Origin: Sedimentisphaera cyanobacteriorum
GTDB lineage: Bacteria; Planctomycetota; Phycisphaerae; Sedimentisphaerales; Sedimentisphaeraceae
Direction of reading: 5' to 3'
Assembly: GCF_001997385.1 (NCBI RefSeq)
Contig: NZ_CP019633.1
Coordinates: 2,340,001 to 2,372,000 of the forward strand
Length of the DNA: 32,000 bases
Part shown: piece after piece, positions 1-32,000 of the stretch
How positions within the stretch are numbered: position 1 is the first letter of the stretch
Layout of the letters: the number at the start of each line of letters is the position of its first letter
Program-made: the position numbers and the translations under genes
The notes under the pieces: generated by a model
What the model was told of the DNA's origin: nothing
Databases searched by the model: none
Seen by the model: only the letters and a program-made list of their open reading frames with translations

Positions 1-160
1 ATTGTTGAATATCCCGCAGGCTACGAAATATGCCAAAGTGAATACTATAATGTGTATTACAATCAGGCTGATCTTTCTGTATTTATGGGAGGTAAGAAGC
101 TTTACCGGAATATTCAGCAGCCTTGTTCGCATTTTTTTCTGTTCAAATTAGTGTTAAATC

Positions 161-200
161 AAAAGTGAAAGCCCGCCTGAGCATCTCGCTGCCGGCGGGC
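161..200 (-). terminator. putative intrinsic terminator downstream of lysC
   Basis: GCCCGCC (171-177) pairs with GGCGGGC (194-200) as a 7-bp stem, with extra inner pairs. It starts 8 nt after the lysC stop and is followed on the minus strand by the T-rich run TTTCACTTTTGATTT. Confidence 0.45.
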
Positions 201-208
201 ATAATGGA

Positions 209-1444
209 TTACATATCTCTCTCTTCCGGCTCTTTATCGAGCTGGAAAGTATCGCAGATAACCTCAAGAGCCTTGTCAGACTGCTGCTTATCTACGAGGC
301 AGCTTATTCTTATCTCGCTTGTTGTGATAGAATCGATGTTGATTTTATTCTCCGCAAGCGCCTTAAACATACGGTCTGCAACGCCGTAATGGGTTCTCAT
401 TCCAATACCCACAGCGCTTACCTCAGCGATGTCTTCTCTTATGAAAAGATCTCTGTATTGGATTTCATTTTTGATTGCTTTTATTGTTTTCAATGCGTCT
501 GCAAGGTCGTTCTTTGAGATAGTGAACGAGAGGTTTGCAGAGTTGTCATCAAGCTCTGTCTGTATAATATCGTTCACGCTGATTTTCGTGCCTGCAAGGG
601 CAGAGAACACCTTCGCTGCATTTCCCGGACTGTGCGGGATTCCGATTATCGTAATTTTTGCAAGGTCAGACTGGACCGTTGCACCTGATACTAATATACC
701 TTCCATTTGAGGCACCTCTTCAGTAATTAAAGTTCCCTCGATATCCAGAGTGCTGCTTCTCACCTGAATTTCTACGCCGTATTTCTTGCCGAATTCGATA
801 GCTCTTCCGTGCATAACTCCCGCTCCGAGACTTGCAAGTTCGAGCATTTCATCATAGCTTACCTGATTAATCTTCACTGCTTTGGAGTATTTGCGGGGGT
901 CTGTTGTGTAGATCCCGTCAACGTCGGTGTATATCTCGCACTGCTTGGCCTTCAAAGCAGCTGCTATCGCCACAGCGCTTGTGTCAGACCCGCCTCTTCC
1001 GAGCGTTGTTACATTGCCTTTCTCATCAATCCCCTGAAAACCCGCTGCTATTACAATATAGCCATCATCGAGTTTTTCGTGGATGATCTCCGAGCCGATG
1101 CTTTCTATCCTCGCCTTGCTGTGTACGCTGTCGGTAATCATCTGGATCTGATGTCCTGTAAAGCTGAGAGCCTTGTAACCCATATTCTGGATTGCAATAG
1201 CCATCAGGGATACTGTCTGCTGTTCGCCGGTACTGAGAAGCTGATCCATCTCCCGCTTGGGCGGGTCAGGATTTAGCTCGTATGCATCAGCCACAAGCTC
1301 ATCGGTCTGTTTGCCCCTTGCCGAGGCAACCACGACTACTTTATGCCCCTGCTTGTACTTGGCGACAGCCCGCTTCGCTGCGTTTCTGATCTTTTCAGAA
1401 TTTGCAACTGAAGTGCCGCCGAATTTTTGAACAATGATTGACAT
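209..1444 (-). CDS. lysC: aspartate kinase
   Basis: 411-aa ORF with the N-terminal KFGGTSV aspartokinase signature and an amino-acid-kinase fold, followed by two ACT-like regulatory repeats. It lies 29 nt downstream of the preceding gene in the same operon. Confidence 0.95.
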   Translation of the reverse strand: MSIIVQKFGGTSVANSEKIRNAAKRAVAKYKQGHKVVVVASARGKQTDELVADAYELNPDPPKREMDQLLSTGEQQTVSLMAIAIQNMGYKALSFTGHQIQMITDSVHSKARIESIGSEIIHEKLDDGYIVIAAGFQGIDEKGNVTTLGRGGSDTSAVAIAAALKAKQCEIYTDVDGIYTTDPRKYSKAVKINQVSYDEMLELASLGAGVMHGRAIEFGKKYGVEIQVRSSTLDIEGTLITEEVPQMEGILVSGATVQSDLAKITIIGIPHSPGNAAKVFSALAGTKISVNDIIQTELDDNSANLSFTISKNDLADALKTIKAIKNEIQYRDLFIREDIAEVSAVGIGMRTHYGVADRMFKALAENKINIDSITTSEIRISCLVDKQQSDKALEVICDTFQLDKEPEERDM

Positions 1445-1473
1445 TTGTTCCCCGTAATTTTAATAAATAATTC

Positions 1474-2667
1474 TTACATTTTTAGAAAATATTCCATCAG
1501 TTCATAGCCCCTTGCTATATGGAGGCCTGAACCGGCCGCATTCAATTCACTGAAGGCCCTGCCTTGGACATCAGGGCGTTCGATAGTTCCGCTTATCATA
1601 AACGGCACTGGCTCAGCAGTATGCCCTCTTGTGCTCACAGGCGTAGGGTGGTCCGGCATTACGAGAATCTTCCACTCATCATAGCCTTCAAGCTTCTTTG
1701 AAAGAGGTGCGATAATCCTGCTGTCTATCCTTTCAAGGGCGGTTTTCTTGAGCTCTGCATCGCCGGAATGGCCTGCCTCATCCGGCCCCTCGAGGTGCAG
1801 GAATACAATATCATTCTCGTCGAGAGCCTCGGCTGCTGCCTCCGCCTTGCCTTCGTAATTGGTGTCTGCAAGACCGGTAGCACCTTCCACATTTATAACC
1901 TCAAAGCCGATCAGCTTCGAGAGCCCCCGAACAAGGTCAACAGCCGTGATAGAAGCCCCTTTAAGGCCGTACTTGGCCTTGAAGCTTTCCATACTCGCCC
2001 TTTTCCCTTCGCCCCAGAGCCATATCGAGCTCACAGGATTCTCCCCGAGGTCTGTACGGATTTTGTTTATCTCCATCTGGTCTATCACCAGCCTGCTTTT
2101 CTCCATCAGATCTCTCAAAAATGCGCTGTTTTTGCCCGACGGGACAATCTTTTTTACCGGCCTGCCGATATTGTCGTGGGGCGGAAGGGTTTTTACATCG
2201 AAATCCATCCCCTTTACCACGCACAGATGCCTGTAGCTCACGCCCGGATAGAAACGCACCTTATCCGAGCCGAGCTGTTTTTGAAGCTCTTCGATTATCT
2301 GCCTGCCTTCGTTGGTGGATATGTGCCCTGCGCTGTGGTCTGCCATATTCCCGTCTGAGTATGTAACCAGATTGCATCGGAATACGAAGTCTTCCTGCGT
2401 GAGCTCAATCCCCATAGCAGCGGCCTCAATAGGGGCTCTTCCGGTGTAGAATTCATACGGGTTGTACCCCAGCAGGCTCATCTGAGCAACATCACTGCCC
2501 GGAGACATACCCTCAGGGACAGTTTGAACCAGCCCCTGAATTCCCGCTTGAGAAAGCCTGTCTATATTCGGAATATCAGCGGCCTGAAGCACCGTTTTTC
2601 CGTCGAACTGGTCTATGGGAAGGTCTGCCGCTCCATCCGGAATTACTATAAGGTGTTTGCAGTTCAC
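1474..2667 (-). CDS. cofactor-independent phosphoglycerate mutase (ApgM) family protein; likely the 'proposed homoserine kinase' clade
   Basis: 397-aa ORF with a GTG start overlapping the hom stop (GTGA at 2664-2667). It has metalloenzyme-superfamily motifs (N-terminal VIPDGAAD, HLEGPDEAGH, MPDHPTP). It sits between hom and lysC, which is the genomic context used to define TIGRFAM 'proposed homoserine kinase' (recalled as TIGR02535). Confidence 0.8.
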   Translation of the reverse strand: MNCKHLIVIPDGAADLPIDQFDGKTVLQAADIPNIDRLSQAGIQGLVQTVPEGMSPGSDVAQMSLLGYNPYEFYTGRAPIEAAAMGIELTQEDFVFRCNLVTYSDGNMADHSAGHISTNEGRQIIEELQKQLGSDKVRFYPGVSYRHLCVVKGMDFDVKTLPPHDNIGRPVKKIVPSGKNSAFLRDLMEKSRLVIDQMEINKIRTDLGENPVSSIWLWGEGKRASMESFKAKYGLKGASITAVDLVRGLSKLIGFEVINVEGATGLADTNYEGKAEAAAEALDENDIVFLHLEGPDEAGHSGDAELKKTALERIDSRIIAPLSKKLEGYDEWKILVMPDHPTPVSTRGHTAEPVPFMISGTIERPDVQGRAFSELNAAGSGLHIARGYELMEYFLKM

Positions 2668-3986
2668 CCCTCATCCCCCGGGATTTCAACTATCTGTATG
2701 CAAACCGGCTCGCCGGCGATTATATTCATCTCATCAATCTTTTTAAGGGCATCATCAATCATATTGCGGGAGGTTTTGTGAGTAGTAATTACCACCGTAA
2801 CATAATTTTTCTGTGCGGGAGCCTCCTGCTGGAGGGCCCCTCTGATGCTTATCCCGTTCTCGCCCAGCGCCGAGGACATCTTCGCCAGAACGCCCGGCTC
2901 GTCTTTGGCCTGAATCCTTATATAGAAGCGTTTCTGCTGGTCTTTGATATCTGCAACCAGAGGCTTTGTTTCTTCTCTGGGCTTGAGTTTGAGGTTATCG
3001 AAGAGCTGCTTTGAATTGCCCGATACGATTTCGATAATATCAGCGGTAACTGCGCTTGCTGTGGGCATCATGCCAGCCCCGCGTCCGTAGTACATCGTAT
3101 GGCCTACGCAGTTTCCGAAAAGGCTTACCGCATTGAACGGCCCGGGAACCTGAGCTATTATCTCATCAGAAGCCACGAAAGAAGGGCTAACCTGAAGCGT
3201 GTATTCCCCGCAGGGCTGCTTCTCTGCAACGCCCAAGAGCTTGAGGCTGTATCCCATTTCTCTTCCGCATTCGATATCTGTGATGGCAATCTTCTCTATG
3301 CCTTCGTAAGTTACGTCTGCAAATTCAAACTCGCAGCCGAAACAAAGACTCGCAATGATAGCGAGTTTGTGCCCGCAGTCTCCGCCGTTTATATCCAGCG
3401 TGGGGTCTGCTTCGGCATAACCGAGCTCCTGAGCCCTTTCCAGAACGTCCGGGAAATCATCGCCGTTTTGCTCCATGCAGGTGAGAATATAATTGCTTGT
3501 GCCGTTGAGGATGCCGTAGATTCGTTCTATATCATTTGCAGCGAGGCCCGTTCTTATTGCGCTGATTATCGGGATCCCGCCTGCGCAGCTGGCCTCGAAT
3601 GCTATGCAGACGTTATTCTCACGGGCAACGCTGAAAAGCTCCGCACCATGTTTGGCAAGAAGAGCCTTATTCGCTGTAACAACGTTTTTTCCGCTTTGGA
3701 GCATCTTAATCTGGATGTCTTTGGCGGCCGTCGTACCGCCTACCAGCACAACTGCAATGTCAATGCTCTCATCGCAGGCTATATCGTCTATGTCTGTGGA
3801 CAGCAGCTCTTCAGGCACATCTACTGAGCGAGGGGTTGTGATGTCTAAATCCACAATCTTTGCAAGCTCGAGATTTGCTCCGGTTTTCTGCTGGATGGTT
3901 TCTTTCTGGTCGAAGAGGATCTTTGCAACGCCGCAGCCGACCGTCCCAAAACCCGCGATTCCTATTCTGATTCTCTTTTCATTCAT
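2664..3986 (-). CDS. hom: homoserine dehydrogenase
   Basis: 440-aa ORF with an N-terminal GFGTVG Rossmann motif, a homoserine dehydrogenase catalytic core and a C-terminal ACT domain (FYIRIQAKDEPGVLAKMSSALGENGISI). Confidence 0.95.
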   Translation of the reverse strand: MNEKRIRIGIAGFGTVGCGVAKILFDQKETIQQKTGANLELAKIVDLDITTPRSVDVPEELLSTDIDDIACDESIDIAVVLVGGTTAAKDIQIKMLQSGKNVVTANKALLAKHGAELFSVARENNVCIAFEASCAGGIPIISAIRTGLAANDIERIYGILNGTSNYILTCMEQNGDDFPDVLERAQELGYAEADPTLDINGGDCGHKLAIIASLCFGCEFEFADVTYEGIEKIAITDIECGREMGYSLKLLGVAEKQPCGEYTLQVSPSFVASDEIIAQVPGPFNAVSLFGNCVGHTMYYGRGAGMMPTASAVTADIIEIVSGNSKQLFDNLKLKPREETKPLVADIKDQQKRFYIRIQAKDEPGVLAKMSSALGENGISIRGALQQEAPAQKNYVTVVITTHKTSRNMIDDALKKIDEMNIIAGEPVCIQIVEIPGDEG

Positions 3987-4036
3987 CAGAAGATTCCTGT
4001 TCTAACTTATAGTTTACAAAAAAAGTACAGCACCAC

Positions 4037-4064
4037 ATCTTAGCTGAAAAAGGCTATTTTTCAA
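4037..4064 (-). promoter_or_regulatory. candidate sigma70-like promoter for the hom operon
   Basis: On the minus strand, TTGAAA (4064-4059), a 16-nt spacer, then TAAGAT (4042-4037), about 50 nt upstream of the hom ATG. This is a pattern match only. Confidence 0.25.
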
Positions 4065-4158
4065 GCGCAAACAAATCTTTAACTTCTTTTTGTGCGACAA
4101 TATTTTCCGGCAGGGCTTTTTCCTTAGCTTTGCTGATATTCCCCGCCGGCTATTAAAT

Positions 4159-4271
4159 CGCTAAGGATTTTGTGTTTTCATTTTACCGCGAAGCCCTCGA
4201 AACACACGAAGGGGATATTTAATTTATTTTCCACAGATGGCACAGATTATATGAATGTAAGCGATTGCGAT
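4159..4271 (-). repeat. mosaic repeat module T1 (truncated copy)
   Basis: Contains CGAAACACACGAAGGGGAT and CCACAGATGGCACAGAT, which are the reverse complements of ATCCCCTTCGTGTGTTTCG and ATCTGTGCCATCTGTGG. It aligns with 30545-30672 (same strand) and with 11530-11629 and 23540-23640 (opposite strand). Confidence 0.85.
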
Positions 4272-4542
4272 AAAAATAGGGGACAGTTACCTATTTTTAA
4301 TAGTAAAAAGCTTTATAAAATAATGAGATAGGGAATTGGCCGGCATAAGAATTTGGTTGAGATGAGACGGCAAGTGGTTCGTCAAGAGCAGCTGCCGCCC
4401 AACAAGCATATTTGCTCGGTTTAAAGCCTTGGTGAAGCAATTACACAGAAAAAAAACTGTCGAGTAAAAGCCTGTGAATAATCAAAGAAGCTGCAAACTC
4501 ACATCAGTTGAAAACAATTATTAGGTAACTGTCCCCTATTTT
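4272..4542 (+). mobile_element. MITE-like non-autonomous element, copy 1 (271 bp)
   Basis: Terminal inverted repeats AAAATAGGGGACAGTTACCT (4273-4292) and AGGTAACTGTCCCCTATTTT (4523-4542). There is no ORF inside. The whole element recurs inverted at 31661-31956. Confidence 0.8.
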
Positions 4543-5010
4543 AAGCGGTTCGCTGCTTAATAATGCAGCGTCGTATAGCGGAGGAGCGCAAGCTCCCCGC
4601 TAGGATAGCGAAACGTGAAGAGCCGGCGGTAAGCGAAAAATCTTTTCTAAAAGAATCCCTATCGGGTCCGCCACGGCGAACTCCGCTGTAGTACGGGGGA
4701 TGTTAAACATTGAGCCTGTCCGCCGCAGGCGGAGAGTTAGCGGCAGCTGAAGGAGAAAAACTTTCCCCTTATCATTGCCTTGAACTTTAAAAATCCTGTC
4801 TAAAAATATCCCCTTAGTGCTTCTTAGCGCCGCTCAGTGGCTGGAATATCTCAGTGCTGCTCGTGGTTTAAACCAATTAAAAAATCTTCGTGTTCCTCCG
4901 AGCACTTCGCGGTTTAAACCAATCCCACGTGGTTCAAACAAATTACCCGCTGAAAAATTTCTCTCCGCCTTTTCCTTATTTAATATTTATCCTGTTAATC
5001 CTGTCTAAAA
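4543..5010 (-). repeat. mosaic repeat H-T2 (long repeat), copy A
   Basis: Reverse complement of 22676-23116. By eye there are about 19 differences over ~420 aligned nt, including 113 consecutive identical nt (4845-4957 vs 22704-22816). It also matches 11853-12203. Confidence 0.9.
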
Positions 5011-5068
5011 ATTATCACCTTAGCGTATCTTAGCGCTGCTCAGTGGCTGGAATATCTCAGCTCTGCTC
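4999..5068 (+). repeat. local ~70-bp direct re-duplication of 4795-4862
   Basis: CCTGTCTAAAAAT..CCTTAGCG.ATCTTAGCGCTGCTCAGTGGCTGGAATATCTCAGC.CTGCTC repeats the 4795-4862 segment with a handful of mismatches. Confidence 0.8.
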
Positions 5069-5175
5069 AGCGGCAGTAAATCACGGCAAAGTGATTATTG
5101 AAATGCACTGCGAAGCTGAGGTCTTTGGCTTGCCAGATCAGCAGAAATTCGTTATCATTGACATCCTGTGAAAGC

Positions 5176-6150
5176 ATGGGAAAGAAAATGGAAAAAGTTT
5201 TAATCATAAGCGACGGCAAACCCGGCCACGTCAATCAGGCCAGAGCATTATGCAGCATTATGGGCTGGGAATGCATTGAGGCAGTTGCCGAATACAGGCT
5301 CAAGGCATTCAAGGCAGCGGGCTATCTGCTCGATTCGGTCAGGCTGCATTCGAGCCTTCCGTTCACACTCACCTTCAGCAGCTCAGGCGAGCGGGCAGAA
5401 GCAGAGAATATGCCTGCTGGGATCACCAGAATCGCAGCGGTGAGCTCGGGTGCATACTATCCGGCCAAGGTGCTCGCAAATCGCCTCGGGGTTGAGGTGA
5501 TTGCTTTGATGCTCCCTCGGGGCATACGCAAATCAGACTTCTCGCATATCTTCTGCCCATCCTACGACAATCCCCCTCGTGCGGAGAACATAACACCTGT
5601 GCCAATCACGCTCTGCAGCAGGGGCGAAAGCTTTTACGCCCAGAAAGCTGGCGAATTCACAGAGAAAACCGGCATGAAAGGCCCCTCTGCAAGCGTTATA
5701 ATCGGGGGGGAAAATGCGTACGGAAGAATCGAGCCGGAGAAGATTCGAGGTCAGCTCGAGAAAATCTTCGAGAAAACCCCCAATCTCGAGCACTGGCTCA
5801 CAACATCCCGCCGCACAAGCAGAAAGGTAGAAAAGACAGCCGCTTCTTTCCCGTTCGATTATAAGCTGATCTTCTCTGAAAGCCGGTACAACCCCATCCC
5901 AGCGTTTATAGGAATGAGCGAATACATCTTCGTTACCAGCGATTCATCTTCTATGATCAGCGAATGCGTCAGTACGGGCAGTGCGAAGGTGGAGGTGCTC
6001 AAAAACGAGCCGAAAAGAAAGAGCAAATTCGACAGATTCCTCGCAGAGCTTCAAGCAGAAGGCTGCGTACACATATTCGACGGCACATTAGGCGATGCAG
6101 ACAGGAAGATAAATCTGGAGGAGAAAATCCGGTCGGTTTTGGAAGACTGA
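5176..6150 (+). CDS. ELM1/GtrOC1-family putative glycosyltransferase (mitochondrial fission ELM1-like family)
   Basis: The ORF has VLIISDGKPGHVNQARAL near its N-terminus, matching the DGK.GH.NQ signature I recall for bacterial ELM1-family proteins. I place the start at ATG 5176 because the track's TTG 5098 extension lies inside repeat DNA. ATG 5188 is also possible. Confidence 0.6.
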   Translation: MGKKMEKVLIISDGKPGHVNQARALCSIMGWECIEAVAEYRLKAFKAAGYLLDSVRLHSSLPFTLTFSSSGERAEAENMPAGITRIAAVSSGAYYPAKVLANRLGVEVIALMLPRGIRKSDFSHIFCPSYDNPPRAENITPVPITLCSRGESFYAQKAGEFTEKTGMKGPSASVIIGGENAYGRIEPEKIRGQLEKIFEKTPNLEHWLTTSRRTSRKVEKTAASFPFDYKLIFSESRYNPIPAFIGMSEYIFVTSDSSSMISECVSTGSAKVEVLKNEPKRKSKFDRFLAELQAEGCVHIFDGTLGDADRKINLEEKIRSVLED

Positions 6151-6158
6151 TGAAAACC

Positions 6159-6187
6159 TTTTCAGCAGAGCTGAAAAAATAATTTTT
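6159..6187 (+). terminator. putative intrinsic terminator after the ELM1-like gene
   Basis: TTTTCAGC (6159-6166), loop AGA, GCTGAAAA (6170-6177), then AATAATTTTT. It starts 9 nt after the stop codon. Confidence 0.45.
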
Positions 6188-6240
6188 CATGGCATTAAAA
6201 ACCTTGCCTGAAGTAACGTTTTTGTTACACTCTGCGCATT

Positions 6241-6399
6241 ATGAACGAAGGGATTATGACAGGTTTAATAATAGTTTTCAGCTGCGTTGCATTTGTGCTC
6301 ATAACAGCTTTCTGGGCAAGCTCCCGGATTAAAAAAATGTCGCAAAACGGCTACGGCTCCGCTCGCTATGCGCTGAAAAATCTTCGTAAAGGCAAATAG
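6241..6399 (+). CDS. possible small single-pass membrane protein (52 aa, or 47 aa from ATG 6256)
   Basis: My own translation gives MNEGIMTGLIIVFSCVAFVLITAFWASSRIKKMSQNGYGSARYALKNLRKGK, one hydrophobic helix plus a basic tail. It ends 22 nt before the permease start, and GAAGGG lies just upstream of the second ATG. It is below the ORF-track length cutoff. Confidence 0.3.
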   Translation: MNEGIMTGLIIVFSCVAFVLITAFWASSRIKKMSQNGYGSARYALKNLRKGK

Positions 6400-6421
6400 T
6401 CTTTTTAGTGAGAGACCTCTA

Positions 6422-8731
6422 ATGGCACGTAAATCCCGCCCTTCCGCAAACCCCACACCAGAATTATCCAGAGAGCTTTCTTTGTTCCACATCATAATGA
6501 TGGGGCTGGGTATGATGATAGGTGCCGGTGTGTTTCTCGGGATGGGCATATCCATAGGCGAGGCCGGCCCGGGCGGGGTTGTCCTTACATTCGCTCTGAA
6601 TGGCGTATTCGCAATGCTCACGGCTATGAGCTTCGCTGAGCTGAGTTCTGCAATTCCTCGAGCAGGGGGTGTGTATAATTTCGCGCGTATCGGCTTCGGA
6701 CGCAACGCCAGCTTCCTCGCAGGCTGGATGGAGTGGTTCGCTTCGAGCGTTGCAGGGAGCATGTATGCCCTGACATTTGCTATATACAGCATCCGGTTTA
6801 TCGACGCCCTCGGCTGGCTCAATCCGCTTTATGAATCTTTCGGAAACGATCCGGAAACCGTCATTCTGGTGCTGGAAAGGCTTACAGCAGTAATAACTGC
6901 GGGGCTGTTTGTGTATATAAACTTCAAGGGCTCCTCGGAAACCGGCAAAGCCGGTGCAGTAATTACCGTGGGACAAACCCTTTTCGTTCTTACAATCGGG
7001 ATTTTCGGGGTGGTTGCGGTTATCCAAGACCCCTCAAGACTGCAAAACTTCACGCCTTTTATGCCGGAAGGCTGGTCTAAGCTGCTGGTAACTATGGGCT
7101 TTACTTACGTTGCCTTTGAGGGATATGAAGTGATAGCCCAGGCGGGCGATGAAACGATAGACCCGAAGAAAAACCTGCCCAAGGCAATGATATATTCTGT
7201 TACTATCGTAACGCTTATTTATGTGCTTGTAGCCTTTGCCACAGTGGTATCTGTAAAGGCGGGCAGCGAAGGGGTTGGCCAAATGCCCCCGTGGGAGTGG
7301 ATTGGTCAGTTCAAGGAGAAGGGCTTCGGCGAGGCAGCTGCAAGGCTTATGCCGTTAGGTAATTTCGTGCTCACTCTCGCTGTGATTTTCTCCTCTACAT
7401 CCGCCCTGAACGCCACGATTTACTCGGGCACAAGAGCCTCCTACGCCCTCGGACGCGACGGGATGATGCCCGAATTCTGGTCTCGAATACACGAAAAAAA
7501 CCGAACCCCTTACGGTGCACTTATTGCAACCTCGGTAATCGTAATATTCACTGCTGCATTCCTGCCGACTGAGGATGTGGCATCCAGCGCAAGCATAATG
7601 TTTCTGTTCCTTTTCTTTATGGTGAATCTCTGCGTTATAAAGATTCGCCTCGGGATGGGCGATGAGCTCGAATACGGCTTTATGATGCCGTTTTTCCCTG
7701 TACCGCCGATCCTTGCACTGATTATGCAGGCTGTGCTTGCGGTATGGCTGGTGCATATGAGCGTAATCGCTTGGATAATCGCACCGATCTGGATTCTCGC
7801 AGGCCTTGCGATATACCTGCTGTACTCTAAAGACAGGGTTATCGCGGCAGAACACGAGATAACCGTATTCGATGAACAGAGAAACTATAAGCCCAAAGGG
7901 TATCCGGTGATGGTGGGCCTGGCTGACCCGGAGAACGCAGTGGATCTGGTTAACGGTACATACAAACTCTGCTCTTCAAAGAAGAAGCCGCATGTGGAGC
8001 TGATTCATATGGTGTCCGTACCTGAGCATATATCGCTGTCTGAATCCGAAGAATACACCGAACCGGGAAGAGAAGCCATCACAGAGGCTATGCTCTATCT
8101 CTCAATGCATTTCCCGCTGAATACCACAATCCGCTACTGCAGGAATATCGCAAGGGGGATTGTTTCGGCAGTGAAGGAGAAGAAGGTGAAGCTGCTCGTT
8201 CTCGGCTGGCACGGCAAACCCGAAAACAGGCTTTTCAATATCGGCGCCACAATAGACCCAATCGTTGAGCGGGCGCCCTGCAATGTGGTGATTATTAAGG
8301 GCTCGGAGAAATCCAAGCAGAGATACAAAAGCGTGCTTGTGCCGGTATCAGGCGGGCCAAACTCCGAATACGCAGCAGAAATCGCTAATATTATGGCCGA
8401 AACGGATGCAAAGGTAACTATGCTCAAGGTGGATACCGGACAGAAGCGGGGATTCAAGCTCAGAGAATTCGCACTGAATCAGGCGATGAGGCTAAGACTG
8501 AGGCCGGACAGATTCACAACCAAAACCGTAAAAGCGAAAAGCTCGGTAATAGCTATACTCAGAGAAGCAAAAAATCACGAACTCACCGTCCTCGGGATGA
8601 CTAACCGGCCGCTCGGACAGTTCCGAGGGCTGTCTGTGCCCGAAAAAATAGCTTGCAGAACTTCAAAGCCCGTGGTTATTGCAAAGGCAGGCGGGAAAGT
8701 GGATTCACTGTTCAAAAGAATCTTTTCCTGA
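6422..8731 (+). CDS. APC-family amino acid permease fused to tandem C-terminal universal stress protein (USP) domains
   Basis: 769-aa ORF. The first ~480 aa are polytopic and APC-like (GAGVFLG.., multiple TM helices). The C-terminal ~280 aa show two USP-like repeats (VMVGLADPENA.. and VLVPVSGGPNSEYAAEIA..). Confidence 0.85.
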   Translation: MARKSRPSANPTPELSRELSLFHIIMMGLGMMIGAGVFLGMGISIGEAGPGGVVLTFALNGVFAMLTAMSFAELSSAIPRAGGVYNFARIGFGRNASFLAGWMEWFASSVAGSMYALTFAIYSIRFIDALGWLNPLYESFGNDPETVILVLERLTAVITAGLFVYINFKGSSETGKAGAVITVGQTLFVLTIGIFGVVAVIQDPSRLQNFTPFMPEGWSKLLVTMGFTYVAFEGYEVIAQAGDETIDPKKNLPKAMIYSVTIVTLIYVLVAFATVVSVKAGSEGVGQMPPWEWIGQFKEKGFGEAAARLMPLGNFVLTLAVIFSSTSALNATIYSGTRASYALGRDGMMPEFWSRIHEKNRTPYGALIATSVIVIFTAAFLPTEDVASSASIMFLFLFFMVNLCVIKIRLGMGDELEYGFMMPFFPVPPILALIMQAVLAVWLVHMSVIAWIIAPIWILAGLAIYLLYSKDRVIAAEHEITVFDEQRNYKPKGYPVMVGLADPENAVDLVNGTYKLCSSKKKPHVELIHMVSVPEHISLSESEEYTEPGREAITEAMLYLSMHFPLNTTIRYCRNIARGIVSAVKEKKVKLLVLGWHGKPENRLFNIGATIDPIVERAPCNVVIIKGSEKSKQRYKSVLVPVSGGPNSEYAAEIANIMAETDAKVTMLKVDTGQKRGFKLREFALNQAMRLRLRPDRFTTKTVKAKSSVIAILREAKNHELTVLGMTNRPLGQFRGLSVPEKIACRTSKPVVIAKAGGKVDSLFKRIFS

Positions 8732-8961
8732 AGCGATGATCTCCGAGGTAGAAGTTTTCATAACTAACCCCTCTGCGGTTCTAACATTTACACTAAACGA
8801 AACGAGCTATCCAGACAGCAGGGGAAAATGCGCCGAAACGAAACAATTGCGAAATATCAGCTCTCTCTGCCCCCTCTGCATACTTTGCAAAGCCAAGGTC
8901 TTGCAGAAAAGCTTTGAGCATTTTGGTGTATAAAGCATAAGCAGTAAGCCGTTTAGTACCG

Positions 8962-11208
8962 CTATTTTCGTTTCCTTTTCGATTTTCTTTTTCTGCTATG
9001 TGTGTATGAGCGGCGGTCTTTGGTTTTTGCCTTGAACTTGTGCTTCTTTTCGTGTTTGGGCTTGAGCTCTGTTTTCTTAACGAGCGGCTCGACGGGCAGC
9101 AGAGTAATCTGACGAATCGGGACAACCACATTCGTTATCGTAACATCAATCTCAAGCCCAATCCGCACGCGAACGCCGCTGTGCTGACCGGTAAGACTCT
9201 GGGATTTCTCGTGAAACTCCCATCTGTCCGGCCCGAGCTCCTCAGAGGATATAAAGCCTTCAATCCCGAATTTTTTGCACTGAACGAAGATTCCCTTGCG
9301 GATAACGCCTGAAACGTAGCATTCGAGGGTTTCGCCGACCTTCTTCTCGAGCATCTGAAGAATCAGCACCTTCTTCAGATCCCTCTCAGCATTCTCCGCC
9401 TTGTCTTCTGTACTGCTGATATACCCGCCCAGCTGCACAAGGTCTTCCTCTGAGGGGATTCCCATCTTTTCGCTGAGCCGGCCTTCCTTTAGGTATTTAT
9501 CCAGCAGGCGGTGTATGGTGAGGTCTGCGTATCTTCTGATGGGGCTTGTAAAGTGGGTGTAATGGCGCGAAGAGAGGGCATAATGGCCGATATTCTCAGG
9601 GGAATAAACTGCCTTCTGAAGGCTCCGCAGCACGGCATTATTCACTGCATACTCAAGCCCTGTTCCCCGAACCTTATCGAGAATTTTACGCAGCGATTCT
9701 CTGTCCGCGCTGGAGGGCAGCTTCATCCCGCAAACGCTCACGAAATCCGCAAGCCTCTGGGCGCTGAAAGCATCGGGGTCGGGGTGTATTCTGCGGATAA
9801 ACGGGATATCGAAGCTGTCGAGCAGCCTTGCCACAGCCTCATTCGCCTCCACCATAAACATCTCGATTATCGTATGCGGATAGCTTTGGTCTGCGGGGTT
9901 TGCATCTACCACCTCGCCGTTGTCATTGAGCACAAGGTCAATATCCGGCAAATCCAAATGGATCATACCGTCCTGCTCCCTTCGCTTTTCGATCCTTCGG
10001 GCGAGCATATCCATATCTCTGAGCAGTTTGTAAATTTCCTGCGGGAAATCGAGCTTTTCACCCTGAAGCATCCTGTCTGCATCCCTGTAGGTTAGACGAG
10101 CTGAAGACTGAATCAGGCTGTTTGCGTATTTGGTTTTGCTCTTGATTACCCTGCCTCGCTTGTCGTATGTGATGTAAACGCTCTTGGCGAATCGGGGCTG
10201 ATTTGGCTGCAGAGAGCATACGCCGTTGCTGAGAACTTCAGGCAGCATAGGCAGAACCCTGCCGGGAAGATATACGCTGTTCCCGCGAAGGCCTGCCTCC
10301 TCATCTAGAGCCGAGCCCTGCGTTACAAAGCGGCTGACATCTGCAATATGAATTCCCAGAACGGGATTGTTATCCTCATCAAACTCAAGGCTGATTGCAT
10401 CGTCGTAGTCTTTCGCTGTATCGGGGTCTATCGTGATAAGCTCCTTATCGCGGATATCATCATAGCCCTTGCCCGGCTTGAAATCAACGTCTGCGCATTT
10501 TCTCGCCTGCTCAGTGCATTGTTTATCGAATCCGCTTCGAAGCTCGAAATTCTTGATAGTAGCTTCGATTTCCGTTTCATAAAGCCCCGCTCTGCCTATA
10601 ACATCAATTATCACAGCCTTTCCGGGGGTTTTGTCCTTTGGATACTTGAGCACCTCATAATACACCTTGTCTTCCTGCTTCGCTCCCTTGATTTGAGGAT
10701 CGTCAACGTTGAACGGGGCTTTGAAGAAGTTCCCGTCCGGCACGATCATCCATCTGCCTTCATTTTTATAGAGAGTGCCGGTAGAGGTGGTTTTTGCCCG
10801 CTCAATCACCTTGGTTATCTTGCCGGCAAGCAGGAATTTCTTTCCTTTTCGCCGTCTTCGTATTACCTTCGCCTCCACGATATCACCGTCGCAGGCGCTG
10901 TTTATATTGTGGCGTTCTATGCGGAGATCGCCGTCTCGTGTGGCGGTAAGCGGGGCAACGAAGCCGAATTCCTGCCTTGTTGAGCGGAACTTGCCCTTAA
11001 CAACATCGCCTGAGCTGGGCAGTGTAATGCGGGAGTTTTTCCCGATATCCAGAAGGCCTTCCTCAAGCATATTTTGAACTGTCTGGCTGAACTGCTCTCT
11101 CTGCTGCTTATCGTCAGCACCGAGCATCTCAGCTAACCGATTTTCAGTTACAGGGGAATATTCAGAATTCTTTACGAATTTTAGAATCCTGTCTTTAAGA
11201 CTTTTCAT
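8962..11208 (-). CDS. rnr: ribonuclease R
   Basis: 748-aa ORF with cold-shock-like N-terminal domains, an RNB catalytic domain (GIHIADVSRFV), an S1 domain (ECYVSGVIRKGIFVQ..GIEGFIS) and a Lys/Arg-rich C-terminal tail. Confidence 0.95.
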   Translation of the reverse strand: MKSLKDRILKFVKNSEYSPVTENRLAEMLGADDKQQREQFSQTVQNMLEEGLLDIGKNSRITLPSSGDVVKGKFRSTRQEFGFVAPLTATRDGDLRIERHNINSACDGDIVEAKVIRRRRKGKKFLLAGKITKVIERAKTTSTGTLYKNEGRWMIVPDGNFFKAPFNVDDPQIKGAKQEDKVYYEVLKYPKDKTPGKAVIIDVIGRAGLYETEIEATIKNFELRSGFDKQCTEQARKCADVDFKPGKGYDDIRDKELITIDPDTAKDYDDAISLEFDEDNNPVLGIHIADVSRFVTQGSALDEEAGLRGNSVYLPGRVLPMLPEVLSNGVCSLQPNQPRFAKSVYITYDKRGRVIKSKTKYANSLIQSSARLTYRDADRMLQGEKLDFPQEIYKLLRDMDMLARRIEKRREQDGMIHLDLPDIDLVLNDNGEVVDANPADQSYPHTIIEMFMVEANEAVARLLDSFDIPFIRRIHPDPDAFSAQRLADFVSVCGMKLPSSADRESLRKILDKVRGTGLEYAVNNAVLRSLQKAVYSPENIGHYALSSRHYTHFTSPIRRYADLTIHRLLDKYLKEGRLSEKMGIPSEEDLVQLGGYISSTEDKAENAERDLKKVLILQMLEKKVGETLECYVSGVIRKGIFVQCKKFGIEGFISSEELGPDRWEFHEKSQSLTGQHSGVRVRIGLEIDVTITNVVVPIRQITLLPVEPLVKKTELKPKHEKKHKFKAKTKDRRSYTHSRKRKSKRKRK

Positions 11209-11378
11209 ACAATCGTATCCTTTGCAAATTTAACAATCTGGAAATTATAACCCTTCAGCTTTGAATTACCAAACAATAAAATAAGATAAAAATCACTGAA
11301 AAATTAATGGGTTCTAAAAATATTCGAGAAAGATACTAGACTGATTAACTTGTTTTTATTTTAAAAATTTTGAAAGTA

Positions 11379-11629
11379 TTTTACACAGAGCCTGCGGCGG
11401 ACAGGCGGGAAGTAAAAAGATGGTATTTTTAAACAGGATTGACAGGATTATTGGGCGGGTGATTGGTTTAAACCGAGAAGGACTCGGAGGAACACGAAGG
11501 GTTTTTATTGTAAATTGTTTTACAGCAATGCTTTACCTTTGTAAATTATCTGTGTTATCTGTGGATAATAAATAAATCAAAAAATTATCCCCTTCGTGTG
11601 TTTCGTGGTAAAACAAAACATAAAATTTT
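11379..11629 (+). repeat. mosaic repeat H-T1, copy B
   Basis: The order of motifs is TTTACACAGAG, a degenerate CCTGCGGCGGACAGGC hairpin, AAACAGGATTGACAGGAT, GGGCGGGTGATTGGTTTAAACC, CACGAAGGG, ATCTGTGTTATCTGTGGATAATAAA, then ATCCCCTTCGTGTGTTTCG. It is colinear with 23332-23667. Confidence 0.85.
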
Positions 11630-11683
11630 CCTATCTCTCCATCTCATCCTGTAGATCCTGTTAATCCTGTCCAATATTATATC

Positions 11684-11852
11684 TTCTCCGCTAACTCTCC
11701 GCCTGCGGCGGACAGGCTCAATGTTTAATATTCCTTTTACATCGGTGGTTAAATTATTCTTAATTGAGGCTGTTTTTCTCATCACCGGCCAGAGAGCTGC
11801 CCCGCAATTTGATATTCTGCACCAATGCGGGGGCTGAAGTTTTTACACAGAG
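11684..11852 (+). repeat. mosaic repeat module P, copy B
   Basis: 169 nt differing from 23174-23342 at 6 positions by eye. It contains the CCGCC-TGC-GGCGG hairpin and the CCCCGCA..19 nt..TGCGGGG hairpin, and ends in TTTACACAGAG. Confidence 0.9.
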
Positions 11853-12203
11853 ATATCGGAGGAAGCGGAGGGGATTTTTTGGGTGGGTATTTTTTTTTAT
11901 CCTCGTGGGATTGGTTTAAACCGCGAAGGGCGCGAAGAATTTTTGTAATTGCTTTAAACCACGAGCAGCGCTGAGATATTTCAGCCGCTGAGAAACGCTA
12001 AGAAGCACTAAGGGAATATTTTTAGACAGAATTTTTAATGTTCAAGGCAATGATAAGGGGAAAGTTTTTCTCCTGCAGCTGCCGCTGACTCAGATGTTTA
12101 ACATCCCCCGTACTACAGCGGAGTTCGCCGTGGCGGACACCGCTGTGCGACGCTGCATTATTAAGCAGCGAACCGCTGGCTCAGTCAGTAAATGCGGCGG
12201 CCA
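11853..12203 (+). repeat. mosaic repeat H-T2, copy B (deletion variant)
   Basis: Colinear with 22740-23143 but lacks three blocks. These are the NACAGGAT iteron block in the head, the ~23-nt CCGCC hairpin (C coordinates ~22928-22950) and an 84-nt block between CCGCT direct repeats (C coordinates 23001-23084). Confidence 0.85.
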
Positions 12204-12413
12204 ACGCTAACGCTAGGGAAAATCTGAGTATATGCATTTTATGGTCCTGCTGTAATAACAACAAATTCTGTTTAGTTTTTTCCCAATACGCGCAGTTTAT
12301 CCAATCGATACTCACTTTATCGTATCTTATTTGCAATTTCAAGCAAAAATAATTGTAAACATTAAGATTTTATGATAAATTCAGCTGTGATGAATTTTTA
12401 AGCGGTTTTGTAA

Positions 12414-13163
12414 ATGCCAATCCAAACAGCCTGCATAACTGATGAGTTAATCCAAACTGCAAACGCTGTTCTCTGGCCTTCAAGGTGTCTGAGCTGCGGG
12501 GAGCCTGCCTCTCCGGGGCAGCCGCTCTGCGGGGCGTGCTGGGAAGGGCTCAGAGATGCGTGCAGTGATTATGCCTGCCCGAGGTGCGGGGCGGTTGTGA
12601 GCGAGGAGGCCGCTAAAAACAGCATGTGCGGGTTCTGCATCAACAAAAAGCTCTACATAGACGGCTTCGCCCGCTCCGGCAGATACGAAAGCACACTTAG
12701 AAACCTCGTACTTATGCTAAAGCATTCGGAAAATGCCGCACTGATAAAGCTCGTTCGAATTCTAGCTGCCTCGGCCTTCCAAAACAGATTCGCATCAGAG
12801 CGGATTGATTGTGTATGCCCTGTACCTCTGCACTGGACACGCCGCTGGGCAAGGGGATTCAATCAGGCCGGAGTTCTCGCTGAAGGGCTCAAATCCATCG
12901 GAATTCCTTCCAGAACTGAACTAACACGAAAAAAACAGACAAAACCTCAGCCTGTAATGCAGAGCTACAGCAAACGAATGAAAAACGTGAGAGGGGCGTT
13001 TGCAGTCAAAAGATTTGCTGATGTGCGCAGAAAGAGCATCCTGCTGGCTGACGACGTTCGAACATCCGGCGCAACGCTGAACGAATGCGCCCGAGTGCTC
13101 AAAGAGGCGGGAGCGGAAAGGGTGTATGCCCTCACGCTCACCGTGCCGGCAGGGCAGATTTAG
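12414..13163 (+). CDS. comF: ComF family protein (phosphoribosyltransferase domain)
   Basis: 249-aa ORF with N-terminal Cys-pair zinc-ribbon motifs (CLSCG, CGACW, CPRCG, CGFC) and a C-terminal PRTase motif (LLADDVRTSGATL). Confidence 0.85.
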   Translation: MPIQTACITDELIQTANAVLWPSRCLSCGEPASPGQPLCGACWEGLRDACSDYACPRCGAVVSEEAAKNSMCGFCINKKLYIDGFARSGRYESTLRNLVLMLKHSENAALIKLVRILAASAFQNRFASERIDCVCPVPLHWTRRWARGFNQAGVLAEGLKSIGIPSRTELTRKKQTKPQPVMQSYSKRMKNVRGAFAVKRFADVRRKSILLADDVRTSGATLNECARVLKEAGAERVYALTLTVPAGQI

Positions 13164-13166
13164 CGG

Positions 13167-13679
13167 TTAGCGATTGGAAGGTACTGTCAAATCAAATACC
13201 ATCTTGTAGTCGTCCATCTTATACCCCCCTCCGATATCCATCACGATAGACCCGCGGTTTTCAAAGCCGAGCTTTTCATAAATGCCGATCGAATCGGAGT
13301 TGTTCTTGTTTACCGTGAGGTAAATCTCTTCTGCTTGCCGTTTCTGGGCGAGCCTTTTCACAAACTCAAAGCTCTTTCTGCCGAGCCCTTGGCCTCTGAA
13401 CCCCTTGGCCACATAAAACTTGCTCAAAAACGCCTTCCCGTCCGGCTCAATTTTCAGTGCAAAATAGCCCGCATCCTGCCCGTCTGCTTCGGTGAGGTAA
13501 TAATCGCACCCATCAGCAATGCTCCCAGAGATCGCCCGCTCGCTCTGAAACTTATCCAGCATATACTCCACCTGCCCCTCGCCTACAATCGGGATGTAGT
13601 GCTCGCGCCAGATATCGAAGGCGAGCTTCGAGGCTCGGCGGATAAGCTCTTCGCCCTGAACTTTGATGAATTCTGCCAT
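13167..13679 (-). CDS. GNAT family N-acetyltransferase
   Basis: 170-aa ORF with the acetyl-CoA binding motif FRGQGLGRKSF. It lies 5 nt downstream of dapB, so the two are probably co-transcribed. Confidence 0.85.
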   Translation of the reverse strand: MAEFIKVQGEELIRRASKLAFDIWREHYIPIVGEGQVEYMLDKFQSERAISGSIADGCDYYLTEADGQDAGYFALKIEPDGKAFLSKFYVAKGFRGQGLGRKSFEFVKRLAQKRQAEEIYLTVNKNNSDSIGIYEKLGFENRGSIVMDIGGGYKMDDYKMVFDLTVPSNR

Positions 13680-13684
13680 CTGCC

Positions 13685-14476
13685 CTACAGCCCCAGCACG
13701 TCTTTCATCTTATACCAGCCCGGTTCCCTGCCTGCTAACCAGCCGGCAGCTCTTATCGCCCCGCGAACGAAATTATCGCGGTTGTGCGCCCTGTGCTGAA
13801 CGGTAACGGTTTCCCCGAGCGTGGAATACATCACCTCATGGAAGCCGATTATATCGCCCCCGCGTACAGCATGCATACCGATCTCGCCGTCTTTGCGGAG
13901 AGAATCGGGGCCCTGCCTTCCGTGCTGGAGGCTCCCGGGCATATCGCGGCCGGTTTCCTCTGCGATCCTCTCAGCGAGAGTTACAGCAGAGCCGCTCGGG
14001 GCGTCTTTCTTGAATTTGTGATGATGCTCGATAATCTCGATGTCGTATTTCTCGCCGAGCATCTTGGCAAACTTTCCCACCATCTCAAAAAGGAAGTTCA
14101 TCCCAACGCTCATATTCGTCCCGTAAATCACAGGTATATCCTTAGAGGCCTCCTCAAGCTTGCTTATCTGCTCGTCTGAGAGACCTGTTGTGCCCATTAC
14201 AAGCCCAATACCTGCGTTCTTGCAGTATTCGATTGTCTCATCCGCCGCAGGGGCGAGGGTGAAATCGATCATCACATCCGCAATCTCAGGCTTTCTCGAG
14301 CTCAGCGGCAGGCCAATCCTTCCGATTCCCGCTGCCTCGCCGGCGTCATTGCCGAGAAGCTCGGAGGAGCTGTGCTCCAGAGCACCAACAATATCAAATT
14401 CACCGCTTTCCACCGCCAAAGCGAGAATGCGCCTGCCCATTCTTCCGGCAGCGCCGTTTATTACCAGCTTTGTCAT
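13685..14476 (-). CDS. dapB: 4-hydroxy-tetrahydrodipicolinate reductase
   Basis: Motifs NGAAGRMGR (NAD(P) binding) and EHHHKFKKDAPSGSA (DapB signature). I place the start at ATG 14476, which is preceded by AAGGAG 6 nt upstream. The track's 14491 start is a TTG that contains this Shine-Dalgarno sequence. Confidence 0.93.
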   Translation of the reverse strand: MTKLVINGAAGRMGRRILALAVESGEFDIVGALEHSSSELLGNDAGEAAGIGRIGLPLSSRKPEIADVMIDFTLAPAADETIEYCKNAGIGLVMGTTGLSDEQISKLEEASKDIPVIYGTNMSVGMNFLFEMVGKFAKMLGEKYDIEIIEHHHKFKKDAPSGSAVTLAERIAEETGRDMPGSLQHGRQGPDSLRKDGEIGMHAVRGGDIIGFHEVMYSTLGETVTVQHRAHNRDNFVRGAIRAAGWLAGREPGWYKMKDVLGL

Positions 14477-14633
14477 AAAAAACTCCTTCAAATTTCAAGC
14501 AAGTTCTATAATATTATACAATATAAGCCGTTTGCTCCGGTTTGACATACCGGGCGAACAGATAACTGAATATATCAGTAAGTACAGTATGTTTCAAGGT
14601 TTTTAGAAGTTTCATTTTTGAGGATTTAGTAAA

Positions 14634-15068
14634 ATGAATTCACTTATCAGAAATACATTCATTTTTGCAGCAGGATTGGGGCTCATTATATCCGCCGCTG
14701 GATGCCAGAGCGAATCGGGCACAGGAACGCTTGTAGGAGCGGGAATCGGCGCCGCTATCGGGCAGGCAGTGGGCGGAGACACCGAATCAACCGCTATTGG
14801 CGCAGGCGTAGGCGGAGCCGTGGGCTACGGCGTGGGCAAGCATCAGGAAAATCAGCGTAAACAGCCCTCAGCATCCGCTCAGCAGCAGAATTACAACTCC
14901 GCCGGCGGGGCAGATTCGGTTGAGAAAACTATAAGCTTCCAAAACAGCAACGGCTCGCAGTCTTCTGTTACGCTAAGATACATCAACGGCAAGTGGATAG
15001 GTCCGCAGGGCGAAACGTACTCCACACTGCCAACAAAAGCACAGATTAAAGCCGCCTACGGCTCATAA
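14634..15068 (+). CDS. glycine-zipper lipoprotein
   Basis: 144-aa ORF with a signal peptide and lipobox (IISAAGC) and Gly-zipper repeats (GAGIGAAIGQAVGG, GAGVGGAVGYGVG). GAGGA lies 9 nt upstream of the ATG. Confidence 0.8.
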   Translation: MNSLIRNTFIFAAGLGLIISAAGCQSESGTGTLVGAGIGAAIGQAVGGDTESTAIGAGVGGAVGYGVGKHQENQRKQPSASAQQQNYNSAGGADSVEKTISFQNSNGSQSSVTLRYINGKWIGPQGETYSTLPTKAQIKAAYGS

Positions 15069-15113
15069 ATATGAATCGCTGCAAAGTTTTTTTTATTTTT
15101 TTCCAAAAATAAA

Positions 15114-15141
15114 TTGAAATGCGGGTTTGAGTCTGTATTAT
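15114..15141 (+). promoter_or_regulatory. candidate promoter for tRNA-Glu
   Basis: TTGAAA (15114-15119), a 16-nt spacer, then TATTAT (15136-15141), about 45 nt upstream of the tRNA. This is a pattern match only. Confidence 0.3.
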
Positions 15142-15185
15142 ACTCGTTCCTGTTTATTTCGGCGGGGATTCCCCGCAATATAAAA

Positions 15186-15258
15186 GGCCCCATCGTCTAG
15201 TGGACTAGGACATCAGGTTTTCATCCTGAAAACAGGAGTTCGATTCTCCTTGGGGCTA
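15186..15258 (+). tRNA. tRNA-Glu (anticodon UUC)
   Basis: I folded the cloverleaf by hand. The acceptor stem is GGCCCCA/TGGGGCT, the D stem GTCT/GGAC, the anticodon stem TCAGG/CCTGA with loop TTTTCAT (anticodon TTC), and the T arm AGGAG-TTCGATT-CTCCT, with discriminator A. It is 73 nt long and CCA is not encoded. Confidence 0.93.
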
Positions 15259-15263
15259 TTTCG

Positions 15264-15301
15264 CCCTTCTTTGTATGATTATACAGGGAAGGGTTTTTTT
15301 T
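15264..15301 (+). terminator. intrinsic terminator after tRNA-Glu
   Basis: A 13-bp stem (15264-15276 pairs with 15281-15293, including two G.U pairs) with loop GATT, followed by eight T residues (15294-15301). Confidence 0.8.
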
Positions 15302-15563
15302 ATTGCAAACTCCTTCAATCACAAGGGTTTACATCACTTCCCCCTTCGCCTTCCTGCTCTTCCCTGCAAGGCCTTGCGGCGGATTTGTGCAGACTTTCTT
15401 CAGCTGGTCTGAACACTGCAGGAAAAGTTCACTATTGCCATCCTTTGGGATTCGCTGGATATATCGCCGATTCTGAAATTCAATGACCGGTGTATTGAGG
15501 TTTGTATTTTAGGGTAAATTTTCTTGACAAATAAACATTTTTTTTATATATTTTATAATCAAA

Positions 15564-16854
15564 ATTTTAATCTGAAGCGCAACTTTTTTCATCGCTCCAG
15601 AGCACTTCATTTGGTGTCCGATATTTTAAACATTTCCTTGGTCGATTATTGATTAAGGCGACAACTTTGTCAAGTTCCTTATCACTAACTTTCTTAAAAT
15701 CAGTTCCCTTAGGGAAGAACTGACGAAGTAGGCCGTTTGTGTTTTCATTAGTTCCACGCTGATAAGAACTGTATGGATCAGCAAAGTAGCAGCATAGGCC
15801 GACTGTTTTTTCCATCTCTTTAAACTGGGCAAACTCCTTGCCATTGTCAACTGTCATCGTTTGACGCTTGGACTTTGGTATCTTCCTGAACAACCTTCGG
15901 GTGGTTTCATTCATGCTCTGGGCACTCTTATCTTTCATCCTGCCAGAGAGCAGATAGCGGCTTGCACGCTCGACATGTGTCGCAATAAATGAACCGTGTC
16001 CTTTACCGCTGACGCTGTCACCCTCCCAATCGCCGAAGCGATTACGCTTGTCAACAACCTCCGGACGCTCACTGATCGAACGTTTGTTCGGTATCCGGCC
16101 ACGCTTGTCATTACTGCCGTGCTTCTTTCGTCGTTTGCGACGGCCTTGACGCAAAAACTTGTAAAAAACACCGCCGTCAACCTTGTCTCGTTTAACCCAA
16201 CTATATATGGTCAAAGGGCTTACACGCATTTGGGCATTATCTGGATAGTCGATTTCAAGACGGCCTGCTATCTGTTCAGGCGAGTGATATTGCTCGAGTT
16301 TACTGCATACTCGACGACGAAGACGGCCATTCTGTTCAAGCCGATATGGCTGCTTGGATGCGGCCCTGCGTTTGCTGTAATATCGCTGGGCCAGGTGGGG
16401 CTTATAATCATGGGTTGAGGACATGTTTCGATTCAACTCACGGCTGATAGTGCCCTTGCTCCTGCCGAGATATATGGCGATTTCCAGTAAATTTTTTCCT
16501 TCAGATCGCATTTTTAGAATGCTTTCTCGCTCATTAATGTTAAGATGTCTATAGCCCATTGCGGTTCCTTAAATAGAGTACTTTTTCGTCAAAAAAACAT
16601 TCTATCGAAAACAACCGTAATGGGTGCTCTTTTTTACTTTTTAAAAGCAATCGCCATCGCTATAATAGATTATCTTGTTGCAGGGGATAGGGCAATGCTG
16701 GAGAGCAACCCGAGCACCGCAACAATCTATACTGGATAGAGGCGGCTTAACCGCCGCCCTTATTCTTTATCTATTCAGGCAGCTAAAAGCGATAAACTCC
16801 AGCCCGCCACGCGGGCTGATTAAATTAGCGAAGCGTTGCGCTTCAAATTAAAAT
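15564..16854 (-). mobile_element. IS30-family insertion sequence (~1.29 kb)
   Basis: The terminal inverted repeats are ATTTTAATCTGAAGCGCAAC (15564-15583) and the reverse complement of 16835-16854 (ATTTTAATTTGAAGCGCAAC), matching at 19/20. The transposase stop codon lies inside the left IR. I see no obvious target-site duplication (flanks ..TCAAA and CTAAG..). Confidence 0.85.
15567..16559 (-). CDS. IS30 family transposase
   Basis: 330-aa ORF with an N-terminal HTH (LEIAIYLGRSKGTISRELNRN) and a DDE integrase-like catalytic core (..GDWEGDSV.., ..TVDNGKEF.., ..RGTNENTNGLLRQFFPKG..). Confidence 0.93.
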   Translation of the reverse strand: MGYRHLNINERESILKMRSEGKNLLEIAIYLGRSKGTISRELNRNMSSTHDYKPHLAQRYYSKRRAASKQPYRLEQNGRLRRRVCSKLEQYHSPEQIAGRLEIDYPDNAQMRVSPLTIYSWVKRDKVDGGVFYKFLRQGRRKRRKKHGSNDKRGRIPNKRSISERPEVVDKRNRFGDWEGDSVSGKGHGSFIATHVERASRYLLSGRMKDKSAQSMNETTRRLFRKIPKSKRQTMTVDNGKEFAQFKEMEKTVGLCCYFADPYSSYQRGTNENTNGLLRQFFPKGTDFKKVSDKELDKVVALINNRPRKCLKYRTPNEVLWSDEKSCASD

Positions 16855-17295
16855 CTAAGTAATAAACGAAATAACGGCGAAATAAGCGGCTCCTTATCCA
16901 TTGAAAACGACGGCACTGTTGAGGTAGGCTCGCATATCTACGCTCCGTACTATTCCGGCACTCTCACTGTTGAAGACGGAAGTGTTTCCAGCGATTATAT
17001 AAAGGTTGACTCTGGAGCGGATATGACAATAAATATTGGACAGGAAGGCTCTATTGAATTTAGGGATGCATCTGTCGCAAACAACATCTCAGATCTTATC
17101 AATAATGCCTTTTCCGGCGAGGGCAGCATTAATTTGAATATCTGGAATGATGGTTCGTATGTTGACTATGCCACATTAACCGACGGCAGCGATTATAAGG
17201 TAGAGAACGGAACGTTGTTTGTTCCAGAACCTGCCACGATGGCTATGCTTGGTTTAGGCGGCCTTGGGCTCTTGCGCAGCAGACGCAAATCATAA
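16855..17295 (+). pseudogene. 5'-truncated PEP-CTERM protein gene (C-terminal remnant)
   Basis: The reading frame is open from the first nucleotide after the IS30 right IR (my translation: LSNKRNNGEISGSLSIENDGTVEVGSHIYAPYYSGTLTVEDG..) through to the PEP-CTERM sorting signal VPEPATMAMLGLGGLGLLRSRRKS. There is no signal peptide, and no matching 5' part lies on the other side of the IS. The track's 17023 ATG is internal. Confidence 0.7.
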
Positions 17296-17391
17296 AGAGC
17301 TGCATTTTGCCCGAAAAAATGTTGCACAAAGCATCTGCGGCAGAAATTTTTTATTTTCAGAACATTTTATGATATATTTCGCAGATATGTT

Positions 17392-18231
17392 ATGTGCCAG
17401 AAGAAATATGAAGAACTCTGCGAGATTATCAGGAAGTCCGGAAAGATGTGCGTGAGCTTTTCGGGGGGAGTTGATTCAAGCTTTCTCGCATACACCTGCC
17501 GGAAAGTGCTTGGAAGAAATAATATGCTCTGCGTTTACGTGAGGGGGAAGGCCGCTTCCCGGAAGCAAACGGATAACGCCAGAAAATCAGCAGAGAAATA
17601 CGATTTCCCGCTCGAGATAATAGATGTTGATGAGCTTGAGGTTGAGCAGGTTCGAAGGGGAGACCCCAGACGCTGCTATTTCTGCAAAAAGAATATCCTC
17701 AGCCTTATAGGCAAAAAAGCAGGTGAGCAGGAATTCAATGTTATTGCCTGCGGGAGCAACCTCGACGACCTCTCAGACTACCGTCCCGGAAGGGATGCGG
17801 TAAAGGAGATGGGGGTGAGCGAGCCTCTGCTCGAGGCCAAGCTTACAAAAGATGAAATCCGCTCCCTCAGCCGCAGATTCGGCCTTGATACAGCGGATAT
17901 GCCTTCAGAACCCTGCCTTCTCTCAAGAATCCCGTACAACCGTCCAGCTGATGAGCGGATGCTCAGGCAGGTGGAGCAGGCGGAGAAAGTCCTCGGCGAT
18001 TTCGGCTTCGATGTATGCCGAGTGCGGCATTACGGGATCACTGCAAAAATCGAGATCCCTCCCCAGAAATTCGAACAGTACAGGAAAAATGAGCCTCAGA
18101 TCAGAGAGAAAATCCTCGAGACCGGTTTCTCTGAGGCTGTTTTGGACGAAAACGGCTTCCGCTCAGGATCCTTAAACGATTCACTCCGCATCAAAAACAA
18201 ACAAAGTCATGAAAAAATGAAAAAATCTTAG
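17392..18231 (+). CDS. larE: LarE-like ATP-dependent sulfur transferase / PP-loop ATP pyrophosphatase (TIGR00268-like)
   Basis: 279-aa ORF with the PP-loop SFSGGVDSS and a conserved Cys in EPCLLSRIPY, corresponding to the LarE sacrificial cysteine region. No larA/B/C genes lie nearby. Confidence 0.75.
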   Translation: MCQKKYEELCEIIRKSGKMCVSFSGGVDSSFLAYTCRKVLGRNNMLCVYVRGKAASRKQTDNARKSAEKYDFPLEIIDVDELEVEQVRRGDPRRCYFCKKNILSLIGKKAGEQEFNVIACGSNLDDLSDYRPGRDAVKEMGVSEPLLEAKLTKDEIRSLSRRFGLDTADMPSEPCLLSRIPYNRPADERMLRQVEQAEKVLGDFGFDVCRVRHYGITAKIEIPPQKFEQYRKNEPQIREKILETGFSEAVLDENGFRSGSLNDSLRIKNKQSHEKMKKS

Positions 18232-18262
18232 CCTAAGCCCATCCTCAAAAACTGTTCAGTAC

Positions 18263-18291
18263 TTTAAAGAGCAATTGATTTTGCGTATAAT
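18263..18291 (+). promoter_or_regulatory. candidate promoter for the Mrr-like gene
   Basis: TTTAAA (18263-18268), a 17-nt spacer, then TATAAT (18286-18291) in an AT-rich spacer. GGAG lies 8 nt upstream of the ATG at 18399. Confidence 0.25.
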
Positions 18292-18398
18292 AACCTTGAA
18301 GGAAAAGAACGAAACTTGAAACAGTGAAAATACAAAGAATTACATGTAAATCACTAAATATATAAACTAAACCGGCTAAAGTGTAATGGAGATATTTT

Positions 18399-19430
18399 AT
18401 GGCTATATGGTTGGTAAGAGCAGGTAAAGGCGGCGCAAGGGAAAGTTGGGCTTTAGAGAAAGATGAAGTAATTATAGGTTGGGATGGAATGCCGGATCTT
18501 AGCCAATTCAAAGACAAAGACCAGATGCTTGATAAGCTCAAAGAGGTTTATCCTGATAAAAAAATTCAAGCCCTTTACAATCACCGAAGTCAGTTATGGG
18601 CTTTTGCTAAACGTATCGTAAAAGGTGATTTAGTCGTATTGCCTTTGAAAAGTCAGGATGCTATCGCCGTAGGTGAAGTAACCGGTGATTATAATTACCG
18701 GCCTGATAATCCAAGTTTCACCAAACATGCACGAGGGGTTAAATGGATAAAGCAGGACATACCGAGAAGTAGATTTGATCAGGATTTGCTATATTCCCTC
18801 GGAGCATTTATGACGGTATGTCAAATAAAACGCAATAATGCGGAAGAGCGTATAAAAGCTATAGTTAAAGGAGGTAAATTGCCGCCTGCCACAGGGTTCG
18901 AAGACGATGAAGATGTAAGCAATGAGGACGGCATAAAAAACGTAAATATCGAGGATTACGCTTCGACTCAGATACGTTCATATATTGCACAAAAATTTAC
19001 GGGACACCAATTAGCAGACTTGATTAACGCTATATTAGAGGCGCAGGGATATGTTACCGAAGTTTCTCCGCCGGGACCGGATGGAGGCGTTGACATAATT
19101 GCAGGACGCGGGCCGATGGGTTTTGATCCTCCATGGCTTGCTTGCCAAGTGAAAAGTGGCAACAATCAGCAGGATGTAAAAGTTATGAGAGAACTTAAGG
19201 GAGTAATGCAGGAATTCAAAGCAGAACAGGGATTATTTGTTTCCTGGGGTGGATTTACTCGTGAAGCAATAAAGGAAGCGAGAAAAAACTTTTTTGAGTT
19301 GAGGCTTTGGGATGCCGGAGAGGTTGTTGAAAACCTCTTGGGTTATTATGAAAAATTTGCGGACGAAATAAAGGCGGATTTACCTCTAAAAAGAGTTTGG
19401 TTGCTGGTTCAAGAAGATGATGAAATATGA
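18399..19430 (+). CDS. Mrr-like (PD-(D/E)xK, Mrr_cat) restriction endonuclease with an uncharacterised N-terminal domain
   Basis: 343-aa ORF. The C-terminal part has GPDGGVDIIAG ... LACQVKSG, a D...QxK motif as in the Mrr catalytic domain. The N-terminal ~160 aa (MAIWLVRAGKGG.., GDLVVLPLK.., AVGEVTGDYNY) are not the Mrr_N winged helix. The gene is visibly more AT-rich than its neighbours. Confidence 0.75.
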   Translation: MAIWLVRAGKGGARESWALEKDEVIIGWDGMPDLSQFKDKDQMLDKLKEVYPDKKIQALYNHRSQLWAFAKRIVKGDLVVLPLKSQDAIAVGEVTGDYNYRPDNPSFTKHARGVKWIKQDIPRSRFDQDLLYSLGAFMTVCQIKRNNAEERIKAIVKGGKLPPATGFEDDEDVSNEDGIKNVNIEDYASTQIRSYIAQKFTGHQLADLINAILEAQGYVTEVSPPGPDGGVDIIAGRGPMGFDPPWLACQVKSGNNQQDVKVMRELKGVMQEFKAEQGLFVSWGGFTREAIKEARKNFFELRLWDAGEVVENLLGYYEKFADEIKADLPLKRVWLLVQEDDEI

Positions 19431-19734
19431 CACCGTTAGGCGGTGAAAGATGTGCCGTACAAAACCAGCTGATTGACCAAACGCAGGCTGACCTTTGACG
19501 CCTCCTTGTTGAGCAAAGATGTAAATAAACTCCCTCGTATTATTTTCGATAATTGCTTCGTCTGAAGTTTCCGAACCCCTGCAAGATGTTCAAAACCAAG
19601 CTGAAAGATTATTTCTGTAAAATTAATTTTTGTATGAATAGACGTTATAGTTTTCGGCCTCATAGCGACATTTATATTCATGTATTTTCTTAATTCTATC
19701 CAATCTTCGCATATTTCGATTTCGCCGCCGATGA

Positions 19735-20505
19735 TTAGTATTGCCCGGACACTGAATCCCCGCAGGCTTCCTGCTTGCAGCTTCCGGATTTGCCTGCATC
19801 ACCCTTTAGCTTTTCGTATATGGAAGTTAGGCGGGGGCGGAGGATGCTGTTCCAAATTTCATACCCCTTTTTGTTCAGGTGCAGGCGGTCTTTGAGGAAA
19901 AGCTTATCATTCGGCCTTCCCTGCTCGGTTAAGAGAGCCGAGGCGGTGTCGGCGTAATACAGATTCTCGTGTTTCTGATTGAACCTTCGTATAATCTGAT
20001 TTGTTTCGCTCATTTGATCCCAATACTTCCAGCGGCTTGATGCCGGCTTAATCGGCAGATATACAAACGGGGTGCTTGGATATTCATCTCTGATTTTGCT
20101 CAAGAGCTGCTGGTAATCTTTGAAAATCTGCTCTGGAGGTTTGCCGGAGGCGGCATCGTTATCGCCTGCATAGAATACTATCACTGCCGGGCTGTACCCG
20201 CTGATAACATCATCGCAGTAGTGGATTATATCGGAGATATGCGAGCCCCCGAAACCTCGGTTGATTACATCAAGCCCGGGAAACGCCTCAGCCGTTTTCC
20301 ACATCCTTATGCTCGAGCTGCCGACGAAGAGAACAGCTTCATCGGGCGAGCTGTTTTTGCTGTCCCACTGCCTGAAAGACTCTATCGAGCCCTTAAACCT
20401 TGCAGGACCGGGGTCTTTAACGTCCTTCGCTGATAAAGGCGAGACAAGCGAAAAGCCAAGCAGGAGTGCTGCTGAGATACAGATAAATTTTTGCAGTTTA
20501 GCCAC
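19735..20505 (-). CDS. SGNH/GDSL-family hydrolase, secreted
   Basis: 256-aa ORF with a signal peptide and the SGNH blocks VLFVGSSSI, GFGGS, YAGDND and DRLHLNKKGY. Confidence 0.85.
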   Translation of the reverse strand: MAKLQKFICISAALLLGFSLVSPLSAKDVKDPGPARFKGSIESFRQWDSKNSSPDEAVLFVGSSSIRMWKTAEAFPGLDVINRGFGGSHISDIIHYCDDVISGYSPAVIVFYAGDNDAASGKPPEQIFKDYQQLLSKIRDEYPSTPFVYLPIKPASSRWKYWDQMSETNQIIRRFNQKHENLYYADTASALLTEQGRPNDKLFLKDRLHLNKKGYEIWNSILRPRLTSIYEKLKGDAGKSGSCKQEACGDSVSGQY

Positions 20506-20529
20506 TAAAATTCTTCCTTAAAAAAGTTT

Positions 20530-21477
20530 TTATTCGTCTTTTGGCACAATATCAAACACAGCGAGCTCCGGGCGTGCGAGAAAACGCGCCTTAATCACTC
20601 CGCCCCCATCGAGCCCCACGCCTCTGGAAACGTACATCTGCATGCCGGGTTTTTCGAACATTCCTTCCTCGTATTTCTTGCCGTATCTTGAGAACGTGAT
20701 TATCGCCCCGTAGAACGGCAGTGCGATCTGTCCGCCGTGGGTGTGGCCTGCCAGATACAGCTCGGCAGAGCCCTGCGGAACAGCCTCGAACAAATCAGGG
20801 CTGTGGTACAGAAAGAGCCGGAAGCTTTCTTCATCGAGCTTTGTGAGCCCTTCGATATTCGGATTCTGGAAATCTGCTCCGTAAATCTGGAGCGTTTCGC
20901 CGTTTTTTTCGATAGTTCTTGATTCGTTGAAAAGCGGGTCTATGCCGGCCTGCTCGAAGAGTTTTCTCGTATCGAAAGACCAGTTCCCCTCGCATCCGTA
21001 TATCCCGAGCGGAGGGTCTATATTGCTGAAAAGCTCCCTGAAACGCTGCTTAGCTACATACTCGCCAATATTGCAGGCGTCGCCTGTAAACACAACAGCA
21101 TCCGGCGAGAGCCTTCGCACCTCTCTAACGAGCCTCTGTTCGAGAACTGCCCGCTTGTCGCAGTGGGTATCGGTGATCTGTACGATACGGAAGGATGTAT
21201 TCTCAAGCTTGTCGGTTTCGATTCTGTGGCGTGAGATTTCAAGCCAGCGGGGCTCTATGAAACACGCATACACATACGTAATCACAATCGCAGCAGCTGC
21301 TGCATGCAGGAGAATTCGAAGCGTTTTGAAGCGAAAGAGCTTTGCGAGAAATGCAGGGCGTTTTGTGAATTTAAAGTAAATCTGGACAGCCTCAAGGCTT
21401 AAAACAAACGCTGCTGCTGTAAATACCGCAAGCGTAACCGCTCGAATCATAAAAAAGCAGAACTCAGTATAGCTCAT
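20530..21477 (-). CDS. membrane-anchored metallophosphoesterase
   Basis: 315-aa ORF with N-terminal TM helices followed by the calcineurin-like motifs QITDTHCD, TGDACN, GNW and GHTHGGQ. Confidence 0.88.
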   Translation of the reverse strand: MSYTEFCFFMIRAVTLAVFTAAAFVLSLEAVQIYFKFTKRPAFLAKLFRFKTLRILLHAAAAAIVITYVYACFIEPRWLEISRHRIETDKLENTSFRIVQITDTHCDKRAVLEQRLVREVRRLSPDAVVFTGDACNIGEYVAKQRFRELFSNIDPPLGIYGCEGNWSFDTRKLFEQAGIDPLFNESRTIEKNGETLQIYGADFQNPNIEGLTKLDEESFRLFLYHSPDLFEAVPQGSAELYLAGHTHGGQIALPFYGAIITFSRYGKKYEEGMFEKPGMQMYVSRGVGLDGGGVIKARFLARPELAVFDIVPKDE

Positions 21478-21493
21478 TTGAGAAACCTAAACA

Positions 21494-22495
21494 TCAAATC
21501 TTCTCGGATTTCAGCTCTCTGCTCATAAGACTCGCAATCACCTCATCGACGCTCATCTCGCCCTTTATAACGCTTTGAACGCCGGCAGCTATCGGCATCT
21601 CCACCCCGAGCCTGCCTGCAAGGGCAACCACAGAATCGCACGTTGAAACGCCTTCCACAACGCTGTTTGTTTCTGCAAGGGCATCGCTTACGGCCATACC
21701 TCGGCCGAGCTTTTCGCCGAAGCTGCGGTTGCGTCCTTTCGGCGAGATGCACGTTGTTACCAGATCGCCAAGGCCTGTCAGGCCTGCGAATGTGTCGGGG
21801 TCTGCTCCCATTGCCTTGCCGAGGCGGGATATCTCTGCGAGCCCGCGTGCAAGCAGGGCGGCCTTTGCGTTGTCGCCTGCTCCGATTCCGTCTATTATGC
21901 CTGCGGCTATTGCGATTACGTTTTTCGATGCCCCCGCAACCTGAACGCCGATTACATCCGGAGTTGAATACACTCGGAACCAAGGGGTGGTGAAGGTTTG
22001 CTGGACTCTGCGAGCGATGTTTTCATCCTCGCATGCTGCGCTTGCACTTGCTGGAAGCCTCTGCATAAGCTCGTCTGCTATATTTGGGCCGGAAAGCGTT
22101 GCGAGGGGGTTCTCGCCGCCGGTTTCCGTTTCGATTATCTGAGTGGGAAGGAGCAGACGATCGTTTTCTATGCCCTTGGTAACTGAGACTATCGCAGCAT
22201 CGGCGGGGAGGAAGGGCTTTAGACGCTTCCACACGCTCCCGCAAAACTGACACGGGACTGCCGAAATAATCAGCTCAGCACCGCGCATGCAGGAGGCATC
22301 ATCTGAATCAAATTTCAAAGCGGGGTCGAGCTGGAAGCCCGGGAGAAACAGGAAATTTTCGCCTGCTTTTTCTATCTCTGCAAGCTGAGATGCATTATGC
22401 CCCCACATAGTTACACTGAAGCCTTTGGAGCAAAGATTCGAAGAGCAGGCTGTGGCCATTGCTCCATCGCCGATTATAGTAATATTCTTGTACAA
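21494..22495 (-). CDS. gpsA: NAD(P)H-dependent glycerol-3-phosphate dehydrogenase
   Basis: GpsA-like throughout (ITIIGDGAMATA dinucleotide fold, NVIAIAAGIIDG..GDNAKAALLARGLAEI). I prefer the TTG start at 22495, which has GAGGA 8 nt upstream. The track's start at 22543 is also TTG and adds a hydrophobic extension that does not look GpsA-like. Confidence 0.9.
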   Translation of the reverse strand: MYKNITIIGDGAMATACSSNLCSKGFSVTMWGHNASQLAEIEKAGENFLFLPGFQLDPALKFDSDDASCMRGAELIISAVPCQFCGSVWKRLKPFLPADAAIVSVTKGIENDRLLLPTQIIETETGGENPLATLSGPNIADELMQRLPASASAACEDENIARRVQQTFTTPWFRVYSTPDVIGVQVAGASKNVIAIAAGIIDGIGAGDNAKAALLARGLAEISRLGKAMGADPDTFAGLTGLGDLVTTCISPKGRNRSFGEKLGRGMAVSDALAETNSVVEGVSTCDSVVALAGRLGVEMPIAAGVQSVIKGEMSVDEVIASLMSRELKSEKI

Positions 22496-22675
22496 TTTGC
22501 TTTTCCTCAATAGATTCAAAATGAAAAACAATATTATAAACAAATTTCAATGCTTGCAAAACCATTCAGGGCTATCTCCGAGAGTTTGAAAAGTTTTTTG
22601 ATCCGCAGAATGAGCAGCAGCGGTTCACCCCTTAGCATTTTAATAATCCCTTCAACGGGATAGACAGGTTGTTTT

Positions 22676-23143
22676 TTAGACGGGATTAACGGGATTTACA
22701 GGATTTTTCAGCGGGTAATTTGTTTGAACCACGTGGGATTGGTTTAAACCGCGAAGTGCTCGGAGGAACACGAAGATTTTTTAATTGGTTTAAACCACGA
22801 GCAGCACTGAGATATTTCAGCCACTGAGAAACGCTAAGAAGCACTAAGGGGATATTTCTAGACAGAATTTTTAAAGTTCAAGGCAATGATAAGGGGAAAG
22901 TTTTTCTTCTGTAGCTGCCGCTGACTCTCCGCCTGCGACCGACAGGCTCAATGTTTAACATCTCCCGTACTACAGCGGAGTCCGCCGTGGCGGACCCGCT
23001 AGGCATTCTTTTAGAAAAGATTTTTCGCTTACCGCCGGCTCTTCACGTTTCGCTATCCTAGCGGGGAGCTTGCGCTCCTCCGCTGTATGACGCTGCATTA
23101 TTAAGCAGCGAACCGCAGGCTCAGTCCGTAAATGCTGCGGCCA
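22676..23143 (+). repeat. mosaic repeat H-T2 (long repeat), copy C, the most complete copy
   Basis: The order of motifs is TAGACGGGATTAACGGGATTTACAGGAT, CAGCGGGTAATTTG, two GGTTTAAACC palindromes, CTGAGATATTTCAGCCACTGAG, CAAGGCAATGATAAGGGGAAAG, then the hairpins at 22974-23000, 23060-23084 and 23091-23110. It matches 4543-5010 (inverted) and 11853-12203. Confidence 0.9.
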
Positions 23144-23173
23144 GTCTATAGTAGATACTGGCTGTCCGCTTAT

Positions 23174-23342
23174 TTCTCCGATACCTCTCCGCCTGCGGCG
23201 GACAGGCTCAATGTTTAATATTCCTTTTACATCGGTGGTTAAATTATTCTTAATTGAGGCTGTTTTGCTCATCAACGGCCAGAGAGCTGCCCCGCAATTT
23301 GATATTCTGCACTAATGCGGGAGCTGAAGTTTTTACACAGAG
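23174..23342 (+). repeat. mosaic repeat module P, copy C
   Basis: Differs from 11684-11852 at 6 of 169 positions by eye. A partial third copy lies at 31957-32000. Confidence 0.9.
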
Positions 23343-23667
23343 GTATCGAAGGAAACGGAGAGGATATTTTTTAGACAGGATTAACAGGATTGACAGGATA
23401 GATATTTGATAAGGGAAAGGCGGAGAAAGATTTTTGGGCGGGTAATTTTTTTAATCCTCGTGGGATTGGTTTAAACCGCGAAGGGCTCGAAGGGCACGAA
23501 GATTTCTGTTAGTTATTTAATAGAAGGGCTTTACATTCATAAAATTATCTGTGTCATCTGTGTCATCTGTGGATTAAAAAATTAATTCAGACCATATCCC
23601 CTTCGTGTGTTTCGCGGGCCTCGTGGTAAAAAAACATAATATCTGTGGATAATAAATTTCGCTGCGG
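23332..23667 (+). repeat. mosaic repeat H-T1, copy C, the most complete copy
   Basis: The order of motifs is TTTACACAGAG, CGAAGGAAACGGAGAGG, three NACAGGAT units (23371-23399), GGGCGGGTAATTT, GGGATTGGTTTAAACCGCGAAGGGCTCGAAGGGCACGAAG, three ATCTGTG units (23547-23574), ATCCCCTTCGTGTGTTTCG, then ATCTGTGGATAATAAATTTCGCTGCGG. It ends 130 nt before the valS ATG. Confidence 0.88.
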
Positions 23668-23797
23668 ATTAAATATTTTTAATCGGTTTATTCGAGCCAT
23701 ACATGGAGGACGCAGCAGTCGGTTATTGCTTTACACAAACGGGTAATTTGATACCATTACGCTTAAAATTATCAGCTTGAATTGGTACAGGTTAATT

Positions 23798-26668
23798 ATG
23801 GCAAAAGAACTATCGAAAGTTTATAACCCCCGAGAAGTAGAGCAGCTTGCAGAAAAGCTTTGGCTTGATGCCGGCAGCTACCATACAGAACCGCCTTCAA
23901 AGGGCGGAAAAGACAGCAAACCATACACAATCGTAATCCCGCCGCCTAACGTAACGGGAATGCTGCACATGGGGCATGCCCTTAACAACACGCTGCAGGA
24001 TGTGATTATCCGATTCAAACGTATGCAGGGCTTCAACACCCTCTGGATGCCCGGTACAGACCATGCCGGCATCGCCACGCAGAGCGTAGTAGAGAAAAAG
24101 CTGCACTCTGAGCATGGCAAAACCCGCCACGATGTGGGGCGTGAAGGCCTTGTGGAGATGATATGGGAGTGGAAACAGCAGTATGGCGACAGAATCCTCG
24201 AGCAGCTCAAGGGCATCGGGGCCAGCTGCGACTGGCAGAGAACACGCTTCACCCTCGATGATATGTGCGCAAGGGCAGTTCGCAGAACATTCTACAAGCT
24301 CTTCAGCGACAAGCTTATTTACAAAGGCAAGCGTCTTGTAAACTGGGACCCGCACCTTCAAACAGCAGTGGCTGATGATGAGGTTGTGCATAAAACAGTG
24401 CAGGGAAATTTCTACTATATGAAATATCCGCTCTCGGACGGCAGCCGAGAAGTAATGATCGCTACTACTCGTCCTGAAACAATGCTAGGCGATACGGCTG
24501 TTGCTGTAAACCCCAAGGATGAACGCGCCGAGGAGCTGATTGGGAAGATGATAGACCTCCCGCTCACAGGGAGAAAAATCCCGATAATAGCAGATGATTA
24601 CGTAAAGCGCGGCGAGGGAACCGGCTTTCTGAAGGTTACCCCTGCCCACGACCCGAACGATTATGAAATCGGCCTGCGCCACGATCTCGAGAGAATCAAC
24701 ATCCTCACACCCGAGGGATACATCAACGAAAACGGAGGCGACTTCGAAGGGCTCGATAGATTCGAGGCACGAAAAAGGATAGTTGAAAGGCTTCAGGACG
24801 AGGGATTATTAGAGAAAATTGAGCCGAGGGAGCAGGAAGTTGGCCACAGCGACCGCAGCGGCGTTATAATAGAGCCGTATCTCTCCGATCAGTGGTTCGT
24901 AAGCGTTGCCCCGCTTGCAGCCCCTGCGATTGAAGTACTCAGAGAAAGGCGTTTGAAGTTCCATCCGAAGCGCTATGAAAGCGCATACGCCGACTGGCTT
25001 GAGGGCATTAGAGACTGGTGCATTAGCAGGCAGCTTTGGTGGGGGCACAGAATCCCGATTTGGAGCGTGGAGCTGGAGGTTGAAAACCCGATTGAGAACC
25101 CGGATGCAGACCCGATATCCGATGAAATCAAATCTGCCCTGAGCAGCAAAACCGGTGTAAGCTGGCTGGAATTCACAGAAGACCTCGGCGAGTTTGCCGT
25201 GCAGATATTCCCCGATGAAGAAGACCCTGCAAAGGTGCGCATTGATATATGCATAGCAGAGAAAGACCGCACAGCAGAAGACCTGCTCGAGAAGCACGGT
25301 TTCCGGAGAGACCCGGACGTATTGGATACGTGGTTCAGCTCTGCGCTTTGGCCTTTCAGCACTCTCGGCTGGCCTGAACAGACCGAAGAGCTCAAATTCT
25401 ACTACCCCACTGATCTTCTGATTACCTCACGCGATATCATTACGCTCTGGGTTTCGAGAATGGTAATGATGGGGCTCTACAATATGGGCGAGGTTCCGTT
25501 CAGCGATGTTTTCATACACGGGAAAATCCTCGACGGCAACGGCGAAACGATGAGCAAAAGCAAGGGCAACGGCATAGACCCGCTTGCAATTATAGAGCAT
25601 TACGGCGCAGATGCGATGCGTTTCAGCCTCGCTAATATGACCACAGAGAATCAGGATATGCGTATGCCCGTCAAGCAGGACGAGCAGGGCAGGAATATCA
25701 GCAGCAAGTTTGATATAGGCAGGAATTTCTGCAACAAGCTCTGGAATGCCTCCCGTTTTGCAATGATGAACCTCGAGAATATCAGCGCAGATGAGTTTGA
25801 TGCCGATAAGATGGATATGACAGACCGCTGGATACTCTCCCGCCTTGAAGATACAGTTTGCTATGTAACCGATATGCTGGGTGAGTATAAGTTCAGCGAG
25901 CCGGCAGGCGCGATTTATCGCTTCTTCTGGAACGACCTCTGCGACTGGTATCTGGAATGGGGCAAGCCGCGGATGAAGGATGACAGCGAAAGGCCGATAT
26001 TCCAGAACGTGCTTGCGTTTTTACTCGATAATACGCTCCGCCTTATGCACCCGTTTATGCCTTTCATAACCGAGGGCATATTCCAGACCCTCGCTGAATA
26101 CGCCCCTTCAAGGCCGCTGAAAGGGCTCGTGAAAAGGAGCGGGGAAGAGCTGCTTATAGAAGCCGCTTGGCCGGGCAGCGAGCTGGAGCAGTTCCGCAAT
26201 CCCGATATAGAGCAGCAGATAAATGAAGTGCAAACGATTGTTAAGAGCATTCGTGAGGTGAGAAGCCAGTACAATATCGCCCCGAAGCAGAAAATCAAGG
26301 CAGGCATCTCCGCACCCGAGAGCTATCAGCCGCTATACGAAAAATGCAAAGAGCTTATCGTAAATCTCGCAGGGCTCGAGAGCCTTGAGATAGCCGAAAA
26401 CATAGAGCGGCAGGGAACTACCGCCACAAACGTTATCGGCGAGATTGAAGTTTTCGTGCACGGCGTGATAGACCCTGATGCTGAGAAAAAACGCCTTGAA
26501 AAGCAGAAGCAGGATCTTGTTAAAGCTGCAAAGGGCGTGGAAGGAAGGCTTTCAAACGAGAGCTACGTTAAGAATGCCCCGCCTGCAATCGTTCAGGACT
26601 CCAGAAATAAGCTCGCAGAGCTGAAAGAACAGATTGAGGCTGTTGATAAGCTTCTCGAAGAGCTCTGA
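23798..26668 (+). CDS. valS: valine--tRNA ligase
   Basis: Class I aaRS motifs are present: PPNVTGMLHMGHALN (HIGH) and TMSKSKGN (KMSKS). It also has an editing domain and a C-terminal coiled coil. I place the start at ATG 23798 (MAKELSKVYNP), because the track's 23777 start is a TTG. Confidence 0.95.
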   Translation: MAKELSKVYNPREVEQLAEKLWLDAGSYHTEPPSKGGKDSKPYTIVIPPPNVTGMLHMGHALNNTLQDVIIRFKRMQGFNTLWMPGTDHAGIATQSVVEKKLHSEHGKTRHDVGREGLVEMIWEWKQQYGDRILEQLKGIGASCDWQRTRFTLDDMCARAVRRTFYKLFSDKLIYKGKRLVNWDPHLQTAVADDEVVHKTVQGNFYYMKYPLSDGSREVMIATTRPETMLGDTAVAVNPKDERAEELIGKMIDLPLTGRKIPIIADDYVKRGEGTGFLKVTPAHDPNDYEIGLRHDLERINILTPEGYINENGGDFEGLDRFEARKRIVERLQDEGLLEKIEPREQEVGHSDRSGVIIEPYLSDQWFVSVAPLAAPAIEVLRERRLKFHPKRYESAYADWLEGIRDWCISRQLWWGHRIPIWSVELEVENPIENPDADPISDEIKSALSSKTGVSWLEFTEDLGEFAVQIFPDEEDPAKVRIDICIAEKDRTAEDLLEKHGFRRDPDVLDTWFSSALWPFSTLGWPEQTEELKFYYPTDLLITSRDIITLWVSRMVMMGLYNMGEVPFSDVFIHGKILDGNGETMSKSKGNGIDPLAIIEHYGADAMRFSLANMTTENQDMRMPVKQDEQGRNISSKFDIGRNFCNKLWNASRFAMMNLENISADEFDADKMDMTDRWILSRLEDTVCYVTDMLGEYKFSEPAGAIYRFFWNDLCDWYLEWGKPRMKDDSERPIFQNVLAFLLDNTLRLMHPFMPFITEGIFQTLAEYAPSRPLKGLVKRSGEELLIEAAWPGSELEQFRNPDIEQQINEVQTIVKSIREVRSQYNIAPKQKIKAGISAPESYQPLYEKCKELIVNLAGLESLEIAENIERQGTTATNVIGEIEVFVHGVIDPDAEKKRLEKQKQDLVKAAKGVEGRLSNESYVKNAPPAIVQDSRNKLAELKEQIEAVDKLLEEL

Positions 26669-26695
26669 TCTTTGCCGGCCGGCAGCAAAAAAAAA

Positions 26696-26721
26696 GCGGG
26701 TTCCGCCTAAGGCGGTCCCGC
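26696..26721 (+). terminator. possible terminator hairpin after valS
   Basis: GCGGGTTCCGCC-TAA-GGCGGTCCCGC is an imperfect hairpin (5+5 bp with an internal 2-nt mismatch) lying 28 nt after the stop. It is preceded by an A-run and has no clear T-run after it. Confidence 0.3.
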
Positions 26722-26808
26722 CGGATTTGCAAAACGCTTAAATCTCACCTCGAACTCATTTTATGCAGCAGCTCAGAGCAGAAATCGAAGGTATCTCGAC
26801 TAATTAAC

Positions 26809-28344
26809 TAGTCGCCCCTGAAAAAGTTTAAAATTTTCCTTAAATTCTTTCCTGATAATGGTTTATATGATTGAAAAGCTTTCGAGATATGGTATAATAT
26901 TGCAAGTGTTTATCTTACATCTATCAAAACATTGCAATATTGGGACAAAATAATGAAGGCAAAAAACAATAAAGCAGGCTTACTCTTTCAGCAGCCATTA
27001 AAACCTCTTGTAAATCCTGATCACTCTTTAGTCCAACTCTCAGAGGTTGTCAACTGGTCTCGCTTTGAAGAGAAGTTTGGCAGTTTATACAGTCCTGATT
27101 CAGGCAGGCCGGCCAAGCCGATTCGCCTGATGGTCGGCCTTCAGTATCTCAAGTACACTTTCAATCTCAGCGATGAAGCAATCGTTGCCGGCTGGGTTGA
27201 GAATCCTTACTGGCAGTATTTCTGCGGCGAAAGATACTTCCAGCACGAGCCTCCTATTGATCCAACCAGTATGACTAAGTGGCGTAATAAGGTAAAATCT
27301 GATGGTCTTGAAGAGCTGCTCGAAGAAACTATCAAAGCCGGCTTGAAGCTTAAGGTTATCAAAAAGAACGATTTCAACAAGCTCGTTGCAGATACAACCG
27401 TTCAGCAGAAGAACATCACTTATCCGACCGACGCAAAACTCTGCCACAAACTGCGCATTAAGCTTGTAGATCTTGCAAAAGCATCAAAACTCCAACTTCG
27501 CCAAAGCTACGAAAGGGTTGGAAAAAGGGCGTATGTAATGCAGGGCAGGTATCGACGTGCAAGACAGTTCAAAAGAGCTAAAAAAGAAGTGAAGAAATTA
27601 AGGAACTACCTGCGGCGAATTACGAAAGAGGTCGAGCGGAATATAGCAGGCAATGAGCAGTTAAGAATAATTTTTGATACATTGCTTCAAGCCGCTAAGA
27701 AGCTTTTAGCCCAGACAAAGAAAAGCAAAAATAAGCTCTACAGTATTCACGAACCTCACGTCTGCTGCATTGGGAAAGGCAAAAGCCACAAGAAATATGA
27801 GTTTGGAAATAAGGTTGGAATTGTAACTACTGCCAAGAATAATTTTATCGTAGGAGCGTTGGGCTTTGAAGGAAACCCTTATGATGGCCATACTCTTCGG
27901 GCTAATCTGAAGCAGACAATGAATTTAATCGGGAGAGAAAAGCTTGGAGATGTTTATGTTGATGGAGGATACAAGAAACATGGCTGCGAAGATATTGGAA
28001 ATGTTGAAATTGTAGAAAAGGGCTGGCGAAAAAAGAAACGAAGTATCAAGAGGTGGATTAAGAGAAGATCGAGCATAGAACCAACGATAGGCCACCTCAA
28101 AGAAGACAACAGGTTGGGAAGAAACTTCTTGAAAGGTGTAGAAGGGGACAAAATGAACGCCCTCGGCAGCGCTTTTGGGTACAATATGCGTAAACTTCTA
28201 GAGAAGTTTACTTTTGCCTATATTTTTATGCTTAAAATTATTGAATTTTACAGAAATTTGGCAATGAAAAGCAAATTAAAGACTCGATTAGCCTGATATA
28301 TTTTTTTAGTTTCCCCAAAATCATTGATTTTTCAGGAACGACTA
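26809..28344 (+). mobile_element. IS5-family insertion sequence (~1.54 kb)
   Basis: The terminal inverted repeats are TAGTCGCCCCTGAAAAA (26809-26825) and the reverse complement of 28328-28344 (TAGTCGTTCCTGAAAAA), matching at 15/17. It has a single transposase ORF and is more AT-rich than the surroundings. Confidence 0.8.
26953..28296 (+). CDS. IS5 family transposase
   Basis: The N-terminal DUF772-type region (LVNPDHSLVQLSEVVNWSRFEEKFGSLY..GRPAKPIRLMVGLQYLKYTFNLSDEAIVAGWVENPYWQYFCG) and the DDE domain are typical of long IS5-family transposases. I place the start at ATG 26953, because the track's 26932 start is a TTG. Confidence 0.9.
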   Translation: MKAKNNKAGLLFQQPLKPLVNPDHSLVQLSEVVNWSRFEEKFGSLYSPDSGRPAKPIRLMVGLQYLKYTFNLSDEAIVAGWVENPYWQYFCGERYFQHEPPIDPTSMTKWRNKVKSDGLEELLEETIKAGLKLKVIKKNDFNKLVADTTVQQKNITYPTDAKLCHKLRIKLVDLAKASKLQLRQSYERVGKRAYVMQGRYRRARQFKRAKKEVKKLRNYLRRITKEVERNIAGNEQLRIIFDTLLQAAKKLLAQTKKSKNKLYSIHEPHVCCIGKGKSHKKYEFGNKVGIVTTAKNNFIVGALGFEGNPYDGHTLRANLKQTMNLIGREKLGDVYVDGGYKKHGCEDIGNVEIVEKGWRKKKRSIKRWIKRRSSIEPTIGHLKEDNRLGRNFLKGVEGDKMNALGSAFGYNMRKLLEKFTFAYIFMLKIIEFYRNLAMKSKLKTRLA

Positions 28345-28600
28345 TTTATTAACCGCTAATTTTAACTAATTTCCGCTAAGATGGTTTCTTCGTGGTGAAT
28401 AATTCATTTTAAAACCCCGGAGGGCGCTAAGGGCACGAAGGGTTTTTGTAAATTATTTTATAACAAGGGCTTAGATTTTTAAAAATCTGCGTCATCCGTG
28501 CCATCTGTGGATAATAAATTTCGCTGCGGGCTCGAAAGATCAACTATCCGCTTGTTGTCCGCCTTCGGCGGACTGGCTCAGTTGATAGATAATAAATTCA
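28345..28600 (+). repeat. mosaic repeat region D (degenerate H words, partial T1, REP-like nested hairpin)
   Basis: The order of motifs is CCGCTAAG, CGGAGGGCGCTAAGGGCACGAAGGG, ATCTGCGTCATCCGTGCCATCTGTGGATAATAAATTTCGCTGCGGG (cf. 23641-23667), then the GTCCGCC-TTC-GGCGGAC hairpin (28557-28573) nested inside ATCAACT/AGTTGAT (28539-28545 / 28580-28586). Confidence 0.75.
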
Positions 28601-28726
28601 GCAAAGCATTGCAGAGTGATGATTTGCATTTTGCCCAAAAAACTTGTCGCACACGGTTCTAATCTGCATAAAAGGCGCAGCTCCGAGCCTGCGGAGAATT
28701 ATAAAAAGCGACTCCCATTTCTAATC

Positions 28727-30349
28727 CTACGGATTTTTGCGGGGCTTGCCCGAGGAATCCATTCTGCCGGCCATCTGAGAATCCCAAGAGTTATACAGCT
28801 CTCTGAGCTCCTTTGCTATTACAGGATATTTATCAATTAAATTTTTTGTTTCGCCTATGTCTTCTTCGAGATTGAAAAGCTGCGGGCTGTTTGGGTATTT
28901 GTAGGGCTTCTCCGCCTCAACAGCATCCCCGTTTTCTTTTATGCGAAAGTCCTTATGCTCCCAGCCAACGTTGTTAGTGAGCTTCCATTTGCCCTTCCTG
29001 ATAACCCACGAATTGCGGCTCTGCGCCCAGGCGAGCCATTCGTGCTGCTTTTTGCGTTTGCCATTGAGCACAGGCAGAAGGTTTTTGCCATCGAGATTAT
29101 CAGGCGTTTTTAGTCCGGCGAGACTGGTTATTGTTGGGAAGATGTCCATCGTGGAAACAATCGCCTCTTCGTTCACTTTGCCCTCAGGGAGCCTTCCGGG
29201 CATACTAACTATCATCGGGACCCTAAGCCCGCCTTCAGCAAACATATACTTAAACCCGCTGAGCGGGGCGTTGTTTGCGTATGTATTGATTGTCCCTCCG
29301 TTGTCTGAAACGAAAACCACAAGCGTATTCTCCCGCTGGCCTGTCTTCTCAAGCGTATCGAGTATTCTGGAAACGCTCTCATCCAGAGCGAGAAGATTAG
29401 CAAGGTAGCATCTTCTGCCTTCCGGGTCCACCTTGCCCATATGCCCCCATCTTTTATGGAACTTCTGATGACGCTCTTCGTTCGGCTCCCAGTATGGGTA
29501 ATCCCAGTTTTCTGCATTTCTGTCCCAGGGGAGGTATCTCGCTCCAACTCTCTTCGCCCATTTCTCATCGACAACATAAGTGGGCTGGTGAACAGCATTG
29601 TGAGCTACGTGCAGATAGAAGGGTTTATCACCTTTCCTGCGCTCAATAAATTCGCATGCTCGGTCGGTGAAGATTTCGGTGGTAAAGCCGTCTTCGTAAG
29701 AAACCTTCTCGGCCTCTTCCTGCTTTTTCCCCTTCCCCTCTGCCCAGAGCAGCGGGCCTACAACCTGACAGCCAAAATTGCCTTTGAACCCCTCTCTTGC
29801 CTTGTATGCCTCCACATCCTTCTGACTGAGCCGGATATAGTCCCATGTGTGGAACATAAAGCCGAGAAACTCATCGAAACCGTGGAGCGTGGGGAATTCC
29901 TTATCGCCGCCGTTGTGGTGCGTTTTGCCGTATTTGGCGGTAACGTAGTCTGATTTGCTGAGGTGTTCGGGGATGGTGAGCTCCCTTGAGGGAAGGCCGC
30001 CGTCGCCGTACCAGTAGTTCCCCCAGCGCTGCTGATAGCGGCCTGTGATAAGCCCTGTACGGCTAGGGCTGCATATTGGAGATGTACCGTAAGCGTTTTT
30101 GAAATATGTGCCGGTTTTGGCGAGTCTGTCGAAGCCCGGGGTGCCGTATTTCTTTACGTCATCCGGAGCATCCGGCAGGAAAGACATATCAGCATAGCCC
30201 AAATCGTCTGCAATTATAACCACAACATTCGGCTTTTTCTGCTCTGATGGGGCGATCAAAGAGCCTGTGCAGGAGCTCAAAGCTCCCATTCCGCTGATGG
30301 TAATGCCTGCTGCGCCGGCGTATTTAAGAAAATCTCGTCTGCTTTTCAT
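28727..30349 (-). CDS. arylsulfatase (formylglycine-dependent sulfatase family), Tat signal plus lipobox
   Basis: 540-aa ORF with a twin-arginine signal (SRRDFLKYAGAAG), a possible lipobox (ALSSC) and the sulfatase signature CSPSRTGLITGR (C-x-P-x-R). Confidence 0.92.
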   Translation of the reverse strand: MKSRRDFLKYAGAAGITISGMGALSSCTGSLIAPSEQKKPNVVVIIADDLGYADMSFLPDAPDDVKKYGTPGFDRLAKTGTYFKNAYGTSPICSPSRTGLITGRYQQRWGNYWYGDGGLPSRELTIPEHLSKSDYVTAKYGKTHHNGGDKEFPTLHGFDEFLGFMFHTWDYIRLSQKDVEAYKAREGFKGNFGCQVVGPLLWAEGKGKKQEEAEKVSYEDGFTTEIFTDRACEFIERRKGDKPFYLHVAHNAVHQPTYVVDEKWAKRVGARYLPWDRNAENWDYPYWEPNEERHQKFHKRWGHMGKVDPEGRRCYLANLLALDESVSRILDTLEKTGQRENTLVVFVSDNGGTINTYANNAPLSGFKYMFAEGGLRVPMIVSMPGRLPEGKVNEEAIVSTMDIFPTITSLAGLKTPDNLDGKNLLPVLNGKRKKQHEWLAWAQSRNSWVIRKGKWKLTNNVGWEHKDFRIKENGDAVEAEKPYKYPNSPQLFNLEEDIGETKNLIDKYPVIAKELRELYNSWDSQMAGRMDSSGKPRKNP

Positions 30350-30510
30350 TTGTAATCCTTAATCAAGTATTTGATGTTCTATAAGTGTATGTCAGCCGGG
30401 TTAATTTTTTTCATTTAATTTTATCGAACGAAAGCCAATTTATGCTTTAAAGGCGGGAATAGATGCCTGCCTTGTGTCAAGCAGGGTTATCTTTTGGGGC
30501 GGTTAGATAG

Positions 30511-30780
30511 TTTAGAACCACGAAATTTAAACCAATCCCCCCAACCAAAAAATTGTGTTTTGTTTTATCACTAAGGGGCCGAAACACACGAAGGGGATAT
30601 GGTTTTGATTGTTTTTTTATCCACAGATGACACAGATGGCACAGATTTTATTTGAATGTAAGCGATTGATGTAAAACAATTTATAACATAAATTTTCGAG
30701 CCCTTTGAGCACTTCGTGATTTTAACAAATTACCCGCCCAAAAAATCCTGCCAATCCTATCGAAGGTATTATTGAAATGC
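30511..30780 (-). repeat. mosaic repeat H-T1, copy E (inverted, degenerate head)
   Basis: The reverse complement reads ATAGGATTGGCAGGAT, TTTTGGGCGGGTAATTTG, CACGAAGTGCTC.., AATCTGTGCCATCTGTGTCATCTGTGGAT, ATCCCCTTCGTGTGTTTCGG, GGGGATTGGTTTAAATTTCGTGG. Its gene-proximal end lies ~160 nt upstream of the sulfatase ATG. Confidence 0.8.
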
Positions 30781-30833
30781 AGGGGCGAACCAGAGCGAAC
30801 GCCCCATTTTTAGCCGCAAAAGATTATTCGTAC

Positions 30834-31493
30834 TTATGCCCTGCGTTTGCGGAGGATAAATCCGCCGAGGCCCAGAAGCGCCATCGTCGCAGGCTCGGGG
30901 GTGATCGTTACTGAAGTAATATCAAATGCCGTATCACCGCCGCTGGATATCATATTTAAGACAGGCTGTTCTGAAACACTGTATTCTCCGAGATAATCGG
31001 AAAAGTATTCCTGAGGAGTAACATAAGATGTATCGGAATAGTCAAATGTCAGACCAGCAAGTAAAAACGGATAAGCGTTAAGCTTAGAAATAGTGCTTCC
31101 ATTCAAGGTTTCAGAATTTATATCGGAATAGTCTGAGCTGAGTGTGATATAAATACCGTCAGATTCAATATTTATTTTTTCCCATGGATCTCCATTTTCT
31201 GAATCAGGTCTAACGTATTCACCTGACACCCCTGAACCGTACAACTCTGTAAACACAGGCTTTTGTTCTAACGTTTCAGAATACCAGCTATTTCGGTCTG
31301 AAATAAAACTGTCAATATTATGTTCCGTCCGAGAACCGTTGACAACGAAAGAAAAATCATACTCTTGGCCTTCCTGATATCCTAAAACGGTGTCTTGAGC
31401 TTCCCCGGTTATGGTAATAACCGGATCATACGCAGCAAACCCTGCGGAAGCGAAGACCAAACACACAGCCAGACACGATAATAATTTCTTCAT
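30834..31493 (-). CDS. PEP-CTERM sorting domain-containing protein
   Basis: It has a signal peptide (MKKLLSCLAVCLVFASAGFA) and a C-terminal PEP-CTERM signal (TPEPATMALLGLGGFILRKRRA). I place the start at ATG 31493, because the track's 31502 start is a GTG. Confidence 0.88.
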   Translation of the reverse strand: MKKLLSCLAVCLVFASAGFAAYDPVITITGEAQDTVLGYQEGQEYDFSFVVNGSRTEHNIDSFISDRNSWYSETLEQKPVFTELYGSGVSGEYVRPDSENGDPWEKINIESDGIYITLSSDYSDINSETLNGSTISKLNAYPFLLAGLTFDYSDTSYVTPQEYFSDYLGEYSVSEQPVLNMISSGGDTAFDITSVTITPEPATMALLGLGGFILRKRRA

Positions 31494-31660
31494 GATAAAC
31501 ACCTTTCACAATTCTCTAAAAAAACAATTAAACATACTTCTTTTGAGTTAACAAAACTGAATTGAAAAATCAAATTAATTTTAAGTATTTTTCCTGATTT
31601 TCTAAATTTTTCATGCGGCTTAAAGTGATTGGAGGTAAATCTTTGCCGCACTTTTTACCT

Positions 31661-31956
31661 AAAATAGGGGACAGTTACCTAATAATTGTTTTCAACTGAT
31701 GTGAGTTTGCAGCTTCTTTGATTATTTTTTAGAAAACCAATTTCTGATTGTTCACAGGCTTTTAATCGGCATTTTTTTCTGTTTAATTGCTTCATCAAGG
31801 CTTTAAACCGAGCAAATATGCTTGTTGAGCGGCAGCTGCTCTTGACGAACCGCTTGCCGCCTCATCTGAGCCAAATTCTTATCCCGGCCAATTCCCTATC
31901 TCATTATTTTATAAAGCTTTTTACTATTAAAAATAGGTAACTGTTCCCCTATTTTT
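31661..31956 (-). mobile_element. MITE-like non-autonomous element, copy 2 (296 bp, inverted relative to copy 1)
   Basis: It has the same TIRs (AAAATAGGGGACAGTTACCT at 31661-31680 and AGGTAACTGTTCCCCTATTTTT at 31935-31956). By eye it shows about 14 substitutions plus a ~25-nt indel relative to 4272-4542. Confidence 0.8.
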
Positions 31957-32000
31957 CACCGCAATTTGATATTCTGCACCAATACGGGGGCTCAATGTTT
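31957..32000 (+). repeat. partial P module at the window edge
   Basis: CACCGCAATTTGATATTCTGCACCAATACGGGGGCTCAATGTTT matches 11808-11845 and 23298-23335 and then runs into the GGCTCAATGTTT motif. It is cut by the window end. Confidence 0.7.

Follow-up and report, generated by a model that had tools for sequence, protein, structure and literature searches.

A probable lineage-specific mosaic of composite repeats with a nested MITE-like element in the hom/ELM1-like spacer of Sedimentisphaera cyanobacteriorum

In S. cyanobacteriorum, hom (minus strand) and an ELM1-like gene (plus strand) are divergently transcribed, and the spacer that separates them contains an array of repeat modules (array A) with counterparts in the rnr/comF (array B) and gpsA/valS (array C) spacers of the same 32-kb window, that is, the whole stretch of DNA analysed here. 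The features of the spacer are as follows, in window coordinates:

3987-4087, minus strand: native hom leader and predicted promoter region, with no repeat part; 91% identical over 101 nt to the region upstream of hom in the sister species S. salicampi
4088-4158, no strand assigned: lineage-specific spacer, with no self-match in the window and only weak similarity to S. salicampi
4159-4270, minus strand: T1 remnant, i.e., the 3' half of a ~190-250-nt T1 module that aligns to other T1 copies; the 5' half is absent
4271-4544, minus strand: MITE-like element, with a body of 268 bp (4274-4541) and a perfect 20-nt terminal inverted repeat (TIR) at 4274-4293 and 4522-4541
4545-4958, minus strand: body of the T2 module without its last 26 nt; 96% identical to 22703-23116 and 83% to 11858-12091
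4577-4693, minus strand: T2 core, a GC-rich cluster of palindromes forming a predicted three-way junction; the sole part of the repeats for which S. salicampi has a related sequence
4792-4862, minus strand: M segment of T2, consisting of CTGAG/CTAAG 9-10-mers in a run that closes with GGGGATATTTTTAGACAGGATT; source copy of the local duplication
4959-5016, minus strand: H motif TTTTTAGACAGGATTAACAGGAT (~4989-5016) and the 30-nt K segment AAATATTAAATAAGGAAAAGGCGGAGAGAA, which runs on into the T1/T2 head
4997-5068, minus strand: duplicate of the M segment, joined to H via a shared TTTTTAGACAGGATT motif; 89% identical to 4792-4862
5069-5175, plus strand: unique upstream region of the ELM1-like gene, with a promoter-like TTGCCA-17-TATCAT at 5130-5158

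The preliminary description of this spacer had presented it as an inverted mosaic of modules in common with the rnr/comF and gpsA/valS spacers, and this account was upheld, its coordinates being borne out within a few nt, far beyond chance. Specifically, in a self-comparison of the window, both T2 matches are reverse-complement ones, the first extending over 414 nt (E=1e-172) and the second covering 4734-4975. The T1 remnant that had been claimed next to hom aligns with the 3' half of four other T1 copies (11425-11630, 23360-23670, 28370-28535, and 30545-30775) and carries an ATCTGTG 9-mer run, the DnaA-box-like TTTTCCACA (4227-4235, plus strand), and ATATCCCCTTCGTGTGTTTCG. The T2 head (~4880-4958) is common to T1, as the two modules have the same ~120-nt head, and the H and K segments are 86% identical to 23384-23505 and 96% identical over 28 nt to 23363-23390. 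Recurring motif blocks include 9-10-mer runs of the CGAAG/CTAAG/CTGAG type ending in GGGGATAT, 9-mer runs of GACAGGATT and ATCTGTGTC, the motif GGTTTAAACC, and GC-rich hairpins followed by GCTCAATGTTTAA. T1, T2, D1, H, K, and M are arranged in different orders across the three arrays (T1-D1-T2 in B, T2-D1-T1 in C, and T2-MITE-half T1 in A), and the array B copy of T2 lacks 85 nt and 21 nt, the former being core sequence. The A and C copies of T2 are 96% identical, compared to 87-89% for orthologous coding DNA of the two species, which argues for the recency of these copies. Altogether, the repeats cover 3.2 kb (10%) of the window, spread over six spacers, all of it intergenic and located between ORFs with Pfam support.

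The interruption of the array by a MITE, also part of the earlier account, is evident from the perfect match of the TIR (AAATAGGGGACAGTTACCTA) at 4274-4293 to the reverse complement of 4522-4541, the folding of the element as one long hairpin (z=-4.8), and the presence of a second copy at an unrelated locus (31662-31954) within the 32-kb window. The two copies show 89% mean column identity in a flank-inclusive alignment that contains a 26-nt indel, and their identity begins and ends at the same terminal bases. With TIRs and a size under ~500 bp, the element has no transposase or other coding capacity: its largest ORFs are 40-53 aa and have no Pfam match at E<=0.1. TAA is found on both sides of the first copy (4271-4273 and 4542-4544) and represents a candidate 3-bp target duplication, which would suggest IS5/PIF-Harbinger-like ("Tourist"-type) chemistry, not the TA of IS630; the second copy is flanked by CTA and TTC, with a truncated D1 module on its right. 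Both flanking modules are truncated exactly at the MITE borders as had been described; that is, T2 lacks, at one edge, its last 26 nt (GGCTCAGTC.GTAAATGC.GCGGCC), which arrays B and C retain, and the T1 remnant begins at TTTTATCGCAAT at the other. We found no autonomous insertion sequence (IS) with matching TIRs within the window, and an origin of the MITE from an IS of the window was ruled out given that the ends of the IS5/IS1182-like element at 26805-28348 (TIR TAACTAGTCGCCCCTGAAAAA) and of the IS30-like element at 15544-16874 are unrelated to it. The TIR had no match in viral contigs and the whole MITE sequence had none in plasmids, and we consider the element a candidate for mobility only.

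The ~70-nt re-duplication reported previously within the array was also recovered, with 4792-4862 and 4997-5068 being 89% identical over 72 nt (E=3e-18) and weak similarity of the duplicate possibly extending to ~5083. The two segments share states (ATTCCAG, GAGCRGCGC, and GACAGGATT) that set array A apart from the copies in B and C, so the pair seems better explained by a duplication, or a gene conversion, at this locus. A simple tandem duplication of a 206-nt unit was rejected since the match between the two periods is limited to their first 71 nt.

Two further results concern the flanking genes. First, the hom leader contains a sigma-70-like site (TTGAAA at 4064-4059, a 16-nt spacer, and TAAGAT at 4042-4037) as well as the motif AAGATTTGTTTGCGCTTGAAAAA, which is kept in four Sedimentisphaerales loci, and this conserved promoter-like leader is predicted to lie downstream of all modules, a situation that the preliminary description itself had named as refuting and that argues against the modules being transcribed with hom. 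Second, the annotated TTG-initiated extension of the ELM1-like gene (5098-5175) had been said to enter repeat-derived DNA, which did not hold. The repeat stops at 5068 (~5083 at most), 5084-5175 has no other copy in the window, and an in-frame TGA at 5092-5094 precedes the TTG at 5098; the extension is thus unlikely to be real, with TTG 5098 being spurious and the true start likely being the ATG at 5176 or 5188. Judging from these sequence features, the array likely lies outside the promoters of both genes. Since hom and the ELM1-like gene each have their own promoter-like site outside the repeats, the array is probably tolerated cargo.

Comparison with relatives revealed how restricted these repeats are. 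In S. salicampi, only the 101 nt adjoining hom are conserved (3987-4087), and upstream of valS only 23719-23776. The array and the MITE are absent from the orthologous hom upstream region, where the whole array is missing and the upstream neighbour differs; hence, the comparison of orthologous loci proposed in the preliminary description points to lineage-specific insertions and not to a conserved leader. Profiles of T1, D1, and the MITE searched with nhmmer gave no match in 108 kb of sequence from relatives, of which 36 kb came from S. salicampi, a sample that is itself almost free of interspersed repeats. Rfam, at gathering and permissive thresholds, assigned the repeats to no family: a tRNA-Glu was the only match in the whole window, and at the permissive threshold arrays A and C gave no match below E=2. 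A T2 18-mer had six matches among 185k species genomes, in unrelated taxa and below the ~17 estimated by chance; a T1 20-mer had two in JGI metagenomes, in coding-like DNA with no flanking similarity; the T1 core had none in viral contigs; and blastn against plasmids gave no match. CRISPR arrays, integron attC sites, and intrinsic terminators were rejected as well (no spacer/repeat periodicity, no integrase, and no T-runs, respectively), as was a coding origin, given the lack of Pfam matches in any small array ORF and the frame-breaking indels in the T2-core alignment of the two species.

The T2 core is the exception in this comparison, as a relative of it (72-73% identity over the 120-nt core) lies 60 nt downstream of valS in S. 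salicampi (L013, 12932-13059). An alternative to the array being selfish DNA throughout is that the core functions through its structure, as a small RNA or as a REP-like UTR stabiliser or attenuator. It would then be older than the divergence of the two species and would have been copied afterwards together with T1-type sequence, hitch-hiking DNA making up the remainder of the array; we regard this alternative as unlikely. The core folds more stably than shuffled sequence, above all on the reverse strand (z=-3.8 vs. -2.2), which is the strand in the would-be valS 3' UTR of S. salicampi and the opposite one to the orientation of the array. The three-way junction is retained between the species with two to three compensatory pairs (e.g., G-C to U-A and G-C to A-U double changes), the hairpin stems are kept while the loops are altered, and a 35-nt centre is almost invariant. 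Such cross-species conservation, together with the compensatory changes, is more in keeping with a functional structure in RNA or DNA than with pure junk. However, there are just two effectively independent sequences and hence little power to detect covariation, palindromic DNA yields the same picture on either strand, and one stem is poorly retained in S. salicampi. Further, the array B copy is missing 85 nt of the core and the array A copy the distal hairpin, and the core has no Rfam match and no promoter or terminator signals. Farther relatives provided only a marginal 41-nt match upstream of valS in one MAG (E=0.016), on which account a conserved position next to valS in distant relatives was rejected. 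A more specific proposal, namely that the ~120-nt core, with its almost invariant centre GCTTACCGCCGGCTCTTCACGTTTCGCTAT in the three-way junction, is an undescribed Sedimentisphaera structured RNA/DNA element multiplied by a T1-type mobile module in S. cyanobacteriorum, seems to us distinctly unlikely; if true, the arrays would carry a functional structure, together with DnaA-box motifs, into the regulatory regions of housekeeping genes.

Also implicit in the preliminary description was a cis-regulatory role for the array, as a long leader, promoter carrier, or protein-binding platform whose orientation would let it act on hom; the other two arrays would do the same for comF and valS. We consider this reading very unlikely. 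It is true that the modules of all three arrays point toward a flanking gene, that these three big arrays are all in 5' divergent spacers of housekeeping genes, and that the modules hold hairpins and periodic 9-mers able in principle to bind proteins. Orientation toward a gene, however, carries no information because all three arrays are between divergently transcribed genes and any orientation would qualify; a further T1 copy, at 28380-28530, is directed toward the 3' end of a gene. Moreover, the order of the modules varies between the arrays, S. salicampi runs hom and valS without any array, and conserved promoter-like leaders intervene between array and gene. Promoter-like matches in the region are no more common than in shuffled sequence (4 vs. 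2.1 +/- 1.4), and no terminator-like site was found there.

A further possibility is that the T1 modules carry DnaA boxes and serve as DnaA-titrating or DnaA-reactivating sites, or in DnaA-dependent regulation of their neighbours. Four perfect TTATCCACA occur in the 32 kb vs. 0.17 expected, all in T1-type modules, where the box closes a head-to-tail 9-mer run, and 9 of the 12 relaxed TTWTNCACA sites (2.3 expected) are in repeats. That T1 copies keep a perfect DnaA-box 9-mer counts against a mosaic of selfish repeats; nevertheless, the copies are paralogous and thus represent one event copied rather than four independent ones, and the box is conserved no better than the adjacent T1 sequence. 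The array A copy (TTTTCCACA) is degenerate, S. salicampi does without T1 modules, and, to our knowledge, directly adjacent 9-mers are unlike known DnaA-box arrays. We therefore view this explanation as extremely improbable.

Hence, we favor the hypothesis that the hom/ELM1-like spacer of S. cyanobacteriorum is a recent, lineage-specific mosaic of composite interspersed repeats with a nested MITE, i.e., selfish and non-coding DNA without a dedicated regulatory array, and we consider this likely; the mosaic is best read as having been reshaped by deletion and unequal recombination. Under this hypothesis, short motif blocks would have been shuffled into larger, part-sharing modules (T1, T2, and D1) that accumulated in permissive spacers. 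After the split from S. salicampi, a T1 copy and a T2 copy differing by only ~4% from its counterpart upstream of valS may have landed upstream of the native hom promoter, and the 268-bp TIR element may next have inserted at a TAA/TTA matching the TTTTA of T1. At the other MITE edge, T2 would have lost ~26 nt and T1 its 5' half, either by a deletion adjoining the MITE or because T2 and T1 were already fused before the MITE landed. Finally, unequal recombination or slippage between two TTTTTAGACAGGATT motifs could have placed a copy of the 71-nt M segment ahead of H.

The array is, in short, probably ordinary mobile-DNA clutter in which we saw no sign of a regulatory device, and our results leave unchanged the way such elements are thought to work. 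Their main value is for annotation: ~10% of the window can be flagged as lineage-specific repeat DNA, and the likely hom and valS promoters can be placed in short conserved leaders. They also put on record, for a cultured member of the Phycisphaerae, a MITE and previously undescribed repeat families; our literature search found no paper on repeats in the genus Sedimentisphaera. Separately, the repeats coincide exactly with the points at which gene order departs from that of S. salicampi, and are therefore candidate substrates or markers of rearrangement. The GC-skew profile was uninformative about the position of the window relative to ori/ter.

With respect to known systems, GTAG/CGTC-tagged REPs, which are mobilised by RAYTs and have been reported in Planctomycetes, resemble the modules described here in having GC-rich hairpins with 5-7-bp stems clustered in intergenic DNA (PMC3733652). 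However, no T2 or D1 hairpin ends directly in an unpaired GTAG or CGTC tag (on inspection, the nearest CTAC is 8 nt from a stem and a CGTC overlaps a stem), and REP/RAYT membership was rejected for this reason. The hairpins here also do not fit in stem and loop size (e.g., a 6-bp stem with an 8-nt loop, as opposed to 8-9-bp stems and 4-5-nt loops in the CGTC families), and REPs are mostly downstream of coding regions, whereas the big arrays here are in 5' divergent spacers (PMC3733652). No IS200/RAYT gene is present in the window. The MITE is similar to RUP (with its IS630-Spn1-like TIRs), Nezha, and Correia elements in being a non-coding, single-hairpin element (268 bp here, with perfect 20-nt TIRs) in at least two dispersed copies, and to RUP in being nested in other repeats; it differs from known bacterial MITEs in that no partner IS with matching TIRs is in the window and only one copy has the candidate 3-bp TAA duplication. 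The closest parallels to the array as a whole are with the BIMEs of enterobacteria, the NIMEs of Neisseria, and the BOX elements of Streptococcus pneumoniae. The modules here have no sequence similarity to these, are longer (190-440 nt), and consist of 9-10-nt periodic runs (CGAAG type, GACAGGATT, and ATCTGTGTC) rather than of one palindromic unit. Like them, however, they consist of short non-coding sub-modules in variable order and number that are exclusively intergenic, hairpin-rich, species-restricted, clustered, and inserted into by other repeat families, much as the composite repeats of pneumococcus cluster together and insert into one another (PMC3049150).

Array A, the repeat array in the hom/ELM1-like spacer, is quite probably a mosaic of selfish composite repeats that is specific to this lineage and has a MITE (a small element with terminal inverted repeats, TIRs) nested in it. 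Deletion and unequal recombination would have reshaped the mosaic, and its position beyond the native promoters of the two flanking genes would explain why it is tolerated. The window comes from Sedimentisphaera cyanobacteriorum (Phycisphaerae), whose proteins its amino-acid permease and ValS match at 100%. The repeat families were followed through these 32 kb and compared with sequence from relatives. The anatomy given in the preliminary description is real and accurate, except for one sub-claim on the ELM1-like gene (below). The layout below follows the minus strand, starting at the ELM1-like gene and ending at hom.

Layout of array A and its bordering genes
ATG at 5176 or 5188, plus strand: start of the ELM1-family gene, bordering the array
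5175-5069: unique DNA, ELM1 side
5130-5158: promoter-like TTGCCA-17-TATCAT, inside the unique DNA 5069-5175
5068-4997, minus strand: M', a duplicated T2 segment
after M', minus strand: H motif (TTTTTAGACAGGATTAACAGGAT) and the 30-nt K segment
after H and K, minus strand: head common to the T1 and T2 modules
to 4545, minus strand: T2 body
4274-4541, between T2 body and T1 half: MITE proper, 268 bp, perfect 20-nt TIR AAATAGGGGACAGTTACCTA, TAA at either flank
4270 to about 4159, minus strand: 3' half of T1
between T1 half and hom leader: unique DNA, 70 nt
4087-3987, minus strand: hom leader
2664-3986, minus strand: hom, the other bordering gene

Window self-comparison bears out that array A is inverted relative to arrays B (rnr/comF spacer, 11380-12203) and C (gpsA/valS spacer, 22655-23667), since three of its segments recur there as reverse complements: 4545-4958 at 22703-23116 (96%, 414 nt, E=1e-172), 4734-4975 at 11858-12091 (83%) and 4882-5004 at 23384-23505 (86%). 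The same relation links 4264-4543 to 31660-31965, and T1-type matches of 4170-4275 occur at 30553-30676, 23594-23631 and 11518-11608. The window contains 3.2 kb of repeat DNA (10%), intergenic throughout. The suggestion that the modules' direction toward hom, comF and valS is meaningful is not retained: each of the three arrays separates a divergent gene pair, where either orientation will point at one of the two, and module order is not conserved. A T1 copy at 28380-28530 is oriented toward the 3' end of a gene.

T1 (~190-250 nt) and T2 (~440 nt) align over a common head of ~120 nt and have different tails, and a hairpin followed by GCTCAATGTTTAA is common to T2 and D1. Every module is made up of motif blocks, that is, CGAAG/CTAAG/CTGAG runs with a 9-10-nt period ending in GGGGATAT, runs of GACAGGATT and of ATCTGTGTC, and the palindrome GGTTTAAACC, and array B reads T1-D1-T2, array C T2-D1-T1 and array A T2-MITE-half T1. 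The T2 of array B (12094-12203 vs 22951-23143) is without 85 nt, with a CCGCT direct repeat at the bounds, and without a 21-nt hairpin; the gap reflects a microhomology deletion here, or else the remaining copies carry one more nested mini-insertion. The relative in S. salicampi, the sister species, supports an ancestral long form.

D1 modules and DnaA-box 9-mers
11684-11880 and 23174-23370: D1 module, 197 nt
11560-11568, 23644-23652, 28506-28514 (minus), 30617-30625 (plus): perfect 9-mer TTATCCACA
4227-4235: degenerate copy, array A

The perfect 9-mer is found in T1-type modules (4 copies vs 0.17 expected in the window), where it closes a head-to-tail run TTATCCACA GATGACACA GATGGCACA, and the relaxed pattern TTWTNCACA gives 12 sites vs 2.3 expected, 9 of them in repeats. 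These copies are paralogues of one another, and conservation of the box does not exceed that of the surrounding T1 sequence.

That a MITE interrupts array A is upheld by its perfect TIR and by a second copy in the window (31662-31954), which has substitutions and a 26-nt indel relative to the first. The element folds as a single long hairpin (z=-4.8), and its ORFs gave no Pfam match. Both neighboring modules are truncated at its borders, as had been noted: the array A T2 ends ...GCAGCGAACCGC(T), whereas B and C run on with GGCTCAGTC.GTAAATGC.GCGGCC, and T1 starts TTTTATCGCAATCGCTTACATTCA where full copies have ...AAATTGTTTTACATCAATCGCTTACATTCA, so that the MITE-adjacent TTA coincides with the TTTTA of T1. 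The MITE may have inserted into T1 at this TTA before a deletion removed the 5' half of T1 as well as the T2 end; alternatively, it may have landed on the junction of an already fused T2-T1. The intact TAA/TAA favors the pre-fused junction, while the very low probability of hitting a junction, together with a truncated module also abutting the second copy, favors a rearrangement linked to the MITE; with two copies seen, both histories fit. The second copy is flanked by CTA/TTC, which do not match each other, and the D1 piece to its right (31957-32000) is cut exactly at the MITE edge, its first ~120 nt missing. Both copies have xCGCAAT in the right flank, a few nt from the end; this and the second truncation may reflect target preference or MITE-linked rearrangements.

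When a partner for the MITE was sought in the window, both insertion sequences proved to end differently, unrelated to the MITE TIR. One is IS30-like (15544-16874; HTH_38 + rve transposase 15567-16559; inverted repeats 15544-15583 / 16835-16874), ~290 nt downstream of tRNA-Glu (15186-15258). The other is IS5/IS1182-like (26805-28348; DUF772 + DDE_Tnp_1; 21-nt imperfect TIRs), ~135 nt downstream of valS, and is followed by the partial T1 module at 28380-28530 and a GC hairpin (28548-28591). In S. salicampi (L013), 97-nt direct repeats, 100% identical, surround a 540-aa DDE_Tnp_1 transposase gene (496-592 / 2467-2563) and are unusually long as a target duplication.

The local re-duplication of about 70 bp also stands: 4792-4862 and 4997-5068 are direct repeats (89%, E=3e-18). 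They share variants absent in B and C, namely ATTCCAG (vs ATTTCAG), GAGCRGCGC (vs GAGAAACGC) and GACAGGATT (vs GACAGAATT), which makes 4997-5068 a local paralogue or conversion product. Since both terminate in TTTTTAGACAGGATT, the beginning of the H motif, unequal recombination or slippage between two H-like motifs would be the simplest origin. A tandem duplication of 206-nt periods was rejected, the match being limited to the first 71 nt. The duplicate stops at 5068 (weak similarity reaches about 5083), and an in-frame TGA (5092-5094) separates the repeat end from the TTG extension of the ELM1-like ORF. This extension (5098-5175) is unique DNA overlapped by the promoter-like site, and does not enter repeat DNA as had been claimed; nor is it needed, since the ELM1 Pfam domain begins at residue 16 of the product from ATG-5176.

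Comparison of the hom upstream region with relatives places array A outside the conserved sequence. The hom operon is conserved in S. salicampi, at 89% over 3.2 kb (Hom protein 96% identical), but upstream similarity ends 101 nt before the ATG, at 4087, beyond which unrelated DNA and a PhoD-family gene replace the array and the ELM1-like gene. The conserved 101 nt (3987-4087) hold a TTGAAA-16-TAAGAT site and the motif AAGATTTGTTTGCGCTTGAAAAA (within 4037-4080, ~75-95 nt upstream of the ATG), which is common to four Sedimentisphaerales hom loci (including L001, L002 and L003) and is probably the hom-operon promoter or operator. At valS, the similar stretch upstream of the gene is limited to the 58 nt that precede the annotated start (23719-23776), and further upstream S. 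salicampi has a tRNA-like stretch and unrelated genes (AAA_21/RloB) vs gpsA in the window. Hence, arrays A and C start just past conserved core leaders and, judging from the sequences compared, coincide with gene-order breaks between the sister species. The mechanical TTG start of valS (23777) lies 7 codons before the public-protein start (956 aa vs 963 aa), and the S. salicampi alignment begins at ATG 23798. Profile searches with T1, D1 and the MITE gave no match in 108 kb of relatives, 36 kb of it S. salicampi, and interspersed repeats of any kind are nearly absent from those 36 kb. The divergence between the T2 copies of arrays A and C is 4%, below the 11-13% of orthologous coding DNA between the two species, so the spread is recent.

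The T2 core (4577-4693 = 22968-23093), a GC-rich stretch of ~120 nt, is the one lead that holds some promise. It is 72-73% identical to S. salicampi L013 12932-13059, 60 nt downstream of valS on the other strand; the two species both have it close to valS, but on different sides of the gene. Its fold is a three-way junction (reverse strand -98.4 kcal/mol, z=-3.8; forward -83.9, z=-2.2), with one double pair-preserving change in the closing stem and one in an internal stem (2-3 compensatory pairs), two hairpins with stems kept and loops changed, and an almost invariant central 35 nt. Rfam returned no match for it. The fold and its conservation are suggestive of a functional structure, but on the strength of two independent sequences and with damaged copies in arrays A and B.

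As for known systems, membership in the GTAG/CGTC-tagged REP super-families (PMC3733652) was considered and, on inspection, the modules lacked their defining features. Their modular build and variable order are the organization of composite or mosaic interspersed repeats.

Follow-up and report, generated by a model that had tools for sequence, protein, structure and literature searches.

A mosaic family of intergenic repeats in Sedimentisphaera cyanobacteriorum, probably reshaped by recombination and slippage

Repeat arrays in the rnr/comF spacer and elsewhere in the window

The DNA analyzed here is a stretch of 32,000 nucleotides from the chromosome of Sedimentisphaera cyanobacteriorum (the window), to which all coordinates refer. 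The spacer between the genes for RNase R (rnr) and a comF-like phosphoribosyltransferase holds an array at about 11377-12203 that is packed with small hairpin-rich repeat modules (Table 1). At least five further spacers in the window carry the same repeat family, among them the gpsA/valS spacer and those at 4166-5068, 28409-28590, 30547-30810 and 31959-32000, and every repeat copy found in the window lies in intergenic DNA. BLAST comparisons between repeat copies gave E-values as low as 1e-85, which excludes a chance origin of the matches. Aspartokinase and a PEP-CTERM protein are among the products encoded in the window; spurious open reading frames, e.g. 22970-23275, fall inside the arrays.

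Table 1. Positions of the repeat modules of the rnr/comF spacer, its flanking genes and the related arrays in the window
Feature	Position	Strand	Remarks
rnr (RNase R), flanking gene	8962..11208	-	promoter-proximal 95 nt (11211-11305) conserved in S. salicampi, outside the array
Array left edge	11377..11424	+	W-type start (TTTTACACAGAG) fused to half a CCGCC/GGCGG hairpin (CCTGCGGCGGACAGGC), then A/T linker
Two ACAGGATTn iterons	11432..11448	+	9-nt period
W module (head core)	11462..11508	+	GGTTTAAACC and three CGAAG/CGGAG words; nhmmer E=1.5e-09
T1 spacer	11509..11583	+	ATCTGTG words; perfect DnaA-box 9-mer TGTGGATAA at 11560-11568; sigma-70-like site at 11519-11547
Inverted W, right arm of T1	11584..11619	-	pairs with W 11462-11508; nhmmer E=4.1e-06; fold z=-4.8
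Three inverted ACAGGAT iterons	11646..11674	-	
P module	11684..11838	+	94% to 23174-23328; 69% to S. salicampi L003:1591-1768
W, CGGAG type (TTTACACAGAG junction)	11839..11879	+	nhmmer E=1.8e-06; site of ~60-nt iteron and k gap at 11875/11876
g and h blocks, W with only two CGAAG words	11876..11937	+	93.5% to head of T1-bearing unit, 23431-23492
T2a	11938..12091	+	second GGTTTAAACC, CTGAG/CTAAG words, linker; 94% to 22777-22927
Site of hairpin loss	12091..12093	+	~21 nt with CCGCC-TGC-GGCGG
T2b structured tail	12094..12203	+	fold z=-3.2; 83/84-nt loss at 12139
comF-like phosphoribosyltransferase, flanking gene	12414..13163	+	~210 nt of unique DNA between array and gene
Sister array, gpsA/valS spacer	22618..23667	+	H-T2, P, H-T1; complete Y element at 22965-23090
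Third array, hom/ELM1-like spacer	4166..5068	-	H-T2 96% identical to 22703-23116
Diverged W/T1-like unit and CCGCC-TTC-GGCGG hairpin	28350..28590	+	IS5-family element in its word array, just upstream
Solo H-T1 unit, sulfatase/PEP-CTERM gene spacer	30547..30810	-	

On the plus strand, the modules of the rnr/comF spacer follow each other in the order H-T1, inverted iterons, P and H-T2 (H, head; T1 and T2, tails), and those of the gpsA/valS spacer in the order H-T2, P and H-T1. A preliminary description of this DNA had reported such a permutation. Every module was found in its place, and the comparison of the two arrays bears out that the DNA is modular, with the same modules recurring in another order. 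Between the two arrays, P and T2 are 91-96% identical and T1 about 72%. P (11684-11880) matches 23174-23370 at 94% identity, H-T2 (11865-12203) has counterparts in 22693-23143 and, as the reverse complement, in 4968-4544, H-T1 (11435-11629) shares 72% with 23464-23642 and 73% with 30758-30547, and the iterons at 11646-11674 match 23371-23399 in reverse complement (90%). As the repeat copies differ by 4-30%, each of them lies in unique flanks and the closed chromosome is a single contig of 2,951,611 bp, it is unlikely that the permutation is an assembly artefact.

Inside each of three arrays all modules have a single orientation, and in four of the five spacers the array is directed at the downstream gene. 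The third array is split by a MITE bearing terminal inverted repeats (4272-4543), after which a remnant of T1 follows. At the left edge of the rnr/comF array, 17 nt (11390-11406) are exactly those of the hairpin of P (11701-11717). P itself is made up of inverted CTCCG words, the hairpin CCGCC-TGC-GGCGG (11699-11711), a body and a second hairpin, CCCCGCA...TGCGGGG (11800-11832).

A word-array module and mosaic heads

One module of about 40 nt, termed W, accounts for the head core, for the TTTACACAGAG junction and for the right arm of T1, where it is inverted. Thirteen copies were found in the window (nhmmer, E<1e-3), all intergenic and in both orientations. W consists of TTTAAACC or TTTTACC, three words of 9-10 nt (CGAAG, CGGAG or CTAAG type) and GGGGATAT at its end; the word arrays have a period of 9-10 nt. 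Termini of the Tn3 type are ruled out for W, since its GGGG points inward. The head as a whole is a mosaic of iterons (none to three), an optional k block, a g block, an optional h block and the W word array.

In the following, B1 and B2 denote the first and the second, P-linked, unit of the rnr/comF spacer, and C1 and C2 the T2-bearing and the T1-bearing unit of the gpsA/valS spacer. In its head, B2 agrees with C2 at 93.5% but with C1 at only 73%, while its tail is 94% identical to the tail of C1. B1 bears a T1 tail, yet its W shares 89% with that of C1 vs 65% with that of C2; the closest relatives of W 11462-11508 are found in the T2-bearing units, at 22738-22782 and 4923-4879 (89%). The junction between head and tail of B2 lies at 11937/11938, within the CGAAG word array. 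Judged from these identities, the rnr/comF units are recombinants in which the head of one gpsA/valS unit is joined to the tail of the other within the CGAAG word array.

P-H with an exchangeable tail had been put forward as the basic unit. This is not upheld, as the heads are mosaic and do not travel with the tails, and the end of P at 31959-32000 is joined to CTCAATGTTT instead of a head. It was also said that P is directly followed by a head at the TTTACACAGAG junction. The order is as described in both arrays, but the junction itself starts another copy of W. The same observations bear on the reading that P-H plus one of two exchangeable tails forms a single composite mobile element which moves as a whole, each array representing two insertions. 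Such an element would agree with the head after P in both arrays, with the single orientation of all modules within an array and with the fact that both arrays are legible as sub-windows of an alternating series P-H-T1-P-H-T2. However, the mosaic heads co-vary neither with P nor with the tails, the first unit of each array is without P and the left modules differ between the rnr/comF and gpsA/valS arrays. Furthermore, H-T1 stands alone at 30547-30810, and the Y part of T2 does so in S. salicampi. No terminal inverted repeats were found at the level of the whole P-H-tail unit and no target-site duplications at array or unit edges, few independent edges being readable. We therefore regard a composite element as unlikely.

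Gaps in the H-T2 copy of the rnr/comF spacer

Aligned with copy C of the gpsA/valS array, the H-T2 copy of the rnr/comF spacer lacks four stretches. About 60 nt (23371-23430) are absent at 11875/11876, with CGGAGAGGAT-like and CGGAGAAAGAT-like repeats on either side, about 21 nt with the CCGCC-TGC-GGCGG hairpin at 12091-12093, and a CCGCT-bounded block of 83/84 nt (23001-23084) at 12139. These three gaps, flanks of more than 90% identity and short direct repeats at the gap boundaries had been noted before; the alignment confirms all three, the identity of the flanks was measured as 92-96%, and the bounding repeats are indeed present. The fourth gap is new and comprises one CGAAG word of 9-10 nt, absent at 11937/11938. 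That whole sub-structures are removed holds for two gaps. In a covariance model the 84-nt block, previously taken for one hairpin domain, corresponds to exactly two inner arms of a three-armed element, termed Y, so that the loss spares the outer stem and one hairpin (83 model positions missing). The Y remnant, outer stem and first hairpin, was recovered at 12108-12150 (cmsearch E=5.6e-07; model positions 32-114 absent).

Two of the differences could be polarized. The 84-nt block is present in the outgroup copy of Y from S. salicampi, which identifies the gap as a derived deletion. The small hairpin is kept in all four paralogous contexts, i.e. two copies each of P and T2, and its gap is thus a deletion as well. 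Turnover by slippage or recombination at short repeats, as proposed earlier, fits the repeat-bounded gaps and the two polarized deletions. Module-precise deletion had also been taken as an argument for a modular element, but by itself it shows no designed element; such losses would be the expected product of hairpin-promoted slippage between flanking short repeats.

Conversely, the differences between copies might be insertions of tiny mobile hairpins or domains, like the very small dispersed repeats in cyanobacterial MITEs. Hairpins of the type TCCGCC-N3-GGCGGAC are found in both Sedimentisphaera species, in several contexts that are unrelated to each other, with further variants in T2b, a REP-like hairpin similar to the Y element's third arm is dispersed in the spacers of a relative, and the CCGCT sequences around the 84-nt block can be read as a target duplication. 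Against insertion, the 84-nt block already exists in the S. salicampi outgroup copy and never stands alone in the data examined. Moreover, a 44-nt context including the small hairpin is common to P and T2, and the hairpin therefore predates their split. We consider insertion an improbable source of these differences.

Structure and conservation of P and Y

Y is an element of about 125 nt that contains the 84-nt block and stands alone in S. salicampi (74%). Between the two species, P is 69% and Y 74% identical, their cores exceeding 90%, which is more than at four-fold degenerate sites (62%). The motif CCGCC-N3-GGCGG was found five times in spacers vs 0.97 expected (at most one mismatch).

The modules might be functional RNAs, either small RNAs with a defined structure or 5'/3'-UTR elements on the transcripts of neighboring genes, for example the Y element, or GGA-rich stretches (ACAGGAU/CGGAGG) as putative protein-binding sites. 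T2b (z=-3.2) and the T1 fold-back (z=-4.8) fold better than shuffled sequences, Y is conserved across species with both partners changed in 3 of 39 pairs, four of five arrays point to the downstream gene, and a sigma-70-like site lies at the matching position in two T1 copies. On the other hand, the RNAalifold covariation terms are unfavorable (+0.78 for Y, +4.12 for P), the long arms are broken in S. salicampi, and P folds no better than shuffles (z=-1.0). In the window only tRNA-Glu reached the Rfam threshold, the best matches in the arrays having E>1, and no terminators were found. Promoter-like matches are as frequent in shuffles, both orientations of the iteron block are found, and the copy number, the mosaicism and the truncation by other elements are atypical of RNA genes. 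A function of the modules as RNA thus has a low probability. For P, a structured RNA is ruled out on covariation, only the small hairpin being conserved as a fold. A type I toxin or another small coding ORF in P (MFNIP..., 38 aa) was likewise rejected; the second copy has two replacements and a premature stop, and the ORF is without a start codon in S. salicampi.

The T1 unit

T1 consists of W, a spacer and an inverted W, and resembles a MITE or a REPIN fold-back. It is non-coding, multi-copy and about 170-250 bp long, with imperfect inverted arms of about 38 nt. Facing pairs of W and inverted W are located at 11462-11508/11584-11619, 23465/23637 and 30730/30557, with arms about 60-70% alike, and in the copy at 30547-30758 a C-to-T change of the left arm has its counterpart in a G-to-A change of the right arm. 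The repeat runs on beyond the inverted arms on both sides. T1 as a mobile promoter was dismissed, as only two of five copies pass a lenient consensus scan and shuffles give as many.

It is very improbable that the arrays are DNA-level protein-binding platforms on which T1 titrates DnaA and the iterons or words bind a regulator or nucleoid protein: the four perfect TTATCCACA DnaA-box 9-mers of the window all lie in T1 (0.17 expected), ATCTGTGGA is the invariant core of five T1 copies otherwise about 51% identical, a similar ATCTGTGGATT motif adjoins P in S. salicampi and the words are regularly spaced, but each unit has a single box, the four 9-mers are non-independent by shared descent, the 9-mer also fits the '...GGAT + A/T' word ending of the family so that its likeness to a DnaA box may be coincidence, and no dnaA or oriC features were found in the window. 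As a separate observation, the cumulative GC skew reaches a local minimum at around 16.5-17 kb.

Mobile elements and relatives

Neither a transposase with W-like ends nor a RAYT (IS200/IS605-type tyrosine transposase) was found in the window. The inverted repeats of the IS5-family element (26805-28348) and of the IS30-like element (15544-16874) are unrelated to the array modules, which rules out the IS5-family element as a parent. Unrelated mobile elements have landed within arrays, namely a MITE (4272-4543 and 31660-31955) and the IS5-family element, arguing that the arrays are tolerated junk sites.

In relatives at about 70% amino-acid identity the spacers are short and free of arrays. In S. 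salicampi, rnr and valS have other neighbors, hence no orthologous empty site is readable there, and no empty-site/filled-site pairs were found. A pattern scan of genome contigs for more copies returned only two chance matches (Bacteroidales and Deltaproteobacteria); metagenome scans with the head core and with the cross-species junction gave no match, and neither did a plasmid BLAST for further copies.

Origin of the arrays and likeness to known repeat families

The repeats are probably best described as a lineage-specific, non-coding, mosaic intergenic family that owes its present form to ectopic recombination and to slippage promoted by hairpins. The modules occur in multiple copies and only in spacers; they are co-oriented within each array, recombined between arrays within the word arrays, and trimmed at short direct repeats flanking hairpins. 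The family comprises three kinds of building blocks: W, about 40 nt long and used in both orientations; small GC hairpins (TCCGCC-N3-GGCGGAC); and larger bodies, to which P, the spacer of T1 and the three-armed Y of T2b belong. Homologous recombination between W copies, either ectopic or unequal, would let arrays grow and would reshuffle them, whereas word numbers and whole hairpin domains may be lost by slipped-strand mispairing, which the hairpins would favor by drawing flanking repeats together. The primary spread to new spacers could be due to a host- or IS-encoded enzyme or to recombination alone, and the promoter-proximal 100-200 nt on either side appear to be spared. We infer recombination and slippage from the patterns across 5-6 arrays and four indels, the indels being too few to test statistically where breakpoints fall. 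Most likely, permissive spacers carry the elements as passengers, whether selfish or neutral; the conservation of P and Y above four-fold sites possibly indicates function and counts against purely selfish persistence, and so does the perfect DnaA-box 9-mer as the best-conserved block of T1.

By analogy, the family probably adds one more case to the junk-like repeats already known from bacteria, comparable to BIME, NIME and BOX elements. BIMEs and REP/REPINs of Enterobacteria and Pseudomonas are also intergenic, high-copy, GC-rich stem-loop mosaics that persist within lineages (PMC3333891, PMC3116915, PMC3733652). The inverted doublet of a REPIN with its spacer resembles the T1 unit, and CCGCC-N3-GGCGG corresponds to the imperfect palindrome of 20-40 nt in high copy number. 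However, REP/REPINs carry an unpaired GTAG or CGTC end tag (PMC3733652), while the hairpins here are without a tag and are flanked by CTC...ACAGGC or AGT...CC; a CTAC beside the outer stem of Y is CTTT in S. salicampi and so not conserved. In addition, W is no palindrome but a word array, the modules with their 170-450 nt are far larger and the sequences are unrelated. Unlike BIMEs, with their alternating REP pairs and defined linker motifs, the arrays contain hairpins of a single orientation with long, differing modules between them.

The neisserial NIMEs, repeat units between dRS3 elements, appear analogous in that they form intergenic arrays of varied order in which a short junction repeat is a potential recombination site (PMC3184786). 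Compared by description only, their junction is the 20-bp dRS3, the one here is a word array of about 40 nt or a hairpin, of unrelated sequence, and a link to phage or IS110-type integration as for NIMEs was not seen here. The pneumococcal BOX elements (boxA, repeated boxB, boxC) share variable internal modules with module-precise presence or absence, stable predicted folds and a location in spacers near gene starts (PMC3049150). They have a fixed A...C frame, whereas both ends vary here, and modules and phylum differ. MITEs, including nested or tandem arrays, are similar to the T1 unit in size, in being non-coding and multi-copy and in their imperfect inverted arms, and other MITEs and IS elements are likewise nested in the arrays here. 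Terminal inverted repeats are present in the T1 unit only, where the repeat continues outside the arms; a target-site duplication was not found among the few independent edges, and the window holds no parent IS with matching ends.

Conclusions

To our knowledge, almost no repeat families have been described in Planctomycetota, and especially in Phycisphaerae; a literature search for repeats in Sedimentisphaera found no paper. The mosaic repeat family presented here illustrates in compact form how bacterial spacers can expand beyond 1 kb through such repeats, how short word arrays serve as recombination junctions that swap element parts, and how hairpin domains are lost cleanly while the enclosing stem is retained. 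The family provides strain-typing markers and is a likely source of many rearrangements between the two Sedimentisphaera species, and array-borne ORFs such as the one mentioned above should be annotated as spurious. One could go further and view the W arrays, the ACAGGAT iterons and the T1 DnaA-box as putative binding platforms, Y and P as new structured cis-acting or small RNAs and the arrays as a recombining modular regulatory system between divergent genes, to which we give little credence. A new biological question would arise only if DnaA binding or an RNA function of the modules were established.

Results

Array B lies in a divergent spacer of 1.2 kb between rnr, whose product is 93% identical to the S. 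salicampi RNase R, and a comF-like gene. GpsA and ValS encoded in the window are 100% identical to the S. cyanobacteriorum proteins. As revealed by self-comparison of the window, repeated DNA is found exclusively in spacers. Overall, the 32-kb window and 37 kb of S. salicampi sequence were covered. Units were numbered from left to right in each array. Array B comprises B1 (H-T1, head H with tail T1) and B2 (H-T2, linked to P); the sister array C, in the gpsA/valS spacer, comprises C1 (H-T2) and C2 (H-T1, linked to P).

Features of the window and gaps in the B copy of H-T2
Feature	Position	Remarks
rnr (RNase R)	8962-11208	minus strand
comF-like phosphoribosyltransferase gene	12414-13163	plus strand
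Repeated stretches	4166-5068, 11435-12203, 22663-23667, 28409-28529, 30547-30758, 31660-32000	window self-comparison
Spacer A	4166-5068	hom/ELM1-like
Spacer B		rnr/comF-like
Spacer C		gpsA/valS
Spacer D	28350-28590	
Spacer E	30547-30810	
Spacer F	31503-32000	
Gap 1	missing at 11875/11876	~60 nt, iterons and k block (23371-23430)
Gap, additional	missing at 11937/11938	one 9-10-nt CGAAG word
Gap, small hairpin	missing at 12091-12093	~21 nt with CCGCC-TGC-GGCGG hairpin
Gap, 84-nt block	missing at 12139	23001-23084, CCGCT at both bounds
Perfect DnaA-box 9-mers	11560-11568, 23644-23652, 28506-28514, 30617-30625	
IS5-family element	26805-28348	DUF772 and DDE_Tnp_1 transposase at 26932-28296
IS30-like element	15544-16874	HTH_38 and rve transposase at 15567-16559

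P (11684-11880) is 94% identical to 23174-23370, H-T2 (11865-12203) pairs with 22693-23143 and has a reverse-complement partner at 4968-4544, and H-T1 (11435-11629) matches 23464-23642 as well as 30758-30547 at 72-73%. The block of iterons (ACAGGAT-type 9-nt repeats) at 11646-11674 repeats 23371-23399 in inverted orientation. These module-by-module matches establish the permuted order proposed in the preliminary description, namely H-T1, inverted iterons, P, H-T2 in B and H-T2, P, H-T1 in C. An assembly artefact is an unreasonable source of this pattern, since the copies are sufficiently diverged and anchored in unique flanks.

Alignment of twelve pieces showed that the "head core", the "TTTACACAGAG junction" and, when reverse-complemented, the T1 right arm are variants of one word-array module of ~40 nt, W. 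It is made up of TTTAAACC or TTTTACC, followed by three CGAAG/CGGAG-type words at 9-10-nt spacing and the end GGGGATAT. A W profile search detected 13 copies in the window at E<1e-3, on both strands and every one in a spacer; the 9-10-nt word arrays were flagged independently by Tandem Repeats Finder. As the T1 right arm is a W variant in reverse complement, the T1 unit consists of W, a spacer of ~75-95 nt and an inverted W. Its predicted fold-back is far more stable than shuffles (z=-4.8), and in the copy at 30547-30758 a left-arm C-to-T change is paired with a right-arm G-to-A change. T1 copies share the invariant core ATCTGTGGA and are ~51% alike elsewhere. All four perfect DnaA-box 9-mers TTATCCACA (0.17 expected) lie within T1 modules. 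The head upstream of W is variable, with 0-3 ACAGGATTn iterons, a g block and optional k and h blocks. The cumulative GC skew of the window has a V-shaped minimum at about 16500-17000, which may simply reflect gene orientation; dnaA and other origin features are absent from the window.

The B2 head (11876-11937) is 93.5% identical to the C2 head and only 73% to the C1 head, and the B2 tail (11941-12091) matches the C1 tail at 94%. The B1 W (11461-11507) is 89% identical to the C1 W and 65% to the C2 W; the B1 tail is nonetheless T1. Because these identities are split between C1 and C2, heads and tails of the B units are swapped relative to array C. The switch points lie within the CGAAG word array, the same array that lost one word. 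Such a swap is the pattern expected if W copies undergo homologous recombination, unequal or ectopic, which would account for "exchangeable tails". A basic unit of P-H plus exchangeable tail, as postulated earlier, was not borne out, and its transposition as one unit is not needed: heads and tails are chimeric, P is absent from the first unit of each array, H-T1 occurs solo at 30547-30810, Y (the three-armed element of T2) is solo in S. salicampi, and the P end at 31959-32000 joins CTCAATGTTT with no head there.

All three gaps previously reported for the B copy of H-T2 were recovered together with a fourth, a sample (n=4) too small for statistics; the flanks, described as >90% identical, measured 92-96%. 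The CGAAG-word gap is a change of word number within a tandem array. T2b, the structured tail of T2, has a predicted closed multi-branch fold (z=-3.2), the core of which is Y (~125 nt; copies at 22965-23090 and 4571-4696). The 84-nt loss does remove a whole sub-structure in that entire arms are gone; the block supplies two of the three Y arms. The solo Y of S. salicampi (L007:12935-13062, opposite strand, 68 nt downstream of valS) is 74% identical, with 34/36 core positions identical. In a covariance model built from the Y copies, the B copy (12108-12150) lacks positions 32-114 and retains the outer stem and first hairpin (E=5.6e-07). Taken together, the solo Y and this alignment show that the short form in B is a derived deletion of whole arms. 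The missing small CCGCC hairpin is likewise a loss, because its 44-nt context recurs in two copies each of P and T2.

Y may be an RNA structure; 3/39 of its base pairs are changed on both sides (covariation term +0.78), and the long arm is poorly kept. For P, no conserved fold beyond the small hairpin was found (z=-1.0, covariation term +4.12). The small ORF of P (MFNIP..., 38 aa) was rejected, being broken in the second copy and devoid of its start codon in S. salicampi. A mechanically listed 101-aa ORF (22970-23275, minus strand) lies wholly inside the T2b and P repeats and is almost certainly spurious. The arrays match no Rfam family.

A separate MITE of ~270-300 bp is present at 4272-4543 and 31660-31955, with 21-nt terminal inverted repeats AAAATAGGGGACAGTTACCTA and copies 93-100% identical; one copy truncates a T2 module and adjoins a T1 remnant, the other adjoins a truncated P. 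The IS5-family element (inverted repeats TAGTCGCCCCTGAAAAA and TTTTTCAGGAACGACTA) sits in a CTAAT/CTAAG word array with TTAAC at both sides, and the IS30-like element, with 40-nt imperfect inverted repeats, adjoins tRNA-Glu (15186-15258). The ends of these two elements of the window are unrelated to the array repeats. No target-site duplications were seen at the repeats examined in the window.

In S. salicampi, a P-like element (69%) is located upstream of rnr (L003:1591-1768) in opposite orientation and a different neighbourhood, flanked by inverted CTCCG/CGGAG word arrays. Between the two species, rnr and valS share 62% identity at four-fold degenerate sites; P and Y are therefore preserved somewhat above neutral DNA, with cores above 90%, as would fit function or the persistence of a repeat family. 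Also upstream of rnr, L003:1150-1345 contains tandem ~45-50-nt iterons (AGACCGGTTCAAAAAT-like) beside a gene that weakly matches a DnaG zinc ribbon. L003 also has internal duplications at 278-444 and 1314-1480, and the region resembles what is left of a plasmid or phage at the end of a contig. The 58 nt directly upstream of valS (23719-23776 and L007:9922-9979) are 98% identical between the Sedimentisphaera species, compared to 87% for coding sequence, and contain a promoter-like TTTACA-16-TACCAT with upstream TG.

In relatives at ~70% amino-acid identity, spacers are short and arrays absent; these genomes have GTAG-type REPs, and their REP-like hairpin GCGGGGCGCTTGCGCGCCTCCGC is similar to the third Y arm. 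In a related Phycisphaerae MAG (GpsA 71% identical), the spacers L004:617-1100, 2390-2856, 4945-5281 and 11801-12042 hold GTAG-tagged REPs (GTAGGGGC...GCGCCC), this hairpin in dispersed form and further short repeats, GAGACGCAAGATTTTGCGTCTC and GGTGAATTCAAA among them. Upstream of gpsA, L004:9872-9907 is a weak W-like array of words (CCCTTCGCGCTCTTCGCGTGC, E=0.014), antisense to the gene as are the window W copies.

Discussion

By kind, the family can be filed as bacterial mosaic intergenic repeats. Its closest analogues are BIME/REP/REPIN clusters, neisserial mosaic elements, BOX and MITEs, which resemble it in behaviour and are unrelated to it in sequence. BIME/REP/REPIN clusters work similarly (PMC3333891, PMC3116915); however, REPs are defined by GTAG or CGTC tags (PMC3733652), and the hairpins of the family have neither. 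Neisserial intergenic mosaic elements (PMC3184786) and pneumococcal BOX elements (PMC3049150) also work similarly, but the dRS3 of the former and the A-B-C frame of the latter are absent. MITEs work similarly as well, but their target duplications were not seen in the family.

Each module exists in several copies, which lie only in spacers and keep one orientation per array; heads and tails are chimeric. The losses of the 84-nt block and the small hairpin are derived and bounded by short repeats around stems. W copies could serve as portable homology for recombination, and hairpins would bring flanking short repeats close, so that replication slippage cuts out entire domains. Palindromes that lie between direct repeats are well known to behave in this way.

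Promoter-proximal DNA is untouched by the arrays (95 nt by rnr and 58 nt by valS, 79% and 98% identical between species). Other elements have inserted into the arrays, and the tolerance of these insertions fits selfish or neutral DNA at permissive sites.

Follow-up and report, generated by a model that had tools for sequence, protein, structure and literature searches.

Modular foldback-type repeats packed into the divergent gpsA-valS spacer of Sedimentisphaera cyanobacteriorum

What fills the 1.25-kb gap between the divergent genes gpsA and valS of Sedimentisphaera cyanobacteriorum (Phycisphaerae), and does it serve these genes? We analyzed this gap within a 32,000-nt stretch of the genome (hereafter the window), to which all coordinates refer unless a locus of another genome is named. 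The window spans the proteins AQQ10053-AQQ10071. The gap was found to be packed with modular foldback-type repeats.

Spacer frame and flanking genes

The starts of gpsA at 22495 and of valS at 23798, as proposed in an earlier note made from the letters alone, agree with an annotated 333-aa protein and a 956-aa protein (100% identical), respectively. That note had seen no credible ORF between them, and the longest one in the spacer (101 aa) indeed crosses module borders. No annotated genes lie inside the repeats, none of ten repeat ORFs is present in a collection of 15 billion proteins, and the sole match of the 101-aa ORF among 1.84 billion proteins was an arginine-rich repeat protein.

Both ends of the spacer are native and lie outside the repeats. 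The gpsA upstream region (22496-22568, minus strand), through which the alignment with S. salicampi gpsA continues as far as 22568, contains a promoter-like site TTTGCA-16-TATAAT (22560-22533, minus strand; 10 of 12 matches). The valS upstream region (23719-23797, plus strand) is 98.7% identical to S. salicampi L005 9922-10000, and a promoter-like site TTTACA-16-TACCAT with a TG (23730-23757, plus strand) falls within this conserved part. The 73 nt upstream of gpsA and the 79 nt upstream of valS are thus conserved between the two species, each with a promoter-like site, and the ~1.15 kb between these stretches is lineage-specific. Two portions of it are spacers with no second copy in the window: 22569-22662, which is unlike the S. 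salicampi gpsA locus, and 23668-23718, which is beyond both the repeat cover and the part conserved with S. salicampi.

Recurrence of the modules within the window

All the repeat blocks listed in the earlier note were recovered by self-BLAST and a repeat finder. The self-matches had E-values of 1e-15 to 0; therefore, the recurrence is far beyond chance. The modules, which stand co-oriented in the spacer as H-T2, P and H-T1, are also found in five further spacers between genes of the window. Repeats cover 3.3 kb (10%) of the window, intergenic throughout, in the segments 4166-5068, 11435-12203, 22663-23143, 23174-23667, 28409-28529, 30547-30758 and 31660-32000. H-T2 at 22703-23116 matches 4545-4958 in inverted orientation over 414 nt with 95.7% identity (self-BLAST), and further copies are located at 11876-12144 (82%, with gaps) and 12140-12203 (92%). 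P at 23174-23370 corresponds to 11684-11880 (197 nt, 94.4%) and to 31959-32000 (88%). Copies of T1 are found at 11461-11608 (72%), 4166-4247 (78%), 28409-28520 (79%) and 30558-30730 (77%). The run of 113 identical nt reported between 22704-22816 and 4845-4957 (inverted) is real and, counted from 22703, comprises 114 nt; the count of 6 differences in 169 positions between P copies was also reproduced. Likewise, the description of a mosaic of recurring co-oriented modules, and of three kilobase-sized divergent spacers made of common parts, held up. The module borders drawn earlier need to be moved, since inverted ACAGGAT arrays bound P and since T2 is itself a composite of an H core, T2a, a P-head-like hairpin, an S core and tail hairpins.

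The order of the modules varies. It is H-T2/P/H-T1 in the gpsA-valS spacer (region C), T1/P/H-T2 in region B, and T2a'/H-T2/other element/T1 in region A. The H-T2 of region B is a hybrid, in which the H core is nearest to the H-T1 head of region C (93.5%) and T2a is nearest to the T2 of region C (94%). At 4272-4543 and 31660-31955, the family is interrupted by a separate 271-nt element whose terminal repeat measures 21 bp. One T1 copy (28409-28529) sits between convergent gene ends.

Anatomy of the modules

The units are foldbacks of ~60-250 nt, bordered by inverted arrays of the 9-mer ACAGGATNN or by short terminal inverted repeats, and their interiors hold GC hairpins and short tandem sub-repeats. 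H-T2 begins with array 1 (22672-22704, plus strand), in which the T-run TTTTTTAG is followed by ACGGGATTA, ACGGGATTT and ACAGGAT. Tandem Repeats Finder (TRF) reported a period of 9 and 2.9 copies for this array, which is 86% identical to the array at 23358-23399. The first H core (22705-22775, plus strand) consists of GGGTAATTT, a hairpin GTTTGAACCA / TGGTTTAAAC and the purine-rich repeats CGAAG / CGGAG / CGAAG. It belongs to repeat families D4 and D5, and its 24-mer CGTGGGATTGGTTTAAACCGCGAA occurs four times in the window. T2a (22776-22876, plus strand) contains a second GGTTTAAACC, 10-nt repeats with CACTGAG / CGCTAAG / CACTAAG (period 10 at 22822-22848 by TRF), GGGGATAT and TAGACAGAATT, a truncated array. 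The identity of T2a to 11941-12091 is 94%, and the 414-nt match to 4545-4958 (96%) includes it. The P-head-like hairpin of T2 (22918-22961, plus strand; family D6) is a degenerate TCCGCC-N3-GGCGGA followed by CAGGCTCAATGTTTAA, 91% identical to 11688-11731 and 92% to 23185-23221.

The S core (22968-23086, minus strand) is predicted to fold as a three-way junction with an outer stem ACAGCGGAG/CTCCGCTGT, a conserved centre GCTTACCGCCGGCTNTTCACGTTTCGC and the hairpins GTCCGCC..GGCGGAC and GGAGC..GCTCC. The fold has a z score of -3.8 on the minus strand versus -1.5 on the plus strand. The region B copy lacks the S core and reads as a clean loss between CCGCT direct repeats. The T2 tail (23087-23143, plus strand; family D10) forms two hairpins, GCTGC-ATTATTAA-GCAGC and CCGCAG..CTGCGG, and is 92% identical to 12140-12203.

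The linker at 23144-23173 (plus strand) may be the decayed remnant of an inverted ACAGGAT array marking the left border of P, judging from region B, where such an array is intact (11646-11672). P itself (23174-23370, plus strand) is a foldback of ~190 nt with a terminal inverted repeat CGATACCTCT / AGAGGTATCG, 10-17 nt in length, and a GC hairpin TCCGCC-TGC-GGCGGA. Its folding gave z scores of -3.0 on the plus strand and -3.6 on the minus strand, and 92% of the cells are paired in the consensus of four sequences from two species. The hairpin TCCGCC-N3-GGCGGA, with a 6-bp stem, occurs 5 times in the window versus 0.07 expected and makes up a minor part of each module; in all intact copies it is flanked as CTC-TCCGCC...GGCGGA-CAGGCTC. 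The pairing of P and S is kept across the two species with few compensatory changes, which runs counter to a purely selfish nature of the repeats and would also fit a functional RNA or a single-stranded-DNA structure.

In H-T1, the head array described below is followed by the second H core (23430-23501, plus strand), which contains CGAAGGGCT, CGAAGGGCA and CGAAG with a period of 9 (TRF). This core is 93.5% identical to 11876-11937 and 87% to 22702-22779. The T1 tail (23502-23667, plus strand) carries ATCTGTGTC three times at 23547-23571. In this tail, the CGAAG arm returns in inverted form as ATATCCCCTTCGTGTGTTTCGCGG (23594-23617), and the minus strand has a perfect TTATCCACA box at 23644-23652. 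Copies of the tail are located at 11502-11629, 4166-4271, 28443-28529 and 30547-30700, and the 20-mer CGAAACACACGAAGGGGATA is exact in four copies. The T1 of region B (11425-11680) is a complete foldback whose terminal ACAGGAT arrays pair over 16 bp (folded as single-stranded DNA, z = -4.3). Its counterpart in the gpsA-valS spacer is without the right-hand array and gave z = -0.8.

Comparison with Sedimentisphaera salicampi

Conservation with S. salicampi ends 64-101 nt upstream of the gpsA, valS, hom, ELM1-like, rnr and sulfatase genes. The upstream spacers of S. salicampi measure 152 nt (gpsA), 178 nt (ELM1-like), 193 nt (sulfatase), 337 nt (hom) and 490 nt (valS), and the modules are absent from all these spacers. 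All the repeat clusters of the window sit at synteny breakpoints relative to S. salicampi.

Diverged relatives of P, S, T2a and Q, as well as arrays, were found at several S. salicampi loci (~125 kb examined) with ~70-84% identity. Because diverged members occupy several loci there, the reading of the modules as a local duplication only, which the earlier note had raised, fails. In the two Sedimentisphaera species, the copies occupy many spacers at non-orthologous places. The S core has a 74% homologue just downstream of S. salicampi valS (L005 12939-13059). Homologues of P lie at L008 1591-1768 and L011 11945-12146, with 70% identity to the window and 84% to each other. T2a-like arrays were located at L008 1790-1830, L010 21060-21110 and L011 12430-12520, and an inverted homologue of the T2 tail at L011 12199-12271. 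The adjacency of array and P head is kept at L011 21125-21188 and 21462-21526.

Module copies are 94-96% identical within the species versus ~70% between the species, with flanking genes at 84-89%. The conservation above the level of spacer DNA that the earlier note had supposed is thus not supported; judging from these identities, recent copying, or gene conversion among the copies, would account better for the high similarity within the genome.

Two S. salicampi strains, whose flanks are 99.1-99.7% identical, diverge downstream of the sulfatase gene. One array unit in one strain corresponds to three units plus a GC hairpin in the other (a 45-nt array-plus-hairpin unit), a patch of ~75-120 nt inside P is only ~60% identical, and similarity stops ~40 nt past the end of P. 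Between these two strains, no whole element was found to be cleanly present in one and absent in the other. The S. salicampi draft contig ends within the repeat-rich spacer downstream of the sulfatase gene.

The 9-nt array in tailed phages

Array 2, the head of H-T1 (23367-23399, plus strand), consists of TTTTTTAG followed by ACAGGATTA, ACAGGATTG and ACAGGAT (period 9, 2.8 copies, 93% by TRF). It is identical at 33 of 33 nt to the phage contigs L014 and L019. The 18-mer AGACAGGATTAACAGGAT was detected in 14 IMG/VR loci versus ~2 estimated by chance, most of them with a third unit and the T-run. The array-bearing contigs are true tailed phages of 48-65% G+C. Phages L025 and L015 carry solo arrays in successive gaps of 50-110 nt between co-directional genes, ending 10-80 nt before the following start codon. 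In phages L017, L090, L020, L016 and L013, the arrays form both arms of foldbacks of 60-110 nt. Arrays of the window lie 400-1100 nt from the next start codon. Window and phages have in common only the T-run plus (ACAGGATNN)x3 array of 27-33 nt, not a whole element. The occurrence of up to 33 of 33 nt of the array in unrelated phages, before start codons, is a second observation that runs counter to a purely selfish nature and hints at function.

A decayed coding sequence was rejected as the source of the array. Collagen-like Gly-X-Y sequences have a 9-nt period, yet the non-coding arrays have no open frame and have a fixed T-run. A relaxed array pattern matched mostly collagen-like genes in giant viruses and phages (181 of 197 matches).

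Searches for known families and mobilizing enzymes

At the gathering threshold, a search of the whole window against Rfam yielded only tRNA-Glu, and a search of the spacer at E<=10 yielded only five chance-level matches. The whole spacer had no BLAST match in plasmids and phages, and viral scans with the H core and with the P hairpin were also negative. Literature on Sedimentisphaera, on MITEs of Planctomycetes and on the array sequence (both strands) held nothing on these repeats. The earlier impression that no described family matches thus agrees with Rfam, the plasmid and phage BLAST and the literature. Among 185,579 species genomes, which do not include the source genome, GATTGGTTTAAACCGNGAAG (five copies in the window) had only two chance matches, L001 and L002, without wider similarity. 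A metagenome scan with CGAAACACACGAAGGGGATA gave only two chance matches in coding sequences, and a 26-nt match in the distant Phycisphaerae MAG L006 was dismissed as merely a short GC hairpin.

No transposase with ends like those of the modules was found in the window. An IS5-family element (26805-28348) and an IS30-family element (15544-16874) were rejected as parents, their inverted repeats and ends being unrelated to the modules. The module flanks read showed no consistent target-site duplication; most borders adjoin other repeats.

All four perfect TTATCCACA boxes of the window are in T1 copies versus 0.17 expected. These boxes, and a turn of the cumulative GC skew near 17 kb of the window, could suggest an origin of replication or DnaA titration. 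They were judged incidental, since the window has no dnaA or dnaN and the S. salicampi repeats do not contain TTATCCACA.

RNAs of the CsrB/RsmZ type, which act as CsrA sponges, carry about one GGA per 15-20 nt on one strand, mostly in hairpin loops. Over 1005 nt of the spacer, GGA occurs 24 times on the plus strand and 13 times on the minus strand, with ~14 expected. This enrichment is too weak for a sponge comprising the whole spacer, and only the arrays are GGA-dense.

Origin of the repeats

On balance, the spacer is probably a pile-up of non-coding, non-autonomous, MITE/BIME-like mosaic repeats of a genus-specific family, most likely selfish and recombining. Most likely, the repeats accumulate where selection allows and do not form a control region of gpsA and valS, and no direct role in the expression of either gene is expected. 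Units may enter, or be copied into, spacers and one another. Segments might then be swapped by homologous recombination, gene conversion and slippage, so that the copies within a genome would stay alike and H-T1 / H-T2 / P chimeras would arise. Selection would exclude repeats from approximately the final 65-100 nt ahead of each gene, and they would then collect in the dead space between back-to-back promoters. The dispersed homology of the repeats may mark or cause rearrangement breakpoints.

A function in gene control was considered in two forms. The earlier note had suggested shared regulatory or nucleoid-organizing cassettes, and such cassettes could be imagined to drive or insulate divergent housekeeping genes. 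Common parts do occur in three divergent spacers, in three of five cases the T1 end faces the gene closest to it (hom, valS or sulfatase) from 130-200 nt away, and the perfect TTATCCACA boxes are all within T1 copies. However, the genes possess 64-101 nt of upstream sequence of their own, conserved independently of the repeats and, for gpsA and valS, containing a promoter-like site, and their S. salicampi orthologues manage without modules in spacers of 152-490 nt. TTATCCACA was not found in the S. salicampi repeats, a T1 copy stands between convergent gene ends, and the content differs between strains. We therefore regard shared cassettes as very improbable. The second possibility is that the array (T-run plus (ACAGGATNN)x3) acts in cis as a conserved signal that a host factor of Sedimentisphaera-like bacteria recognizes, that their phages have borrowed, and that the mosaics spread, exploit or soak up. 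A protein with affinity for short tandem repeats (contiguous units of 9 bp) might use it as an operator, or it could form UUAA-CAGGA-UUAA RNA hairpin loops for a CsrA-type protein, with CAGGA loops presented just upstream of ribosome-binding sites. CsrA orthologues have been reported in some Planctomycetes (PMC4682653). The over-representation of AGACAGGATTAACAGGAT in IMG/VR, the phage arrays just before start codons and the full match to L014 favor such a signal. However, the foldback arms in other phages look like a small mobile element common to phage and host, the arrays of the window are remote from start codons, and GGA is only mildly enriched across the spacer. In addition, no csrA was present in the loci fetched, and the unit number differs between strains. 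This reading of the array is accordingly a doubtful one.

A function as RNA is similarly unlikely. P, the S core and perhaps the H-T units might be multicopy structured-RNA genes or cis-elements kept for their RNA fold, and new classes of structured RNA might be represented by P and the S core. In the S core, G-U pairs favor one strand, as do the z scores of the two strands, and two compensatory pairs have been retained along with several G-U changes, with few broken pairs at 74% identity. In P, one 5-bp helix has two compensatory and two wobble changes, and the observed alignment values were reached by only 2-8 of 500 shuffles, although results of this kind arise in 5-25% of unconstrained alignments according to the caveat of the tool itself. 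Only two lineages were compared; therefore, each covariation in P and S counts as a single event, and the structure was derived from the same sequences that were used for testing. P also varies in orientation, pointing towards valS, comF and rnr but lying antisense to both neighbors in L011. Its hairpin CCCCGCAA..TGCGGG is lost in S. salicampi, the patch within P is replaced between 99%-identical strains, and no promoter and terminator pair frames any module, in line with the absence of an Rfam match. A strict REP/BIME system, in which the GC hairpins TCCGCC-N3-GGCGGA would be REP units mobilized by a RAYT and the rest would be linkers, is less probable still. The excess of this hairpin and similar hairpins in the S. 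salicampi repeats are in its favor, as are the reports of tagged REPs, in which a GTAG or CGTC tag adjoins the stem, from Planctomycetes (PMC3733652). However, the stems here are 6 bp long and have no such tag, inverted pairs are absent, and the hairpins make up a small share of the modules.

Significance and comparison with known systems

If the reading as selfish mosaic repeats is true, this would be the first abundant mosaic repeat family described in Phycisphaerae. It would help to explain the kilobase-sized upstream gaps of some housekeeping genes in a 2.95-Mb genome, the large divergence in gene order of two species with at least 90% identity in the proteins of valS, rnr and gpsA, and the places where draft assemblies of the genus break. 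It would also caution annotators against reading such spacers as regulatory regions. To our knowledge, almost nothing is known about gene control and phage-host links in the host phylum. If the array is a signal and not a transposon end, it would offer a handle on these subjects in a little-known phylum.

The BIME-like logic seen in the earlier note is apparent. Like the BIMEs (built of REP units) of E. coli and its relatives, the repeats are intergenic and non-coding, combine a few modules in varying ways and contain GC-rich hairpins, with many copies per genome between genes and at operon ends. In contrast to BIMEs, the modules measure 60-250 nt versus 20-40 nt, are bordered by tandem 9-mer arrays, and have neither GTAG/CGTC tags nor alternating Y/Z palindromes nor sequence similarity.

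BOX of Streptococcus pneumoniae is a modular element, boxA-boxB(n)-boxC, with a fixed A-B-C order; it is intergenic, can fold and has no known transposase. The repeats described here share its modularity, variable number of inner units, foldability, intergenic location and lack of a known transposase. Their order and partners vary, however: H is joined to either T1 or T2, P stands before H, and S may be missing. In sequence they bear no resemblance to BOX.

The repeats also resemble MITEs and foldback repeats such as Correia/NEMIS, ERIC, RUP and Nezha, being small and non-coding with terminal inverted repeats and a foldback structure. As with MITEs, their intergenic copies are dispersed, insert into each other, are confined to a single lineage and cause breaks in draft assemblies; nested MITE clusters have been reviewed (PMC3184786, PMC10969869). 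Unlike in MITEs, the terminal repeats are 9-mer arrays and not unique sequence, units swap heads and tails, and neither a target-site duplication nor a parent insertion sequence was found in the window and the flanks read. A MITE of Porphyromonas gingivalis contains a minisatellite (PMC4596501), and a MITE-like body with short tandem repeats of varying number is likewise found here. The P. gingivalis element belongs to another phylum and has another sequence, whereas the tandem units here are 8-10 nt long and occur in sets of 2-4 at borders and in the interior.

Finally, MITEs common to viruses and their prokaryotic hosts have been reported in a preprint (bioRxiv 10.1101/2024.01.18.576219). 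Here, the array of 27-33 nt alone, and no whole element, is common to both sides; the likeness is that the ACAGGAT array occurs in the chromosome as well as in tailed phages and forms foldback arms in several of them. This array common to unrelated tailed phages was unexpected and is the more interesting thread.

Genes and repeats of the window

The window encodes the proteins AQQ10053-AQQ10071. Minus-strand genes are those of aspartate kinase, phosphoglycerate mutase and hom (209-3986), RNase R (rnr; 8962-11208), a GDSL lipase, a metallophosphatase and gpsA (19735-22495), a sulfatase (28727-30349) and a PEP-CTERM protein (30834-31493). The plus strand carries an ELM1-like gene (5188-6150), an amino-acid permease gene (6422-8731), comF (12414-13163) and valS (23798-26668). 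The start of gpsA at 22495 was fixed by 100% identity to the annotated 333-aa protein, and valS encodes a protein with 100% identity to Sedimentisphaera cyanobacteriorum valine-tRNA ligase. An IS30-family element (about 15544-16874; HTH_38 and rve domains, 330 aa, 40-nt imperfect inverted repeats) lies about 290 nt downstream of tRNA-Glu (15186-15258), and a Mrr-type restriction endonuclease gene is found at 18399-19430. Between valS and a T1 copy is placed an IS5-family element (about 26805-28348; 454-aa transposase, 21-nt imperfect inverted repeats), whose ends are unrelated to the repeat family.

Self-comparison of the window recovered every repeat block listed in the earlier note and assigned 3.3 kb of repeat-covered DNA to seven segments, all intergenic. 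The spacers contain no credible ORF; none is annotated and none was found in the protein collection. The 113-nt identical run between 22704-22816 and 4845-4957 (inverted) proved exact (114 nt if counted from 22703), as did the 6 differences in 169 nt between P copies. Copy-number statements refer to the window and about 125 kb of the sister species S. salicampi.

Composition of the modules

The modules are themselves composite. Their recurrent border motif, the array, consists of a T-run and, after it, two or three tandem copies of the 9-mer ACAGGATNN; direct copies lie at 22672-22704, 23367-23399 and 11433-11450, inverted ones at 11646-11672 and 4988-5010. The H core is preceded by an array and contains GGGTAATTT, a hairpin formed by GTTTGAACCA and TGGTTTAAAC, and three 9-mers that are rich in purines and end in CGAAG. 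The T1 tail continues H with three copies of ATCTGTGTC, after which the CGAAG arm recurs in inverted form. In the rnr/comF spacer T1 is complete (11425-11680), an array-closed foldback with a folding z-score of -4.3 as single-stranded DNA; the T1 adjoining valS (z = -0.8) no longer has a right border. T2 is an alternative continuation of H, starting with T2a (10-nt CACTGAG/CGCTAAG/CACTAAG repeats), followed by a P-head-like hairpin, a 119-nt S core with a predicted three-way junction, and two tail hairpins. P, about 190 nt long, ends in inverted repeats, contains a GC hairpin and has a folding z-score near -3 on both strands. An intact inverted array precedes P in the rnr/comF spacer; in the gpsA-valS spacer this array is decayed and the right-hand array is intact. 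The H-T2 of the rnr/comF spacer is chimeric, joining an H core of H-T1 type (93.5%) to a T2a of T2 type (94%), and its inner S part is missing between CCGCT direct repeats.

All four perfect DnaA-box consensus 9-mers (TTATCCACA) of the window fall within T1 copies (11560-11568, 23644-23652, 28506-28514 and 30617-30625; 0.17 expected), each as the final unit of a threefold ATCTGTGNC array. Since the box was not seen in S. salicampi repeats, it is probably incidental.

Positions 4272-4543 and 31660-31955 hold an element unrelated to the family, which measures about 271-296 nt and carries inverted repeats of 21 bp at its ends (AAAATAGGGGACAGTTACCTA). The two copies, in opposite orientation, share 93-100% identity, and each of them breaks up T2/T1 or P repeats. 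They may be flanked by 3-bp duplications (CGC, ACC), although these are uncertain.

Comparison with S. salicampi

The valS, rnr, gpsA, hom, sulfatase and ELM1/permease loci of S. salicampi were compared with the window. Conservation is confined to gene-proximal DNA, namely the 73 nt upstream of gpsA (to 22568), 79 nt upstream of valS (from 23719; 98.7%), 101 nt upstream of hom, 64 nt upstream of the ELM1-like gene, 97 nt upstream of rnr and 92 nt upstream of the sulfatase gene. The best promoter-like sites of gpsA (TTTGCA-16-TATAAT) and valS (TTTACA-16-TACCAT with TG) lie inside these stretches. In S. salicampi, gpsA has a GH2 gene 152 nt upstream, valS follows a tRNA gene that lies within a 490-nt spacer, and the spacers upstream of the ELM1-like, sulfatase and hom genes measure 178, 193 and 337 nt; the modules are absent from all five. 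Therefore, 22569-23718 (1.15 kb) is sequence specific to this lineage that fills the gap between two native promoter regions lying back to back.

At every repeat cluster of the window, synteny with S. salicampi (loci L005 and L008-L012) is broken, and the hom, ELM1-permease, rnr, gpsA, valS and sulfatase blocks are scattered across the S. salicampi genome. The inverted pair 4545-4958/22703-23116 (414 nt, 96%) could itself invert the intervening 17.7 kb. A second partial GDSL-lipase copy in S. salicampi adjoins a DDE transposase (window 19704-20190 vs L009 16662-17159).

The family is private neither to the window nor to S. cyanobacteriorum, and the modules are not merely a local duplication, as relatives occur at several S. 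salicampi loci. Two P-like elements, one upstream of rnr (L008 1591-1768) and one downstream of the sulfatase gene (L011 11945-12146), share 84% identity with each other and 70% with the copies of the window. Beside the former is another tandem repeat of about 20-45 nt (AGACCGGTTCAAAAAT/AGACTGGTCTAAAAA...; L008 1157-1350). S. salicampi also carries T2a-like arrays, ACAGGAT arrays and, directly downstream of valS, an S core (L005 12939-13059; 74%). The Q repeat (28554-28654) lies downstream of the sulfatase gene and consists of a GTCCGCC-TTCG-GGCGGAC hairpin with about 80 additional nt; it has at least three S. salicampi copies within 21 kb (L011 19458-19557, 8392-8494 and 11627-11716; 80-86%), one at the orthologous site. 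The earlier note had read the conservation of the modules as exceeding that of unconstrained spacer DNA. Copies within a genome are 94-96% identical, far above between-species copies, and neighbouring genes are 84-89% identical; this pattern points to recent events of copying or gene conversion rather than to long-standing constraint on the sequence.

Around the sulfatase gene, two S. salicampi strains share 99.1-99.7% identity. Within the repeat spacer downstream of this gene, one strain has a single array unit and the other has three, broken by a GC hairpin. Inside P, identity drops to about 60% over a patch of about 75-120 nt whose two sides are nearly identical, and similarity ends entirely about 40 nt beyond P. 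These differences are direct evidence of repeat turnover. The draft contig terminates within this spacer, as expected for multi-copy repeats. The strains (L011 vs L143) also differ by a 2.3-kb ADP-ribosylglycohydrolase gene (L011 2022-4386) and a 1.1-kb segment with a 248-aa gene (L011 8826-9910), both in the complete genome only.

Arrays in phage genomes

The 18-mer AGACAGGATTAACAGGAT matched 14 IMG/VR loci, with about two estimated by chance. One match is a collagen-like coding repeat; the remaining ones are non-coding, with the third unit present and the T-run mostly so. The array-bearing contigs (48-65% G+C) encode portal, capsid, baseplate and head-tail connector proteins of tailed phages. 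Their likeness to the window is restricted to the array (two to three ACAGGATNN units plus T-run) and reaches 33/33 nt. Foldbacks of 60-110 nt in phage contigs L017, L090, L020, L016 and L013 have an array as each arm. Solo arrays in L025 and L015 occupy successive 50-110-nt gaps between co-directional genes, beginning 5-15 nt past the stop codon and finishing 10-80 nt before the next start codon. A relaxed pattern of three ACAGGATNN units matched mainly Gly-X-Y coding arrays (181/197), including long in-frame Thr-Gly-X collagen-like arrays in giant-virus and phage contigs (L027-L142). These share the 9-nt period with the non-coding arrays, a coincidence.

Nature of the repeat family

On balance, we favour the reading that the gpsA-valS repeats belong to a hitherto undescribed family of mosaic foldback repeats specific to the genus. 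Such repeats would accumulate in the selectively free part of spacers, homogenise by recombination and mark rearrangement breakpoints. A family of structured RNAs is unlikely, even though base pairing is kept in the S core and P. Of the 31 core pairs, 28 are retained in the S. salicampi S core, where two changes are compensatory and three are one-sided; G-U pairing favours the strand corresponding to minus in the gpsA-valS spacer. In P, 92% of pair cells are kept among four sequences, two compensatory and two wobble changes fall in one 5-bp helix, and the observed values were reached by only 2-8 of 500 shuffles. This signal is suggestive but not conclusive, because it comes from two lineages with the structure derived from the same sequences, and because P occurs in either orientation to its neighbours and one P hairpin is missing in S. 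salicampi. Moreover, foldback DNA elements give the same kind of signal.

It is similarly doubtful that the array is a functional signal. The array may be the end of a small element common to host and phage, or a signal recognised by a host factor; a CsrA-type site (UUAA-CAGGA-UUAA hairpins) or a candidate operator for a putative repeat-binding protein would be conceivable. That the modules serve as regulatory cassettes is very improbable. The likeness to BIMEs drawn in the earlier note is apt as an analogy, but membership in REP/BIME fails: the modules are without the REP tag, and their palindromes differ in arrangement and probably in size. A strict REP/RAYT system is improbable. As to MITEs, neither a consistent target-site duplication nor a parent transposase with matching ends was found in the window; the modules match this class in small size, non-coding nature, terminal repeats and dispersal.

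Follow-up and report, generated by a model that had tools for sequence, protein, structure and literature searches.

T1, a repeat present in five copies in a 32-kb stretch of a Sedimentisphaera genome (Phycisphaerae, Planctomycetota; the whole stretch is referred to here as the window), is probably a lineage-specific, non-coding mosaic element of the MITE/BIME kind that has gathered in permissive divergent spacers, outside the zones occupied by native promoters. As an interspersed repeat it belongs to a known kind of element, and its link to hom, valS and a sulfatase gene, upstream of which three of the copies lie, is not demonstrated as functional. A preliminary description had offered two readings of this placement, a shared promoter, leader or transcription-factor landing pad, and a MITE-like unit that prefers promoter-proximal DNA.

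Copies and anatomy of T1

The five copies previously listed (4159-4271, minus strand; 11495-11629, plus; 23495-23667, plus; 28425-28530, plus; 30545-30720, minus) were confirmed by alignment in both place and polarity, and are designated A to E (Table 1). The T1 core ATCTGTGNNATCTGTGGA was matched at 5 sites, with 2 additional overlapping registers, against 0.01 expected in the 32-kb window, and the 19-nt arm ATCCCCTTCGTGTGTTTCG was found exactly in copies A, B, C and E, with 0 expected. Copies ranged from ~95 to 295 nt, and all five were non-coding and located in annotated intergenic spacers. Pairwise identity among the copies was 73–83%; despite this divergence, a 20-nt run in the right arm was invariant, an outcome reached by 79 of 20,000 simulations, and the block CATCTGTGGA was also invariant across copies.

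The arms consist of two imperfect inverted arrays of CTTCGTG-type 9-nt units, and enclose an AT-rich core of ~100 nt that ends in two or three ATCTGTG nonamers, the last of which is the DnaA-box-like TGTGGATAA; the two to three tandem 9-nt units previously ascribed to each core were present in the copies. The left arm, when read in reverse, is CCGCGAAGG GCTCGAAGG GCACGAAG, the core units are ATCTGTGTC ATCTGTGTC ATCTGTGGAT, and the right arm units are CTTCGTGTG TTTCGCGGG CCTCGTGG, followed by TAAAA. The short inverted repeat CACGAAGGG...CCCCTTCGTG, reported as bracketing the core, was intact in copy B only, and was altered to CACGAAGAT in copy C and CTCGAAAAT in copy E, copy A having no left arm and copy D no right arm. 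Pairing between the arms was good in B and C, and degenerate in E.

Copies B, C and E extended beyond the earlier limits: on the upstream side they share GGGCGGGTRATT, GGTTTAAA (GTTAAAA in E) and an array of ACAGGAT units. A downstream TAAAAC-AAAACA tail was common to copies A, B and E, with a looser form in C. The fuller copies were nested within another pair of ATCCTGT-type arrays, copy B lying inside inverted ATCCTGT-NN arrays.

Table 1. Coordinates of the T1 copies and their parts, the conserved upstream blocks, the insertion sequences of the window and the array-bearing loci of other genomes
Feature	Position	Strand	Remarks
T1 copy A, truncated	4170-4262	-	no left arm; abuts separate MITE-like element at 4271/4272
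Copy A, GCTTACATTCA box	4252-4262	-	
Copy A, two ATCTGTG nonamers	4227-4247	-	ending TTTTCCACA
Copy A, right arm	4198-4216	-	ATCCCCTTCGTGTGTTTCG
Copy A, tail	4170-4187	-	
T1 copy B and outer modules	11432-11671	+	arrays nested, inverted
Copy B, ACAGGAT array	11432-11448	+	
Copy B, GGGCGGGTGATT	11453-11464	+	
Copy B, GGTTTAAACC	11465-11474	+	
Copy B, end of left arm	11493-11502	+	CACGAAGGGT
Copy B, core	11548-11568	+	ATCTGTGTTATCTGTGGATAA; perfect TTATCCACA at 11560-11568
Copy B, right arm	11587-11605	+	
Copy B, tail	11607-11623	+	
Copy B, outer ATCCTGT array	11646-11670	+	
T1 copy C and outer modules	23374-23667	+	
Copy C, ACAGGAT array	23374-23399	+	
Copy C, GGGCGGGTAATT	23436-23447	+	
Copy C, GGTTTAAACC	23468-23477	+	
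Copy C, left arm	23475-23504	+	
Copy C, GCTTTACATTCA	23528-23539	+	
Copy C, three ATCTGTG nonamers	23547-23576	+	
Copy C, right arm	23596-23614	+	continuing to CCTCGTGG at ~23626
Copy C, extra half-core	23641-23667	+	ATCTGTGGATAATAAATTTCGCTGCGG; same sequence as end of copy D
T1 copy D, truncated	28409-28529	+	no right arm
Copy D, left arm	28434-28443	+	position of CACGAAGGGT
Copy D, core	28494-28514	+	ATCCGTGCCATCTGTGGATAA
T1 copy E	30553-30761	-	locus of the preliminary description
Copy E, ATAGGATTGGCAGGAT array	30745-30761	-	
Copy E, GGGCGGGTAATT	30728-30739	-	
Copy E, degenerate left arm	30691-30700	-	position of CTCGAAAATT
Copy E, GCTTACATTCA	30653-30663	-	
Copy E, three ATCTGTG nonamers	30617-30646	-	TTATCCACA at 30617-30625
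Copy E, right arm	30580-30598	-	
Copy E, tail	30553-30569	-	
Native hom upstream block	3987-4087	-	91% over 101 nt vs S. salicampi
Native valS upstream block	23719-23797	+	98.7% over 79 nt vs S. salicampi
Native sulfatase upstream block	30350-30420	-	~65–75 nt visibly conserved with S. salicampi
IS30-like element	15544-16874		HTH_38 and rve; ORF 15567-16559; 40-nt imperfect TIRs; beside tRNA-Glu 15186-15258
IS5/IS1182-like element	26805-28348		DUF772 and DDE_Tnp_1; ORF 26932-28296; 21-nt TIRs
Array-bearing loci	L001-L120 and L128-L143		examples: L071 5100-5400, L056 1960-2300, L111 6420-6720, L142 1490-1570

Comparison with the sister species

Orthologues of hom, valS and the sulfatase gene in S. 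salicampi encode proteins with 96%, 90% and 91% amino acid identity, respectively, and T1 was absent at all three orthologous loci (L124, L127, L144). The T1 arm, GGTTTAAACC and all nonamer arrays were likewise absent from 57.6 kb of S. salicampi sequence and ~58 kb of three other relatives; at the density of the window, which has five T1 copies and over a dozen arrays, ~9 T1 copies would be expected in the S. salicampi sequence compared.

The DNA adjoining each gene start was conserved between the two species (Table 1), and in each conserved block a co-oriented σ70-like match was found: TTGAAA-16-TAAGAT at hom (4064-4037), the sole co-oriented match there in a consensus scan and recognisable also in a MAG whose protein is 69% identical, TTTACA-16-TACCAT extended by TG at valS (23730-23757, consensus match), and CTGACA-18-AATACT at the sulfatase gene (30395-30366, consensus match). 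The co-oriented matches nearest each gene were located between T1 and the start codon, outside T1. Since the sister species has the same native promoters and no T1, T1 appears not to be a shared promoter, and the three genes appear to keep their own predicted promoters. The retention of the proximal DNA with its σ70-like matches, at three loci that have no T1 in S. salicampi, speaks against the earlier suggestion of a shared promoter, leader or landing pad. Absence from the sister species makes T1 dispensable for the ancestral promoters, and leaves room for a modulating effect at present.

The CTCTCCGCCTGCGGCGGACAGG hairpin and some other modules were present in S. salicampi; since these are there and T1 is not, T1 represents a younger, lineage-specific layer. 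A hairpin module, CTCTCCGCCTGCGGCGGACAGGCTCA, was located in the window at 11688-11731, 22918-22961, 23178-23221 and 28548-28591, and S. salicampi also has this module and its relatives, as several copies with 70–92% identity (L144 ~8390-8500, 12370-12405, 19458-19557); unlike T1, it is an older repeat family of both species.

Relative to S. salicampi, gene order changed at hom on the side facing T1, and at valS and the sulfatase gene on either side, all three T1 loci compared being synteny breakpoints, and the empty sites of S. salicampi could not be aligned beyond the promoter block. The S. salicampi spacer upstream of valS (L127 ~9630-9710) was seen, on reading by eye, to hold an apparent tRNA gene on the opposite strand, the same spacer in the window being occupied by mosaic repeats instead.

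Placement of T1 relative to genes

The earlier naming of the downstream genes as hom, valS and a sulfatase gene was upheld by Pfam, and the distances from T1 were correct: hom is 172 nt away and the sulfatase gene 195 nt, and valS, measured to its ATG at 23798, 130 nt. Further genes in the window included ask, apgM, an ELM1-like gene, a permease gene, rnr, a comF-like gene, gpsA and a gene for a PEP-CTERM protein (Pfam). The claim that T1 shares the polarity of its nearest gene was true of copies A, C and E; copy B was directed away from rnr, 287 nt from its start at 11208, and copy D, located between the 3' ends of the IS5-like transposase gene and the sulfatase gene, was upstream of no gene. 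For five copies in 32 kb, no orientation bias relative to the nearest gene start was found beyond chance (P(≥3 of 4) = 0.31). Since copies A and C are in divergent spacers, either polarity agrees with one neighbour.

Self-comparison of the window showed repeats of multiple families in three spacers of 1.1–1.25 kb each (hom/ELM1-like, rnr/comF and gpsA/valS), at a coverage of 78%, 51% and 71%, respectively; coverage was 63% in the last spacer, and eleven other spacers had no repeats. Because each of the three long spacers is divergent, whatever lies at an edge of one has a gene downstream of it. A stretch of ~130–250 nt was free of repeats beside 5 of the 6 gene starts flanking these spacers, the exception being an ORF start at 5098 with 29 repeat-free nt, where the TTG start is uncertain; T1 was the proximal module at 2 of the 6. 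The preference of T1 for promoter-proximal DNA suggested earlier is more aptly described as a gathering of all repeat families in long divergent spacers, with the proximal DNA kept clear at 5 of 6 starts.

Signs of mobility

Its short length, under ~500 nt, its non-coding sequence, multiple copies, imperfect inverted arms, and presence here with absence in the sister species are consistent with T1 being a MITE-like unit, as had been proposed; against this stand the lack of a visible target-site duplication, truncated copies joined to other modules, and the lack of an insertion sequence with matching ends. No direct repeat was seen at the boundaries of any copy, and the repeat modules that flank B, C and E leave no clean insertion boundary to be defined. 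A search of the 32-kb window for a transposase with T1-matching ends found none; the TIRs of the IS5/IS1182-like element (TAACTAGTCGCCCCTGAAAAA) and the IS30-like element (GTTGCGCTTCA..) are both unrelated to the ends of T1. The left arm was far less conserved than the right, and such unequal conservation is atypical of a transposon that depends on its TIRs. In JGI metagenomes the exact 19-nt arm had only 3 matches, all attributable to chance and in coding-like DNA, and BLAST of T1 against plasmids gave no match.

Nonamer arrays in other phyla

Genome contigs were scanned with the core pattern (16 specified bases), giving at least 120 loci from many phyla, the source genome not being among those listed. 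Since ~280 chance matches were estimated, the raw count is uninformative, and only features not imposed by the pattern were used. Among the matches listed, free positions were strongly skewed in composition, with A in 72% of cases at -1 and in 86% at +8, and T in 69% at +18; a third unit was visible upstream, and TTCGYG-type arrays were 6.8-fold enriched within 200 nt. An inverted partner array was present on the 5' side in 67 of the 148 arrays listed, versus 4 on the GGA side, with interiors of 1–227 nt. For the same listed matches, the GGA end lay at a median distance of 12–23 nt from the neighbouring gene where spacers were tandem or convergent, and of 51 nt in nine divergent cases, and the other array end was 42–66 nt from a gene in the same spacers. 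The neighbours of the 148 listed arrays were mutually unrelated, with no recurrent transposase or regulon member among them.

The units, of the AATCTGTG-N, TTCGTG and ATCCTGT types, form outward-facing, often nested inverted arrays in intergenic spacers, and BLAST with a consensus hairpin gave matches in unannotated spacers only. Nested outer and inner arrays were found in Asticcacaulis biprosthecium and several MAGs, and A. biprosthecium C19 and Persicobacter are among the array-bearing genomes; CTTCGTGG followed by TAAAA was found in L056, in an arrangement identical to T1, and ATCCTGT arrays in two further loci. The hairpin occupies the same convergent spacer in each of two Pyrinomonadaceae MAGs, one hairpin lies 11 nt past a stop codon in Bacteroides finegoldii, and the motif is present in fourteen IMG/VR contigs. 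In two cases outward-facing arrays were paired across 0.8 and 4.7 kb, and the DNA between them contained ordinary or phage genes and no transposase. Arrays were found in at least eight phyla (Acidobacteriota, Planctomycetota, Verrucomicrobiota, Lentisphaerota, Chloroflexota, Bacteroidota, Proteobacteria and Spirochaetota), in one archaeal MAG and in phage contigs, and were lacking in close relatives of the source organism.

The cross-phylum set of nonamers, their polar nested geometry and their patchy distribution matched nothing found in Rfam or the literature; a literature search found the 13–16-mers in no paper except as coincidental primer matches, and by keyword only general REP/MITE papers. 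It is conceivable, and tentatively suggested, that T1 is a local composite belonging to a superfamily of nonamer-array hairpins, undescribed so far, that spreads horizontally. Its marks, put forward with the same reserve, would be a small shared set of 9-nt units, a last unit ending in GTGG or GCGG, and outward-facing inverted pairs that are often nested. Such a cross-phylum pattern, with absence from a sister species, would imply that these 9-mers are recognised by some enzyme or by a universal factor of the host.

Relation to known repeat families

Like the BIME/REP elements of enterobacteria, T1 is short, non-coding, extragenic and multi-copy, built as a mosaic of few motifs in alternating orientation, with hairpins, variable copy composition and species-specific presence. 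REP units are single palindromes of 20–40 nt tagged with GTAG or CGTC (PMC3733652). T1 arms, unlike these, consist of tandem 9-nt units ending in GTGG or GCGG (..CGTGG/..CGCGG, then TAAAA) with no such tag, and the nonamer elements are not members of the GTAG/CGTC REP superfamilies. REPs are mostly located at gene 3' ends, whereas T1 and its companions are in divergent 5' spacers.

The Correia MITEs of Neisseria are likewise ~100–300 nt long, with no ORF, inverted ends and possible nesting, differ in presence between close relatives, and are often upstream of genes. T1 differs from Correia-type MITEs in having no target-site duplication, in its imperfect and unequally conserved ends, and in the absence of a parent insertion sequence from the window. 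Correia elements demonstrably carry promoters and IHF sites, of which no equivalent is demonstrable for T1.

The BOX elements of S. pneumoniae and the BrickBuilt MITE of P. gingivalis, whose units are roughly 20 nt long, resemble T1 as assemblies of short modules with internal tandem repeats of varying number. Their module sequences and unit lengths are different, and they are confined to a genus, whereas the 9-nt units of T1 cross phyla. The P. gingivalis MITE contains the BrickBuilt minisatellite (PMC4596501).

Alternative roles of T1

The view of T1 as a dispersed pad for DnaA or another DNA-binding protein, with a putative high-affinity TTATCCACA box and weaker same-sense 9-mers titrating the protein or nucleating its assembly near gene starts, is considered unlikely, and the perfect boxes make a DnaA-related role a candidate lead. 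All 4 perfect TTATCCACA boxes of the 32-kb window are in T1 copies B to E, copy A having TTTTCCACA; TTWTNCACA gave 12 matches in the window versus 2.3 expected, 9 of them in repeat modules, and the neighbouring units GATGACACA in T1 and GATTACACA in the cross-phylum consensus fit a relaxed box at 7 of 9 positions. T1 resembles the DnaA-box clusters known outside oriC (datA, DARS, and those of Bacillus subtilis) in pairing a consensus TTATCCACA with adjacent weaker boxes in intergenic DNA, and DnaA, being universal in bacteria, could explain the recurrence of the motif across phyla; an ATCTGTG array was also found fused to three DnaA boxes in one IMG/VR contig. The lead suffers from poor conservation at positions 8 and 9, the last two of the box (AA after TGTGGAT), which carry 0.1–0.2 bits across phyla, the conserved unit being AATCTGTG, and from the geometry, since the units abut at a 9-bp period, whereas DnaA arrays in E. 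coli oriC are phased at ~11 bp. Five copies in 32 kb, inside a mobile-looking repeat absent from the sister species, are also unlike these clusters, the TTCGTG and ATCCTGT nonamer types are not DnaA-box-like, and a sister species would be expected to retain a function that acts through a universal host factor.

In IMG/VR, an ATCTGTG array with three DnaA boxes (GTTATCCACAGG...AATCTGTGGATAACTTGTGGATAAGT) was noted at L134 ~5650-5750 and L135 ~3090-3190; this fusion may be a replication origin, and may hint at array and boxes acting together.

T1 is improbable as a mobile promoter, UP-like element or transcription-factor pad acting on hom, valS and the sulfatase gene, whether to drive or to tune their expression. 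Three of five copies are nearest to, and co-oriented with, a gene start, the AT-rich core contains TTTACA-like and GATAAT/TATAAT-like hexamers, and invariant short blocks lie within variable linkers, as expected of binding sites. Scanning of the three loci found no σ70-like match at a fixed position inside T1 and no co-oriented site in copies A and E; copy C has one weak, unshared site, TTAATA-17-TAAAAT. The box TGGATAATAAA, described earlier as resembling an extended -10 element, was exact in B, D and the extra half-core of C, and inexact in A, E and the main core of C; in that role its TG would be one base out of register, and a -35 partner is absent. The reading is further opposed by the conserved proximal DNA of the same genes in S. 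salicampi, the orientation of copy B, the position of copy D between two 3' ends, and the orientation statistic (p = 0.31, not significant). A promoter or landing-pad role as a secondary effect is conceivable, and not supported by any specific evidence.

A role for T1 as transcribed RNA, its arm hairpin serving as insulator, terminator or stabiliser, or the whole as a small RNA, is similarly hard to sustain. Arm pairing in copies C and B gave folds better than shuffles (z = -3.1 and -1.8), and nonamer hairpins of other phyla are often directly after stop codons or between convergent genes; copy E folded no better than shuffles (z = +0.4), copies A and D are short of one arm, and only the arms pair, with no consistent fold across copies. 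No hairpin with a T-run terminator was found in T1 in the three loci scanned, compensatory pairs were 1 of 27 among three sequences, and single arrays across phyla showed no clear strand bias (32 co-directional versus 20 opposed to transcription, among the matches listed). Rfam gave no T1 match even at E ≤ 1: searching the window with Rfam 15 found only a tRNA at gathering score, and nothing at E ≤ 1 in 22500-23800, and 18 array-bearing loci of other phyla gave nothing except tRNAs.

Other candidates were rejected: a replication origin (GC skew tracks the coding strand, and the window has no replication genes), CRP, LexA and PhoB boxes and Chi or uptake sequences (poor fits), MraZ repeats (10-nt period, poor fit), the elemental RNA polymerase pause consensus (G-10 unmatched), IS630-type TA duplications (TA after GGA in only ~42%), and a coding reading of the 9-nt repeats (poor fit).

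Other features of the window

A separate MITE-like element of ~270–295 nt, with a perfect 20-bp TIR AAATAGGGGACAGTTACCTA, was present at 4272-4543 and 31660-31955 in opposite orientations, the first of these adjoining T1 copy A at 4271/4272. Its TIR contains GGGGACAG, which fits GGGGWSAS, a motif reported for TIRs flanking Y1 'TIRYT' transposase genes (PMC3733652). Inverted repeats of 414 nt with 96% identity (4545-4958 and 22703-23116) bracket 17.7 kb, and this pair is a ready substrate for inversion; further long modules, of 197 nt at 94% and 151 nt at 94% identity, were common to the three big spacers. Neither insertion sequence (Table 1) resembles T1. Downstream of the IS30-like element, 17392-19430 is a region of low GC (0.40 at 18–19 kb) with genes for a PP-loop ATPase-like protein and for a restriction endonuclease of the Mrr type; the region is possibly a small defence islet of acquired origin.

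Implications

Under the mosaic-repeat reading favoured here, T1 or its modules would have multiplied in this Sedimentisphaera species after the split from S. salicampi, either through transposition driven in trans by an enzyme encoded elsewhere, or through insertion into, or recombination between, hairpin modules already in place. Most likely, a propagating or binding protein would recognise the 20-nt right arm and CATCTGTGGA. Copies would survive only where harmless, in long divergent spacers and distal to the ~65–120 nt that hold the native promoter and 5' leader; such survival outside the promoter zone would by itself give the 130–200 nt spacing and the appearance of sitting before genes. 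The main effect on the genome is probably structural, the repeats providing homology for rearrangement.

A repeat located before unrelated genes need not be regulatory; here the sister genome shows promoters that are older than the repeat, and the spacing between T1 and genes would reflect where insertions are tolerated. If the nonamer arrays form a single superfamily, a mobilising or binding activity that works across a very broad range of hosts, and has so far gone unrecognised, would be implied, and the arrays would then serve as a marker for recent invasions, intergenic hairpins and rearrangement hot spots in MAG-rich phyla.
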